64,000 bases of DNA from the NCBI GenBank assembly GCA_014905635.1, contig JABVCE010000048.1, positions 1-64,000 of the forward strand, read 5' to 3'. The translations under genes and the position numbers were made by a program. This document shows, in pieces, positions 1 to 64,000 of the stretch (the first letter of the stretch is position 1; each line of letters starts with the position of its first letter). The notes below the pieces were generated by a model that searched no databases, had not been told where the DNA came from, and saw nothing but the letters and a program-made list of their open reading frames with translations. The DNA comes from Scenedesmus sp. PABB004. Lineage: Eukaryota.

Positions 1-228
1 GCGCTTGGCAGAGGCCATCGCCCCTTGTCCGCGACTTCTTTTACTTGAGTCGCCCTCGTCAAACGCAGTAAATCGCGCCGCGCTTGCTCGCGCTGTGCTC
101 GTTTGCGCTCCGTCGCGCTCCGTCGCGCTTCCCGCGCCGCGCTCGATCTACTCGCGCCGCCGCCGCTCGACGTCGGCCCTTTCGCGCCCGACTTTGCCTC
201 TTCTCGCGCTCAAGGGCCTCGGCCCTCG

Positions 229-725
229 CCGTCCGCCCGCCCGCGCCGCTCACAGGTGTACGTACGACCCGGCCGTGCGCATCGGTCATCAAGGCGGGCG
301 TCCGTGCACCTTGGGCGTGCGTGTCTACACGGCGGCGTGACGTTGGAGGACATCCCTCGACCCGCCGCCCCTACGACCTCGGCGCCCTCGACCCTCGCGC
401 CCCTACGACTCTCGGCCCCTCGACCCTCGCGCCCCTACGACCCTCGGCGCCCTCGACCAACTCGTAACGCGCGCCCGCTCGCGCCCGCCGCTCTTGCGCC
501 GCGCGTGCGCCTCGGTACGCTCGCACGCTACGCTAGCGCGCGCCTCGTGTCTCCAAACCTGAGCTAACTTCAAAGGGCCTTGCCCCCTTCGCCGTCCGCC
601 CGCGCCCGCGCCGTACGTAGGTGTGCGTACGTCTCGGCCGCGTGCATCGGACATCTAGGCGGGGCGTCCGTACACCTCGTACGTGCGCGCGTCTACGGCG
701 CGGCGTGACGTGGGAGACATCCGCC
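229..725 (+). repeat. Diverged ~130-bp direct repeat pair and short tandem repeats in the copia leader
   Basis: 229-355 resembles 590-725 (gccgtccgcccgc...ggcgtgacgt.gga..acatcc); about 3 copies of a ~32-bp unit cgaccctcgcgcccctacga.. at 357-460. Confidence 0.8.
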
Positions 726-760
726 AATAACTCCATCGGCCCGCCAACGCGGCTACCGTC

Positions 761-3700
761 ATGATGGACTTTGAAAAGTTTGGCGTTGAGCGATTCACCG
801 GCTCCAACTACGTCACGTGGAGCACCAAGATTACCTTCTACCTCAAGCTCAAGGGCTTCTATGGCGCGCTCATCGACGCGCCGCCGCCCGGCAACGACGC
901 CGACGCCGCGCCCGCGCGCGACGCCGCGCGCGACGACAAGGCCCTTGCCGCCATCGTCCTCTCCGTCGACAACAAGATCTTGCCACTCATCCAAACGTGC
1001 ACCACCGCCAAGGAAGCGTGGGACAAGCTCGCCAACATGTACCACACCCAAAACACGGCAAGCATCGTGCGCTTCAAGCGCGAGTTGAGCACGCTCGCCA
1101 AGGGCAACACCGAGACCATCACGGCCTTTGCCGGCCGCGCGTACGCGCTCAAGGACAACCTCATCTCCGCCGGCGCCACGGTGGACGACATGGACATCTC
1201 GCTCGCCATGCTCGACAAGCTCCCGAGCGCGTACGAGGTCACCAAGAAGATCATCATGAGCAAGAAGCCCTTCCCCACGCTCGAGGAGGTCATCTCCGAG
1301 CTCTTGACCGTGGAGGCGCAAACCCCGGCCAACACCGAGAAGGCCTACTTTGCGACCGCGCCGCGGCCCAAGTTCAAGCCGCTCAACAAGACGTTCAACC
1401 CGCGCTTCAACAAGCCCTTCAACCCGCGCGCGCCATGCTCGGCGCGTCGCGCTTCGTCAACTCGCCGCGCCCGTTCAACGGCGGCGGCTCGCCCGGCGGC
1501 AACCGGCCGCGCTTCGGCGCGTCCAAGGACGCCAAAGACGTGTGCTACTATTGCAAGAAGCCCGGCCACTTCATCGGTGAGTGCCGCGAGCGGGCCGCGG
1601 TCGAGGCGCGCAAGGGCACGCCCGACACCGAGCGGCGCGAGGTGGCGTGGACCGCCACCACGCTCGCTCCCGACTACGACAACCCGGACTACGCGTGCAC
1701 GTGGTTCATCGACTCGGGGCCGAGCGCCACATCACCAACGACGCCGGCGACCTCAACAACCCCAAGCCGTGCTCGACCAAGGTCATCGTGGCACCGGCGA
1801 GGTGGTCGCCGCCGAGCTCGAGGGCGACGCCATCTTGCACGAGTCCAACGTCATCTCGCGGCGCATCGTGCTCCGCCGCGTGCTCTACATCCCCGGCTTT
1901 GCGGCCAAGCTCGTCTCCATCAAGATGGCCAAGCTCGCCGGCGCCCACGTTCATCATGGAGGGCAACAAGTGCGCCGTGCGCATGGGCGGCGAGACGATC
2001 GTCACCGCCATCGACGCGCCCAACGGCATCCCGTGCATCGTGAGCAACACGCTCCGCGGCTCCCCGAGCCCGGCGCTCATTGCCAAAGAGGCGCCCGAGG
2101 TGTGGCACGCGCGCCTTGGCCACCTCGGCTACGCCAACCTCGAGCGCGCCGCCAAGCACGGCATGGTGACCGGCATGGACCTCACGACCACCGACTTCAA
2201 GGCGCTCCCCATGTGCGAGCCGTGCGTGATGGGCAAGACGACGCGCCTCCCCTTCGGTGAGTCCGCGACGGTGTACGACACGCCGCTCGCGCTCGTGAGC
2301 ATGGACGTGTGCGGCCCCATGACCGAGCTCTCTTACGGCGGCGCCAAGTACGCCGCGACCTTCATCGACCACGCGACGGGCTACTCCATCGTGCGCACGC
2401 TCAAGAGCAAGGCCGACGTCACGCCGGCCGTCAAGGAGGTGCTCACCTACATGGAGAAGCAAACCGACGCCCACGTCAAGGCCGTCCGCACCGACAACGG
2501 CTCCGAGTACGTCAACGCCGACCTCTCTGGCTTCTTCAAGGACAAGGGCATCGCGCACCAAAAGACCATGCCCTACACGCCCGAGCAAAACGGCACCGCC
2601 GAGCGGCTCAACCGCACGCTCCTCAACAAGGTGCTCCCCATGATCTACGCCGCCGAGCTCCCGCCCGCGGCGTGGGGTGAGGCGATCATGACGGCCAACC
2701 ACCTCCGCAACCTCTCTCCCGTGAGCGGCAAGCCCAAGACGCCGTTCGAGGCCTTCTTCGGCCGCAAGCCCGACGTGTCAACGCTCCGCGTCTTTGGCGC
2801 CACGGCCTACGCCCACGTGCCCAAGGAGAAGAGGACCAAGCTCGAGCCGCACGCCGAGAAGGCATCATGGTGGGCTACCCGGCCTTTGGCAAGGGGCTAC
2901 CGCATCCTCATGCCCGACGGCAACATCAAGTTGAGCCGCAACGTCGTCTTCGACGAGAGCAAGGTGCTCTCCAAGAGCTTCGCCAACTACAAGTCCCCGA
3001 CGCTCATCGACCCCGACATCACCCGCTACGCCGCCGAGAAGTTCCCGGCGGACGACGCCTTTGAGGACGAGCCCGACTCCGGCGCGCACGACGGTGCGCC
3101 GCCGAGCGGCTCCCCGCCGGGCACCCCGGCGGCTCCCCGCCCGCGAGCCCCGGCGGCTCCCCGCCCTCGAGCCCGGGCGGCTCGCCGCCGCCCGCGCCGA
3201 GCCCGGGCCCGAGAGCAACGACAACATGCCGGCGCCGACCGCCGGCGCACCGACTCCACCACCGGCGGCACCATCACGCGCTCGGGCGCGTGTCGCGCAA
3301 GCCCGGTGAGTGGTGGAACGCCGCCGCCGCCGCGCACTACGCGGGGCAGGTCTTGCCCGACCCGGCCACGCGCACCGAGGCGCTCGGCCGGCTCGACGCG
3401 TCCAAGTGGGACGACGCCATGAACGAGGAGATCGCCGCCCACGTGGCCAACAACACGTGGGAGCTCGACGTGCCGCCCGCCGGCGTCAAGATCATCCCGA
3501 CCAAGTGGGTCCTCACGACCAAGACCGACCTCGCCGGCAACATCGAGCGCTACAAGGGCCGCATCGTCGCCAAGGGCTTCCACCAGATCGAGGGCATCGA
3601 CTACGACGAGGTCTTCGCCCCCGTCGGCAAGTACGCCACGCTGCGCGCGGTGCTCGCGCTCGCCGCTGCGCACGACTACGAGATCATCCAAATCGACATT

Positions 3701-4885
3701 AAGAACGCCTTCCTCCAAGGCAACCTCGAGGAGGAGGTGTGGATCAGCCAGCCCGAGGGCTACGACGACGGCTCCGGCCGCGCGTGCCGCCTGATCAAGG
3801 CGCTCTACGGCCTCAAGCAGGCCCCGCGCGCGTGGCACTCGCGCCTGCACGAGGAGCTCACCAAGATGGGCTCCGCGCCGTCCAAGGCCGACGCATCGCT
3901 CTACGTCGGCACCTCCGGCGCGTACATCCTCATCTACGTCGACGACATCCTCATCATTGCGCGCAACTGCGCGCTCGCCGAGTCGGTCAAGGCGGAGCTC
4001 TTTGCCGCCTTCAAGACCCGCGACCTCGGCGAGGTGAGCCAGTACCTCGGCATGCACATCACGCGCGACCGCATCAACAAGACCATCAAGATCACCAACG
4101 AGAAGATGGTGACCGAGCTCGTCTTCAAGTACGGGCTCGCCGACTGCGCGCCCCGCGACATCCCCGTGAGCCTCGGCACCAAGCTCACCAAGGACAACGG
4201 CGACCCGCTCGACACCGCGGCCTACCCCTACACGTCGCTCGTGGGAGCGCTCCTCTACCTCTCCATCACGGTGCGCCCCGACATCGCCTTTGCGGTGAGC
4301 GCGTTGACACGCTTCATGTCCTGCCCCACGACCGTGCACTGGGGCGTGGCCAAGGGCGTGCTCCGCTACCTGGCCGGCACCACCAACATTGGCATCATCT
4401 ACGGCGGCATCAAGGGCAGCCTGGACCTCAACGGCATGTGTGACTCGGACTACGCGGCCGACCTCGACACGCGCCGCTCGACCACCGGCTACGTCTTCAC
4501 CCTCAACGGCGGCGCAATCACCTGGTCCAGCAAGAAGCAGCAGACCGTCGCAGCCTCCACCACCGAGGCCGAGTACATGGCCGCCTCCGCTGCGGTCAAG
4601 GAGGCCCTCTGGCTGCGCAAGCTCATGAGCGACCTCAAGGTCAACATCGGCGCCATCGACATCCTCTCCGACAACCAGGGTGCGATCAAGCTGCTGCGCA
4701 ACCCCGTGTCCTCGCAGCGCTCGAAGCACATTGACGTCGCGCACCACTTTGCGCGCGAGCGCGTGGCCCGCGGCGAGGTCACGTTCCACTACGTGCCCAC
4801 GGCCGACAACATCGCCGACGCGCTCACCAAGCCGCTGGCGCTGTCCAAGTTTGTGGCGTGCCGCACCGGCATGGGCATGGTGTGA
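761..4885 (+). pseudogene. copia gag-pol polyprotein, frameshifted (decay or consensus indel errors)
   Basis: FTGSNYVTW gag start, CYYCKKPGHFIGEC, WFIDSG protease, WHARLGH..CEPC, VRTDNGSEY, PEQNGTAER, LYGLKQAPRAW, IYVDDILI, DSDYAADLDTRRSTTGY, RSKHID; frame changes near 1435, 1720-1950, 2865-2885 and 3290. Confidence 0.92.
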
Positions 4886-4905
4886 GTGTTGCGTCCGCGT
4901 GGGAG

Positions 4906-5237
4906 TGATGAGAGTGCGTGTTTTCGGCCGCACACTCACCCCATTGCGTGCATGGAGCCTAAAGGAAGCTACTCGGAACTTTGGGCCTTAGTTGGGCTCT
5001 TGTGGAAGGTGCTAACCGCGGTGGAAGCTGCTTACGGCGCAGCTACCGGCAGCCGCCGAGAAGCTGCGATTACCGATACCGTTTCGGCTATATAGCTCCG
5101 TGCGCCCGCCCCGTTTGCCTAAGGAGTCTCTTCACCACGCACATGTAACCTTTGCTCCTTCACTCGTGTCTCCGTGCTCTCTCGTTGGCCAACCGCCGCT
5201 GTCCGCCGTTGTCGACTCGCTCTTCTAGCCGGCAACA
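4906..5237 (+). repeat. Putative 3' LTR (~332 bp)
   Basis: Begins TGATG directly after the PPT and ends CAACA (imperfect terminal inverted repeat); contains TATATA (5089-5094) and TGTAA (5144-5148). No second LTR in the window, so the right end is inferred. Confidence 0.7.
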
Positions 5238-5259
5238 ACCGCGCCTACTCCGACCAAGA

Positions 5260-8200
5260 CCGCGGCGCGGCGCGGCCGCCGGCGGCCGACCTCGGCGGCG
5301 CAGCCCGCGGCCGGGCAGCATGTTGGAGCCGCGCACCTCCGCTCCGCAGGGGCGGCGGGGCAGGGAAACGGCGCACGGCAGCGCCGCGCCGCGGCGCCGG
5401 CGAGCGGCGCGCGCGCGGCGCGGCGCGCGGCCCGCGGCGCGGCGCGGCCGCCCGCGGCCGACCTCGGCGGCGCAGCCCGCGGCCGGGCAGCATGTTGGAG
5501 CCGCGCACCTCCGCTCCGCAGGGGCGGCGGGGCAGGGGAAACGGCGCACGGCAGCGCCGCGCCGCGGCGCCGGCGAGCGGCGCGCGCGCGGCGGCGCGCG
5601 GCCCGCGGCGCGGCGCGGCCGCCGGCGGCCGACCTCGGCGGCGCAGCCCGCGGCCGGGCAGCATGTCGGAGCCGCGCACCTCCGCTCCGCAGGGGCGGCG
5701 GGGCAGGGGAAACGGCGCACGGCAGCGCCGCGCCGCGGCGCCGGCGAGCGGCGCGCGCGGGCGGCGCGCGGCCCGCGGCGCGGCGCGGCCGCGGCGGCCG
5801 ACCTCGGCGGCGCAGCCCGCGGCCGGGCAGCATGTTGGAGCCGCGCACCTCCGCTCCGCAGGGGCGGCGGGCAGGGGAAACGGCGCACGGCAGCGCCGCG
5901 CCGCGGCGCGCGAGCGGCGCGCGCCGCGCGGCGGCGGCGCGCGGCCCGCGGCGCGGCGCGGCCGCCGGCGGCCGACCTCGGCGGCGCAGCCCGCGGCCGG
6001 GCAGCATGTTGGAGCCGCGCACCTCCGCTCCGCAGGGGCGGCGGGGCAGGGAAACGGCGCACGGCAGCGCCGCGCCGCGGCGCCGGCGACCGGCGCGCGC
6101 GGGCGGCGCGCGGCCCGCGGCGCGGCGCGGCCGCCCGCGGCCGACCTCGGCGGCGCAGCCCGCGGCCGGGCAGCATGTTGGAGCCGCGCACCTCCGCTCC
6201 GCAGGGGCGGCGGGGCAGGGGAAACGGCGCACGGCAGCGCCGCGCCGCGGCGCCGGCGAGCGGCGCGCGCGCGGGCGGCGCGCGGCCCGCGGCGCGGCGC
6301 GGCCGCCGGCGGCCGACCTCGGCGGCGCAGCCCGCGGCCGGGCAGCATGTTGGAGCCGCGCACCTCCGCTCCGCAGGGGCGGCGGGGCAGGGGAAACGGC
6401 GCACGGCAGCGCCGCGCCGCGGCGCCGGCGAGCGGCGCGCGCGCGCGCGGCGCGCGCGCCCGCGCGCGGCGCGGCGCGGCGCGGCGGCCGACCTCGGCGG
6501 CGCAGCCCGCGGCCGGGCAGCATGTTGGAGCCGCGCACCTCCGCTCCGCAGGGGCGGCGGGGCAGGGGAAACGGCGCACGGCAGCGCCGCGCCGCGGCGC
6601 CGGCGACCGGCGCGCGCGCGGGCGGCGCGCGGCCCGCGGCGCGGCGCGGCCGCCCGCGGCCGACCTCGGCGGCGCAGCCCGCGGCCGGGCAGCATGTTGG
6701 AGCCGCGCACCTCCGCTCCGCAGGGGCGGCGGGGCAGGGGAAACGGCGCACGGCAGCGCCGCGCCGCGGCGCCGGCGAGCGGCGCGCGCGCGGGCGGCGC
6801 GCGGCCCGCGGCGCGGCGCGGCCGCCGGCGGCCGACCTCGGCGGCGCAGCCCGCGGCCGGGCAGCATGTCGGAGCCGCGCACCTCCGCTCCGCAGGGGCG
6901 GCGGGGCAGGGGAAACGGCGCACGGCAGCGCCGCGCCGCGGCGCCGGCGAGCGGCGCGCGGCCCGCGGCGCGGCGCGGCCGCCCGCGGCCGACCTCGGCG
7001 GCGCAGCCCGCGGCCGGGCAGCATGTTGGAGCCGCGCACCTCCGCTCCGCAGGGGCGGCGGGGCAGGGGAAACGGCGCACGTCAGCGGCGCGCCGCGGCG
7101 CCGGCGAGCGGCGCGCGCGCGGGCGGCGCGCGGCCCGCGGCGCGGCGCGGCCGCCGGCAGCCGACCTCGGCGGCGCAGCCCGCGGCCGGGCAGCATGTTG
7201 GAGCCGCGCACCTCCGCTCCGCAGGGGCGGCGGGGCAGGGGAAACGGCGCACGGCAGCGCCGCGCCGCGGCGCCGGCGACCGGCGCGCGCGCGGGCGGCG
7301 CGCGGCCCGCGGCGCGGCGCGGCCGCCGCGGCCGACCTCGGCGGCGCAGCCCGCGGCCGGGCAGCATGTTGGAGCTGCGCACCTCCGCTCCGCAGGGGCG
7401 GCGGGGCAGGGGAAACGGCGCACGGCAGCGCCGCGCCGCGGCGCCGGCGAGCGGCGCGCGCGCGGGCGGCGCGCGGCCCGCGGCGCGGCGCGGCCGCCCG
7501 CGGCCGACCTCGGCGGCGCAGCCCGCGGCCGGGCAGCATGTTGGAGCCGCGCACCTCCGCTCCGCAGGGGCGGCGGGGCAGGGGAAACGGCGCACGGCAG
7601 CGCCGCGCCGCGGCGCCGGCGAGCGGCGCGCGCGCGGGCGGCGCGCGGCCCGCGGCGCGGCGCGGCCGCCGGCAGCCGACCTCGGCGGCGCAGCCCGCGG
7701 CCGGGCAGCATGTTGGAGCCGCGCACCTCCGCTCCGCAGGGGCGGCGGGGCAGGGGAAACGGCGCACGGCAGCGCCGCGCCGCGGCGCCGGCGACGGCGC
7801 GCGCGCGCGGCGCGCGCGGCCCGCGGCGCGGCGCGGCCGCCCGCGGCCGACCTCGGCGGCGCAGCCCGCGGCCGGGCAGCATGTTGGAGCCGCGCACCTC
7901 CGCTCCGCAGGGGCGGCGGGGCAGGGGAAACGGCGCACGGCAGCGCCGCGCCGCGGCGCCGGCGAGCGGCGCGCGCGCGGGCGGCGCGCGGCCCGCGGCG
8001 CGGCGCGGCCGCCGGCGGCCGACCTCGGCGGCGCAGCCCGCGGCCGGGCAGCATGTCGGAGCCGCGCACCTCCGCTCCGCAGGGGCGGCGGGGCAGGGGA
8101 AACGGCGCACGGCAGCGCCGCGCCGCGGCGCCGGCGAGCGGCGCGCGCGCGGGCGGCGCGCGGCCCGCGGCGCGGCGCGGCCGCCGGCGGCCGACCTCGG

Positions 8201-11200
8201 CGGCGCAGCCCGCGGCCGGGCAGCATGTTGGAGCCGCGCACCTCCGCTCCGCAGGGGCGGCGGGGCAGGGGAAACGGCGCACGGCAGCGCCGCGCCGCGG
8301 CGCCGGCGAGCGGCGCGCGCGCGGGCGGCGCGCGGCCCGCGGCGCGGCGCGGCCGCCGGCGGCCGACCTCGGCGGCGCAGCCCGCGGCCGGGCAGCATGT
8401 TGGAGCCGCGCACCTCCGCTCCGCAGGGGCGGCGGGGCAGGGGAAACGGCGCACGGCAGCGCCGCGCCGCGGCGCCGGCGAGCGGCGCGCGCGCGGGCGG
8501 CGCGCGGCCCGCGGCGCGGCGCGGCCGCCGGCGGCCGACCTCGGCGGCGCAGCCCGCGGCCGGGCAGCATGTTGGAGCCGCGCACCTCCGCTCCGCAGGG
8601 GCGGCGGGGCAGGGGAAACGGCGCACGGCAGCGCCGCGCCGCGGCGCCGGCGACCGGCGCGCGCGCGGGCGGCGCGCGGCCCGCGGCGCGGCGCGGCCGC
8701 CCGCGGCCGACCTCGGCGGCGCAGCCCGCGGCCGGGCAGCATGTTGGAGCCGCGCACCTCCGCTCCGCAGGGGCGGCGGGGCAGGGGAAACGGCGCACGG
8801 CAGCGCCGCGCCGCGGCGCCGGCGAGCGGCGCGCGCGCGGGGCGGCGCGCGGCCCGCGGCGCGGCGCGGCCGCCGGCGGCCGACCTCGGCGGCGCAGCCC
8901 GCGGCCGGGCAGCATGTTGGAGCCGCGCACCTCCGCTCCGCAGGGGCGGCGGGGCAGGGGAAACGGCGCACGGCAGCGCCGCGCCGCGGCGCCGGCGAGC
9001 GGCGCGCGCGCGGCGGCGCGCGGCCCGCGGCGCGGCGCGGCCGCCGGCGGCCGACCTCGGCGGCGCAGCCCGCGGCCGGGCAGCATGTTGGAGCCGCGCA
9101 CCTCCGCTCCGCAGGGGCGGCGGGGCAGGGGAAACGGCGCACGGCAGCGCCGCGCCGCGGCGCCGGCGACCGGCGCGCGCGCGGGCGGCGCGCGGCCCGC
9201 GGCGCGGCGCGGCCGCCGCGGCCGACCTCGGCGGCGCAGCCCGCGGCCGGGCAGCATGTTGGAGCCGCGCACCTCCGCTCCGCAGGGGCGGCGGGGCAGG
9301 GGAAACGGCGCACGGCAGCGCCGCGCCGCGGCGCCGGCGAGCGGCGCGCGCGCGGGCGGCGCGCGGCCCGCGGCGCGGCGCGGCCGCCGGCGGCCGACCT
9401 CGGCGGCGCAGCCCGCGGCCGGGCAGCATGTCGGAGCCGCGCACCTCCGCTCCGCAGGGGCGGCGGGGCAGGGGAAACGGCGCACGGCAGCGCCGCGCCG
9501 CGGCGCCGGCGAGCGGCGCGCGGCCCGCGGCGCGGCGCGGCCGCCCGCGGCCGACCTCGGCGGCGCAGCCCGCGGCCGGGCAGCATGTTGGAGCCGCGCA
9601 CCTCCGCTCCGCAGGGGCGGCGGGGCAGGGGAAACGGCGCACGTCAGCGGCGCGCCGCGGCGCCGGCGAGCGGCGCGCGCGCGGGCGGCGCGCGGCCCGC
9701 GGCGCGGCGCGGCCGCCGGCAGCCGACCTCGGCGGCGCAGCCCGCGGCCGGGCAGCATGTTGGAGCCGCGCACCTCCGCTCCGCAGGGGCGGCGGGGCAG
9801 GGGAAACGGCGCACGGCAGCGCCGCGCCGCGGCGCCGGCGACCGGCGCGCGCGCGGGCGCGCGCGGCCCGCGGCGCGGCGCGGCCGCCCGCGGCCGACCT
9901 CGGCGGCGCAGCCCGCGGCCGGGCAGCATGTTGGAGCCGCGCACCTCCGCTCCGCAGGGGCGGCGGGGCAGGGGAAACGGCGCACGGCAGCGCCGCGCCG
10001 CGGCGCCGGCGAGCGGCGCGCGCGCGGGCGGCGCGCGGCCCGCGGCGCGGCGCGGCCGCCGGCCGACCTCGGCGGCGCAGCCCGCGGCCGGGCAGCATGT
10101 TGGAGCCGCGCACCTCCGCTCCGCAGGGGCGGCGGGGCAGGGGAAACGGCGCACGGCAGCGCCGCGCCGCGGCGCCGGCGAGCGGCGCGCGCGCGGGCGG
10201 CGCGCGGCCCGCGGCGCGGCGCGGCCGCCGGCAGCCGACCTCGGCGGCGCAGCCCGCGGCCGGGCAGCATGTTGGAGCCGCGCACCTCCGCTCCGCAGGG
10301 GCGGCGGGGCAGGGGAAACGGCGCACGGCAGCGCCGCGCCGCGGCGCCGGCGACCGGCGCGGCGCGCGGGCGGCGCGCGGCCCGCGGCGCGGCGCGCCCG
10401 CCCGCCCGACCTCGGCGGCGCAGCCCGCGGCCGGGCAGCATGTTGGAGCCGCGCACCTCCGCTCCGCAGGGGCGGCGGGGCAGGGGAAACGGCGCACGGC
10501 AGCGCCGCGCCGCGGCGCCGGCGAGCGGCGCGCGCGCGCGGGCGCGCGCGGCCCGCGGCGCGGCGCGGCCGCCGGCGGCCGACCTCGGCGGCGCAGCCCG
10601 CGGCCGGGCAGCATGTCGGAGCCGCGCACCTCCGCTCCGCAGGGGCGGCGGGGCAGGGGAAACGGCGCACGGCAGCGCCGCGCCGCGGCGCCGGCGAGCG
10701 GCGCGCGCGCGCGGCGCGCGGCCCGCGGCGCGGCGCGGCCGCCGGCGGCCGACCTCGGCGGCGCAGCCCGCGCCGGGCAGCATGTTGGAGCCGCGCACCT
10801 CCGCTCCGCAGGGGCGGCGGGGCAGGGGAAACGGCGCACGGCAGCGCCGCGCCGCGGCGCCGGCGAGCGGCGCGCGCGGCGGGCGGCGCGCGGCCCGCGG
10901 CGCGGCGCGGCCGCCGGCGGCCGACCTCGGCGGCGCAGCCGCGGCCGGGCAGCATGTTGGAGCCGCGCACCTCCGCTCCGCAGGGGCGGCGGGGCAGGGG
11001 AAACGGCGCACGGCAGCGCCGCGCCGCGGCGCCGGCGACCGGCGCGCGCGCGGCGGCGCGCGGCCCGCGGCGCGGCGCGGCCGCCCGCGGCCGACCTCGG
11101 CGGCGCAGCCCGCGGCCGGGCAGCATGTTGGAGCCGCGCACCTCCGCTCCGCAGGGGCGGCGGGGCAGGGGAAACGGCGCACGGCAGCGCCGCGCCGCGG

Positions 11201-14200
11201 CGCCGGCGAGCGGCGCGCGCGGCGGGCGGCGCGCGGCCCGCGGCGCGGCGCGGCCGCCGGCGGCCGACCTCGGCGGCGCAGCCCGCGGCCGGGCAGCATG
11301 TTGGAGCCGCGCACCTCCGCTCCGCAGGGGCGGCGGGGCAGGGGAAACGGCGCACGGCAGCGCCGCGCCGCGGCGCCGGCGAGCGGCGCGCGCGCGGGCG
11401 GCGCGCGGCCCGCGGCGCGGCGCGGCCGCCGGCGGCCGACCTCGGCGGCGCAGCCCGCGGCCGGGCAGCATGTTGGAGCCGCGCACCTCCGCTCCGCAGG
11501 GGCGGCGGGGCAGGGGAAACGGCGCACGGCAGCGCCGCGCCGCGGCGCCGGCGACCGGCGCGCGCGCGGCGGCGCGCGGCCCGCGGCGCGGCGCGGCCGC
11601 CCGCGCCGACCTCGGCGGCGCAGCCCGCGGCCGGGCAGCATGTTGGAGCCGCGCACCTCCGCTCCGCAGGGGCGGCGGGCAGGGGAAACGGCGCACGGCA
11701 GCGCCGCGCCGCGGCGCCGGCGAGCGGCGCGCGCGCGGGCGGCGCGCGGCCCGCGGCGCGGCGCGGCCGCCGGGCCGACCTCGGCGGCGCAGCCCGCGGC
11801 CGGGCAGCATGTTGGAGCCGCGCACCTCCGCTCCGCAGGGGCGGCGGGGCAGGGGAAACGGCGCACACGGCAGCGCCGCGCCGCGGCGCCGGCGAGCGGG
11901 CGCGCGGCGCGGCGCGGCGCCCCGCCGGCCGGCCGACCTCGGCGGCGCAGCCCGCGGCCGGGCAGCATGTTGGAGCCGCGCACCTCGCTCTCCGCAGGGC
12001 GGCGGGGCAGGGGAAACGGCGCACGGCAGCGCGCGCCGCGGCGCCGGCGAGCGGCGCGCGCGCGGCGCGGCGCGCGGCCCGCGGCGCGGCGCGGCCGCCG
12101 GCGGCCGACCTCGGCGGCGCAGCCCGCGGCCGGGCAGCATGTTGGAGCCGCGCACCTCCGCTCCGCAGGGGCGGCGGGGCAGGGGAAACGGCGCACGGCA
12201 GCGCCGCGCCGCGGCGCCGGCGACGGCCGCGCGCGGCGGCGCGCGGCCCGCGGCGCGGCGCGGCCGCCGCGGCCGACCTCGGCGGCGCAGCCCGCGGCCG
12301 GGCAGCATGTTGGAGCCGCGCACCTCCGCTCCGCAGGGGCGGCGGGGCAGGGAAACGGCGCACGGCAGCGCCGCGCCGCGGCGCCGGCGAGCGGCGCGCG
12401 GCGGCGGCGCGCGGCCCGCGGCGCGGCGCGGCCGCCCGCGGCCGACCTCGGCGGCGCAGCCCGCGGCCGGGCAGCATGTTGGAGCCGCGCACCTCCGCTC
12501 CGCAGGGGCGGCGGGGCAGGGGAAACGGCGCACGGCAGCGCCGCGCCCGCGGCGCCGGCGAGCGGCGCGCCGCGCGGGCGGCGCCCCGCGGCGCGGCGCG
12601 GCCGCCGGCGGCCGACCTCGGCGGCGCAGCCCGCGGCCGGGCAGCATGTTGGAGCCGCGCACCTCCGCTCCGCAGGGGCGGCGGGGCAGGGGAAACGGCG
12701 CACGGCAGCGCCGCGCCGCGGGCGGGCGACCGGCGCGCGCGCGGCGGCGGCGCGGCCCGCGGCGCGGCGCGGCGCCCGCGGCCCGACCTCGGCGGCGCAG
12801 CCCGCGGCCGGGCAGCATGTTGGAGCCGCGCACCTCCGCTCCGCAGGGGCGGCGGGGCAGGGGAAACGGCGCACGGCAGCGCCGCGCCGCGGCGCCGGCG
12901 AGCGGCGCGCGCGCGGGCGGCGCGCGGCCCGCGGCGCGGCGCGGCCGCCGGCGGCCGACCTCGGCGGCGCAGCCCGCGGCCGGGCAGCATGTTGGAGCCG
13001 CGCACCTCCGCTCCGCAGGGGCGGCGGGGCAGGGGAAACGGCGCACGGCAGCGCCGCGCCGCGGCGCCGGCGAGCGGCGCGCGCGCGGGCGGCGCGCGGC
13101 CCGCGGCGCGGCGCGGCCGCCGGCGGCCGACCTCGGCGGCGCAGCCCGCGCCGGGCAGCATGTTGGAGCCGCGCACCTCCGCTCCGCAGGGGCGGCGGGG
13201 CAGGGGAAACGGCGCACGGCAGCGCCGCGCCGCGGCGCCGGCGAGCGGCGCGCGCGCGGGCGGCGCGCGGCCCGCGGCGCGGCGCGGCCGCCGGCGGCCG
13301 ACCTCGGCGGCGCAGCCCGCGGCCGGGCAGCATGTTGGAGCCGCGCACCTCCGCTCCGCAGGGGCGGCGGGGCAGGGGAAACGGCGCACGGCAGCGCCGC
13401 GCCGCGGCGCCGGCGAGCGCGCGCGCGCGGGCGGCGCGCGGCCCGCGGCGCGGCGCGGCCCGCCGGCGGCCGACCTCGGCGGCGCAGCCCGCGGCCGGGC
13501 AGCCTGTTGGAGCCGCGCACCTCCGCTCCGCAGGGGCGGCGGGGCAGGGGAACGGCGCACGGCAGCGCCGCGCCGCGGCGCCGGCGAGCGGCGCGCGCGC
13601 GGGCGGCGCGCGGCCCGCGGCGCGGCGCGGCCGCCGGCGGCCGACCTCGGCGGCGCAGCCCGCGGCCGGGCAGCATGTTGGAGCCGCGCACCTCCGCTCC
13701 GCAGGGGCGGCGGGGCAGGGGAAACGGCGCACGGCAGCGCCGCGCCGCGGCGCCGGCGAGCGGCGCGCGCGCGGCCGGCGCGCGGCCCGCGGCGCGGCGC
13801 GGCCGCCGGCGGCCGACCTCGGCGGCGCAGCCCGCGGCCGGGCAGCATGTTGGAGCCGCGCACCTCCGCTCCGCAGGGGCGGCGGGGCAGGGGAAACGGC
13901 GCACGGCAGCGCCGCGCCGCGGCGCCGGCGAGCGGCGCGGCGCGCGCGGCGGCGCGCGGCCCGCGGCGCGGCGCGGCCGCCCGCGGCCGACCTCGGCGGC
14001 GCAGCCCGCGGCCGGCAGCATGTTGGAGCCGTGCACCTCCGCTCCGCAGGGGCGGCGGGGCAGGGGAAACGGCGCACGGCAGCGCCGCGCCGCGGCGCCG
14101 GCGAGCGGCGCGCGCGCGGCGGCGCGCGGCCCGCGGCGCGGCGCGGCCGCCGGCGGCCGACCTCGGCGGCGCAGCCCGCGGCCGGGCAGCATGTTGGAGC
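5260..14200. repeat. 172-bp extremely GC-rich satellite array, ~52 monomers
   Basis: CATGTTGGAGCCGCGCACCTCC recurs at 172-bp spacing (6174/6346, 6521/6693/6865, 7022/7194); monomers are highly similar. Confidence 0.98.
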
Positions 14201-14210
14201 TCTTTCTCTT

Positions 14211-14511
14211 TCGCGCGGCGCGGGGGCTGATGCCGCTGAGGCCGGCCCCTGCCGCCGCCAGCGTGGATGGCGTTTGCGCGTGATCTCTGCGCGGAGGCTT
14301 GGGGCCGGTGCACCTCGCTGCACCGATGCCCGGTGCGGCTCGCCGCACCGGAAGGGGGGTGTGCGGCCTGATCTGCTGCTGCCCCTTTGATTGCGGGGCA
14401 TCACCTGGTCTCCTTGGGCGCCCGTTGGGCGTTGGCCTCTGGCTGTGCCGTTGGGTGATGTGTGTGCCCCCTCTCGGGGGGCGCCGGGGGCGCGGTTTTT
14501 CACGAGGGGTT
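14211..14511 (+). mobile_element. Fragment of the L1-type 3' UTR, lacking its own 3' end
   Basis: Near-identical to ~26602-26901; preceded by ~10 bp of pyrimidine filler (14201-14210). Confidence 0.9.
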
Positions 14512-14701
14512 TTTTTTTTTTTTTTGTTACAACGGGTGACCAGACAAGGACCGAGGCCCAGGGGCAGCCCATTGAAAAAAGCTCCAACGGGAAGAGCGCA
14601 GCAACCCCTCGTGAAAAACCGCGCCCCGGCGCCCCCCGAGAGGGGGCACACACATCACCCAACGGCACAGCCAGAGGCCAACGCCCAACGGGCGCCCAAG
14701 G
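14510..14701 (-). mobile_element. 3' terminus (poly(A)) of an inverted, 5'-truncated L1 copy, left part
   Basis: T16 + GTTACAACGGG... is the reverse complement of ~26803-27001; the copy continues at 27002-27075. Confidence 0.92.
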
Positions 14702-14708
14702 GGGGGGG

Positions 14709-17700
14709 CTCAAGGTGGTGGCCGTCAACGTGAACGGCCTCAACCGCAAGCCCAGCCGACAGGCGTTCTTCGCCTGGCTCCTGGCCTCCCGCTACCACGT
14801 GGTCGTCCTCACAGAGACGCACGCGCAGGGCGACGGCCAGGCCCGCAGGTGGGTCCAGGGCGGGGCCGGCCCCGGCCGGCCATGGCAGGGTTCAGCATGG
14901 TGGAGCCACGGCAGCTCAGCGTCGCGGGGCGTGGGCATCCTGATCCGCGATGGCGTCGTGCCCGCTGGGGAGGCGCCGAGTATCGAGTACTGCGACACTG
15001 TAGGTAGGCTGCTGCGCGTGGGCTGGCGCACGCAGCATGGCGACCGCCTCTCGGTGCTGGGCGTTTACGCGCCGTCCGAGCGGGCAGAGCGCCCTGCGTT
15101 CTTCGCGGGGCCGTACCAGGAGGCCCTCCTGGCAGGGCCGGCGGGCGCGCTGCTGCTGGCGGGCGGCGACTTCAACTGCGTCGTCTCGCCGGCTGACGTC
15201 CAGCCCCTGCCGGGGCAGGCGGCGGCGCGGTCTGGCCGGTGCCACGGCGGCGCGGACCTCGCCCGCGCCAACGCGGCGGCGGGCGTCGTCGACGCGCTGC
15301 TGCGCGTGGCGCCGCAGCTCCGCGCGCAGCCCACGCACTACCAGCGGCGCGACGGGGCGGTGCACGGTGGCCGCATCGACGCGTGGTTCGTGGCGCAGGA
15401 GCTCGCCGACCACTGGCTGGTCGGTGCGGCGCACCACCCGCTGTGCCACAGCGACCACAGGCCGGTCAGCGTCAGCCTGCAGCGACCGGGACAGCCGCTG
15501 GCTGGGCGGCGACGCTGGACGTTCCCCAACGACCTGCTCGCCTGCGCCAGCCGCCGGGCCGAGCTCCGCGACCGTGTAGCAGCTGCCGCGCAGCAGCTGC
15601 GGGACGCAGGGCTGGACCCGGGCGAGCTGTTTGAGCAGCTCAAACAGAGTGTGCGGCGCATCGCGGCGGAGCTGCGTGCGGAGATGCGGCAGCAGGAGCA
15701 GCAGGAGCTCCGCCAGCTGCGGCACGCGCTGCGCGCAGCGCGCTGGGCGGCAGGCAGCCAGCAGTACGGCTGCCCCGAGGCCGCCGCTAACGCCCTCGCC
15801 GCAGAGCGGACGCTCGCCGCGGCGGAGGCGGCGCAGCGGCGGCAGCAGGCGGACGCTCTGGAGGCGGTATGGGACGAGTGCGGCGAGGGGCCCAGCCGCT
15901 GGTTCCACCGCCTGGGCCGCGCGCCGGGCGGCGCGCAGCCAATTCACGCGCTCGCCCGCCCGGGCCAGCCCGCCGTGCCGCTTACCTCCAGGGCAGGCAT
16001 CCAGGAGGGCGGCCGCATCATCGCCGACTTCTTCGACGCGGACGTGCCGGGCGGCATGTTCGGCGTCCGGCCGACCGACCAGCAGCAGCAGGACTGCATG
16101 CTGGACGCGCTGGACCGGCAGCTCTCGGCAGCCGAGCAGCGGGCCTGCCGCGGGCAGGACCCCGAGGGGCTGCTCACGTTCGCCGAGGCGACGGCGGCGC
16201 TGGCCAGCCTGCCGCGCGGCGCGGCGCCGGGCAGCGACGGCCTCACCTGCGAGGCCTACGCGGCCCTGTGGGAGGTGCTGGGCGAGCCGCTCGTCCAAGC
16301 CTTCAACTATCACTACCTCAACCAGGCAGCCGGCGCGCCGCAGCTCGCGGCGACGCAGCGGCTCGGGCTCATCACGCTGATCCACAAGGGCGGCCAGCCG
16401 CGCGAGGCGGTCAGCAGCTACCGCCCCATCACGCTGCTCAACACAGACACCAAGATCGCAGCCAAGGCCATCGTGCAGCGGCTCGCGCCCGCGCTCGGCT
16501 CCATCGTCGACGGCACGCAGACGGCGTTTGTGCCGGGCCGGGACATCGCCGACAACGTGCTCATGCACCTGGAGGCGATCGACCACGCGCGCGAGACGCG
16601 CGCGCCGGGCTGCCTGCTGTTCCTCGACTTTGCCAAGGCCTACGACCGCCTCGACCGCGGCTGGCTGTTCAGGTGCCTCGCGCGCATGGGCCTGCCCGAC
16701 GCAACCACGCGCTGGGTCCGCCTGCTGCTCGCAGGCACGCGGGCGCGCGTCGCCTTCAACGGCGGCCATGTCAGCCGCGAGTTCAGCGTGGCGTCGGGCT
16801 GCGCGCAGGGCAGCCCGCTCAGCCCGCTGCTGTATGTGCTGGCGGCGCAGCCGCTGGCGGCCATGTGCCGGCGCGTGCAGCGGCAGCCCGGTTTTGCCAG
16901 CCTGCAGCTGCCCGGCGGCGCAGGGCCGGCGCCCTGCTGCCACCAACACGCAGACGACACCACCCTGCACGCAGCGTCAGTGGAGAGCGCCAAGCGGCTG
17001 CTGGACGGCGCCGTCGCGCCGTTCTGCCTGGCCAGCGGCGCGCAGCTCAACCTGGCCAAGTGCAAGGGCATGCTGCTGGGCGACCACCCGGCGCTGCAGC
17101 TGCAGCCGGATGGCAGCGGGCAGCTGGTCGAGTGCAACACGGGCGTGTGCTTCCCGGACACAGAGCAGGCGCCGATCAGGCACCTGGGCGTGCTGCTCTC
17201 TGCCACCGGCGTCGAGCGGCACGCGGCGCAGCTTTACCGCGAGCGGCTGCGCACCATCACCTGCCGCATCGCGCACTGGTCGCGGTACGCGCTCACGCGC
17301 CCGGGCCGCCGGCACGTTGCGCGCCAGGTGCTCGCGGCCTGCGTGGGCTGGCACGCGCAGTTTGTGCCGGTGCCGGCCGACCTCCTGCGCCTCATCCAGC
17401 GGCGCGTCACCGCCTACATCGTCGGCAACTGGTGCATCCGCGAGAGCGACAACCGCATTATCAGGCAGGTTCCGCGGGCGGCCATCGCGTGCCTGCCCGC
17501 GAGCATGGGCGGCGAGGCGCAGGTCGACGTCGCGGCCTTCACCACGGCAATGCTGGCCAAGACGGCCGCCAGGCTGCTGCACCCGGTGGGGGCGGCCTGG
17601 AAGCCACCCGCGGCGGCGCGCTTCGCGCGCGCGCTGCCTGGCCGGGGCACCGCCGCCCTCGTGCAGGGCACCGCGCTGGAGCTGCGGGCGCAACTGCCGT

Positions 17701-19567
17701 GGCGGTGGGGCGCGATCGCCTGCGCGTTTGCGGCTCTCGGCGTGCACCGGGTGATCCCCCACGGCAGCATGACCGTGGAGCAGATCAGGGTGGAGGCCCT
17801 GGTGGGCAACTGCAGCGTCGGCGCGGCCCTGGGCGGCGCGCGCATCGCGTCGCTCGAGGACCTGCCCGCGGAGCTGCGCAGCGACAGCCTCGGGCAGGCG
17901 GCGCCGCGCCTGCCGTGGCGGCCGGCCGCCGATGGCGTCGTCATGCCGGGTGAGTGGCAGCAGGCGCTCGCGCGCAGCGGGCCGAGCGCGCCGGGTTGGC
18001 AGGCGCTGCGGCCCAGCGCGGCGCCGCCGTCGCCGGGCGGCGGCGTGGTGCAGCAGCCCCAGCAGCCGCTGGCGGCGCTGCCGGTGGAGCAGCCGCCGCA
18101 GCCGCCGCCGCCGCCGCCCGCCGTGCGGTGGGTACGGCGGTGGGCGCTGGGCGCGGCAGCGGCGAGCTTCTTCGAGGTGGGGCCTGACAGCAGGCTCCGC
18201 ACCGCCGAGCCCCCGCCCGAGATAGTCGCGGCGGGGGGGTGGGAGGACTGCTGCGTGGTGGACGCGGCGCAGGCGCCGCGGCCAGCGGCGGGCGCGCAGC
18301 GCGCGGCGGCCGGAGCGCCCGGGGCAGCGGCGCCGGCGGAGCAGCCGGAGATGCACAGCAGGGCGCGGCGATGGTTCCTCGTGGGCTTTTGGCCTGACGT
18401 CCGCGTCGACCCCTCCGTGTGGGGGCTCGGGCACGCGGCCACGGTCATGCAGTTTACGGTGCGCGGCGCGACCCTGCGGCTGCTGCAGCTGCGCTGCGCG
18501 CGCGAGGTCACGCCGGCAGGGGGCTGGACGCCCGGCGTTGGCTGCGTGCCGGGCCTCTGGCGCGCCGGCTACGGCCAGGCATGCCCGGCCAGCGCCATCG
18601 CGCGGCGGGAGGCGGGCCAGAAGCGCAGCTGGGCGGAGCGGCAGCGAGCCGCGACGCCAGACCCGGAGCCTGGGCTGCCGGCGTGGCAGAAAGTCTCGCC
18701 CCCGCGGCGCCACGTCATGGAGCGCGTCGGGCCGGCGGCGGCCGCTGCCGCCGCGGCGCGGCGCGAGGAGCAGGAGCGGCGGCGGGAGCAGCAGTTGGAG
18801 CAGCGCAGGACCCTGGTTCGGGAGCCGGCGGCCAACGACCTCGTCGACCCGCTCACTGGTGCGACTGCGCCGCCGCGCGCCGGCGAGCGCGCGGAGCCGC
18901 CCGCCTGGGCCGCCTGCTACGCGCGCGCGCAGCAGGCGCGCATGCCGCGCGCCCTGCGACACTTTGGCTGGAGCCTGCTGCACGGCGGGGTGCGCGTCAG
19001 CGGCGACAGGGTCTTCTCTTACCAGCGCGCGGCGCCGGAGCTGGCGGAGCTGGCGTGCCCGCACCCGCTCTGCCGCGCGCAGCAGCAGCCGCCGCTGGAG
19101 ACGCTCGGCCACGTCCTCGGCGGATGCCCCGTGGCGGCGGCGGTGCTGCAGTGGTTTGCTCACCTCTGGGCGCGGCTGCAGCCGGGCTTCCCGAGCGCGC
19201 CGCCCCCGCCCAGGGTGATGCTGGCGGACGACTTTGCCAGGTCGGGCGTCGCGCCGGAGCTGCAGCAGCTCTGGACGCACCTCCGCCTGCTGCTACTGCG
19301 CGCCCTGCTCGCCGCGCGCGCGCGGCACGGCGGCGGCCGGCCCGGGCACGCGCCTGTGGCGGCGATTCGCATCTTTGTGTACTCGGTGCGCGACGCAATC
19401 GTGCTGGACTGGCGCAAGGCAGCGATGGACGTGCGCGCGCTGGCGGGCGTGCCGCGCTCCTGGCTGCCGGGCTCCGGCAAGGAGCTCACTCGGGCAGATT
19501 TCGAACGCCGGTGGTGCCACCGAGGGGTCATCGCGCGCACGGGCCAGCACGGGGGCCGCTTCACAAT
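14709..19567 (+). CDS. L1-type ORF2: APE endonuclease, reverse transcriptase, CCHC finger; C-terminus continues at 26170-26293
   Basis: LKVVAVNVNGL, LTETH, VYAP, GGDFNC, RIDAWF, SDHRPV; PGSDGL, YRPITLLNTD, QTAFVPGR, LDFAKAYD, GCAQGSPLSPLLY, HADDT; CPHPLC..ETLGHVLGGC. Open for ~4.9 kb with no initiating ATG. Confidence 0.93.
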
Positions 19568-22500
19568 AGATATATAGAGCGCTGCAATAGCCTGGGCATC
19601 TCGCTCAACGCGTCTATCAACATCGCTGCGTCCAACAACTTGGGGTGGCTCCCGGGAGGCCATTGCGTGCCGAAAAGCCAGGACCAGCGCCACACCAGAC
19701 CCTATTTCGGCCCGCACGCGCAGCGCCGGAGCGCCGGCCCGCGTGCCGCAGCGCCGGAGCGCCGGAGCCGCGCGAGCCCGCGCGGAGCCAGTCGGCCGTG
19801 GCGGGCTGCCCGCCAACGGCTAGTTCCGTTCGGCCGCACCGCGCGTCCGTTCGGCCGCGCGCGCGCCCGTGCGGGCGCGCGCGCCTGCTCAGAGCGCGTT
19901 TTCGTGAGGCTGGAGACGTGAGGGCAGCCGTGGCGGGCCCGCCGCGCAAGCGGCGGGCCTGCAGCGTGCGGCAGCAGCAGCGCAGCGACCACGGCAGCGA
20001 CAGCGGCGACGGCAAGGCGACTGACGGCGTGCCCAGCGCGATGCGGACCCCTTGACCTTCAAGGGGGCTGCACTGCGCCGGAGGCGCACGCTGTCGGTCA
20101 CGCTGGAGCAACGGCAGCAGCGGCGGCAGCGGCAGCGGGCGGGTGCCCCGAGAGCGACAGCGCTGGCGCAGGAGACGTCTGGCCCGCCAGCGGCAGCGTG
20201 CACACCCCTAAGACGCGCCACGCCGCCGGACCCAGCCGGACTCCCCTGCACAGCGCAGCCGCTAGGCGGGGCGCTCGCCTGCCAGCCGCGGCCGCCGCTG
20301 CAGCTCGCCCAGCACCTGCCAACGCCCACGCTCACCGCGCGCACGCGGCTGCCCCACCCTCCAGCTACTGACACACCATGCAGGACCACAGGGACGCAGG
20401 AACGGAGGCGGCTGCAGCCGGCGTCAGGGCCACAGCGGCCACGCCGGGCTCGCCTGCCGTGCGCCCCTGTGGTCCTGGCGTCGGCGGGCCGCTCTACGTG
20501 TGCGTGGGCGGCGCGTGGCGGACCATCACCAGCGACAAGCTCGGGGTTGGGCCGTCCGCCGCCGGGCCCGCACCGGGGCCGGACTACGCCTGGGTGGAGG
20601 GGGCCTGGCGCCGCGCGGCGGCCCTGCCGACCCCGGCGGGGCCGCCGGAGCGGCGTGCTGGGGGCGCGCGCCTGCCCGGCAGCACTGGCCGCGCGCGCGC
20701 TGCACCCACCGCCGCACCGGCCCACGCGCCGCCTGCCACCGCCGCCCGCCGCCGCACGACAGGTCATGCCCAAGGCCGCCCCGCGGCGGTCGCGCAGCGT
20801 GCGGCCCCGCCTTGTGCGCTGGGGCTCTCTGCCCTGGTGTTTGGCGTCGGCCCCGAGGATGCCATCGACGGCGGCAACCCCGCGCGCAGCAAGATCTCCG
20901 AGGCCGTCCGGCGGGCTATTGCAGCGGGGGCTGATGCCGACACGCTCACGTTGGCGGCGGCCGCGCTGGCCGCGGGGCGCATGCAGTGGATGGGCAGCAC
21001 GCGTGCGGCGCAGCGCCGCCGCGTCATGCGTGTGCGCCTGCAGCGCATCCCCAGCGCCCACCGCGCTGCGCTGCTCCAGCACCGCGCGGCGCTGGCGGCG
21101 GCGCTGCGCGCGCAGCTCGGCTGGCGCCTCGTGGTCTGCGAGGACGGCCGCGCCCTGCCTGCTCAGCCGCCCCTGCCCACAGACGCCAACCCCTACGCAG
21201 CGCTCGCCGATGCTGCCGCCGCCGAGGCGGCGCCGGACAGCGGCGCCGAGTGCCGCGCGGCTCCCCCGCGCCTGCACGGCAGCATTGTGTGCAAGCACTT
21301 TGCTGGCCACGGCGACTTCTACGGCGTGGTGCTCAAGATCCGCGGCGCCCGCGGCCCCTACGCCTACCGTGTGCACTACACCGACGGCGAGGACGAGACG
21401 ATGACGGAGGAGGAGGCGCGGGGCCACCTTGCCGGCAGCGTACCAGCAGCGCACGCGGTGCACGCGCTGCGCGCGCGCCTGCTGCCGCCGACGCCCGCAG
21501 ATGGCGTGGTCGTCAAGAGGTACTTCCGGTCGCACCGGCAGCACTTTTACGGCGTGCTCACCATCCGGCCGCCCTTCTTTGCCGTAGCCTACACCGACGG
21601 CGACGCGGAGGACATGGACGCCGACGAGGCTGCGCGGCACGCGGTCGCCGACGCGCCCGAGCTCGCGCCGCACTGGGCCGGGCTCGCCGCGCGCGGCGCG
21701 CGCGCTGACCTCTACCCCCTTGCCGCCGCCGCGGCCGCTCAGCTCGCGCTTGGCGCCGACGCGCCCGAGGCGGCGCCGGCCGCTGCGGCCGCCGCCCCGG
21801 CTGCCGGGGCGGCGGCCGCCGACGTGTCGCTCGCGCCGGAGCGCGTCCCGGCGGCCGACAACGCAGCGCGGGCGCGCCGCGCGTGTCCCGCCTACACCGA
21901 CCGCCGCATGCGCCGCCGCCACACAGGCCTCGTACGCGCCGCCAACCTGGCGTGGGCCCGCGCGGGGCTCCGCGTGGCGTGCATCAACGTCTGCGGCATG
22001 ACCAGGCTGAAGGCTGCCGAGCTCGCCGCTGCTACGACGGCGCTCTGCATCGACATCCTCGCCGTCGTCGAGACCTGGGAGGGCCACCCCTGCGTCGCCC
22101 ACGAGCTGCCTGGCTACACCTTCATCGGCAAGCCGCGCAGCCGGGGGCAGGGCGGGGGCGTGGGCTTTTACGTCGCGCGCGCGCTGGCCCCGCTCGTGCG
22201 CGCGCCCGCCGACACGCAGCTGCCCGAGGCGCTCTGGCTGGAGCTGCGCCGCGGCGGCAGCGCCGCGACCGCGCGGCCGGCGTCTGTCGGCGTCGTCTAC
22301 CTGCCGCCGGCGTCGCTGGAGAGCGCCGCGCTGCGGGCCGACACCTACGCGCAGCTGCAGACGGACATCCAGAGGTTCCAGGAGCGGGGCGCGGTGCTGG
22401 TGCTGGGCGACTTCAACAGCCGCGTGGGCAGCAGCGCGCCAGCGGAGCAGCAGGCGGACCAGCCGCCGGCGCGCATCGGGCAGTGGGGGAGAGCGGCGCG

Positions 22501-25500
22501 CCCGACGCGGCGGGCCAGGCCCTGCTGGCCATGCTCGACGCCACTGACCTGTACGCCCTCAACGGGCGCGCGCCCACCGCCACCGGCCTGCCTGCCTACA
22601 CCCGCGCCCGCCTCGTGTGCGGCGCTGACGGCACGCACACCGAGCAGTGCTCGGTGCTCGACTACGTCCTCGCGCCCGCGGCGTGGGCGCTCCCCTCCAG
22701 CCGCGGCCCGGCGCCCTGCGCCCTGACCGTGGCCGACGATCGGCGCATCACCAAGTCTGACCACCTGCTGCTGTGGACCTGCCTGCCTCACCCCGCCGCC
22801 CGCGCGCGCGCCCCCGCGGGCCTGCGCCGCCGCGTCGCGCGCACCGACCTGCTCAAGCCGGTCCCGGGGCAGCGCGATGCGGGGCATGCCGATGCCTACC
22901 GCGCGGAGCTCGCCGACGCGCTGGCCGACTATGCCGACGACGTGGCTGCCCTCGCCGACCAGGTGGGCAGCGCGCTGCTGCCGGCGCGCGAGGCGTGCGC
23001 GCGCGCCAAGGCTGCGCTGTGCGATGCCATTTGGACGGCGGTCGATGGCAGCGTCGGCTACAGGGAGGTGCGCTCGGGCGGTGGCGGCGGCAGCGCCGCC
23101 GCCGCGCGGCGCATCTTCACGCCGGCGGTCCAGGCCGCCGTGCAGGCGCGCCGCGACGCTGATGTCGCGCTGGCGGCCGCCCGGGGGCGGCCGCCGGCGG
23201 CGACGCTGACGCCGCCCCTGCCCAGGCTGCTGCCGAGCTTGCCGCCGCGCGGGACCAGCTGTGCGCCGCACAGCGGGCTGTCAAGTCCGCCGTGGCGGCT
23301 GCGCGCGCAGCGGAGCTCGGCCGCCGCGTTGACGCGGTTCACGCCCGTCACGCGGCAGGCGACGGCAAGGGCATGTGGGAGCAGCTGCGCCAGATTGCCG
23401 GCACTGCCAGGCGGGGCCCTGGCGGCCCCGCAGCGCTGCGCGCTGCTGCCAGCACTGGCATGGTTGTGGGCGAGCAGCAGATCGCAAACGCCCTGGCAGC
23501 GCAGTACGCCAGTGTCAGCGACCCCGCGGCGTTTGCTGCCGGGGCAGACTTTGACGAGCAGTGGCGCGAGCAGGTCGAGGCGGACGTGGCGCGCTACCGC
23601 GCCGCCGCCTCTGACCCCAGCGGCAGCGACAGCGAGCAGGACCCCCTCAGCGCCGACATCACCGCCGCCGAGGTCGCAGCCCAGGCGCAGGCCCTCTCCA
23701 ACAACAAGGCCCCCAGCCCGCTCGACGGCGTCACCAACGAGCTGCTCAAGTACGGCGGCGAGCCCCTTTGGGGCGCGCTGGCCGCCTTCTTCAACCTGCA
23801 GTTCACCCTGGAGACCAAGGCCCAGACCGCCGGCGTCATCACCCCGATCTACAAGCGCGGCGACCCGACCGACCCCGCCAACTACCGCCCCATCACGCTC
23901 GGCTCCGCGGTGGACAAGCTCTACAACCTCGTGCTCAACAAGCGCCTCACTGACCACCTTGAAGGCCACGGCCTGCTGCACGACGCGCAGCAGGGCTTCC
24001 GGCCCGGGCGCAGCGCCGCCGACAACATCTTCATGCTCACCTCCTGCCTCGACGCCCGCGCCGCGCAGGGACTCGACACCTACGTACTGTTCCTTGACGT
24101 CGCCAAGGCCTACGACACCGTGTGGCGCTCCGGCCTGCTTCACAACCTCTGGCGCGTGGGCGTGCGCGGCCGCCTGTTCCGCGTGCTCGCCAACATGACC
24201 GACCGCACGCGCAGCATGGTGCGGCACCGCGGCGCGCTGTCAACAGCCTTTGAGCCGGGCCTTGGGTGGGAGCAGGGCGACACGCTGGCGACTACGATGT
24301 TCAACGTCTTCATCAACGCCGTGCTCCAGGAGGTGTGGGCCGCCTGCCCGGGCGTGCCGCTGCCCGCCGCGCCCGCGCCCGCGCCCGCCGCGCCGCCCGC
24401 GCCGCCCGCCGGCGCGGCGCCACCCGCGCCCGAGCCAGGCGCCGCCGACGACAAGCTGGTCGCGCTCCTCTTTGCGGACGACTGCGCGAGCCTTGCGGCC
24501 GGCCCGGCGGAGATGCAGCAGCTCCTTGGCGCCACGCGCGCCGCGCTCGCCCGCTGGCGGCTCAAGGCCAGTGTCAGCTCGGCGGACGCGTCCAAGACAG
24601 CGGTGATGGTGGTGCCGGGGGGCCGCACCCGGCATGCCGTCGCTGCGGCGGCTGCTGCCGCGGCGGCCTACCAGTGGTCGTGGGGCGCGGAGCAGGTGCC
24701 GCGCGTCACTGGGTACAGGTACCTGGGCGCGTGGCTGACGGCCGACCGCAGCGCCCGCAGCTGGGACGCCCACCTGCAGCGCCGCAAGGCTGCTGCGGAC
24801 AAGGCGTTCTGGGCTCAGTCGGCGGTGCTGCGTGAGCGGCGCCTGCCGCTGCGCCTGCGCCTGCTCACGCTCACGGGCGTGGTGCAGCCTGTGTTGACGC
24901 ACGCGGCCCAGGTCTGGGCCCGCCCCACGGTCGAGCGCCGCGCGGAGCTCGACTCGTGGCAGGCGGGGCTGGTGGCGCGCATGACCGGGTGCCCGCCCAA
25001 CGTGTCGCACGCGTGCCTGCAGCAGGAGCTGGGCATCACCCCGCTGCATGTCGTCTGCGACACCCTCATGCTGCGCTACTGGCACCGCCTGCGCGCCCTG
25101 CCAGCCGACCGCCTGTTGCGCCGTGTTGCCGACGCCTGGCCCGCCACGCCGTGGTGGAAGGGCGTGGGCGGCCTCCTGCGGGACTACGGCGTCGATGTTG
25201 TGGCTACTGCTGGCATGAGCCGCAACGAGTTTGCTGCTCACCTTTGCGACCTTGCTGGCGACCACATCGATGGCGCCTGGGAGGCCGCCGCCGGCCGCGG
25301 CTCGGTGGCGCGGCGCTACCGGGAGGCCTTTGGCAGCGGCGTCTTCTCTACTCGCTCCTTCACGCGCCGCGCCGGCGTGCCGTGCGCCCGGGATTACCTG
25401 GGCTGGCTCTGCAGCCCCGGCGGCCCGCGGCGCGGCCGGCCGGCGGCGCTGCTCATGCGCCTGCGCATGGAGTGCCTCCCGCTGCGCGCTGCCCACAGCC

Positions 25501-26161
25501 ACGCGCGCCGGGGGAGTCGATCGCGCAGCAGGCGGAGCGAGAGCGCTGCCCCTGCTGCGCTGCGCGCGCGCCCGAATCGGCCGCGCACTTTCTCTTTGAG
25601 TGCGGCGCGCCCGGCCGCCCTGCGCGCCTCGTTGCGCTGCTTGCGGACCTCCGTGCCAGCGGCGGGGGCGCGCATGCTGGCGCGCTGGCTGCGCACCTGC
25701 GTGCGGCTGGTGTTGAGATGGCGGCTAGCGGCAGCCAGGAGCTGGAGGCTGGAGCTGGCGGCGGCGGCAGCGGCAGCGGCAGCGACCCCGGCGTCGTGGC
25801 TAGCGCGGCGGCCCCTCGGGCTGCTGACGCAGGCGCGGCGGTCAGCATCAGCGATAGCGGCGTCACGGCTGATACGGCGGCCCCTCGGGCTGATGATGTC
25901 AGCGCGGCGGTCAGCGTCAGCAGCGTCTCTGCTGGTGCGGCGGCCCCTCGGGCTGCCGTTACCGGCGCGGCGAGTCGGTGTGCAGCACTGGAGCAGGCTC
26001 GGCGTTATCTGCTTGGTGACCTGCTGCAGGATCAGCTTGCTGTTCACTCTGTGGCAGATTATGTGATGGACATCTGGAAGATGCGGGACACCGTCCTTAA
26101 GGGGCGCGGGACCAATGGGCGCGAGCCTGTGGTGTAACTATCTTTATCTTTATCTTTATCT
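19568..26161 (+). mobile_element. RTE/RTEX-like LINE nested in the L1 ORF2
   Basis: TSD TTCACAAT at 19560-19567 and 26162-26169; tail of TATCTT repeats (26139-26161) right after the ORF stop. Clade inferred from the tail type and architecture. Confidence 0.88.
20378..26137 (+). pseudogene. LINE polyprotein: N-terminal region, 2x Tudor-like, APE, RT, CCHC finger; frameshifted
   Basis: CINVCGM, VVETW, GGGVG, VYLPP, LGDFNSRVG, VLDYVL, SDH; YRPITL, QQGFRPGR, FLDVAKAYDTVW, QGDTLA, LFADDC, YRYLG; CPCC..ESAAHFLFEC. Frame changes near 22490, 23180-23300 and 25510-25620. Confidence 0.88.
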
Positions 26162-26169
26162 TTCACAAT

Positions 26170-26248
26170 GGAGTTCCGGCTCACCGCAGCGGGCGTGCCG
26201 GCGCTGCCGGCGGCGCCGGCGCTGGCCCCGCCGGCGGTGCAGGACCCC

Positions 26249-26279
<31 letters not shown>

Positions 26280-26293
26280 AGCGCGGCGGCTAG
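26170..26293 (+). CDS. Displaced C-terminus of the L1 ORF2
   Basis: Removing the nested LINE and one TSD copy restores the frame ...GGRFTMEFRLTAAGVPALP...AQRGG*. Confidence 0.8.
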
Positions 26294-27001
26294 CTGCAGG
26301 GGCCGGGGGGGTCCGCGGCCGGGCTTGCTGCGACCCCGGCTGGCTGCGTGTCGCGCCTCTTCTGCGGCGTGCAAGGTTGGGCGGTGTCCCCCCGTGCCGC
26401 GGGGCTGGTGTCTGCGTGTTTGTGTTTGTCGTCGCGCGGCGAGGGGGCTGCAGCCGGTGGGGCCGGCCCCTGGCGCCGCCGGCGTGTTTGGCGGCTTGGC
26501 GTGCTGCCTGCCCGGTGGGGCGGCTTTCTCATCGGTGTGCGGCTTTCTCAGGGGTTTTTGCAGCAAAGCCAACTGCTGCCCCCTGGTGTGTGCGTGTGTC
26601 GTCGTGCGGCGCGGGGGCTGATGCCGCTGAGGCCGGCCCCTGCCGCCGCCAGCGTGGGTGGCGTTTGCGCGTGATCTCTGCGCGGAGGCTTGGAGCCGGT
26701 GCACCTCGCTGCACCGATGCCCAGTGCGGCTCGCCGCACCGGAAGGGGGGTGTGCGGCCTGATCTGCTGCTGCCCCTTTGATTGCGGGGCATCACCTGGT
26801 CTCCTTGGGCGCCCGTTGGGCGTTGGCCTCTGGCTGTGCCGTTGGGTGATGTGTGTGCCCCCTCTCGGGGGGCGCCGGGGCGCGGTTTTTCACGAGGGGT
26901 TGCTGCGCTCTTCCCGTTGGAGTTTTTTTTTCAATGGGCTGCCCCTGGGCCTCGGTCCTTGTCTGGTCACCCGTTGTAACAAAAAAAAAAAAAAAAAAAA
27001 A

Positions 27002-27075
27002 GGGCGCCCAAGGAGACCAGGTGATGCCCCGCAATCAAAGGGGCAGCAGCAGATCAGGCCGCACACCCCCCTTCC
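27002..27075 (-). mobile_element. Right part of the inverted truncated L1 copy
   Basis: Reverse complement of ~26741-26814; resumes where 14510-14701 stops, sharing the 12-bp TSD. Confidence 0.9.
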
Positions 27076-27496
27076 AGCCGCGCACCTCCGCTCCGCAGGG
27101 GCGGCGGGGCAGGGGAAACGGCGCACGGCAGCGCCGCGCCGCGGCGCCGGCGACCGGCGCGCGCGCGGGCGGCGCGCGGCCCGCGGCGCGGCGCGGCCGC
27201 CGGCGGCCGACCTCGGCGGCGCAGCCCGCGGCCGGGCAGCCTGTTGGAGCCGCGCACCTCCGCTCCGCAGGGGCGGCGGGGCAGGGGAAACGGCGCACGG
27301 CAGCGCCGCGCCGCGGCGCCGGCGAGCGGCGCGCGCGCGGGCGGCGCGCGGCCCGCGGCGCGGCGCGGCCGCCCGCGGCCGACCTCGGCGGCGCAGCCCG
27401 CGGCCGGGCAGCATGTTGGAGCCGCGCACCTCCGCTCCGCAGGGGCGGCGGGGCAGGGGAAACGGCGCACGGCAGCGCCGCGCCGCGGCGCCGGCG
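27076..27496. repeat. Continuation of the 172-bp satellite (~2.4 monomers)
   Basis: Same monomer, resuming at AGC|CGCGCACC in register with the break at 14200; the rare CAGCCTGTTGG variant occurs at both ~13500 and ~27237. Confidence 0.97.
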
Positions 27497-27513
27497 CGCA
27501 CGCCTCTCTTGTG

Positions 27514-27518
27514 TTACA
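27514..27518 (-). terminator. Putative TGTAA polyadenylation signal of the F-box/LRR gene
   Basis: TTACA on the + strand, ~70 bp downstream of the stop at 27587. Confidence 0.6.
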
Positions 27519-27586
27519 TGGGGGATTTGTTGGTACATCTGGTCAGCGACGCGGCGTCAACGAGGGGGCAACTCGTTGCCCGTTCA

Positions 27587-29313
27587 TCAAACCATCGTGC
27601 GCCGCTGACGCCTCGCACGTCTGCCCTCAAGCGCGCCGCCCAGCGCCCAGCCAATGCACCAGCCACCCGCCACTATGGCGGCCCAGCTGAGAGCGCCCAA
27701 GGCCTGCCGCAGCCTCACAACGCGCTGCCCGCGGCGCTGCCCGCCCCCGCCGCCGCCCCCGCCGCCGCCGCCGCCACCGCCGCCAGGCTCGACGCCGCCG
27801 CCAAAGGAGTTGCTGTGTTGCAGCACCACCATCTCCCACAGCTGAACGCGGCACTGCAGCCCCACGCCGGTCTGCAGCTGCGCGAGCAGCCGGCCGGGCA
27901 GGGTGGGCGGGCCAGTGAAGTTGAGGCCGAGCGTCTTCAGGCGGCCTGCTAGCCGGGCGAGGCCCAGCAGCTGCAGCGGGTCGCCGCTGGTCGCGAGGTG
28001 GAGGTGCGCCAGCCGTGGCAGGCCCTGCAGCGCGTCCAGCAGCTCCGGCGGGAGCGCGCCACCGAGGCCGTCGGGCACGGTGAGGTCCAGCACCTGCGCG
28101 CCGCCGGCAGCGCGCCGTCACACGCAGTGGGCCGACGCACTTTCGTGCCGGCAGCGGCAGGCCGCCCGGTGCACGCCGCCCCTGCGCGCGCGCACCTGCA
28201 GCCCCCGGGCGTGCTGAAGGGCCGACAACCAGTGGCTCCAGCCCTCCGCGGCCTCGCCGTGCGGCGCGCTGTCGCCCGTGACCGACAGCCGCCGCAGCGC
28301 GCTGGCGCCGCGCCCGGGCGCGCCGAGCAGCGCGGTCATCGCGTCCGCGCTCGCCAGGCAGCCCTTGAGAAAAAGGCTGTGCAGGTCGGGCAGGCGCGGG
28401 GGCGCGCCCCCGCAGTCACCCCACTCGGCGCCCGCCGGCTCGCTGCCGCCCGCGGCGCTGCCGCCGCCCTCGGCCAGCACCGCCAGGTCGTGCGCCGAGG
28501 GCGCCGCAGACATGGTGCCCGCCGCCACCGTGCGCTTGAAGCCCGGCGACGTGAGGGCGTGGCAGCGCGGAGCCGACGACGGTGCGCTCGCAGGCAGCAG
28601 CACGCGCGGCTGGTCGGCGCGTCGGGCGCCGTCGCCGGTGCTGGCGTCAGCGCGCCTGCTCCCGGCGTGCTGCGCGTGCAGCAGCACCCTCTTGAGCGCG
28701 AGCGTGGTCAGCGAGGCCGGCAGCGCCCCGAGCGGCAGCGGCAACCGCCCGCTGCCGCGGTGGCGCAGCGACAGCACCTGGGCGGGAGGGGCGAGGCGCC
28801 GGCGCATGGGCGGCGCGCGGCGGCGGGGAGTTGCGGCGGCGTGCGCGAGGGGCTGCCGACCACGGCTGAACAGGCCGGCAGCGCCCTTAGCCCCCCCTTC
28901 CCCCCCTCCCACGCACCTTCAGCAGTGGCAGGTGCTGAAGCGCCGCGGCCATGTGCTCGTGCGGCACCGACACGAAGTGGCAGTCCAGGCTCAAGCACAG
29001 CAGGGCGCGCGGGGCCACGCGCGCTGCCAGCGGCCGCGGCACGCCCGCGCTGCTGCTGCTCGCCACGCGCCCGCCCCCACCCGCGCCGGCGGCGGCGGCG
29101 GCGGCCGAGCAGGCCGGCGCGAACGCGCTGCAAAGCTCCTGCAGCGTGGCGCCGTCCAAAGCCACCTTGCCGCAGAGCGCGAGGGACTCCAGCGCAGCGA
29201 AGGCGCAGCCCAGGCTGCCGAGCTGCCCGGAGCTGAGGCGCACGGGTGTAACGCTCGCAAATGCCAGCAGCTGGTCGCGCAGGCGCAGGCCCAGGTGGCC
29301 GCAGCCGCGCACC

Positions 29314-29364
<51 letters not shown>

Positions 29365-31446
29365 GCGGCGGCAGCGTGAGCCGGCCGTGCAGCTCGGCCC
29401 GGCCCAGCGCGCGGCCGCCGGCGTGCGCGCGCGTGCGCTCACCGCGTGCGGCAGCTCGTCCAGCCGCACAACGTCCCCCGGGCGCAGCAGCGCCAGCTCC
29501 AGGCTGGCACAGGCGCCGTCGCGCCGCGCCGCCCCCGCGGGCGGGCCGTGCCGCGCCTCGGCGTGCAGCAGCTCGGGGCCCGCCACGGGCCAGCCCCAGG
29601 GCGCCGTCGCGGCGCGGCGCGTGAGATCAAGCTGGATGATGCTCTCAAAGCGCTGCGGGCGCGGCGTGCGGGGCGCGGCACCGTGGGCGGCGCGGCACCG
29701 TGGGCGGCGCGGCGCGCGCGCAGCGCCCTGCGCGCGCCGACCCGGCCCCGCGGGGCGCGCACCTCAATGATGCGCTGCAGGTGCACCGGCACGCCCGCGC
29801 CGTCGGCCAGGTTGGCGATCAGGCCGTCCACGATCGCGCCGACGTCCTCCAGCATCACCTCGCCGCCGCCGCCGCCGGCCGCCGCCGCGGCGCCGCCGCC
29901 AGCGCCGTCCGCGGCGACCGCCACCGCGGCGGCCGCGGCCTGCGCCGCGCCCGGCGCGCCCCCGTCGTCGGCGAGCAGCGCCGCGCCCGCGCCGGCCGCC
30001 GCCGCCGCGCCGCCCGGGGCAGCCCAGGGGCCCGGCTGCCACACGTTGCCTGGGAAGGGCGGGGGCGCCGGGCCCGGCGCCGGCGGCGCGCGCGCGCTTG
30101 GCGGCGCAGGCGGCAGCGCGACGCGGCCCACAGCCAGCTGCTGCAGGCGCGGCAGGTGCGTCAGCAGGTCGCACAGCGCGGTGTACTGCGCGTGCGCGGC
30201 ACGCGCGGCGCGGCGGGGCGGCGGACGCGTGAGCGAGGCGCACGGGGGCGCGGCCGCCAGGCGCCGCGGCCGCCGCCCGGGAGGCGGCGCCCACCGTCAC
30301 GTCCTGTGTCAGCTCCAGCACGCGCAGGCGCGTGAGGCTGGCCAGTCCGGCCAGCGGCTCCAGCACGACGCGGCCCGACAGCTGCAGCGCCTCGAGGCGC
30401 GTGAGCACCGCGAGCGCCCCCGCGAGCGCGCCGCCAGCGCAGTGGAAGGCGTGCAGCGTGAGCGAGGTGAGTCCCGTGAGCGCCGACAGCGAGGCAAAGG
30501 CGGCGCAGTTGGCGCGCCACGTGGTGAAGCTCCCCTGCGCAGCGGCATCGCAGCGGCGGCGCATTGGTGGTGGCAGCGCGGCGCGCGGTGGGAGCACGCC
30601 GCCGGCCGAGCGGCACGCCCCCCTCCCTCCGCACGCGCCCACCTGCACGCTCAGCGTGAGCGTGTCGAGCTGCGTCAGCGCCGCGAGCGCCGGCAGGTGC
30701 TCGTGCGGCAGTGCCGGCCGGAACGCCGGCAGCGACACCTGCCGCAGCGCCGGCAGCGCGGCGAGCGCGGTCCACTGCGCCGGCGCGTCGGGCAGCACGT
30801 CCAGCGCCAGCTCGGCCACCGCGGCCAGCCCCGGGCGCGACAGCTGGCGCGGGAGGCGCTGCAGGAGCCGGAACAGCTGCGGCGCCGCGCCCGCCGCGCA
30901 GGGGTGCTCCTGGCGGGAGGTGCAGTGGTAGCTCCGCCGCACCGCGTCCAGGCACAGCCGCGGGCGCGGCGCGGCGGCGGCGCCGCCAGTGCTGCCGGCG
31001 CCGCCGGCGAGCGCGTCGATCACGCGGGCCGCGTGGCGCTGCTGCGCGCGCGTGCTGACGTCCAAGTGGACCAGGCGGGCGTGGGGGAATGCGGCCAGCA
31101 GCGCACGCGCGCCGGCCTGCACCGCGGCGGGGCTGGCCGCCCCGCCGCCGGCGAGCCCGTCGCCGTCGCCCGTCCGCCGCTCGTCGCCGTCGCTGTCGCC
31201 GCCGTCGGCGTGGCCGTCGCCCTCACCGGCTGCGTGCGCGCCGCCCGCCAGCAGGCTGGGCACCGCGCTGGCGCGCGGCACGCAGCCGCCGAGGTCGCGC
31301 GCCCACGCGGCGCACACCAGGCGCGCCGCCAGCAGGTCGTCCTGCGACAGGTGCGCCGCCACGACCTCAACCGCCGCGTTGGGCAGCTCCCAGCTGGCTG
31401 GTGCCGGCGACCCCGCCAGCCAGCCGCTCGGCGTCGCCGCCTCCAT
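27587..31446 (-). CDS. F-box / leucine-rich repeat protein (multi-exon)
   Basis: N-terminal WELPNAAVEVVAAHLSQDDLLAARLVCAAW (F-box-like); many LxxLxxLxLs repeats (LAALTQLDTLTLS, LQGLPRLAHLHL); GT-AG introns link the exons. Confidence 0.72.
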
Positions 31447-31962
31447 GCGCTGCTGTCGACGTGGTGGTTGGGCCGCGGCACGGGCGCCCGTGCCGCACAG
31501 TCAGCCGCGCCGACACGCGCCCGCCGCCGGGGCGGGCGGGGCGCGCTGCTCCGGGCGCCCAGCCGGGCGGCGGGCGTGGGGGCGCGCGGCGCGCGGCAGC
31601 AGCGGGCGGCCCGGCGGCAGCGGGCGGCGCGGCGGTCGGCGGCTTTCACACGCGGGCGGTGGGTGGCAGCGGGGTTGTGGGCGTCTGGGGAAACGCGTGG
31701 AGGCGATGCCATGCAACCCCCGCGCACTGGATCGGCGCGCTGACAGCAGCAGGCCGGAAAACCGCGGCCCTGCGACCTGCACGCTCCCGCCCGGCCTGCG
31801 CTGCGCCGCTTACCGGCTCCCCCACGATCTGGTCTCCTCGTAGCGGCAGCGTCATCGGCCCACGCACCGCAGGCAGCACACGGCAGCCCAGGCATCACCG
31901 CCCCTCGCGCCCCGCCCGCGACGGCCCTCCTGCCGGGTCTGCCGGTCGCCCGAAGCAGCGCC

Positions 31963-32293
31963 ATGGCCCGAGCGCTGGCCCGACCGCTGGCGGGGCTGGC
32001 TAAGCAGCTGGCGGCGCGCGGCGGGCCGGTCGCGGCGCACCTGGTGCGCCGCCGCTGCTGCTGCTGCTGCGGCAGCGCCCGCCGCGTGCGCCGCATGCGG
32101 CGGCCCCCGCCCCCACGTGCTGAGGGCGCTGCGGCACCGCCTGGACCACCGCCCACAGGAGTCCTGCGTCGGCGGCAGCGCGACAGGCGCTTGCGGCGTG
32201 CTCGCAGCCGCCGCCGGCGGCGGCGGCGCGTGCTGCTGGCCGGCGCCCAGCGGCGGCGCTTGCACCAGCGGCGGCGCTCGCACCGGCGCCGTG

Positions 32294-32324
<31 letters not shown>

Positions 32325-32980
32325 GCTGGCTCGCCGCTGGCACGAGCGCCGCGCCGCGGCCGCGCGTGCTGCTCGACCGCGGAGCGGCCGCGGCGGCGGC
32401 CGCCGCGGTCACGCCGGTGATGCCCACGCACCAGATCCTGCAGCAGCTGCTGGCAGCCGCGCGGCCGCTGACGTCGCACGAGCTCTACGCGCGTGTGGTG
32501 GAGGCCTACGGGCCGCGCGTGCACGCCAGCCGCAGGCGCTTCAAGGCGCACCTGCGCCAGTGCGTGCGGCACCGCTGGGTGGCGGTGCGCGCGCCCGACG
32601 GCGCCGGCGCCAAGGCCAAGTCCAAGGGCAAGGCCGGCGGCGGCGGCGGCGACGCGTTTGTGTTTGAGCCCACGCCCCTCGGCGCGGCGCAGGACCTCGC
32701 CTCGACCGGCAGCCCGCTGCAGCGCGCGGCGCGCGAGGCGGCGGACGAGTGGACGGCGGCGCGGCTGCCGGGCTATGCGCAGCTGCTGCGCGACGGCCGC
32801 GTGCCCGCGACCTGGAGGGAGCTGGGGCTGCTGCCGAGCGGCGAGCGGCGGCAGTTGTTCGAGGAGCACGTGCTCGGCCGGCCGCAGGCTGCTGCGGTGG
32901 CGGCGGAGGCGGCGGGGAAGGAGCTCGGCGAGCCGGGGTCGCCCGGCAGCGCTGCCGCCGGGGGCGAGGCGCAGCGCTGA
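31963..32980 (+). CDS. Hypothetical protein, possible organellar presequence and winged-helix-like segment
   Basis: ATG 31963 MARALARPLAGLAKQL, intron ~32044-32158, exon with ILQQLLAAARPLTSHELYARVVEAYG...FKAHLRQCVRHRWV. Confidence 0.55.
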
Positions 32981-33202
32981 ACACCCGGCGCGCGGTGGCT
33001 GTTGCGAGAGGCAGCTTGCAGCGCCAGTCGTGGCGGCCGCCGGAACAGGCGCCGCCGCCGGGTCGCGCGCCGCCGGCAGGCGGCCGGGCGGGCGGTGCGC
33101 TCCGCGGCGCGCCGCCGCCAGGCCGCGCGCGGGCGCGGCAGCTGGCACATTGCTGGCGTCGTGCAACTTACGCCCGCCGAGCACTCCCCGCCGATCCCCG
33201 CC

Positions 33203-36911
<3,709 letters not shown>

Positions 36912-37300
36912 GCGCGCGCGCACGGTCGCGCGACTGGGCCCGGGGCGAGCGGCGGGCGGGGGAGCGGCGGGGGCCGCCCGCGCGCGCGGGAGCGCGTGGG
37001 GGAGTTTGCATCAAGAAGCGCGCAGCGGCACTGGCGTTGTTGGGGTGGTCGTGGTGCGTCGACGGTCGCCGCCGGCGCGCGCTGCCGAGCGCGCGCGCGT
37101 GTGCGTGCGCGTGTTGTGAGGAGCGCCGCTCCATCTCTTTTCCCCACGGCCGTCGCTGGGCCGTGCAGCTGCCGGTTTGCCGGGGCGGGGGAGCGTTGCA
37201 CGTCATGTCGTGAGCGAGGGCGCGGTGAAACCTGTCCACGGCGCAGCCTGTGCCCCGCCGTCCAGTCCGCCACCCATCACTCCACACGCGCACCCCCGCC

Positions 37301-39326
37301 ATGTTGTGCCGCGCGGCGTGCGGAGCGCTGGCGCGCGGCGCCGCCGGCGTCGTCGCCTCGACAGCCGCGGCCGCGTCGTCGCGCCGGGGGCTCACCGCGA
37401 GCTCCTTGCGATTCGACAGGCATGGAGACCCGCCGGCAGTTCTGTCGTTGCGCCAGGAGGAGCTGCGGGGCCCTGGCGCGGGCGAGGTGGTGCTGCAGAT
37501 GGCGGCGGTGCGCGGCGGCGCGGCGCGCGTTCTCAGCGCGCCGTCGCAGGGCGCCGGGCGGCACGCCGGTAGCTGATGATCAAAACCATCGCTCGCGCCC
37601 TGCGGGGGGCCGACACGTCGTCGCTGCAGCCTGCGTGGCCGCGCCGCGCCGCCGCTGCTGTGCTGCTGTGGCCTGCGCGGCAAGGCTGCTGTGCTGCCTG
37701 CTGCTGTGCAGGCGCCGATCAACCCGAGCGACATCAACACCATCCAAGGCAAGTACCCGCTGACGCCGGAGCTGCCTGGTGCGGTCCCGGGGCACGAGGG
37801 CGTGGGCCGCGTGCTCGCCGTCGGCAGCGAGGTGCGCCGCGGCGGCACACGCGCGCCAGCGGTGCGGCGCCGCTGCCGCGCGTGCGCGGAGCTGCGCCCA
37901 CCGTCGCAGGTGTCGGGGCTGGCGCCGGGGGACCTGGTCGTGCCGCTGGCCTCGGCGCTGGGCACCTGGCGCAGCGCGGGCGTGTTCGCGGCAGCCGACT
38001 GGCACCGCGTCCCGCCAGACCTCCCGCTGGCTGCCGCCGCGACGCTCTGCATCAAGTGAGCGCCGCCGCGCTGCGCCGCCGGCCGTCCGCCCGCCGCGGC
38101 GGCGACCCACGGCGCTCGCCGCGCCGTGCGCAGCCCGCCGACCGCGCTGTGCATGCTGGAGCACGTGGTGCCGCTCGCGCCAGGCGAGGTGGTGGTGCAG
38201 AACGGCGCGACCAGCGCCGTCGGGCAGGCGGTGGTGCAGCTCGCGCGCGCCAAGGGGCTCAAGACCGTCAACGTCATCCGCGAACGGTGCGCGCCGCCCA
38301 GGCCCGGCCGCGGCGGCGAGAGAGCGCCGAGCGCGCGCGCGGCCCGTCGCCGCGGCGGCGCTGAGCGTGGCGGCCGTCTGTGCCGCGCCCGCGGCCCGCC
38401 GCCAGGCCGGACTGGGACGCTGCCGTGTCGTCGCTGCGCGGCCTGGGCGCCGACGTGGTCACGACCGAGGAGCGGCTCAAAGCAGACCTGGGTGAGCCCG
38501 CGCCCGCCGCGGCGCGCTCACCTAGCCTGCCGCGCGGCCCCGACCCACGCGGCCCCGACCCCCGCCGGCCCGCCGGCCGCAGCGGCGTCGGGCCTGCCGG
38601 CGCCGCGGCTCGCACTCAACTGCGTCGGCGGCAGCAGCGCGCTCGCACTGGCCAAGGCGCTCGCGCCCGGCGGCGTGCACGTCACATACGGCGCGATGTC
38701 GCTGCAGGTGACGCGCACGCCGCCGCACTCGACGCGCGCGCGCACGCCCGCAGCGCAGCGCGCTGCCTGGGGTGCCGGCGGCGGCGAGCGCGCGCACACG
38801 CCCGCAGCGCAGCTCCGGCCCCCAACGCGGGACCGCCGCTGCCCCCGTCGCGGCCCAGCCCTTTGCGCCGCCCGCGGGGCTTCTCATCTTCAAAGACATC
38901 ACCTTTCGAGGCTTCTGGATAAGCGGCGGGTGCGCGGCGGCAGCACCACTGCGCTCGCGCAGCGCGCAGCGCGCGGCCGCTGCGGCGGCGCCCGCCGCCG
39001 CCCCGACGGCGCCGCCCCCCGCCGCGCCGCCGCAGGTGGGCCCGGCGCGCCGGGCGCGCTGCGCACGCCGCACTCCTGGACCGCGTGGTCGGGCACTACG
39101 CCAGCGGCGCGCTCACGCCGCCGCGGTGCGCGCTGGGTTTGCCTGGCGGCGGGCGGGCGGGCGCGCGCGCGCGCGCCGAGGCGAGCCCCGCCGCCGCCGC
39201 CCGCCCCGCACCGCCAGGCTCGCGGGCTTCGATCTTTGCGCCTGGCGAGACGCGCTCGCCGCGAGCGCGGCGCCGCACAAGGTCGCCAAGGCGGCGTTCC
39301 TGCTGGACGGTGGCGGCGGCGGCTGA
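37301..39326 (+). CDS. MECR: Mitochondrial trans-2-enoyl-CoA/ACP reductase (MDR family)
   Basis: Presequence, HGDP, APINPSDINTIQGKYP, GHEGVG, PPTALCML, QNGATSAVGQ, LALNCVGG, TYGAMS, IFKDITFRGFW. Confidence 0.93.
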
Positions 39327-39632
39327 GCGTGCGTGCCGCCGAGCGGCGGCCCAGGCGAGTTGCGGCGCTGCGGCGCGTCGCGTTAAACCGGCGCGGCGGC
39401 CCAGGGCTCGCGCGGCGCTCGCTGGCGCCCGCGGGGCCACGCTGTCCCCCACTGTGCCGCGCAGCGCGCCGCTCGCCAGCGCGCCAGCGCGCAGCCGCCC
39501 GCCCGCGCACCGCGCCCTCGCGCGCGCGCGATTGCGGCCGCGCGCGGCCCGCGGCGCACCGCTCATAGTTGCAACTGACCGCGGAGTAGCCCTTCGGACC
39601 CGCGCCGCCCGGCCTGCGGCCGCGGGGGCGCC

Positions 39633-42600
39633 ATGGCGAGCCCATCGAGCCCGCTGCCCAGCAAGGAGGCCGCGCTGTTCCGGCAGGTCGTCAAGTTTTA
39701 CGAGAGCAAGCAGTACAAGAAGGCCATCAAATCGGCGGATCAGATCCTGAAGAAGTTTGCGGAGCACGGCGAGACGCTGGCGATGAAGGCGCGGCGCGGC
39801 GGCCGCTGCTGCTGGCGCGCGCCGCGCCGCCCGCGGTCGCGGCGCGCCGCCCGCGGCCGGGTGGCGGTGGCCACGCAGGCCAGCAGGCGCAGGCGTGGGC
39901 GCCGCGGCAGCCGCGGGCGGGGCCTGAGGCGGCGGCGCTGCCGGGCGGCGGCGGGCGCCGCTGCTGCGCAGGGCCTCACGCTCAACTACATGGACCGCAA
40001 GGAGGAGGCCTACGACCTAGTGCGGCGGGGGCTCAAGGCCGACCTGCGCAGCCACGTGTGCTGGCACGTCTACGGGTGCGGCCGGCGCGCGGGCGCGCGG
40101 CAATCGACCCCGCCGTCGGCGCGGCCTCCTGCCGGCGCTGCGGGCCGCGGGCGGCCGCGCCGCCGCGCGTGCGGCGTCCCTGCATTCGCCGCCCCCCGAC
40201 GCGCCCCGCGCCGGCCCGCGCAGGCTGCTGCACCGCTCGGACAACAACTACCTGGAGGCGATCAAGTGCTACATGAACGCGCTGCGCCTGGACAAGGACA
40301 ACGTGCAGATCCTGCGCGACCTGGCCATGCTGCAGGTGCGGATGCGCGCGGTCGCGGGGCCAGCCGGCGCGGCGCCGGCGGCGGCGCCGGCGGCAGCGCG
40401 GCAGCGCGCCCGCACGGGCGCCGCCGCTGCCGCCCCGCACGCACGCCGCCGCCCCGCGCGGGCCCGCCGCCGACGCCGCCTCGCGCCGCCTCGCGCCGCC
40501 GCGCGCGCCGCTGCGCGCCGCCGCAGATCCAGATGCGCGACATCCCGGGCTTTGTCGAGACGCGCTACCGGCTGCTGCAGCTGCGCGCCAACAACCGCAA
40601 CCACTGGATCAGCTGGGCCATCGGGCACCACCTCGACGGCAACCACGACCTGTGCGTGCAGATCCTCTCCGCCTACGAGTCCACGCTGGTGCGCATCCCA
40701 GCGCGCGCTGGGAGAGAGGGGCGCGGGGCAGTGCCCGCCGCCGCCGCGGAGAGCCGCCGCGCCGTGCCGCCGACGCGCGCCGCGCCGCGCCGCGCCGCGC
40801 CGCGCCGCGCCGCGCGTGTGTGACCAGGACGAGGTCCCCGCGAGCGAGGCGTACGAGCACAGCGAGATGCTGGCATACAAGGCCTCCGTGCTGGCGGAGG
40901 GCGGGCAGCCCGAGGCGGCGCTGTCGCTGCTCGAGGCGCAGGCGGAGCGGCTCAAGGACCGCCTCGGCGCGGCGCACGCCAAGGCGGAGCTGCTGCTGCA
41001 GCTCGGCCGCGCGGCCGAGGCGGAGGCGCTGTACCGGGGCCTGCTGGCGCTCAATGCCGACGACTACCGCGTGCACGAGGGCCTGCACCTCTGCCTCGGC
41101 ATCACGCCGCCCTCGGCGGGGCAGCCCTGGGCCGCGCAGCAGCAGCAGGCGGCGGCTGGCGGCGGCGGCAGCAGTGGCGGCGGCGGCGACGCGCCCGCCG
41201 GCGGCGGCAGCGGCGGCGGCGGCCTGTGGAGCCCGCACAGCGGCAAGAAGCGGCGGACGCTGCAGCGGTACAGCGCCGAGGAGCGGGCGGCGCTGGGCGC
41301 ACTGTACGAGGGGCTGCGGGCGGACCACCCCAAGAGCCTCGCCTGCGCGCGCATCCCGCTGGACTTCCTGGTGCGCGCGGACGCGGACCGCGGGGGCGGA
41401 GCAGGAGCCGCGCCGGCTTGCGCGGGAGCGCCGCCCACGCATGCGCGCGCGCGCGCGCACGCAGGAGGGCGACGCCTTTGTGTGCGCCGCCGACGGCTAC
41501 GTGCGGCGCTTCATCGAGCGCGGCGTCCCGAGCCTCTTCAGCGACCTGCGGCCCCTCCTGGCCGACCCCGCCAAGGCGGCGGCGCTGCTGGCGCTGTTCG
41601 AGGGCTATGCCGACGCGCTGCGCAGCGGCGGCGCGCTGCCGGCGCCGCGCGGCGGCGGCGGCGGCGGCGCGGCGAACGGCCCCGCCGCGGCCAACGGCGC
41701 CGGCGGCGGCGACGCGGGCGGCGAGGACAGCCCGCTGACCTGGGTGCTGCACTACCTGGCGCAGCACCACGACGCGGAGGGGCGGAACGAGGACGCGCTG
41801 GCGGCCAACGGCGCGGCGCTGGAGCTCGCGCCGGGCGTGATTGAGCTGCAGCTGGCGCGGCGCAAGATCCTCAAGCACTGCGGTGCGCGCCGCGGCGGGC
41901 GCGGGCGCAGCGGCGGCAGCTGGCGCGGGCGCGGGGCTGCGCGCCGTCGCGCGCCGCCGCTCACCCGCCCGCCGCCGCCGCCCGCAGGCGACCTGCCGGG
42001 CGCCGCGCTGGCGGCGGACGCGGCGCGCCGCGCCGACCTGGCGGACCGCTACACCAACAGCATGGCCGTGGCGGCGCTCTTTGCGGCAAGGCAGCCCGAG
42101 GCGGCGGAGGCCACGGCGCTGCTCTTTACGCGCGACGGCGACCAGGTGCGCGCCCGCGCCCTCCGCGGGCCTCTCGCGCCTGCCGTCCCCGCCGCCCACG
42201 CCCGCGCCGCGCCCACACCCGCGCCCACGCCGCCGCGCCGCGCCGCGCCGCTGCACCCCCCCCCCCCCGCCTGTTCAGGCCAACAACCTGTACGACATGC
42301 AGCACATGTGGTACGAGGTGCGCGCGGGCGACGCGCACCTCGCCGCCGGCGCGCTCGGCAAGGCGCTCAAAAAGTACGCCGCCGTGGCCAAGCACTTTGC
42401 CGACTTTGCGGGTGGGCGGCCGCGCCGCGCTGCGCCGGCTGCGCGCCGGCTGCGCGCCGGCTGCGCGCCGGCTGCGCGCCGGCTGCGCGCCGGCTGCGCG
42501 CCGCGCCGCGCGCCGCGCCGCGCGGCCCCTCGGCCGCCGCCCACGCGCGCCGCGCCCCGCCGCGCGCGCGCCGCAGAGGACCAGTTTGACTTTCACAGCT

Positions 42601-44518
42601 ACTGCGTGCGCAAGATGACGCTGCGCGCGTACGTGGCGCTGCTGCGCATGGAGGACCGGCTGCACCACCACCCAGCCTACATGCGGGTGCGACCCACCGC
42701 GCCGCAGCAGCAGCACGCCGCTGCGCCGGCGCGCGCCGCAGCCGCAGCGCTGCAGCTGCCCGGCCGGCCCACCCAGCCGACCGCCCTGCGCGCGCGCGCG
42801 CGCCCTCCCCGCGTGCAGGCGGCGCTGGGCGCGGTGCGGGCCTACCTGGCGCTCGTGGACGCGCCCGCCGCCGCGGCGGCCGCGAGCGCGGCGGACGAGG
42901 CGGAGCTGGCGGCGCTGAGCCCCGAGGAGCGCAAGAAGGAGAAGCTGCGGCGCAGAAAGGTACGGCCCGGGCGGCCCCGTACATGCACGAGGCACGCCCA
43001 CGGCCGCCGCGCGCGCGGCCCGAGGTCGCGAGAGTGTTGGGCCGCCGTGTGCAGTGGCGCCCCGACTAGTTTAGCCGACCGACAGCGCCCGCCAGCCTGC
43101 CACTCGTTACCTAACAGCCCCACCCCCTGTGGGCTGCAAAAGGCTCCAAATGGCAGGCACAACGCTTGCGTGCACCCCTGCCCCCTTGTGCCCGCGCGAC
43201 GCTGCCGCCGCCGCCGACACCGCCGACGCCGCCGCTGACACCGCCGACGCCGCCGCTGTGCTGCCCCGCCGCCGCCGGGGGCGCAGGAGGAGAAGCGGCG
43301 CGAGCGCGAGGCGGACGCCGCGGCCGCGGCCGTCGCGGCAGCGGCTGCAGAGGCGGCCAAGCAGCGCAGCAGCAGCGGCGGCGGCGCCGACAAGACTCAG
43401 AAGAAGAAAGCAGCCAGCCGGTGCGTGCGCAGGCCGGCGGCGGGAGCGCGCACCGCCGCTGCCCGTCGCGGCAGCGCGCGCCCTGCGCTGCGCTGCGCGC
43501 AGCGCACGCCCACGCCTCGGCGCCGCGCGCCGCCGCGCCGCAGCCCGCCGGACCCCGACCCCGACGGCGCCAAGCTGGCGGCCACGGCCGACCCGCTGGG
43601 CGAGGCGACCAAGTATGTGGTCATGCTCACGCAGGTGCGCGCGCGCGGCGCGGCGCAGCAGAGGGTGCTGCCCGCGCGGCGCGCCTGCCGCCTCTACCGC
43701 GTGCGCTCGCGCGTGACGCGCCGGCTGCCGCGCACGCGCACGCGCACGCAGGCGGCGCCGCAGCACCTGGAGGTGCAGCTCGCGGCGGCGGAGGTCTATG
43801 GCCGCAAGGCCCGGCCGCTGCTCGAGGCGGCGGCGGTGCGGCGCGCGCGCGACATCGCGGGGCCTGAGCACCCGGACGTGCACCGCGCGGTCGTGCGCTT
43901 TGCGCAGCGCGGTGAGACGCGGCGCAGCGCGCGGCACGGCGCGGCGTGGCCCGAGCCGGGCGGTCTGCAGCCTCAGGTGGCGCGCCTGCGCCGTTGGCTG
44001 GCCGCTCAACGCCCCGCCGCGCCGCTGCGCCCGCAGTGTCGGCGGCGCCGCCGGCCAACCCCGCAGTCGCGCAGCTGGTGGGCGAGCTGCTGCCGCAGCT
44101 CCTGGGCGGCGCGGCGGACGCGGCCGGCTGCGCGGCAGCCTTCAGCAGCCGGCACGGCAGCGGCGCGCTGAGCGCGGCCAGCACGCTGCGCCACCGCGCG
44201 GCGGCGGCGGAGATGGCGGCGCTGCTCGACCCCGCGACCAAGCCCGCCGCGGTGGCCGGCTTGCTGGCTGTGCTGCGCGGCGCGGCGCCGGCGGCGGGCG
44301 TGCTGGACCACGGCAGCTGCGTGGAGACGCACCGGCTGCTGCTGTCGGGGCCGCTCGCGGACGCGGCGGCAGCGGGCGAGTGGCGGGCGGCCTGCGCGGC
44401 GCTGTTCCCGCGCTCCGCCCACTTTGGCGGCGCGCAGGCCACGCCCAGCGCGGCGCTGGTGGAGCAGCTCGCCGACCGGCTCGGCGAGGTCACCAAGGTC
44501 AAGGTCGCCGCGAGCTGA
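39633..44518 (+). CDS. NAA15: NatA N-acetyltransferase auxiliary subunit
   Basis: [89 protein letters not shown]. Confidence 0.96.
42430..42502. repeat. Intronic 11-bp minisatellite (GGCTGCGCGCC)n
   Basis: About 6 consecutive copies. Confidence 0.8.
43024..43164 (+). ncRNA. Intronic box H/ACA snoRNA (two guide hairpins) in NAA15
   Basis: Hairpin 1 stems GGTCG/CGACC and GTTGGG/CCCGAC, pocket GAGAGT + TAGTT, ACA at 43082; hairpin 2 stems GCCTGCCA/TGGCAGGC and CAGCCC/GGGCTG, pocket CTCGTT + TCCA, ACA at 43159. Both pockets complement conserved LSU rRNA. Confidence 0.85.
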
Positions 44519-44871
44519 GCGCTCTGCGCGGGGGCTCCGCAGCAGCGGCGGCGGCGGCGGCACGGGGCCGGGGGAAGGGGCGCAGGCAGGCCGGGTCGGG
44601 AGTGCGGAGTGCGGGGGGCTCGCCGCAGTGCGCGGTGGGAGCTCGTCGGGCGTGAGAGAGAGGGCGGGCCGCAGGAGGCCGGTCGGGCTGCGGCTGCGGC
44701 TGCGGCGGCGCAACCTCCGGTGGAACTGCGCCGATCGCGCGTCTTACTCTTTCAGCCTTCGCCGCCAACTAGAGAGAAAAGCCCCGCCTCGGTGCAGCGC
44801 TATCGCCGCCCAGCCCAGCCCAACCAGCCCAGCCTCGGACCCCCCAGTCTCAAATCTCCCGCCCGCCAGGC

Positions 44872-44890
44872 TTTGATTTGATTTGATTTG
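44872..44890. repeat. (TTTGA)n microsatellite
   Basis: TTTGATTTGATTTGATTTG flanked by CAGGC on both sides. Confidence 0.75.
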
Positions 44891-46224
44891 CAGGCAGGGG
44901 CACGGGCAGGCAGCCATGGCAGGTGCCCGCGTGCACCCACCCCACCCCACCCAGCGTGCACGCGCGCCGCGGCAGGGCAGGAGCCTCAGCTGCGGCGCCG
45001 CAGTTATGCCCCCCTCTCGCACCACGCCGCGCGCCGGGGAGCGCGGCAGCGCGCGTGCGGGCGGGGTGAAGTGAGTGGGTGTGGCAGCAGGGGGGATGGG
45101 CTCCGCCATGCATTCATTCATCGCAGCGAGCCAGTAGCACAAGCTGCCGCGCCCGCCCGTGGCGCGCCAAAAAGCTGGGGGCACGCGCGCCCCGCTAGAC
45201 TGCTAAAGCGCGGCGGAATCCCGCACGCGCCGCACGAGCGCAGCCAAGTCCCCGCCCCGCCCCGCCCGCGAGCCAACCATGCGCGCGCAATCTTGGACGG
45301 CTGCCTAGAGCTTTAGACCGGGGGCAATCCGAGTCTAGCGAGCCAACCAAGTGTGCAGGGGGACCCAATAGCACCATGCACGGCCCGCCTGCCCGCAGCA
45401 CGCTCGTGGCGCGGCTCGGGCGCGCACCATCGTCAGCACCGTGCTGACTCGGCCCACAATCATGAGCGCTCGCGCATAGTTGGCGCGGGCCTGCAACAGA
45501 GGGTGCAGCCGCACGCACAGGCAGCAGTGCAGCAAGCACGAGGGACCAGAGCGAGCAAGGGTGGTGATGCCCAGGGGCGACGCAGGTGGCCCTGGCCGTG
45601 CGCGCGCGCGTGGGCGCCGCGCGCACAGCCCCACCACACCACCGCGGTGCGCCCACGCCAACTCTCGTCCGGCCTCCCTCGCAAGCGCGGCGAAGAGAGG
45701 CGCCGCCGCGCGCACACACGCCCAACACACACGCGCACGACCAAACACACGTAGTGAGTGGCGCGCAGCCGCACGAAGGGCGGTGCCCGCTGCTGTGTGC
45801 ACTCTGCCCCCGCGGTGCCAGCTGCGCTGCACCTGGCCTGACAGGCCTGGGCCAGGCAGGCAGGCCGCTGGCTCGCCAGGGCGAACCACCTCAAATCACA
45901 CGCGCTTGTCGCACACGCCACGGGCCAGCTGCCCGCCTCCCTGCATGCAGTCGTGTGGAGCAGGGTTTGATAGTACGCATGCAGCCTCAGCCGATTTGCA
46001 CACACTCGCTCGCGCTCACACAGCAATGCCTCAACCCCAGCGGCCGCAGGAAGGTGCGCGGCCCCGACCAAGCCAGTGGCAAGTGCTGGCAGCGACGCCT
46101 GGCCCCAAGCGCGCCGGCGGCTGCTCCCCCTGGTTACGCGTACAGTGCTGGCGCCAAGGCCCCCCCCCCCCTGGTTTGGCGCCGAGCAGGGAAAACACAC
46201 GATGATACAGGCAGCGAGCGCGCC

Positions 46225-47371
46225 TCAGTGCTGGCTGGACAGCCGCGCCGCCAGCTGCTGCTGCAGCGCGCTCAGCAGGGCGCTCTCGAGCACGCGCTGC
46301 AGCGCCGTGGGCTGCAGGTGCGCCGGGGCCGGCGCAGCCTCTGCCCGCAGCGCGGCGGGCGCAGACACGGCCGGCTGCGCCGCCGCCGCCGCCGCCGCTG
46401 GCGCCGCCGCTGGCGCAGGCGCTGCTGCCTCGCCAGCAGCCGGCACCTCCACCGGCGAGCTCGCCGCCGGCTGCGGGCGGCGGTGCTGCGGCAGCTGCAG
46501 CCCGGCCGCGCCCGCCGCAACCGCCGCCGCCGCGGTGAGCGGCGCCGCGGGGTCGGCGTCCATGGGCACCGCAGCGTGGTGCTGGTGCAGCTGCACAAAC
46601 AGCGGCGGCGCGCGCGCCGAGAAGGAGCACGCCGTCGCCGCCGCGGCCGACGAGGGCGCGGGCGGCTGGCGCTCCGCCTGCTGCGGCGGCGGCGATGACG
46701 ACAGCGTCATGCCCGCCGGCGCGCCGCCGGTCACGCCCGACAGGCACGGCTGCGCCAGGCGCGCCGCCGCCGCCAGGCGCGCCGCGGCCGCCGCCGCATC
46801 GAGCGCCGCCAGCGCCGGCCCCGCGGCGCCCGGGTGGCTGCTGCGCGTAGCCGGCGGCGGGCTGCCGCGGCAACCGCGCCCCCACGCCGCCAGCTCCGCC
46901 TCGAGCGCCAGGTTGGACTGCTGCAGGCCCTGCACGTAGGCGATGACGCCCTCCAGGAAGGTGGCCGTGTTGCTGCGCGCGTCGTGCGGGACCAGCTCGC
47001 GCAGCTGCGCCAGCCTGCGGGCGCGGCGCGCGGCGGCGGCGGCAGCGCCGTGGCGCGCGTCAGCGGCCTCCCCGGTTCACACACCCGCGGTCCGTACATC
47101 GGGCGCTCAAGACGGAGCAGGCGCGGCCAGCGTACAGCCCACGAGAGGGCGGCGTGGGCCCACGCGCGCTGCACGCCGCGCGCTCTCCGGCTGTGCGCGC
47201 TCACCGCTCATTGATGCGCTCCCGGCGTCTCGCCTCGGCTGCGCGGTGCTTGTGCTGCTTGGCGACCCCGCCCACCACGGCGCCGCTCTCGCTGCTGCGT
47301 CCCAGCCGCAATCCGGCGTTGCTGAGTCCCGCCAGTTCTGAAGCGAGTCCGCTGGCGCTGGGCACGGCCAT
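46225..47371 (-). CDS. bHLH transcription factor
   Basis: KHRAAEARRRERINER | LAQLRELVPHDARSNTATFLEGVIAYVQGLQ, with an intron ~47014-47204. Confidence 0.88.
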
Positions 47372-48086
47372 GGCGTGGGCGGAGCTCGCGCAGCGGAGCA
47401 ACCCCCCAGGCTGCCCTGGGGGTCGGGTGGTGCTCACGCAGCGTCTGCGGGTGGCGGTTCGTGAGCGAGGCGGGTGGAGAAGCGCGCGAGAAGAGCGGTG
47501 CTGCAGAAGAGCGGTGCTGCAGGAAGCGGCGCGGGTCCCCGGGGCCGAAAGGGCGCGCTCGTTACGTGAAGAGCGCCAGGTCCATCGCTCGCACGTGCGT
47601 GCACAGAGCCTCACAGCGCAGCTGAGCTAGGCCATAAGCGACGTGCGGGCGGCACGACCCCGCGCGCCGTGCTCCACCTGACGCGCGCCGGCGTGCGCGG
47701 CGCTGCGCGGCGTGCGCGCGTCGTCGCCTCGGCAATGCCTGGCTGGCGCCGGCAGCGGGCGAGCGCACGCGACAGGTGCGCGCGCTCAAACCGAGCACGT
47801 GTTTTTTTCTGTCAGCAATTCACGTAACGAGCGCGCCGGGCCTGGCTGCCCGTCCCCAGTGTGCTGACCGCTCAATGGAGGCCTGGCAGCGGCCGCGGGG
47901 CGGCGCCGAGCCCGAACGCGCAGCGTCACCCGCGGCGGCAGCGCGCTGGTGCCGGAAGAGGGAGGCCCCTGGCGCCCACTGCATCCGCCGGCAGCGGCGC
48001 GGCTCAACCGCGGCGCCCTCCGTTACGACGCGCAGCGCTCGCCAACCGCCGCCACCACCTCTCGCAGCTCGCGCGCGCGCGCGCGC

Positions 48087-50334
48087 TCACGACGGCGGCA
48101 CAACCGGCGGCAGGCGCTTGACCTGCACGTCGCTGGAGACCGCGAACCAGCCGTCGGTGGCGCGCGTCGCGACGTTGGCGAGCCCGATGTAGGGCGTGGC
48201 GGGCGTGACGACGTAGGTGTCCCAGAGCTGGCCGAGGCTCTGCTTCGGCCCCGCCTGGCGCACGACCCAGTCGATGATCTGGTTCCAGCCCGCCACGTTG
48301 ACCGGGTACGTCGCCTCCAGCACGGCGTAGCTCACGTTGGTGCCGCGGATCGTCGTCGCGGCCCAGCCAAAGTCGGCGGTGACCGACACGTTGGCCGAGA
48401 GCCGCGCGACGAGCAGGTCGGCGCCGTCGCCGGTCGCGTTGAGCACGCTCACGTTGGTGTCGTACCGCGCGGTCAGCACCGCGCCGCCGGCGTCGCCGGC
48501 GTGAAAGGTCACCGCCGGCGGCGCGGTCTGGCGCACGTCCATGAGCATGCCGCGCTTGGGGTAGTGCTTGGGCAGCTCGGGGATGAGGCCGCCAAAGAGG
48601 TCGGTGATGAGGCGGAGCTGCGGGATCGCGCCGTCGGCGACGCGCGCGTCGAGCCCGCCCGCGCGCCACAGCCCCCACAGGATGCAGTTGGGGATGGCCT
48701 CGTGCAGGTAGAGGCTGAACATCGACGCGTCGCCCCCGATCTCGGCGGGGCTCAGCGGCAGCGCGCTCGCGGGGAAGGGGCACGCGCCGTCGCGCAGCGC
48801 GGACGCGGGCGCGGGCGCCGCGTCGGCGCCGCCGGGGCAGGCGTCGCCGGCGCAGGCGGCGCTGGGCGCGGGCGCCGGGTCGACGGCCACCTCGCCGTAC
48901 CCCTGCGGCCGTGCGGGGCGTGCGGGGCGCCGCGGCGCAGGTCGGCGGCGCTGCCGCGGCACGGAGCCTGCGCAGCGCGGGCGCGTGCTGTGCACCGCGC
49001 GCCCGGCACGCTGCTGTGCTGTGCTGTGCTGTGCAGCGCGCCTTGACGATGACATAGTTGAGCGTGTACACGGCGTAGGTGAACACGGCGTCAAAGGGCA
49101 GCCCCTGCACCGACACGCGCGCGGGCAGGCTGCCGAGCAGGCCGTTGATGGCCGCCGGCACGTCCTGCGCGTCCGCGGGCGGGGGCGCGGGGCGCGGCTC
49201 GTGGGCGGCCCCCGAGGCGGCGCGCGCCGCCGCCCGCCCCGGCGCAGGGCGCGCGGCGCGGGGCGCGCACCGTGTGGACCGCGGTGTCGAGCGCCTCCTC
49301 GATCTGGCGCTTGATGGTGCCGCTGAAGATGTAGAGCAGCGCCTGGTAGAGCCAGTCGGCGCTGTAGCTGTGGATGCGCAGCTCGAGCGACCCAAACCCG
49401 ACCGCGCTCGACACCGCGACCAGCTGCGGCACGCCCTCCTCCTGGTTGCGCACCTGGCGGCGCGGCGGCGGCGGCCGCGGCGGCGCGGCGGGGTGCGTGG
49501 CCCGCGCCGCGGCGGGGCGCCGCCGCGCGCGACGGCGCCGCGCTGCGCGTGCAAGCCCGCGGCCGCACCAGGAAGATCTCGTCCAGCGAGCCGCCCTCGA
49601 GCGCGAGCTCGCCCCAGCCGCTGCCCGAGAGCGGGCCCTTGGACCAGGCCCAGTTGAACGTGATCTGCGCGGCGCCGGGCGGCGGCGCGCGGGGGTGGGG
49701 GCGGGGGCAGGGGCGCGTCTGGTCGGTCCGCCGCGGTGCCGTCGCTGCCGCCCGAGCCGCGTGCCGCCGCCGCCGCGCACGTTTGCGGTGAGGTTTGCCG
49801 CACGTAGGTGGTAGTAGCCGCTCTCGATGGCCACCTTGGCCAGCTGCCGCGGCACCTGCGCGGGCGCGCGCGTTAGCGCAGCGCGCCACCGCCGCGCGCA
49901 GCGTCGCGGCCCGAAGCGCGCTCCCCCCCACGCGCCGCGTGCCGCGTGCCGCGCGCGCGCGCGCGCCGCGCCTGCAGGTTTGTGACGTTGACGCGTGAGA
50001 CGACGACGTCGATGCCGCCGATGACCGGGACCTCTATGACGGTGCGGTACTCGGGGATGGTGATGTTGCGCGCCGCGGCGTCGAGCATGTCGAGGCCCTG
50101 GCTCACCGCGTAGTCAAACAGCGCCTGCCGCGCCGCGATCTGCAGCGACGCCTCGCTGTTGAACGGGCTGTGCAGCGCGCCGCCGCGCGGCGCGCCCGCC
50201 GGCGGGGGCTCCGCGAGGCGCGCGGCCTGGCGCGTCGCGCGCAGCGCCGCCGCGGGCGCGGCGCAGTGCCCCGCGAGCAGCAGCGCCGCCAGGAGCGCCG
50301 CGGCGCCGCGCGGCGACGGTCGCCGGCGGACCAT
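48087..50334 (-). CDS. LBP/BPI/CETP (TULIP) family secreted lipid-binding protein
   Basis: Signal peptide; LFDYAVSQG..ITIPEY, HSYSADWLYQALLYIFSGTIKRQIE, MFSLYLHE, LITDLFGGLIPELPKHYP. Confidence 0.78.
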
Positions 50335-50927
50335 GGCCGCCCCTGCCGCTGCGCCGGCGCGGGCCGCCCGAGCAGCGGCCCCGCCTGGCGGGCGGTGGCG
50401 GGCCTGCGGCGGGGCGGGGCGGGTGGTCCCGAGGTGGGCGGGGTCGCGAGCAAGGCTGGCGGGTGCTGGACGCGGCGCCTGGGCGCGGCGCGGCGTTGTG
50501 GGAGGGCGGGATGTGCTGCTGCCGAGCCGGCCTGGCGCGCTGGGCCGTCCGGGGCCGCACCGGTAAAGCCGAGCGGGCGCTCTCGGTGTCGCCGATCGCG
50601 TACACCAGCACACGGCAGCGTCTGCGGTCTCGGCGGACGAGGTGCTGCTCCACGCCTGCGTGTGCTGCTCCCGCGGTGCCGGGTGGACCCGGGCGGAGGA
50701 CTGCGCGGGCGGAGCACTGACCGCCAGCTGCGCGAGGCCCACGGAACGCCTGCGCCGCATGCGCCGTGCGCTGCACCGCAAACCGCGCGCGTCAGCCCCG
50801 ACGGCGGCGCACACGGCGCAGCGGGTCACACTCCCCGGCCAGCGCCCGGCCGCGCACGGCGCACGTTCCGCCAGACCAGCACAGCGCCCAGCTGAGAGCC
50901 GGGCCGGAGCCCGGGGCAGGGGCCGCC

Positions 50928-51872
50928 TCACGCAGCGGCGCGCGCCACGCTGGCGGCGGCGGCGTTGCGGATGGCCTGGGGCAGCGTGCTCATGATGGTG
51001 TCCACGTCCACCAGGCCCTTGAGCACCGTCTCGAGGCGCTCCGTCGCATCGGCCGGCGGCGGCGTGCTGCGCCCGTCCTGCGCGACCGGGCCCTCGTAGA
51101 ACCTGATCATCAGCACCGCGCCCTGGCGGCACGGCGCGGCGCGGCGCGGCGCGGCGGGGCGGGCGCGGGCGGGCGCGGGGCATCAGACCCGCCGCGCGGC
51201 CGCCGCGGCCGGCGCGCGGGGTGCGCGGCGCGCGCCCGGCGCGCCGCACCGCGCCCGGCGCGTCCTCCACGGTCGCGACGATGTCGGCGGCGCTGCCAAA
51301 GCCGCCCGTCTTACCGCGCTTCAGCAGGCTGATCTGTGGCGGTCGGCGCGGCACGCGCGCGGGTCGGCGCGGCGCGCGCGCGGGCGGGCGCCGCCACCAG
51401 GCCGCGCCGCGCGCCGCGCCTGGAAGCCGGGCGGCGCCTTGAGCTTGTCGGCCTGCAGCGGGTTCGCGAACGGGAAGTTGGCACCCGACTGGGTCATCGT
51501 GGCCGCCCACTGGTAGAGGGCCTCGGCAAAGACCTCGGTGTCGGCCGACCTGCGAGCAGGCGTGCGCGGGCGCCTGCTCGGCGGCGCGCGCGCGCTCGGC
51601 CGCGCTCGCGGCGACGAGGCACGTGGCGGCAGCGCTCGCGGCGGCGCCCCGGTTGCCCGCTGCGCTGCGCCTGCGCCAGACACTCACGGGGGCAGCTTGG
51701 CCGTCGCCAGCTGCAGGTGCGGCTCCGTGGTTCGCGCCGCGGCAGCAGCAGCGCCGACCACGCCGCGCCGCCGCGCCGCGGGCGTGGATCGCAGCGCCGC
51801 TGCGCGCAGAGTCGCGCGCGAGAGTGTACTGCACGGAGCGGCGGTCGCGTGAGCGCCACGGGCGGCCAGCAT
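50928..51872 (-). CDS. Uncharacterised, probably plastid-targeted protein
   Basis: Transit-like N-terminus; exons HLQLATAKLP / FAEALYQWAATMTQSGANFPFANPL / ISLLKR / LMIRFYEG..LVDVDTIMSTLPQAIR. Confidence 0.7.
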
Positions 51873-52159
51873 GGCGCTTGAGTGTGCGTGGGTCTGGTGC
51901 TGCTCAGCCGCACGCAGCGGCGCCGTGGGGAGCGGGGTGGCGCTGCTGCGTGGTGACGCTGGAGAGCTGACAGGCGCGCAGGCGGGCGGGGAGGGCGCCG
52001 CCTGGGGCGGGCGGCGGCGGCGCAGGGCGCAGGCCCGGCGGCGTCCGCGGTCGTGCTCGCCAGGCCGTGCCGCCAAGGCCTGAAAACCGCAGACGTGACC
52101 TGCTCACAGCGACGAGTGCACGCGACGTCCCAGCGCGGCCGCCCCGAGCGCGCGGCACG

Positions 52160-52991
52160 ATGGTCAGCGCCGCTGCGCCTGCGCCGGCCTACAGGCGCGG
52201 CGTGCTGGTCGGCAACCACTACGAGGAGGCAGCCAACGCCGCCGCGCCGCCGGGACAGCACATTCTTGGGCTGGGCGGCGGCGCGTTCTGCGGCGAGACC
52301 ACGAGCGCCGCGGCGCACGCCGGCGAGGTGCTCGCGTGCGCGAGGGGCGCGAGTCGGGGAGGGCCCACGGCCGCCGCCGACGCGCCGCGCCGCCGCTGGA
52401 CCGCACAGGGCCGCACGGGCGCCGCGCTGGCGGCGAGCTACGTGCGGGCCGACCTCGCCCGCGCAGGCGCGCGCGCCCCGGGGGCGCTCAAGCTTGCGCA
52501 CGGCGCGCCCGGCGAGCCGGCGCTGGAGGCCTTCGCCACGGTCGCCCAGCTCGCGATGGGGCCGCCGCGCGACGGCGGCGCCGCGCGCGTGCAGCAGCTC
52601 CTCTGGGCGCCGTCGGCGCGGCACAACGCAGGCGTGCCGCGCACGAGCGGCGAGGGCCGGCTGGTGGCGGCGAAGCGCAGCAAGTGGGACGCGGACGCGG
52701 CGGCGACGGCGGGGCAGGGCGCGTACACCACCACTGCCCAGGCGCGGCGACGGGGCTGCGCACGCGGCTGGTGCCCAGGGGGCGTGCCGTCGCAGGGGCC
52801 GGGCGCGACTGCTCGGCTCACGGGCGCCGCGCGCGCGGGCGCAGGCGACGGCCAGCGCAACGCTGCTGGCGGCAACTCAGGCGGCGCGTGGCGCGCCAGA
52901 GGCGCAGGCGGCACCGCGCGGCGGCAGGGGGCGCCACGAGTTTGCGGCCGAGCTGGACAAGACCTACCACGCGATGCAGCTGAGGCGGTGA
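52160..52991 (+). CDS. Possible flagellar microtubule-inner protein (CFAP107/GNW-motif-like)
   Basis: N-terminal YRRGVLVGNHYEE resembles the Y..VL.GNW.EE motif, followed by ETTS and YTTTAQ; one GC-AG intron ~52742-52844 links to ..TYHAMQLRR*. Confidence 0.55.
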
Positions 52992-53453
52992 CGCGCGGCG
53001 CGGTCGCGGGGCCTGGACGTGCGAGCGATGCGAGTCACAGAGACGCCGCCGAGCACTGGACCCTGGACCCTGACACCCCAGGTCGCGAGCTGTGCTTGGC
53101 CGATACCGATACCCCAGGCGCAGCGCCGCTCGCGCGCGGCGGCTCCGCCGGTGTGCGTCGTGCCGGCGATGCGCCAGCCCCCTCCTCCTGCGCTCGCCAC
53201 ACGCGCGTGCAATGCGCACGTCGGCTGGGCTTCGTGAAAACAGCTTTTGATGCAAGTGCGTGCGGAACGATCGGTCACACGGCAAGTTCTCTGAACGGAG
53301 CACGGCACCCAGAGCTGCGCGCCCAGGACTCTGCCAGCCCAGCGCTGACCACCAGCCCCCAAGAAACGACCAGCGCCTGCGCCTGCCAAACAATGCGGCG
53401 GCGGCGGCCAGCCCGGGCTGGCCGCCTGCAGCCCCCGTGCCCCGGCGCCTCGT

Positions 53454-56400
53454 TCACTGCCGCTTGCGCGCGGCGTCGGCGTCGACGGCGCGCGCGGTGC
53501 CGGCCGCCGGTGGCGGTGCGCCGTGGCGCGCGTAGATGTGGCGCGCGCTGACGGCGTTGATGACGTGGCACAGGCAGAGCCCCGCGAGCACCAGGCCGTG
53601 CGTGGCGGGCTTGACAAAGACGGCGGGGCTCAGCGCCACCAGCACCGTCACCACCAGCTGCGGCAGCACCCTGCGGGCGAGCACGTGCGCGCACGCGCGC
53701 GCGGCGGCGTCGGCGGCCCGGCCGCGCAGCGTGGCGGCATCAGCGGCCCCGCCACCGCGCGCGGCACGCACCTGAGCAGGGGGAAGGCCACGCGCTCGGC
53801 CAGCAGCAGCGCGCGCCGCGCGGCGCTGCCGCAGCCGGCCGGGGCGCCGCGCGCCGCCGCCAGCAGGTCCAGCACCTCCCCCGCCGCCGCGGGCACGCTC
53901 GCCGTCTCCGCCACCAGCGCCGCGGCCAGCAGGCACACCTGGCGCGCGGCGGACGGTGCGCGCGCGCGAAGGCCGGGGGTCGGGCCGGGCCCCCGAGGCG
54001 CCCCCCGGGCCGGCGCGCCGGGCAGGCGGGCGGGGCGCGCCGCGCGCGCTGCTGCGCGCCTGGGTGGTCTTGTAGCTGCAGACGCTGTAGACGAGCAGCA
54101 GCAGCGTGTACTGCGCCAGCGCGAGCAGCCCGCGGCGCGGCGCCGCCGCGGCGCCGCGCGCGCGCACGAGGGCCCAGACCCTGAACGCATAGTACCCCGC
54201 CGCGCCGCACGTCATCAGCAGCGCCGCCGACGACGCCCACACGAGCGTGCCCGGGCGCGGCTCGAGCAGCGCCGCCGGCAGCAGGCGTTGCAGCGCCGCG
54301 GGCAGGCCCCCCGGGCCGTCGGGCTGCAGCACGTGGCGCCCGCGCGGGAGCAGCACCCACGGCGCGCGCGCGACGAGCACGAGCGCGCCGCCCGCGGCCG
54401 CGGCGCTGAAGAGCAGCTGCACGAGCGCGTGGCACAGCGCGGCGCGGCCGCGCGGGGGCAGCGCGTTGTAGCGCGCGCTCGCGCCGCGCGCGACCGCGCC
54501 GAGCAGCGCCGCGAGCGCCGCGGCGGCGGCCGAGGTGATGGGCATGACTGCGAGCACCGGCTGGCGCTGCACGATGACGCCGGCGAGGAAGAAGTACAGG
54601 GCCAGCAGCACCTGGTGGCAGGGGGTGGGGCGGCGGCGGGACGGCGCGGGGCGGCGGGCGGGCACGGTGGCGGTCAGCGCGGCCGGCGGGGTGGGCGGCG
54701 GCGGCGGCCGCGGGCGTGCTGCTGCGAGGCGGCGCGCCCCCGCCTGTGACTGCCCCCGCCGCGTCAGCGCGGCGCGCGCCTGCGTGGCCGAGTCGTCGGG
54801 CAGCTCCTGCTTCACCCAGCCCTGCAGCCCGCCGCCGGCCACCTCGGGCGCGCCGGCGGGCAGCGCCGCGTCGGGCACGGGCGCGGCGCCGACGCGCTCG
54901 CCGCCGCCGATGCGCGCGCCGCCGCCGCCGGCCTTGGTCCATGTGACGTGGAAGTCGTGGATGTAGCGCGCGTCAAACGCGGCCTCACAGTAGGCAAAGT
55001 AAAAGTCATACTTAAGCCAGAACGCCTCGCTGTAGCCGAGGCGCAACACGTCGGCGCGGTTGGCGCGCCACGCGCGCCGCCACGCGCGCAGCGTGACCGC
55101 GTAGTCGGGCCCGATGTCGCGCACCGCTGTGACCGCGAGCGCCGTGCCGCGCGCGGCCTCGACCATCGCGCCCATGCTCGGCAGGTGGCCGCCGGGGAAG
55201 ATGTGCTCGCGGATGAAGTCGCTGCTCGCGCAGTAGCTCGCGTAGCGCTCGTCCGGCTGCGCGATCACCTGTCGGGACGCCGGACGGTCGGTCGGCAGAG
55301 GGGGGGGGGGGACCGGCGGTGGCAGGCGACCGCAGCGCGCGCGGCACGCCTCGAGGTGCGCGAGCGCCAGCACGCGCCTGTATGACGGCCTTGCCGCCGG
55401 GCTTGAGCGCGGCGTTGATGGTGCCGAAGTAGCTGACCAGGTGCTCGTGGCCGACCGCCTCGATCATCTCGATCGACACCACCTTGTCGTATCCGCCCAG
55501 CCCGGGGCAGTCCCGGTAGTCGCAGAATAGCAGCGTGACCTTGTCGCCCAGCCCCGCCGCCGACACGCGCGCGGTCGCCTCGGCCAGCTGCTCCTTGCTC
55601 AGCGTCAGGCCGGTCACCCTGGCGGGCGGCGGCGCGCGGCGCGGCGAAATCGGTCGGCGGCGAGGCGCGGCCGAGCGACCGCGCGCGCCGGCGGCGCCAG
55701 CCGTCCGAGCCCTCCCGCCGGCCGTGCGCGCACGCCGCGCGCGCGGCTCGCCGGGCACCACCGCGCCGCGCACCTGCAGCCGATGGTCGAGGCGGCGCGG
55801 ATGGCAAAGCTGCCCCAGCCGCAGCCAATCTCCAGCACGTGGTCCCCAGGCGCCAGCCCCGCGGCCGCGATGACGGCGTCGAGCTTGGCCAGCTGCGCCG
55901 CGCGCAGGTCGCCGCGCTGCTCCGCGGTGTGGATGCCCGCGCTGCGCGGGCGGCGCGCGCGCGGGCGCGGGCGTGGGCCGCCGCCGCCGCCGGCGCGCGC
56001 CCCCGAGGCTGCTCGCACGTCTGGCCGGGGAAGGGCCAGCCGCCGCCGCCTTGCCCTCCCCTCGCGCCGCGTCGCGCGCCCGCCCTGCCGCGGCAGCGGC
56101 AGCCGCGGCAGCCGCCGCGCGCGCGCCTGTAGGTCATCGTGTCGTCCAGGAAGGTCGCATACATCGCGTTGCCGGCGTCATAGTGCTCCTCAATGTTCTT
56201 GCGCGACCCTGACGCGGGCGGGCAGCACGGGCACGGGCACGCGGCGCGTGGCGCGGGTCGGCGCGCGGGCGCGAGAGCGCGGGCGCGAGCGCGAGCGCGA
56301 GCGCGAGCGCGGCGGCGGCGGCCCGCGCGGCGCGGCGCGGCGCGGCCGCGGCCGCGGCCGCGGCCGCACCCTCGCGCGTGTTGGAGCGCCGCGCGTGCGC

Positions 56401-57990
56401 GGCGGCGAGCAGGCGCTCGTTGAGCCACTGCGCGGCGCCGAGGAGGCCCTTCTGGCCCTCCAGGTGCCGCGCGTTGGCGACCATCAGCGCCATGAAGGCC
56501 CCCAGGTCATCCACGCTGTAGTCGCCGTCCATGTACGCCTCGCCCAGGCCGACGTCGGTGCGCGTCACGATCTTGCGGAACGCGGCCATGCGCAGCACGC
56601 GCAGCGTCGCGGCGCGGCGCGGCAGCCCGCGCCACTCCTCGCCTACGGCGGGCGCGGCGGCGGCGGCGGCGCGGCCGCGCGCGTCGGCGCCGGCGGCGGC
56701 GCACGCGGGAGCGCGGGGCGCGCGGCGGCGGCGCCGGCCGCCAGCGGCGGCGGCTGCCATGGGCGCACCCGCGGGCACGGGCGCGGGCACGGTGTGCTCG
56801 GGTCCGCCGTAGTGCCGCTCCTCGCCGTTGGGCAGGATGATGCGCAGCCGCCCGACCGTGATCGCGGCGCGCGCAAACCTGCGCGAGCGACGCGGCCCCT
56901 GCAGGTCAGCCGGCCGGCGCGCGGGCGGCGGCGGCGCGGCTTGCCGGGAGGGGCGAGACGGCCCCTGCGCCGCGGCGCGCAAGCGCGCGCGCCTGTCAAA
57001 GAGGCCCAGCCAGAGCATGTCGCCGAGGCCCATCTTGGGCGACGTGGCCACGCCGGCGCCCCACGGCACGACAGCGCCGAGGCGGCGCGCGACGTCCACG
57101 CCCGCGCGAATGCCGTCCTCGTGAAAGCCATAGCCCGCCCACGCGCCCGCAAAGAACACGCCGCCCGTGCCCTGCACCGACGGCAGCGCCGCCTGCGCCG
57201 CGGTCGACGCAAAGCTGTGGCGGCGCGGGTGCGGTGGTGCGGGCGGGCGTGGGCGCGGCGCGGCGCCGTCGGCGGGGCCGGGCGAGCCGCGCTGCGCGCA
57301 CAGCGCGCGGCGCGCAGCGCGCGCGCGAACGCACCTGTACACGGGGTGCGCGAGCTGCAGGCGGCGGATGGTCTTGCTGGCGGATGGCGGGCGCGGCGGG
57401 TTGAGCGTGACAAACATCTGAGGCGCCTCGGGCGGCAGGTGCTGCAGGCGGTTGAGCCAGTACGTCACCGTCACCGCCGCCTCGCTCGACGCGTCGGCCG
57501 ACGTCTCGCTCGCGCCCTGCGGCCGCGGCCGGGCGCCGCGCGCTGGGGACGGCGCGCTGCGCGGCGCGGCCGCGCCTGGTGCCGCGCCGCGGCCGCGCGC
57601 GCACCAGGAAGTTCCAGGACGCCCAGGCCTTCTTGCAGACGGGCATGAGCGCGGCGTCTGTGTGCAAGTAGATGTCGTTGGTGCTGTAGGGGATGGCGGC
57701 CAGCACGCCCCGCTCCTCGGCCGTCGCGCCGTCGCCGAGCAGCGCGAGGCTCGTGTCGCTGTGCGTGGCGAGCACGACGGCGTCAAAGCTGTGGCGCTCG
57801 CCCGCGCGCGTCGTGAGCAGCACGCCGCCGCCGGCGACGCGCGACACCGACGCGATCGGCGTGGAGGTGCGCACGTCCGGCAGCTCTGCGCCCGCGGCGG
57901 ACGCACGCAGCGCGCGCGGGGTGAGCGGAGCGGCAGGCGCGCGCCCCCAAGAGCCCTGGGACTGCCGCTGCCGCCGGCGCTCCGGTCAGC

Positions 57991-58021
<31 letters not shown>

Positions 58022-59223
58022 GCCAGTGCCCGCACCTGCGAGCACCTTGTCGACGTAGGCCTTGCTGCGCCCCTTGACCACGCGCCAGCAGGGGCGCTGG
58101 AAGAGGTCCAGCAGGTGGTGGTTCACCCAGAAGCGGACGAGCATCGCGACAGGGAAGGACAGCACCTGCGCAGCCAGGCGGCGCGGCAGGGGGGCGCGGC
58201 CGTCGGCCCGCGCACGGTGCGGGCAGGAGAGCAGGGCCGGCCCGTGCCCCGCGCGCTCGCCGCTGCGCGCCGCCGCGGCGCGCACCGTCGCGTTGGGCAC
58301 GCTCCACACCGCCGCGCACATGGGGAGGACGTAGTTGAACTTGAAGGCCTCGCTGTAGCGCTTGCAGGACAGGTACTCGCCCAGGCTCATGCCGCCGTAC
58401 ACGTGCGCCAGCTCGGGGTCCAGCACCTGCACGCCCGGCGGCGGCGGCGTCGCCGGCGCGCGCTGCGCGGTGGGCGCGCGCTGCGTGCCGCACAGGGGCG
58501 CGCGCCGCGCGCCCCGCGCGGCGCACCTGCGGCGCCTCGCGCCCGAAGCGCACGACGTCCGCGACCATGCGCAGGAAGGCGGGGCTCGCGAGGTTGCGGC
58601 GCTGGCAGAAGATGGTGTCGAGGTTGTGGCTCGCCCACTCGAGCCGGCCGCCGTCCATGGAGAGGCTGAACGACATCTCAGACGGCTCCGTGTCGACGCC
58701 GAGCGCGTCCAGGAAGCCCACCAGGTTGGGGTAGGTGGTCAGGTTGTACACCTGCGCGCAGCAGCACGCGCCGCCGCGTCGGCGGGAGGGGCGCGGCCGC
58801 GGCGGCGCGCACGCAGCAGCACGGGGCCGCCGCCTCAGCGGCGCCGGGCGCCGCCCGCGCTGCCGTGCTGCTGCGTGCGCGCGTCCCGGCGCCTGCTGCA
58901 GCTGCCCGCGCGTTGCCGCGGCGCGTGCGCCGCAGGAGCAGCGGCGCGCGCCTGGAAGCCCAGGTCCACAGGCCAGCGCCCGGTGCTGTCGGTGAGCGTG
59001 TGGCCGCCGCACGAGTCCTCCGCCTCAAACAGCGTCACGCTGGCGCCAGAACTGGGCAATCGGGCCGCGTCAAACGCTCAGCGGGCGCCCGCGCGGCGCG
59101 GGGCGGGCGGTCGCGGGCGCGATGGCGCCCCGCGCCGCACCTGTGCGCCAGCCAGGCGCTCGACAGCCCGGTTATCCCGCTCCCCACGACCGCCACGCGC
59201 CGTCCAGCGAGCGGCGGCGCCAT
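53454..59223 (-). CDS. FAD amine-oxidase-like + cyclopropane fatty acid synthase fusion with C-terminal multi-TM domain
   Basis: VAVVGSGITGLSSAW, VDLGFQVYN..TYPN, GAWAGYGFHEDG, GLGEAYMDGD, NIEEHYDAGN, VLEIGCGWGS, SIEMIEAVG, HIFPGGHLPS, YFAYCEAAF, then ~300 hydrophobic residues. Confidence 0.93.
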
Positions 59224-59709
59224 TGCTGGACCGCTGCAAGGAGGTGGGAGCAGCGGAGCGCGGCGGCGGGCGGCGCCGGGCGCTGCCGGCCTGTCCCTCG
59301 CTCTGTCCGGCGAGCAGGTCCCGCCTGCGACTGCTCGACCCGGCGCGCTAGCCGGGATTCGCCGGGCGGCGGCGATTGGCGGCGCGCGGGGTTCCGTTGC
59401 CGGGTGACGCCTTTTTTGGCCGCAGGCGCTCGGAGGGTCGCCGCCGCCCCGCCGCGCCACGCCGCCACACCAAACAATCCACAGGGGGGGGGGGGGTCGT
59501 GTTCCTGCTGCGCGCACGCGCGCGCAGCAGCAATCCTCGCCAGCACGCCCGGTAGGGTTCAGCCAACCATGACCAAGAGGTGTGTGGGGTGCGTTCGAAG
59601 CGGAGCGATTGAGGTTATGGTGCTGCCAAGCTCGCCGCGGTGCCACCGCGCGGGTCCCGGCCAGGCACGGCCCGCGCAACACACACAGCTGCGCGCCGCG
59701 CCGCGCCGC

Positions 59710-62700
59710 TCAGAAGCAGTACCGCAGCATGTACAGGCTGGCCACGCCCACGGTGGCGAGCGTGACGGGCACGCCGACGCGCATCCAGCCAAGGAAGGTG
59801 ACGTGGTGGCCAGACTTGTCCAGGACTGCCAGGGGGGCACGGCACGGGGGCGGAGCGGCGGGCGGGCGGGGGCGGGCGGGAGGGCGCGGATGAGGCAGGG
59901 AGGGGAGGGGCAGGGAGGGCGGCGGCCCGAGGGCGCCACGGCGTGGCGCGGCGCGGCGCCGCCGCTCGACGCAGCCGAGGGGGAAAGGGGGGCTCCCAAC
60001 CAGCGCTCACTCGTGGCGGTCACGATATTAGCCGACGCGCCTATGATGCACATGTTCTGTGTGTGTGGCAGGAGGCAGGGGGGGGGGGGGGCAGCGGCGC
60101 AGGCGGGGGCGCGTGGGCAGGCAAGCTGGTCGACCGACAGCCAGCGCCGCGGCGCCGCGCGCGGGCGAGAGCCGGCGCCGCCTGGGGCCCCCTCCCGCCT
60201 GCGCACCCCGCCAAAGCAGGCGCCAAAGGCGAGCGCCCACGCCAGCGTCTGCGCCGCCGCGCGGGGCGGGGTGGCGGCGGGCGCGGTCGGCCCACGCCGC
60301 GGCCGGCGCGCCGCGGAGCAGCACGCCCAGCGCGCCCAGCGCGCAGCGCGGCGCGCGCCTTGATGTCAAGGCCCAGCCCCGCCGCAGCGAGGGCATCGAT
60401 GACGGGGACCATCTGGAGGAGGGCAGGGCGGGAGGGGGAGGGAGGTGGGCGGCCGGGCCGGCGGCGCCGCGCCGCGCCGCGCCCTGCCGCGCCCTCCCAC
60501 CCCGCGCCGCCGTCCCGCCGCCCGCCCGCGCGCCGCCCTGCCGCCCCCCCGCGCGCCGTGAGGGTGAAGGGTATGTTGTCGAGGAATCCCGACACAAAGG
60601 CAGACACCCAGAGCAGCAGCTGCACCGCGACGAGCGTGCGCCGGCCGGGCGGCGCGGCGCGGATGATCGCCTCCAGCCAGCCGGCGATCATATCGATCAT
60701 GCCTTGGGGGCGGCGGCGGCGCGGGGGGGGGGGGGTGCAGCGAGAGAGGCGCGTTGCCGCATGTGGGGGCTTGATGATGATGATGGCTCGGGCGTTGGGG
60801 CCCGCACGGGCCGCCACGTTGGGGGCGTGCCGACGCGCGCGCCGCCGGCTGCGCGCTGCGCCCGCGCCCGCGCCCGCGCGGCGCGCACCGATCTCTGCCG
60901 CCGACTCGACCATGACGAACAGCGCGGCGAAGAAGAGCAGCATGTCCCACTCCACGCTCTGCAGGGGGGGGGGGAGCGGCCGAGCCTCATGGGCTCGGCC
61001 GGCGACGGGCCGGGCGAGGCGCACGCAGCCCTCCCTCCCTCCCTCCCTCCCTCCCTTCCCCCTCCGTCCCCTGAGCCCTAAACCCTAGACCCTGGCTCAC
61101 GTGCATGATGTCCTCCACCTCCAGGCGTGACGTTATGACGCACAACAGCACCGCGCCGAGGATGGCGACCCACGCGGGGTCGAGGTGGTGCAGCGGGTGC
61201 AGCAGGAACGCGACCAGCACCACGCCCGTCACGTAGCCTGCGGCCGCGGCCGTGGCGGCAAGCCGTCCGCGGCGGCCGCGTCGGCGGCCGTGCGAGCGGG
61301 CGCCCGCTGCGGCACGCGCAGCGCGCGCAGCACAGCGCGCGCAGCGCAGCGCGCGCACCGCTCTTGGCCATGAGGTCCCAGTCGGTGACCTCGTACGCTG
61401 CCACGACCTGCCGCACCTTGCCGTACTCGGGGATCGGCCCCAGCAGCGCGTGCCGATACAGCAGCAGCACCACCGCCACCGCGGGCACGCTCGCCGCGAG
61501 CACGCCGGGCGCGAGGGAGATGAGGAAGTCTTCAAACCCAAGGTAACGCTGGGGAGGCGCGGCGCGCGGCGCGCGGCGGGCCGTGGTGAGCCGCCGGCGC
61601 AGGCGTGCCGGGCGCGCGCGGCCGCGCGTGGCGCGTGGCGCGCGGCGCGCGGCGCGCGGCGCGCGGCGCACCTGCAGGGCCGTGCCGATGATGATGTTGG
61701 GCGGGTCGCCCACCTGGCGCGAGGGAGGGAGGGGAGGGCGAGGGGCGGGGTTGAGCGCGGGGCGCCCGCCGAGGGGGCGGCGGGGCCCGCCGAGCGCGAG
61801 CGGCCCGCGGCGGCAGAGAGCTCGCGCTGCGCGCTGCACCATGGTCGCCGTGCCGCCAATGTTGGACATGAGCACCTGCGGGGGCGGGGCGGCAGAGGAG
61901 CGGGGGGGGGGGGGTGGCGGCGGGCTCGGCGCTGCGGGCGGCGCGGGCACGGGCGCGGCGCGCCGACGGCGTCACGGCCCTGGCCGGCGCGGGGTGCGGG
62001 CGCGCGGGCGCGCCTGCGCCATGAGCAGCGGGCGCGGGTCGCTGTTGCACGTCTTCATCATGCTGTGATGCAGGGAGGGCAGCAGCAGAGGGGAGCACGG
62101 CGGCTGTGGCGGCGCCAGGCGGGGCACGGCGGCGGCGCCAGGCGAGGCGCGGCGGCGGCTGCGCGTGGCAAGGGGTCCCTGCCGCCCACCTGATGGCGAT
62201 GGGACCCATGAGCAGCATGGTGGTCACGTTGTCCAGCCACGCAGACACAAACGCTGCGGCGGCGGCGGGGCGGCGGCCGGGCCGCGTCGGGGCGCGGCGC
62301 GCCCGCCGCCCGCTCGGGCCGAGGGCCCGCCCGCCGGCCGTCTATCTGGCCCGCGCTGATTGGGCACGTGGGCGGGCCCACGCCGCGCGCAGGCTGTGGC
62401 CGCGTGGCCGGGGCCGGCTGGGTCGCGCCACCTGTCGTGTACATCATCAGCACGCTCAGCAGCCACATCTTGCCCCGGCTCGCGCGCAGCGTCCACTTGC
62501 AGAGCACCTCAAACAGGCCCGTGTCCTTCAGCTTTCCAACCAGGATCATCTGCGCCACAGCGGCGGCGGGGGCGCGGCGAGCTGTCACGCGCGCGCGGCA
62601 CGCACAGCCCCCCCCCCCCCCCCACGCGCTCGACCTTGCCCGCACGCCCTCACTCCGGCCCACGCGCGCACAGCACCCCCGCGCTGCTCACCATGCCAAA

Positions 62701-64000
62701 CAGCAGGCCCAGCGTGGACTCGTCGAGAAACTCTGTCACCTGGGAGGCACGGCGGTGCGGGCGGGGGTCGGGCGGAGCAGGCGGCGGGAGCGGCGGCGGC
62801 GCGCGGCCGGGCCGCGGCGGCGCGCGCCCGCGCGCACACCTTGGCGAGCGAGGGCGTGAGGTTGCACAGCAGCAGCAGGCCCTGGCGGGGAAGCAGGCCG
62901 TGAGACGGGAGGGCGCGGCGCGCGGGCGGGGGCGGCGCGGGTCGGCCGGGCGCCCGCCGTGCGGGCGGGCTGGCGGCGCGCCCTGCCGCGGGGCTGGCGG
63001 CGGCGCCGCGCGTGCGGCGGGGCGGCTGCGGCGGCGCGGCGGCGCACCATCATGAGGAACGCTCCCACAAAGGCACACCACAGGCGGTGCACGCGCTCGC
63101 TAGCGATGCCGACCAGCACCAAGACCACAATCGCGAGCCCGAGCCAGTTCTTGGCGGGGCCGAGCCGCCCCAGCTCGCTGAAGTGGATCTCAACCACCGC
63201 CTGCGCGCGATCGCGGCGGCGGGCGGTGGGCGGCGGCGGGCGGGCGCGGCGCGGCGCGGCGGCCTGCCTGCCCTGCAGGGGGCGCGGCAGGCGGCAGGGT
63301 CGGCAGCGCGGGCCGCGAGCGCGGCCCGCCGCGCCGGCGCCGCGCGCGCCTGGCCGGGCGTGTTGAGCGACCACACGAGGTGGGTGTCGCGCCCGGGCAC
63401 AAACGCGGGCGTGAGCGAGGCGGGCGTGAGCGCGGCGTTGCACTTGACCGCCGCACCCTCCTTGAGCGCACAGCCGAGCGGCGCGCTGACGGGGGTGAAG
63501 CCGAACGCGGCCGGCGGGATGACGCTGGCAGCGAGCTCGGCGACCGGCGGCGACAGCACCGGCGCCGGCGGCGTCGCGTTGCGCTGCATCAAGGTGACGG
63601 TCAGCATCGGCAGCGCCGCCGCGGGCGCGGCCCCGTGCGCGGTCGCGGCGGCCGTCGACGCGAGGCGGCGCTGCGGGCGCGCGAGCTCCGTCGCGGCGCG
63701 GCGGCGCAGCGCGAGGCCCTCCAGCGCGGCGGGGTCCTGCGGGCGCGCGGGCGGGCGGACGGGCGGGCCCGCCGTCGCCTGCGTGGCCTGCCCGCCCCGC
63801 GCGCGCGCACGCGCGCAGCTGGCACGGGCGTGCGGCAGGGGCAGCGCCGCGCGTCGCGGCCAAACCTTGAGCGCCCGGCCGGCGCCGGGGGCGCCGCGCA
63901 GGAGCGGCGCCAGCGCCGCCGAGGCCTCCCGCGTGAGCGCGCCGGCCGCCGCGCCGAGCAGGCTGCGGCGGTGGCGGTGGCCGCCGGTCGTGTCCCCCGC
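59710..64000 (-). CDS. P-protein/OCA2-like (ArsB/NhaD superfamily) transporter, 5' end unresolved or outside window
   Basis: TLGLLFGMMILVG, SAWLDNVTTMLL, SNIGGTATMVGDPPNIIIG, VEWDMLLFFAALFVMVE, FLDNIPFT, WALAFGACFGG, IGASANIV. Confidence 0.92.

Follow-up and report, generated by a model that had tools for sequence, protein, structure and literature searches.

In several green algae, centromeric DNA is presumed to consist of self-nesting L1 clusters. How an element comes to insert repeatedly into its own copies is the question raised by a stack of LINE sequences embedded in a satellite array of the window (the whole stretch of DNA analyzed here, 64 kb). In Zepp, nested insertion into existing copies leads to arrays mostly of 3′ ends (Higashiyama 1997, as summarized in PMC8226300), and the accounts available describe one strictly localized cluster per chromosome at the putative centromere. 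A sequence-only reading of the window proposed a similar self-targeting or chromatin-targeting family, a proposal that depends on the anatomy of the stack, the proteins that it encodes, and the probability of such stacking by chance.

Anatomy of the nest

The left part of the satellite (5260 to 14200) consists of 52.4 units of a 172-bp monomer with a 343-bp higher-order period and a GC content of ~88%, and ends with ...CATGTTGGAGC at the cluster. The right part (27076 to 27496, 2.4 units) restarts in phase with AGCCGCGCACC. The two flanks have 3 bp (AGC) in common, and one 172-bp monomer, close to the edge of the array, is split by the whole stack with an overlap of just these 3 bp. The uninterrupted monomer, or empty site, given by the joint 14197→27076 with 3 shared letters, was found in contigs from three of four independent metagenome runs (two contigs in X1, two in X6, and one in X7). 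The in-phase restart and the empty-site joint support the earlier proposal that the stack lies within a single satellite monomer. The satellite may be centromeric, the points in favor being circumstantial: the 172-bp monomer, the higher-order period, and the enrichment of transposable elements (TEs). A Copia element is located at the left edge of the satellite, and PGM, a NatA subunit, and other housekeeping genes begin ~6 kb or less from its right edge.

Inside the monomer are three copies (C, B, and A) of the 3′ UTR of one LINE family, E2, in alternating orientation (+/−/+). The 3′ UTR and tail of the largest copy (26138–27001, + strand; UTR 26138–26980, ~840 nt, which contains an internal 92-bp duplication, and A21 at 26981–27001) served as the reference. 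Copy C (14201–14509, + strand) is an internal piece of the UTR (reference 26602–26901; 300 aligned, 4 mismatches, 1 gap) that is truncated at both ends and lacks poly(A); its first ~10 nt (CTCTTTCTCTTT) are not alignable to the reference. Copy B (− strand) is split into two halves. Its 3′ half (14510–14701) contains T16 at 14510–14525, the poly(A) of this copy, which directly adjoins copy C, and the last ~175 nt of the UTR (192 aligned to reference 26803–26996, 1 mismatch, 1 gap). Its 5′ half (27002–27075) contains the right target-site duplication (TSD, 27002–27013) and UTR reference 26741–26802 (74 aligned to 26741–26814, 0 mismatches), with the 5′-truncated end adjoining the satellite. Insert A (14702–27001, + strand, 12.3 kb, with the A21 tail) splits copy B. 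Pairwise comparison showed a 99% match between 14211–14489 of copy C and 26602–26880, while the inverted arms matched at 99% (14575–14701/26803–26929), 100% (14510–14580/26926–26996), and 99% (14350–14426/26999–27075). These matches bear out the claim that three copies of one family are stacked, and the position of T16 next to copy C agrees with the claim that the poly(A) of the inverted copy abuts a third, plus-strand 3′ UTR.

An exact 12-bp TSD, GGGCGCCCAAGG, flanks insert A at 14690–14701 and 27002–27013. The two halves of copy B overlap in the reference by exactly 12 bp (26803–26814), which are the duplicated GGGCGCCCAAGG, and with one of its two occurrences removed copy B aligns contiguously to the reference (254 aligned, 1 mismatch, 1 gap). 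GGGCGCCCAAGG is thus a genuine TSD rather than a 12-mer repeated by coincidence. The nested junctions are ~80 and ~170–180 bp upstream of the poly(A) start, both of them, as the sequence-only reading had placed them, in the last ~200 bp of the 3′ UTR. Judged by their mismatches (4/300 between C and A, 1/254 between B and A, and 0/161 between C and B), all three E2 copies are young. No further copy of the UTR, E1, or E2 was found in the remaining ~51 kb of the 64-kb window.

Insert A had been read as one large plus-strand L1 inside an inverted copy of its own 3′ end. The nesting and the TSD hold, but the single L1 does not, as the insert contains two separate APE endonuclease and reverse transcriptase (RT) units of different families (RT identity ~31–32%). 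Insert A is a chimera of two LINE families: a single TSD flanks the two units together, no poly(A) lies between them, and the stacked 3′ UTR belongs only to the 3′ unit, E2. The 5′ unit, E1 (14702–19577, + strand), is a LINE with a single open frame encoding an APE domain (~14727–15458), an RT domain (~16383–17192), and a long C-terminal region after the RT. It is slightly 5′-truncated, missing ~10 codons and the 5′ UTR, and opens with a G7 run that directly follows the TSD; its C-terminus is complete, with P0003 and P0005 aligning to 19574. Other E1 copies occur on Mb-size contigs, within gene models that include host domains (P0004). The region between the two units (19578–20377, + strand) is made up of an E1 3′ UTR remnant and the E2 5′ UTR, with the boundary somewhere within, and no A-run, Pfam domain, Rfam family, or tRNA was found in it.

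The E2 protein and its Tudor modules

The E2 ORF (20378–26137, + strand) is full-length, with ~1920 codons when three frameshifts are read through. Its N-terminus is complete, since residue 1–2 aligns to residue 1–7 of P0114, P0113, and P0110; in the 800 bp upstream, no frame carried a Pfam domain and no ORF1-like domain was found. A conserved N-terminal region precedes two Tudor modules, which are followed by an APE domain (approximately 21950–22765; Exo_endo_phos, E 1.1e-5 in the window frame and 1.3e-7 in P0015), an RT domain (23859–24575; RVT_1, E 3.2e-24), and, C-terminal to the RT, a CCHC cysteine–histidine motif (CPCCAARAPESAAHFLFEC, 25547–25603), the columns of which are nearly invariant in a 17-sequence alignment. 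E2 thus has features expected of an L1-type element: its single ORF places an APE-type endonuclease ahead of the RT and a cysteine–histidine motif after it, and its copies show the A21 and T16 tails, 5′ truncation (B and C), and the 12-bp TSD. The E2-derived proteins P0015 and P0073 are labeled "LINE-1 reverse transcriptase-like" by NCBI.

The frameshifts, near 22484, 23187, and 25509, are each in a G5 run, and metagenome contigs from runs X1 and X6 contain one additional G at each of two sites, following 22484 and 25509. Because of this location and the extra G in independent contigs at two of the sites, the frameshifts are probably homopolymer errors of the assembly, which bears on how the activity of the family is to be judged.

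Several lines of evidence point to tandem PTM/DIR17-like Tudor modules N-terminal to the endonuclease (21272–21634, + strand; module 1, 21272–21421; module 2, 21494–21634). First, Pfam PF21743 scored 32.0 bits against a curated cut-off of 27.2. Second, a phmmer search with the Tudor region yielded 36 matches in 1.84 billion proteins; 30 of the 36 carry PF21743, in many cases in chromatin proteins that also contain SET, Myb, AP2, or PHD-bromodomain regions. Third, the AF2 model of the region predicts two four-stranded barrels and a helix (pLDDT 75.3). The top PDB matches in Foldseek are tandem Tudor domains (BAHCC1 TTD, E 3e-4, followed by SETDB1 and 53BP1); this support is weak, with one match at E ≤ 0.001 and TM values of 0.2–0.37 that result from the loose placement of the two modules. 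Residues at the family's conserved aromatic and acidic positions (F19, F25, D47, and others), which may form a cage for methyl-lysine or methyl-arginine, occur in both predicted modules. An HMM of the module, built partly from the query itself, matched 18 of 90 LINE proteins, all 18 from the E2 clade and none of them among the 14 E1-clade proteins. It matched 15 of the 16 long relatives of E2 (44–55% identity), indicating that the Tudor is conserved among them. In four relatives Pfam at E ≤ 0.01 did not call the Tudor, which was seen there by alignment and the module HMM only.

The sequence-only reading saw in E2 no chromodomain of the kind that it believed to be reported for ZeppL. E2 indeed has none, but encodes a tandem Tudor of histone-reader type. 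The belief about ZeppL was not borne out: neither "chromodomain" nor "Tudor" was found in the Zepp and ZeppL literature searched for these words. Judging from its sequence and predicted fold, the conserved N-terminal tandem Tudor may be a candidate tether of E2 integration to methylated histones.

Probable assembly of the nest

An order of events can be inferred from this anatomy. We consider it moderately probable that the stack is a young three-layer nest, built by target-primed reverse transcription of an L1-like element, E2, that integrates preferentially in its own 3′ UTR and/or in the chromatin of satellites and silenced TEs. First, a 5′-truncated E2 copy, C, would have entered a satellite monomer. 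Second, a 5′-truncated copy B would have been primed at a sense-strand nick in the 3′ UTR of C (...GAGGGGTT|GCTGCG) and inserted in inverted orientation, with C losing its last ~100 bp and its tail. Third, a nearly full-length RNA, A, would have been primed at a sense-strand nick in the 3′ UTR of B (...GGGCGCCC|GTTGGG) and inserted in inverted orientation relative to its target, producing the 12-bp TSD. The two putative nick sites, for the insertions of B and A, share no clear motif. For A, the template would have been chimeric, a 12.3-kb RNA or cDNA in which E1 precedes E2. Read-through transcription of a master locus with this arrangement may have produced it; alternatively, the RT may have switched to an E1 RNA on reaching the 5′ end of the E2 RNA.

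The C/B junction counts against this order, as it would require a target deletion of ~100 bp whose end happens to fall within a few bp of the former flank, or else an unusual event with internal priming. Rather unlikely, in our judgment, is a single complex integration into the satellite in which the polymerase, at the poly(A) end of the second strand of B, jumped to an internal U-containing site in a different E2 RNA and extended by ~300 nt (C) until ligation, so that the nest would represent two events in total (B and C together, then A). Such an event would naturally give the 3-bp satellite overlap without loss, for which two separate insertions need a lucky deletion end-point, and it would fit the identity of C and B across their 161-bp overlap. 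However, the sequence of A in this overlap is the same as well, and the identity of C and B therefore carries no information. Furthermore, just 2 nt (UU) would be available to pair with the A-run primer, though a U9 run is 22 nt away. Twin priming of L1 (5′ inversion) leaves the poly(A) on the outside and yields two segments copied from neighboring stretches of a single RNA. Copies B and C resemble such products in that inverted and direct segments are side by side at one target, but their poly(A) is internal, between C and B, which is at odds with the classical mechanism, and the two segments overlap by 161 nt of the UTR rather than covering neighboring stretches of one template.

Possible targeting and retention

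The stepwise nest requires at least two independent target-primed insertions in a target of <600 bp of the family's own 3′ end. So small a self target, together with the absence of copies elsewhere in the window, makes random integration very unlikely. From this sample of one cluster with two nested junctions, the conclusion that the stacking is non-random is well supported, and the idea of a self-targeting or chromatin-targeting family stands to that extent; neither self-sequence targeting nor Tudor-guided chromatin targeting is singled out.

Non-random stacking could also reflect survival, which we regard as unlikely. E2 would then integrate approximately at random, and only insertions in dead DNA (satellite and older TEs) would escape selection in a gene-dense genome. 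With housekeeping genes from ~6 kb of the right edge of the satellite, the repeat island would be one of few neutral landing sites, and a Copia element is also present at the left edge. However, the target formed by C and B is <600 bp, compared to 9.4 kb of equally neutral satellite alongside, and both later insertions are in the last 200 bp of the 3′ UTR, each on the sense strand of its target. The three copies are also at least 98.7% identical, and selection would thus have had only a short time to act on a large number of random insertions.

For preferential integration by the element itself, the Tudor reader fused to an L1 endonuclease–RT is a concrete and conserved candidate for the target-finding step and gives substance to the chromatin-targeting alternative. 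It is possible, though we advance it only tentatively, that E2 represents a green-algal L1 clade with a tandem Tudor, acquired ahead of the endonuclease, that steers integration to satellite or TE (possibly centromeric) chromatin, and that in this alga it propagates as a composite to which E1 gives the 5′ end and promoter. If this is true, chromodomain-guided LTR elements would have in E2 their first counterpart among non-LTR elements.

Origin of the composite insert

A second locus with E1–E2 adjacency is present in P0073, on another contig (1.84 Mb) of the same annotated assembly, where residues 1–56 correspond to the E1 C-terminus (19218–19385, 98%) and are followed by E2 from 20789 (98–99%). 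This recurrence suggests a propagating composite rather than a one-off product. In the public annotation, two unrelated LINEs are fused into one 3146-residue "transposon TX1 protein."

The label "Transposon TX1," given by NCBI to E1 relatives, raises the alternative that E1 is a site-specific, Tx1-like LINE that entered the E2 5′ end after A had landed, in which case the composite never moved as a unit and the second locus is expected from targeting of the E2 5′ region. This is unlikely. The 5′ end of E1 directly follows the TSD of A, and nothing of the E2 5′ end is left at the 14701/14702 boundary; the region 19578–20377 shows neither an E1 tail nor a TSD of its own, nor any small-RNA gene or other known Tx1-type target; and other E1 copies lie in gene models with host domains. 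Very improbable is a mis-joining of reads from different E2 copies and satellite arrays, for although the locus is on a small repeat-rich contig of 107 kb (P0109), the assembly shows homopolymer errors, and none of the five junctions is bridged by an independent contig among the 32 of 2672 pieces listed, a mis-join would not be expected to give an exact 12-bp TSD with two copies that overlap perfectly in the reference UTR, a poly(A)/poly(T) tract exactly at each expected junction, and a satellite that is in phase again with a 3-bp overlap.

Chimeric L1 retrocopies such as U6-L1 arise from template switching of the RT, and L1 is also known to carry out 5′ transduction. As in the U6-L1 type, E1 and E2 have the same orientation, poly(A) only at the 3′ partner with no internal tail, and one TSD. 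Unlike in that type, two autonomous LINEs from different families are joined, the one on the 5′ side extends over 4.9 kb and is nearly complete, and the adjacency is found at a second locus.

Comparison with other elements and relatives of E2

E2 was compared by description with Zepp (Chlorella vulgaris and Coccomyxa subellipsoidea C-169) and ZeppL-1_cRei (Chlamydomonas reinhardtii), all of which are, like E2, GC-rich L1-type LINEs of green algae. As described for Zepp in the portions available of PMC8226300 and PMC3446292, E2 is nested in its own copies as 5′-truncated 3′ ends, with two nested junctions in the last 200 bp of the 3′ UTR in one cluster. Several differences are apparent. First, Zepp has two ORFs, RT and Gag-like (PMC3446292), while E2 has a single ORF with no ORF1-like domain upstream. 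Second, the same report detected no satellite within Zepp clusters or their surroundings, whereas the E2 nest is inside a satellite monomer. Third, Zepp arrays are described as tandem (Craig et al. 2021, PMC8226300, in the part available), while the E2 nest alternates in orientation. Fourth, the E2 cluster is small (13 kb) and holds an unrelated LINE. For Craig et al. 2021 (PMC8226300), as far as the available text goes, the criterion for the Zepp clade is grouping with Zepp and ZeppL-1_cRei in an endonuclease and RT phylogeny; our protein searches returned no match named Coccomyxa or Chlamydomonas.

In the literature searched, a Tudor within a transposon was reported for only one Gypsy lineage (PMC12477816). 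E2 resembles chromoviruses and Gypsy-10_Ec32 (Ectocarpus, C-terminal Tudor) in encoding a royal-family reader of the kind proposed to direct integration to particular chromatin. However, those are LTR elements with the reader on the integrase C-terminus, whereas E2 is a target-primed non-LTR element with the Tudor N-terminal to the APE, and the Gypsy-10_Ec32 lineage belongs to stramenopiles and E2 to green algae. A Tudor-bearing LINE clade in many environmental algae would show independent evolution of such readers in non-LTR elements.

Relatives of E2 contain arrangements reminiscent of the nest, in short-read metagenome contigs for which chimerism at repeats is possible: in L001, part of its own C-terminal region recurs in inverted orientation ~600 bp after the stop, and in L008 a 5′-truncated copy adjoins a C-terminal piece of a diverged copy. 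E2-derived gene models are located on four different contigs. In at least one gene model (P0063), another E2 fragment is beside a host NUDIX domain, indicating that not every E2 copy need be in a satellite or a nest.

Structure of the nest and its target site

The stacked 3′ UTR belongs to E2, the 3′ one of two LINE units that make up the large + strand insert (A, 14702-27001), and pieces B and C were aligned against that 3′ UTR with 26138-27001 as reference. Piece C, a + strand 3′ UTR fragment at 14201-14509, matches reference 26602-26901 (300 aligned positions, four mismatches, one gap). Piece B is an inverted 3′ UTR copy that is split by A: its left half (14510-14701) matches reference 26803-26996, followed by T16, over 192 aligned positions with one mismatch and one gap, and its right half (27002-27075) matches reference 26741-26814 over 74 positions with no mismatch and no gap. 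The large insert itself ends in A21 (26981-27001). The two halves of B share an exact 12-base overlap in the reference, GGGCGCCCAAGG, found at 14690-14701 and 27002-27013, and B is contiguous in the alignment once one copy of it is taken out; therefore, GGGCGCCCAAGG is a target-site duplication (TSD) and not a coincidence. Every junction drawn in the sequence-only reading was borne out by a repeat finder and by direct reading, and its TSD is confirmed by the overlap of the B halves.

The satellite is broken at ...CATGTTGGAGC / AGCCGCGCACC..., with AGC alone common to both sides. The uninterrupted monomer (joint 14197->27076 with a three-letter overlap) was found in contigs of three independent metagenome runs (X1, n = 2; X6, n = 2; X7, n = 1). 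These contigs represent the empty-site sequence, from other monomers, and give no sign of polymorphism at the nest locus. Four metagenome runs were compared with the window, and no contig bridging a nested junction was present among the 32 of 2672 pieces listed; X7 record 25 spans 14536-14691 only, and many of the "joints" in run X3, with sides of 20-25 nt, are probably GC-rich cross-matches from other organisms. All 17 DNA sequencing runs with matching sequence were freshwater or unspecified metagenome contigs, RNA runs with such sequence were absent from the listing, and an exact scan of the JGI metagenome contigs with the E2 3′ terminus gave 0 matches. Elsewhere in the 64-kb window, neither the UTR nor the E1 or E2 coding unit occurs again.

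The E2 3′ UTR contains an internal 92-bp duplication (26412-26503 and 26583-26673, 82% identity), and the C-terminal coding region contains three tandem units of ~69 bp (25754-25954). Metagenome contigs show a 6-nt deletion at 26416 and a 24-nt insertion at 26489, indicating that the UTR is length-polymorphic between copies or strains.

A composite of two LINEs

The sequence-only reading had taken the insert for one large L1. The + strand insertion and its flanking TSD stand, but 14702-27001 holds two LINEs with two complete endonuclease and reverse transcriptase (RT) units, whose RTs are only 31-32% identical. E1, the 5′ unit (14702-19577), is one open frame of 1627 codons. Because its relatives start ~16-18 residues ahead of the endonuclease and the alignment to the matching protein P0005 begins at residue 11 of that protein, E1 lacks only ~10 codons and its 5′ UTR; its C-terminus is complete, since the alignments with P0003 and P0005 extend to 19574. 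E2 starts with an ATG at 20378, preceded by an in-frame stop, and ends with a stop at 26137, and its residue 1-2 aligns with residues 1-7 of the full-length relatives P0114, P0113, and P0110. The interval between the two units (19578-20377) contains no A-run, no Rfam family at E<=0.1, no tRNA, and no Pfam domain in its three longest + strand frames. Loose ends of X1 contigs at 20326, 20352, and 20508 were of no help in placing the 5′ end of E2.

As one 12-bp TSD encloses both units, E1 and E2 came as a single cDNA. The arrangement recurs in P0073, a gene model on another contig (1.84 Mb) and in a cluster of four members, in which a C-terminal segment of E1 (19218-19385, 98% identity) is spliced to E2 (from 20789, 98-99% identity). 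Thus, E1 lies upstream of E2 at both of the two loci with a visible E2 5′ region; the protein P0015 contains E2 from 21119 only and carries no information on E1 adjacency. A possible Copia link between loci was dropped, as the unrelated N-terminal 62 residues of P0015 have no match to the Copia element of the window. Among nine loci of more distant relatives, upstream sequence is available at two (L003 and L008), and neither has an E1-like unit upstream of the E2-like element. The composite could have arisen from a master locus in which E1 lay upstream of E2, was transcribed through, and was retrotransposed by the 3′ end of E2. Alternatively, a template switch of the RT could have produced an E1-E2 chimera that was later copied.

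The protein P0109 (3146 aa, from a 107-kb contig) has 51 of 54 sampled 30-mers letter-identical to the window frame, all at the same offsets; by this match, P0109 is the gene model that the public annotation has for the nest locus (window 14700-25472). It carries the label "transposon TX1 protein" and, by splicing, joins one LINE's ORF (to 19385) to that of an unrelated LINE (from ~20384), with the frameshifts hopped. This fusion model is an annotation artefact.

Probable order of integration

For insert A, cDNA would have been made on the minus strand, primed by ...CCTTGGGCGCCC-3′, and such priming would place the nick between GGGCGCCC and GTTGGG on the sense strand of B. Piece B would represent plus-strand cDNA, the sequence before its T-run being ...CACGAGGGG(TT). 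If C was already present, the nick for B would follow GGGGTT on the sense strand of C, with two T's paired with the poly(A). A and B would each be inverted relative to their own target, giving the +/-/+ pattern. By eye, the two nested junctions share no nick-site motif.

Two separate events for C and B are modestly favoured. Although C lacks its tail and the final ~100 bp, the satellite continues in phase beyond the nest, and a two-event history therefore requires a target deletion that ended inside C's own TSD copy. The alternative is one complex event, with synthesis moving from the poly(A) end of B onto another E2 RNA at an internal site. This is somewhat less probable: it would have had only a 2-nt pairing on offer, though a U9 run lies close by, and C and B overlap by 161 nt instead of being adjacent. 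As A has the same sequence there, the identity of C and B over this overlap carries no information. Classical twin priming, in which an internal poly(A) is not expected, fits C and B poorly, since their poly(A) is internal. The 7-mer GTTGGAG ends the left satellite flank (14193-14199) and also occurs in the E2 3′ UTR at 26917-26923, just before the U9 run; this may be chance or microhomology used at integration.

A probably intact and recently active family

The E2 frame changes three times, near 22489, 23187-23250, and 25500, each time in a GGGGG run (22480-22484, 23183-23187, and 25505-25509). Contigs from X1 and X6 have one extra G (six G's) after 22484 and after 25509, that is, at two of the three sites, with no contig listed for the third, and all three are also passed over in P0073, the gene model of the second locus. 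The simplest reading is systematic homopolymer under-calling in the assembly, and the E2 ORF of ~1920 codons is therefore probably intact. Together with the mutual identity of A, B, and C, which is at least 98.7%, the probably intact ORF indicates a recently active family. Such under-calling may also affect other genes of the assembly.

Tandem Tudor modules in E2

No chromodomain is present in E2, as the sequence-only reading had stated. Upstream of its endonuclease are two modules that match Pfam PF21743 (PTM/DIR17-like Tudor; 32 bits against a cut-off of 27.2). When 1.84 billion representatives were searched in full by HMMER with the 151-residue region, 36 matched at E<=0.001, 30 of which carry PF21743, often in several copies and in company with SET, Myb, AP2, PHD-bromodomain, RdRP, and even Helitron helicase domains. 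In an AlphaFold2 model from a 13-row alignment (mean pLDDT 75.3, pTM 0.49), the region forms two units of four strands, and a helix comes after each. Among solved structures, the model is most similar to tandem Tudor domains: the BAHCC1 TTD with H4K20me1 comes first (E 3e-4), ahead of SETDB1 and 53BP1. These matches score weakly (TM 0.2-0.37), as expected for two small, loosely oriented modules.

A module HMM matched 18 of 90 collected LINE proteins; all 18 belong to the E2 clade, and the 14 of the E1 clade gave no match. Since this HMM includes the query's own modules, three near-identical Scenedesmus models are left uncounted, and 15 relatives count; these are 15 of the 16 long relatives (44-55% RT identity), the miss being P0052. 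At the level of sequence, the predicted tandem Tudor module is a feature of the E2 clade. Pfam at E<=0.01 missed the Tudor domain in P0034, P0035, P0048, and P0052, and precomputed database domains give PF21743 for P0111, P0113, P0117, and P0118. The ESM Atlas, queried with the Tudor and APE part, returned generic endonuclease clusters only (score 0.80). PTM/DIR17-like Tudor domains also occur in P0087 and P0094, a 2363-residue Helitron-like protein (at the C-terminus, with Helitron_like_N and PIF1 helicase) and an RdRP protein, and mobile elements beyond one LINE clade may have captured Tudor domains.

Probable target preference

At least two independent integrations fell into a target of <600 bp that is the family's own 3′ end; the adjoining 9.4 kb of satellite and the remaining ~50 kb of the window took up none. 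Integration at random with later selection explains this stacking poorly, the copies being too young. Self-targeting or chromatin targeting had been proposed from the sequence; the stacking agrees with that proposal, but two junctions with no common motif do not separate the two mechanisms. First, the endonuclease or RNP could recognise a sequence in the E2 3′ UTR. Second, the Tudor modules could tether E2 to chromatin over the satellite and silenced copies. Sequence recognition and Tudor tethering are not mutually exclusive, and both remain candidates.

Two of nine metagenome loci of relatives (44-56% identity to the E2 RT), both short-read contigs of one family, hint that the nesting habit is common to distant relatives. 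In L001 (3548-4727), the stop is followed after ~600 bp by an inverted piece of the C-terminal region of that same element; in L008 (4618-5700), a 5′-truncated copy (97% to L001) adjoins the C-terminal piece of a diverged, 78%-identical copy. Either nesting in another species or chimeric assembly may account for these arrangements.

Comparison with Zepp

As a kind of structure, a nested L1 cluster is already known from green algae. In the text available for Coccomyxa, Zepp occurs in nested clusters, with strictly one on each chromosome, and has two ORFs, RT and Gag-like, with no satellite seen nearby (PMC3446292). As summarised in the available text of Craig et al., Zepp makes nested insertions that target existing copies, yielding tandem arrays of mostly 3′ ends, and the Chlamydomonas family ZeppL is defined through an EN+RT phylogeny (PMC8226300); the mechanism is thus cited from summaries in later papers and not from Higashiyama et al. 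1997. Compared by description with these partial accounts, the nesting behaviour of the E2 cluster matches Zepp in kind, whereas the E2 nest differs in ORF structure, satellite context, alternating orientation, size, and the unrelated LINE that it carries. The chromodomain that the sequence-only reading attributed to ZeppL is unsupported, as the word is absent from the Zepp and ZeppL literature searched.

In the available text of an Ectocarpus survey, a Tudor-bearing Gypsy is, to its authors' knowledge, the first transposable element with a Tudor domain (PMC12477816). The literature searched, part of it judged by titles and listing, gave nothing relevant on Tudor with non-LTR elements or with Zepp. 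Relative to that literature, two features supported by solid sequence evidence appear to be new: a putative Tudor reader in a non-LTR element and a recurrent two-LINE composite flanked by one TSD. The functional meaning of each is an inference.

Genomic surroundings

GC content is extremely high across the window (67-88% in 2-kb bins), and proteins annotated for Scenedesmus sp. PABB004 match it at 91-100%. The 172-bp satellite has 52.4 units on the left (5260-14200) and 2.4 on the right (27076-27496), with a 343-bp dimeric higher-order period (96% matches) and ~88% GC. Because the satellite resumes for 27076-27496 only and is then followed by genes, the cluster lies 2.4 monomers from the gene-side edge of the repeat island; within ~6 kb to the right are genes for a phosphoglucomutase, a NatA auxiliary subunit, a BPI-like protein, a cyclopropane-fatty-acid synthase, and a citrate-type transporter. 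The array, with its nucleosome-sized monomer, is placed between these housekeeping genes and a + strand Ty1/Copia LTR retrotransposon (gag, pre-integrase, integrase, SH3-like, and RVT_2; ~731-4882) near its left edge. The window starts inside or near this Copia element, and the repeat island may reach further left.

Follow-up and report, generated by a model that had tools for sequence, protein, structure and literature searches.

A green-algal LINE with a tandem Tudor module ahead of its AP endonuclease: a candidate case of chromatin-guided integration

The window analysed here, a 64-kb stretch of very GC-rich green-algal DNA (Scenedesmus sp. PABB004, contig JABVCE010000048.1), contains a Tudor-bearing LINE with an AP endonuclease (APE). 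The copy belongs to a young LINE of the APE type from a green alga, the single ORF of which (about 1,704 codons) places a pair of Tudor domains before the APE. The tandem Tudor is best explained as a chromatin reader that guides integration of the LINE, a reading to which a probability of roughly 0.55 is assigned. As judged from the sequences, the Tudor pair is an inherited and retained part of the LINE protein and not a one-off capture.

Read through from the Met codon at 21026, with X at three breaks, the ORF comprises 1,704 codons without a stop; the encoded order is N-terminal motif, two Tudor repeats, AP endonuclease, reverse transcriptase (RT) and CCHC knuckle (Table 1). Both the APE (Exo_endo_phos) and the RT (RVT_1) were matched by Pfam, which bears out the earlier designation of the product as a LINE polyprotein. 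The Exo_endo_phos match in the Tudor frame covers positions 31-174 of the 225 profile positions (N-terminal two thirds of the APE), and the C-terminal part with SDH is read in frame 1. No Pfam family was matched by the N-terminal motif, the upstream 1.46 kb, the linkers, the C-terminal third or the C-terminal knuckle, and the stretch 20378-21283 gave no usable match in the Atlas. The features of a LINE are present: APE and then RT in one ORF (with three breaks), no LTRs, a 3' simple-repeat tail, a target-site duplication and several copies. The target-site duplication consists of TTCACAAT at 19560-19567, repeated at 26162-26169; its length is given as a range of 6-8 bp because the 3' TTCACAAT overlaps the last TT of the tail. 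The 3' end is supported by metagenome contigs (four runs, four studies), which track the element to about 26160 and then enter different flanks. A second copy of the Tudor-bearing LINE was not found within the 64-kb window. One metagenome contig joins the tail (26157) to 21281, with about 30 letters on that side, which hints at a 5'-truncated copy. The contig depth was higher at the 3' part of the element, though such depth does not measure copy number.

Table 1. Features of the Tudor-bearing LINE and of its host LINE in the window
Feature	Position	Strand	Evidence or remark
Host LINE of the insertion, Tudor-less (APE + RT)	14700..19567	+	Pfam Exo_endo_phos, RVT_1; frame open from 14391
Whole Tudor-bearing LINE copy	19568..26163	+	5' region, one long ORF, (ATCTTT)4 tail
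Probable start codon and conserved ~45-aa N-terminal motif (MRVRLQRIP...LGWRLVVCEDGRALP)	21026..21160	+	Met aligns with the start of P0027
Tudor-like repeat 1 (GSIVCKHF...TMTEEEA)	21278..21418	+	PF21743 alone 23.1 bits, E 6.4e-5
Inter-Tudor linker with predicted helix	21419..21499	+	AF2 helix 60-70, pLDDT 60-74 here
Tudor-like repeat 2 (DGVVVKRYF...DMDADEA)	21500..21631	+	PF21743 alone 22.0 bits, E 1.5e-4
AP (EEP-type) endonuclease domain	21968..22776	+	Pfam Exo_endo_phos E 1.1e-5; frameshift inside
First -1 frameshift, within the APE	22485..22489	+	contigs of 3 runs with one extra G after 22484
Second -1 frameshift	23183..23187	+	switch from frame 1 to frame 0; P0001 reads ...ALAAARGAAAGGDADA, as G6 would give
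Reverse transcriptase domain	23709..24575	+	Pfam RVT_1 E 3.2e-24
Third -1 frameshift	25510..25514	+	extra G after 25509 in contigs of 4 of 4 runs; P0001 reads ...HARRGESIARQ, as G6 would give
C-terminal Cys/His knuckle (CPCC...H...C)	25547..25603	+	read in the translation; aligned counterpart in P0027: CPSC...HFLLEC
Stop codon (26135-26137) and (ATCTTT)4 3' tail (26140-26163)	26135..26163	+	sequence

The preliminary description had implied an RTE/RTEX element. Classical RTE elements have a short ORF (about 1,000 aa), which ends soon after the RT and is devoid of a C-terminal Cys/His knuckle. The present ORF of about 1,704 codons continues for about 550 codons after the RT core and includes a CX2CX8-9HX4C motif in the knuckle; an ORF of about 1,700 aa with a knuckle does not fit the classical RTE. 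In the PDB sequence search the R2 and L1 ORF2 proteins matched only the RT, both at E ~1e-10, which does not separate the clades.

The ORF is broken by three -1 frameshifts, each in a run of five G. Metagenome contigs show forms with an additional G at two of the three breaks; for the run at 23183-23187 none was listed among these contigs. Regarding the third break, the extra G accounted for all of the depth in runs X1 and X8, for 4.6 of 7.9 in X5 and for 2 of 4.5 in X6. Contigs with the G5 form of the window are also present in X5 and X6, and with both forms among the contigs, assembly error and real mutation are not separable. A reading of the copy as a dead relic was rejected, since each of the three breaks amounts to one missing G in a G5 run and +1 G forms exist.

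The preliminary description had pointed to two motifs of about 45 aa at 21284..21631, in frame with the APE. Both motifs stand in the sequence exactly as given there, on the + strand in frame 2, and the span covers both repeats. The shared frame holds as far as 22484, within a stop-free frame at 20372-22726 and without splicing, whereas beyond that point three -1 shifts are needed to translate the remaining APE, the RT and the C-terminus. Pfam PF21743 (PTM_DIR17_Tudor) matched the 167-aa segment in two stretches with 36.3 bits (E 4.8e-9) and the 784-aa ORF with 32 bits, at a cut-off of 27.2; each repeat alone scores under this cut-off (Table 1). The match between repeat 1 and repeat 2 is weak (25.8% identity, E 0.052). 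A phmmer search against 1.84 billion representatives yielded 34 matches at E<=0.001, and PF21743 was found at E<=0.001 in 21 of the 33 matches scanned (P0024 was left out as too long). The matches bearing PF21743 include the host chromatin proteins P0009 (three Tudors and SET), P0029 (PHD-bromodomain-Tudor) and P0016 (Tudor-Myb). The top Atlas clusters were also those of PF21743 (score 0.90, 180 shared features). Compared with PDB sequences, a profile including the repeats placed the Tudor of the lamin-B receptor (2dig) first, with E 0.0012. Queried with just the segment from the window, the PDB sequences returned nothing beyond a galectin match at chance level (E 1.1), and a word-index protein search with the Tudor region of the window ORF gave no match. 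With PF21743 over its gathering score and the lamin-B receptor as the best solved relative of the profile, the resemblance to PTM/DIR17-type and lamin-B-receptor-type Tudors noted at the outset is upheld.

Among nine aligned sequences, the aromatic columns F10, F16, Y32 and Y36 of repeat 1 (segment numbering) were kept in all nine and F85, F92, F103 and Y107 of repeat 2 in eight to nine, and D38, G39, D109 and G110 were invariant. These aromatic columns presumably form the ligand cage, an assignment taken from general knowledge of Tudor domains. Each barrel would then appear to keep the four aromatics and the Asp of the royal-family methyl-lysine/methyl-arginine cage.

The AF2 model of the segment has a mean pLDDT of 83.6 and consists of twice four strands plus a helix; the elements of repeat 1 run from E5-10 to H46-51 (segment numbering), and repeat 2 reaches a pLDDT of 90-95. 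The models of the window tandem and of P0027 lean on Tudor proteins, because both used a 9-row alignment of chosen Tudors. The comparison by AlphaFold and Foldseek that had been suggested for the translated segment returned two four-strand barrels with histone-reading Tudors as the best structural matches; the SH3-like barrel of four to five strands that defines the Tudor fold was found on the predicted model. The best three Foldseek matches at E<=0.001 were to the BAHCC1 tandem Tudor and to SETDB1 Tudors, followed by 53BP1, AGDP1, SHH1 and Spindlin, with a TM of about 0.3 for the Tudor pair. In VIA, repeat 2 matched the BAHCC1 tandem Tudor with Z 6.3 (rmsd 2.0, 52 residues), and the RDM15 and SMN Tudors scored Z 5.8 and Z 5.7. 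The structural scores are thus modest, and all VIA scores are below Z 8, a range in which, according to the tool, the score can reflect a common arrangement. KOW, PWWP and SH3-like barrels were also among the structural matches.

The same fusion was found, as the preliminary description had proposed to check, in further copies of the element as well as in a lineage that has diverged from it: P0001, the metagenome contigs and P0027 all carry the Tudor segment. P0001, which bears the automatic NCBI name 'LINE-1 reverse transcriptase-like [Scenedesmus sp. PABB004]' and for which PF00078, PF03372 and PF21743 are precomputed at NCBI, is 98% identical to the window in the Tudor segment and shares its architecture and its upstream LINE neighbour. 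Its gene model is chimeric, beginning with 56 residues from the C-terminus of the neighbouring LINE and omitting about 70 APE codons. P0001 differs from the window at several residues and is thus another copy, allele or strain. The Tudor region in metagenome contigs of different studies showed no difference in 267 bp (X8) and two differences in 341 bp (X1); in one contig of X5 an invariant Gly has become Val, and indels of -1 and +10 lie across repeat 2.

P0027 has an intact ORF of 1,708 aa with an overall identity of 42-45% to the window element and with the same order of N-terminal motif, Tudor 1, helix linker, Tudor 2, APE, RT and CCHC. Because an intact protein only about 45% identical has this layout, the fusion is an inherited feature of the lineage. 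Regarding the single parts, 26 of 43 aligned residues (60%) are identical in the N-terminal motif, 15 of 47 (32%) and 19 of 44 (43%) in the two Tudors, 54% in the APE, 69% in the RT core and 39-44% in the Ala-rich linkers. In this comparison of the two LINE lineages, the Tudors are therefore less conserved than APE or RT, and no better conserved than the Ala-rich linkers. The AF2 model of the P0027 tandem shows the same fold (pLDDT 75.8), again with a predicted linker helix, and against PF21743 P0027 scores no more than 14.2 bits (E 0.038). The Tudor profile did not recognise residues ~113-165 of P0027, a candidate for a third Tudor-like stretch. Searched at whole length, P0027 found only P0001 and four distant Tudor-less LINE proteins (P0035-P0038); its residues 195-600 gave no match in a word-index search against shorter proteins, and no relative was confirmed in JGI metagenome contigs scanned with an alignment and with P0027. 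Among the 1.84 billion representatives searched by phmmer, only two LINE lineages carry the module. C-terminal Tudors of the same family are carried by a Helitron protein, P0017.

The single insertion visible in context is nested in a second LINE, within an island of Copia, satellite and LINE sequences. It cuts the ORF of the host LINE near its 3' end, and the host frame resumes after 26164 (TMEFRLT...QRGG*). The RT of the host LINE is only 29% identical to that of P0027, and a Tudor was not matched in the host LINE at E<=10. The copy lies between a 9-kb array of a 172-bp satellite and a remnant of the array, beside a Copia element; ordinary genes begin about 6 kb downstream of the element, with a phosphoglucomutase from about 33.4 kb. 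With this one insertion in view, and with housekeeping genes as near as about 6 kb downstream, the steering of integration into heterochromatin that had been suggested is no more than plausible.

In the proposed mechanism, the Tudor pair would tether the complex of LINE protein and RNA to nucleosomes that bear a certain methyl mark on their histones. Nicking by the neighbouring endonuclease and the start of target-primed reverse transcription (TPRT) would then take place in chromatin of the marked state. In this, the pair would correspond to the N-terminal domains with which site-specific LINEs bind DNA and to the chromodomains of chromoviruses. According to their entry titles, the solved relatives read different marks (H4K20me1, H3K4me1, H3K9me and H3K36me3), and with ligands differing in this way, the ligand is not transferable to the LINE Tudors. 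A wider reading is held only tentatively and is, on balance, doubtful: a young, probably active green-algal LINE may aim TPRT by its tandem Tudor at a chromatin state (satellite- and TE-rich, possibly centromere-proximal) and may be the first chromatin-reader-guided LINE, with Tudor recruitment having occurred independently in the Helitron protein P0017 and in a brown-algal Gypsy element; capturing a Tudor would then be something that TEs do repeatedly, in parallel with the chromodomain of chromoviruses.

The Tudor pair may instead bind methylated host proteins, such as sDMA proteins of RNP and small-RNA pathways, and act in the assembly of the RNP, in its nuclear import or in evading silencing rather than in target choice. 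The SMN Tudor, a methyl-arginine reader, is among the best single-domain matches, and the four-aromatic cage pattern is common to methyl-Lys and methyl-Arg readers. Such a role is nevertheless rather unlikely, as the closest multidomain sequence relatives are chromatin proteins (SET, PHD-bromodomain, Myb), the best tandem matches are histone readers and the AF2 model is without the elements of an extended (SN-like) Tudor. Binding of nucleic acid by the barrels, either LINE RNA or target DNA, could replace a missing ORF1 chaperone or hold the primer-template; it would agree with the lack of a recognised ORF1 or other domain within the 1.46 kb that precede the start codon and with structural matches that include Spt5 KOW, PWWP with ssDNA and PHF1 with DNA. 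The family match, however, is to PF21743 with its DGD/aromatic signature and not to KOW or PWWP, and the acidic character of the repeats (DGEDE, DGDAED, EEEA) is unfavourable, so that this reading is regarded as improbable.

That the segment is a functionless passenger, be it a piece of host sequence picked up by the element or an artefact of gene models or assembly in a decaying copy, is very improbable. The three frameshifts of the window copy, the chimeric P0001 model with part of the APE skipped, the one contig with a damaged repeat 2 and the position of the Tudors as the least conserved recognisable domains would all suit a passenger. Against these stand the presence of both repeats, identically ordered and with their hallmark residues, in the uninterrupted P0027 ORF at about 45% identity, the nature of all frameshifts as single-G deficits with +1 G forms in existence, and the location of Tudor segment and endonuclease in one frame without a splice.

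To our knowledge, the chromatin readers described from TEs are almost confined to LTR elements, where they take the form of chromodomains. The target choice of most LINEs beyond the short sequence preference of the endonuclease is still an open question, and a LINE with a reader joined to the endonuclease would be a directly testable case of chromatin-guided TPRT. If the mark were heterochromatic or centromeric, this would help to explain the presence of LINEs at centromeres and in satellite regions of green algae. Being small (about 125 aa, 21272-21646) and separable, the module lends itself to testing and might serve as a building block for targeting. As to the novelty suggested for the fusion, full-text searches found no LINE with a Tudor and no publication describing P0001, but the architecture had already been recorded automatically (PF21743 on the NCBI protein).

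Regarding known systems, the LINE Tudors resemble those of host proteins (lamin-B receptor 2dig, RDM15 7de9 with H3K4me1, BAHCC1 8ye8 with H4K20me1, SETDB1, 53BP1 and KDM4A) in sequence family or clan, predicted fold, aromatic/Asp-Gly-Asp signature and frequent tandem arrangement, whereas the latter are cellular chromatin proteins, none of which is joined to an endonuclease and a reverse transcriptase. Site-specific LINEs such as R2 have N-terminal zinc-finger/Myb DNA-binding domains and a restriction-like endonuclease. Here as there, an N-terminal accessory module ahead of the catalytic domains would position the protein at its target; the R2-type modules, however, read DNA sequence, whereas the module of the Tudor-bearing LINE is, by family, a reader of protein marks and precedes an AP endonuclease. 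One retrotransposon bearing a single Tudor, at its C-terminus, has been described: Gypsy-10_Ec32 from Ectocarpus, which has a homolog in Tribonema minus (Genome Biol 2025, PMC12477816). To the knowledge of its authors, no TE with a Tudor had been reported before. Gypsy-10_Ec32 is a stramenopile Gypsy LTR element, in contrast to a green-algal APE-type LINE with two N-terminal PTM/DIR17-like Tudors, so that the LINE acquired its Tudors independently. A single Tudor-bearing element is in print so far, and the LINE would extend this to another, independent TE class. In chromoviruses, the C-terminal chromodomain on the integrase of Ty3/Gypsy elements is believed to direct insertion according to chromatin state, as summed up in the introduction of a recent preprint (bioRxiv 10.64898/2026.05.21.726589). 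Both systems fuse a TE-encoded module of a royal-family histone reader to the insertion protein; chromoviruses are LTR elements with an integrase and a single C-terminal chromodomain, whereas the LINE uses target-primed reverse transcription and has a tandem N-terminal Tudor. Targeting has been demonstrated experimentally for some chromoviruses, whereas for the Tudor-bearing LINE it is proposed from sequence and models.

The two motifs that the preliminary description had quoted as Tudor-like were recovered on the + strand in frame 2, which on translation is stop-free from 20372 to 22726 and continues, downstream of the second repeat, into the N-terminal part of the AP endonuclease (APE); the G+C content of the window around the repeats is 73-80%. 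A 167-aa segment matched PF21743 (PTM/DIR17-like Tudor) in Pfam over two stretches with 36.3 bits (E 4.8e-9; cut-off 27.2 bits), as proposed for the pair, and Exo_endo_phos and, further on, RVT_1 were also called, which bears out the reading as a LINE polyprotein. Regarding the single repeats, the scores were 23.1 bits (repeat 1) and 22.0 bits (repeat 2), both under the cut-off, and their direct mutual similarity was weak (E 0.052), so that the PF21743 assignment rests on the pair.

Coordinates of the Tudor-bearing LINE (Tudor-LINE) and of its surroundings
Feature	Position	Strand	Remarks
Copia-type LTR retrotransposon	~731-4882	+	gag, pre-integrase, integrase, RVT_2; split over several frames
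172-bp satellite array	5260-14200		~52 copies, 94-96% match, ~88% G+C; also scored as 343-bp dimer
Palindromic unit, two copies	14211-14701 and 26602-27075		~0.3-0.5 kb; bracket the LINE pair
Host LINE	14391-19577, resuming 26165-26293	+	APE and RT, without Tudor; 1,728-codon stop-free frame
Tudor-LINE	19568-26163	+	
Tudor-like repeat 1	21278-21418	+	GSIVCKHF...TMTEEEA
Tudor-like repeat 2	21500-21631	+	DGVVVKRYF...DMDADEA
APE	21968-22776	+	Pfam Exo_endo_phos
Frameshift 1	22485-22489	+	G5 run, frame 2 to 1
Frameshift 2	23183-23187	+	G5 run, frame 1 to 0
RT	23709-24575	+	Pfam RVT_1
Frameshift 3	25510-25514	+	G5 run, frame 0 to 2
CX2CX9HX4C knuckle	25547-25603	+	
Stop codon	26135-26137	+	
(ATCTTT)4 tail	26140-26163	+	
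Satellite remnant	27076-27496		2.4 copies, opposite side of LINE pair
Phosphoglucomutase	~33400-37100	+	host gene
NatA auxiliary subunit	40000-44200	+	host gene
LBP/BPI/CETP-like protein	48100-50000	-	host gene
Cyclopropane-fatty-acid-synthase-like (CMAS-type) methyltransferase	53500-56100	-	host gene
CitMHS-type transporter	60000-61100	-	host gene

Three -1 shifts are needed to read the window copy; from Met 21026, with X placed at the three breaks, translation then runs through 1,704 stop-free codons in the order 45-aa N-motif, Tudor 1, helix linker, Tudor 2, Ala-rich linker, APE, RT and knuckle. The ORF contains seven runs of at least five G, and the three shifts are one-G deficits relative to other copies. 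Among contigs carrying Tudor-LINE from public freshwater-metagenome runs (four studies), an extra G after 22484 was seen in three runs (X1 and X8 at all depth, X6 at 2 of 4.4) and after 25509 in all four (X1 and X8 at all depth, X5 at 4.6 of 7.9, X6 at 2 of 4.5). The database protein P0001 reads as G6 at both the second and the third break. The family thus includes versions with an open frame, and the breaks of the window copy stem either from homopolymer errors in the assembly or from mutations of very recent date; in the former case, similar false frameshifts may affect other genes of the assembly.

The AlphaFold2 model of the tandem, computed from a 9-row alignment of Tudor proteins (A1), had a mean pLDDT of 83.6 and comprised two barrels, each of four strands and a short helix, with a further helix in the linker. 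The best Foldseek matches in the PDB were the BAHCC1 tandem Tudor (E 1.3e-4) and the SETDB1 Tudors, next 53BP1, AGDP1, SHH1 and Spindlin, at a TM of only ~0.3, since the relative orientation of the two barrels is free. VIA-align gave Z 6.3 for BAHCC1 (rmsd 2.0, 52 aa), 5.8 for the RDM15 Tudor and 5.7 for the SMN Tudor, every Z being below 8 and KOW, PWWP and SH3 barrels also appearing among the rows. The structural check suggested earlier thus returned predicted Tudor-like barrels. The supposed likeness to the lamin B receptor type also held, the lamin-B receptor Tudor being the best solved sequence for the A1 profile (E 0.0012), followed by KDM4 and RDM15 Tudors. The Asp-Gly turn is invariant in both repeats across the nine sequences of A1, and aromatic residues at four columns per repeat are retained in 8-9 of the nine; by analogy with Tudor domains in general, these positions would form a putative ligand cage.

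A phmmer search of 1.84 billion representatives with the 125-aa tandem yielded 34 matches at E<=0.001. PF21743 was carried by 21 of the 33 scanned (P0024 was left out); those without it mostly matched the Ala-rich linker alone (query ~46-89). The multi-domain matches were chromatin proteins, namely P0009 (three Tudors and SET), P0029 (PHD-bromodomain-Tudor) and P0016 (Tudor-Myb). The top clusters in the protein Atlas were PF21743 (0.90, 180 shared features). The PF21743 reader family also occurs in a further TE class: P0017 (2,363 aa, outside the window), a Helitron-type protein with Helitron_like_N and PIF1 helicase, has three to four such PTM/DIR17-like repeats at its C-terminus (~2037-2353).

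The Tudor tandem has been inherited within a young LINE family, whose endonuclease/RT protein carries it in frame at the N-terminal side. No second copy was found within the window, and the same fusion, sought elsewhere, was present in P0001, in the metagenome contigs and in the diverged P0027. P0001 (1,763 aa; 'LINE-1 reverse transcriptase-like [Scenedesmus sp. PABB004]' at NCBI; precomputed PF00078, PF03372 and PF21743) is 98% identical to the window tandem. It is a chimeric gene model, whose first 56 residues belong to the C-terminal end of the adjacent LINE and in which ~70 APE codons are omitted as an 'intron'; it therefore shows the same nested arrangement in a different copy, allele or strain and does not count as a separate insertion. 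Over the Tudor region, the X8 contig showed 0 differences in 267 bp and X1 2 in 341 bp; X5 showed nine, among them the replacement of an invariant Gly by Val and paired indels (-1/+10) spanning repeat 2, and is therefore a damaged copy. In one contig of run X5 the element tail (26157) is joined via a single T to 21281, the exact start of Tudor 1, which may reflect insertion of a 5'-truncated copy into the tail of another, although the tail side comprises only ~30 letters.

The most informative case for the fusion as a family feature is the 1,708-aa protein P0027, which is encoded without interruption on a 6,950-bp contig. Architecture and start Met match Tudor-LINE at an overall identity of only 42-45% (N-motif 60%, Tudor 1 32% (15/47), Tudor 2 43% (19/44), APE 54%, RT core 69%). 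The window tandem retrieved it with E 2.9e-4 (phmmer), PF21743 was weak (14.2 bits, E 0.038; Pfam), and the predicted topology of its tandem was the same (pLDDT 75.8). No Tudor was found in the more distant LINE proteins P0035-P0038 or in the host LINE, the window's second LINE (RT 29% identical to P0027); this places the gain of the module in the common ancestor of the two lineages, after which it was kept.

Tudor-LINE appears to be nested in the 3' end of the host LINE, which it cut, with a 6-8 bp target-site duplication, because TTCACAAT at 19560-19567 is repeated at 26162-26169, where it overlaps the tail, and because the host frame resumes past 26164 (TMEFRLT...QRGG*), a 42-codon open stretch that alone is weak evidence at this G+C. 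The palindromic units, centred on poly(T)/poly(A), are 98% identical, and 14510-14701 matches 26996-26803 in reverse, as if a segment had been flipped or folded back. The TE/satellite island spans at least 27 kb and is directly adjoined by ordinary multi-exon genes, which start at ~33 kb. A preference for repeat chromatin would fit this setting, which is that of a single insertion only; heterochromatin targeting as such is unproven.

The tandem probably acts as a histone-mark reader that tethers the LINE RNP and directs insertion (probability roughly 0.55). It would read a methylated histone residue, the bound RNP would be held at nucleosomes of that methylation state, and nicking and target-primed reverse transcription would then occur in that chromatin. 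By PDB titles, relatives read differing marks (H4K20me1, H3K4me1, H3K9me2, H3K36me3 and others), so that no mark can be transferred to Tudor-LINE. Binding of methyl-arginine or proteins for RNP biology is an unlikely function of the pair. Binding of nucleic acid by the barrels in place of an ORF1, in line with the finding of no ORF1 upstream of the Tudor-LINE ORF, is slightly less likely still, and a functionless passenger segment is very improbable.

Assignment to the RTE/RTEX clade is unproven; classical RTE elements are not known to have so long an ORF or a C-terminal knuckle. Support was obtained for the readings as Tudor and as LINE, and the element lends itself to direct testing. According to the accessible text of one report, LINE/RTEX and L1 elements occur in Chlorella centromeres, which makes LINE targeting in green-algal repeat regions a live question (PMC11005252). 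Full-text literature searches returned no description of a LINE with Tudor. As a TE-encoded chromatin reader, the tandem would belong to an already known sort of system, with chromovirus chromodomains and the DNA-binding domains at the N-terminus of site-specific LINEs as possible functional analogues. An Ectocarpus Gypsy element is, in the accessible part of its description, the first TE with a Tudor to its authors' knowledge; its Tudor is C-terminal, whereas the tandem of Tudor-LINE is N-terminal (PMC12477816).
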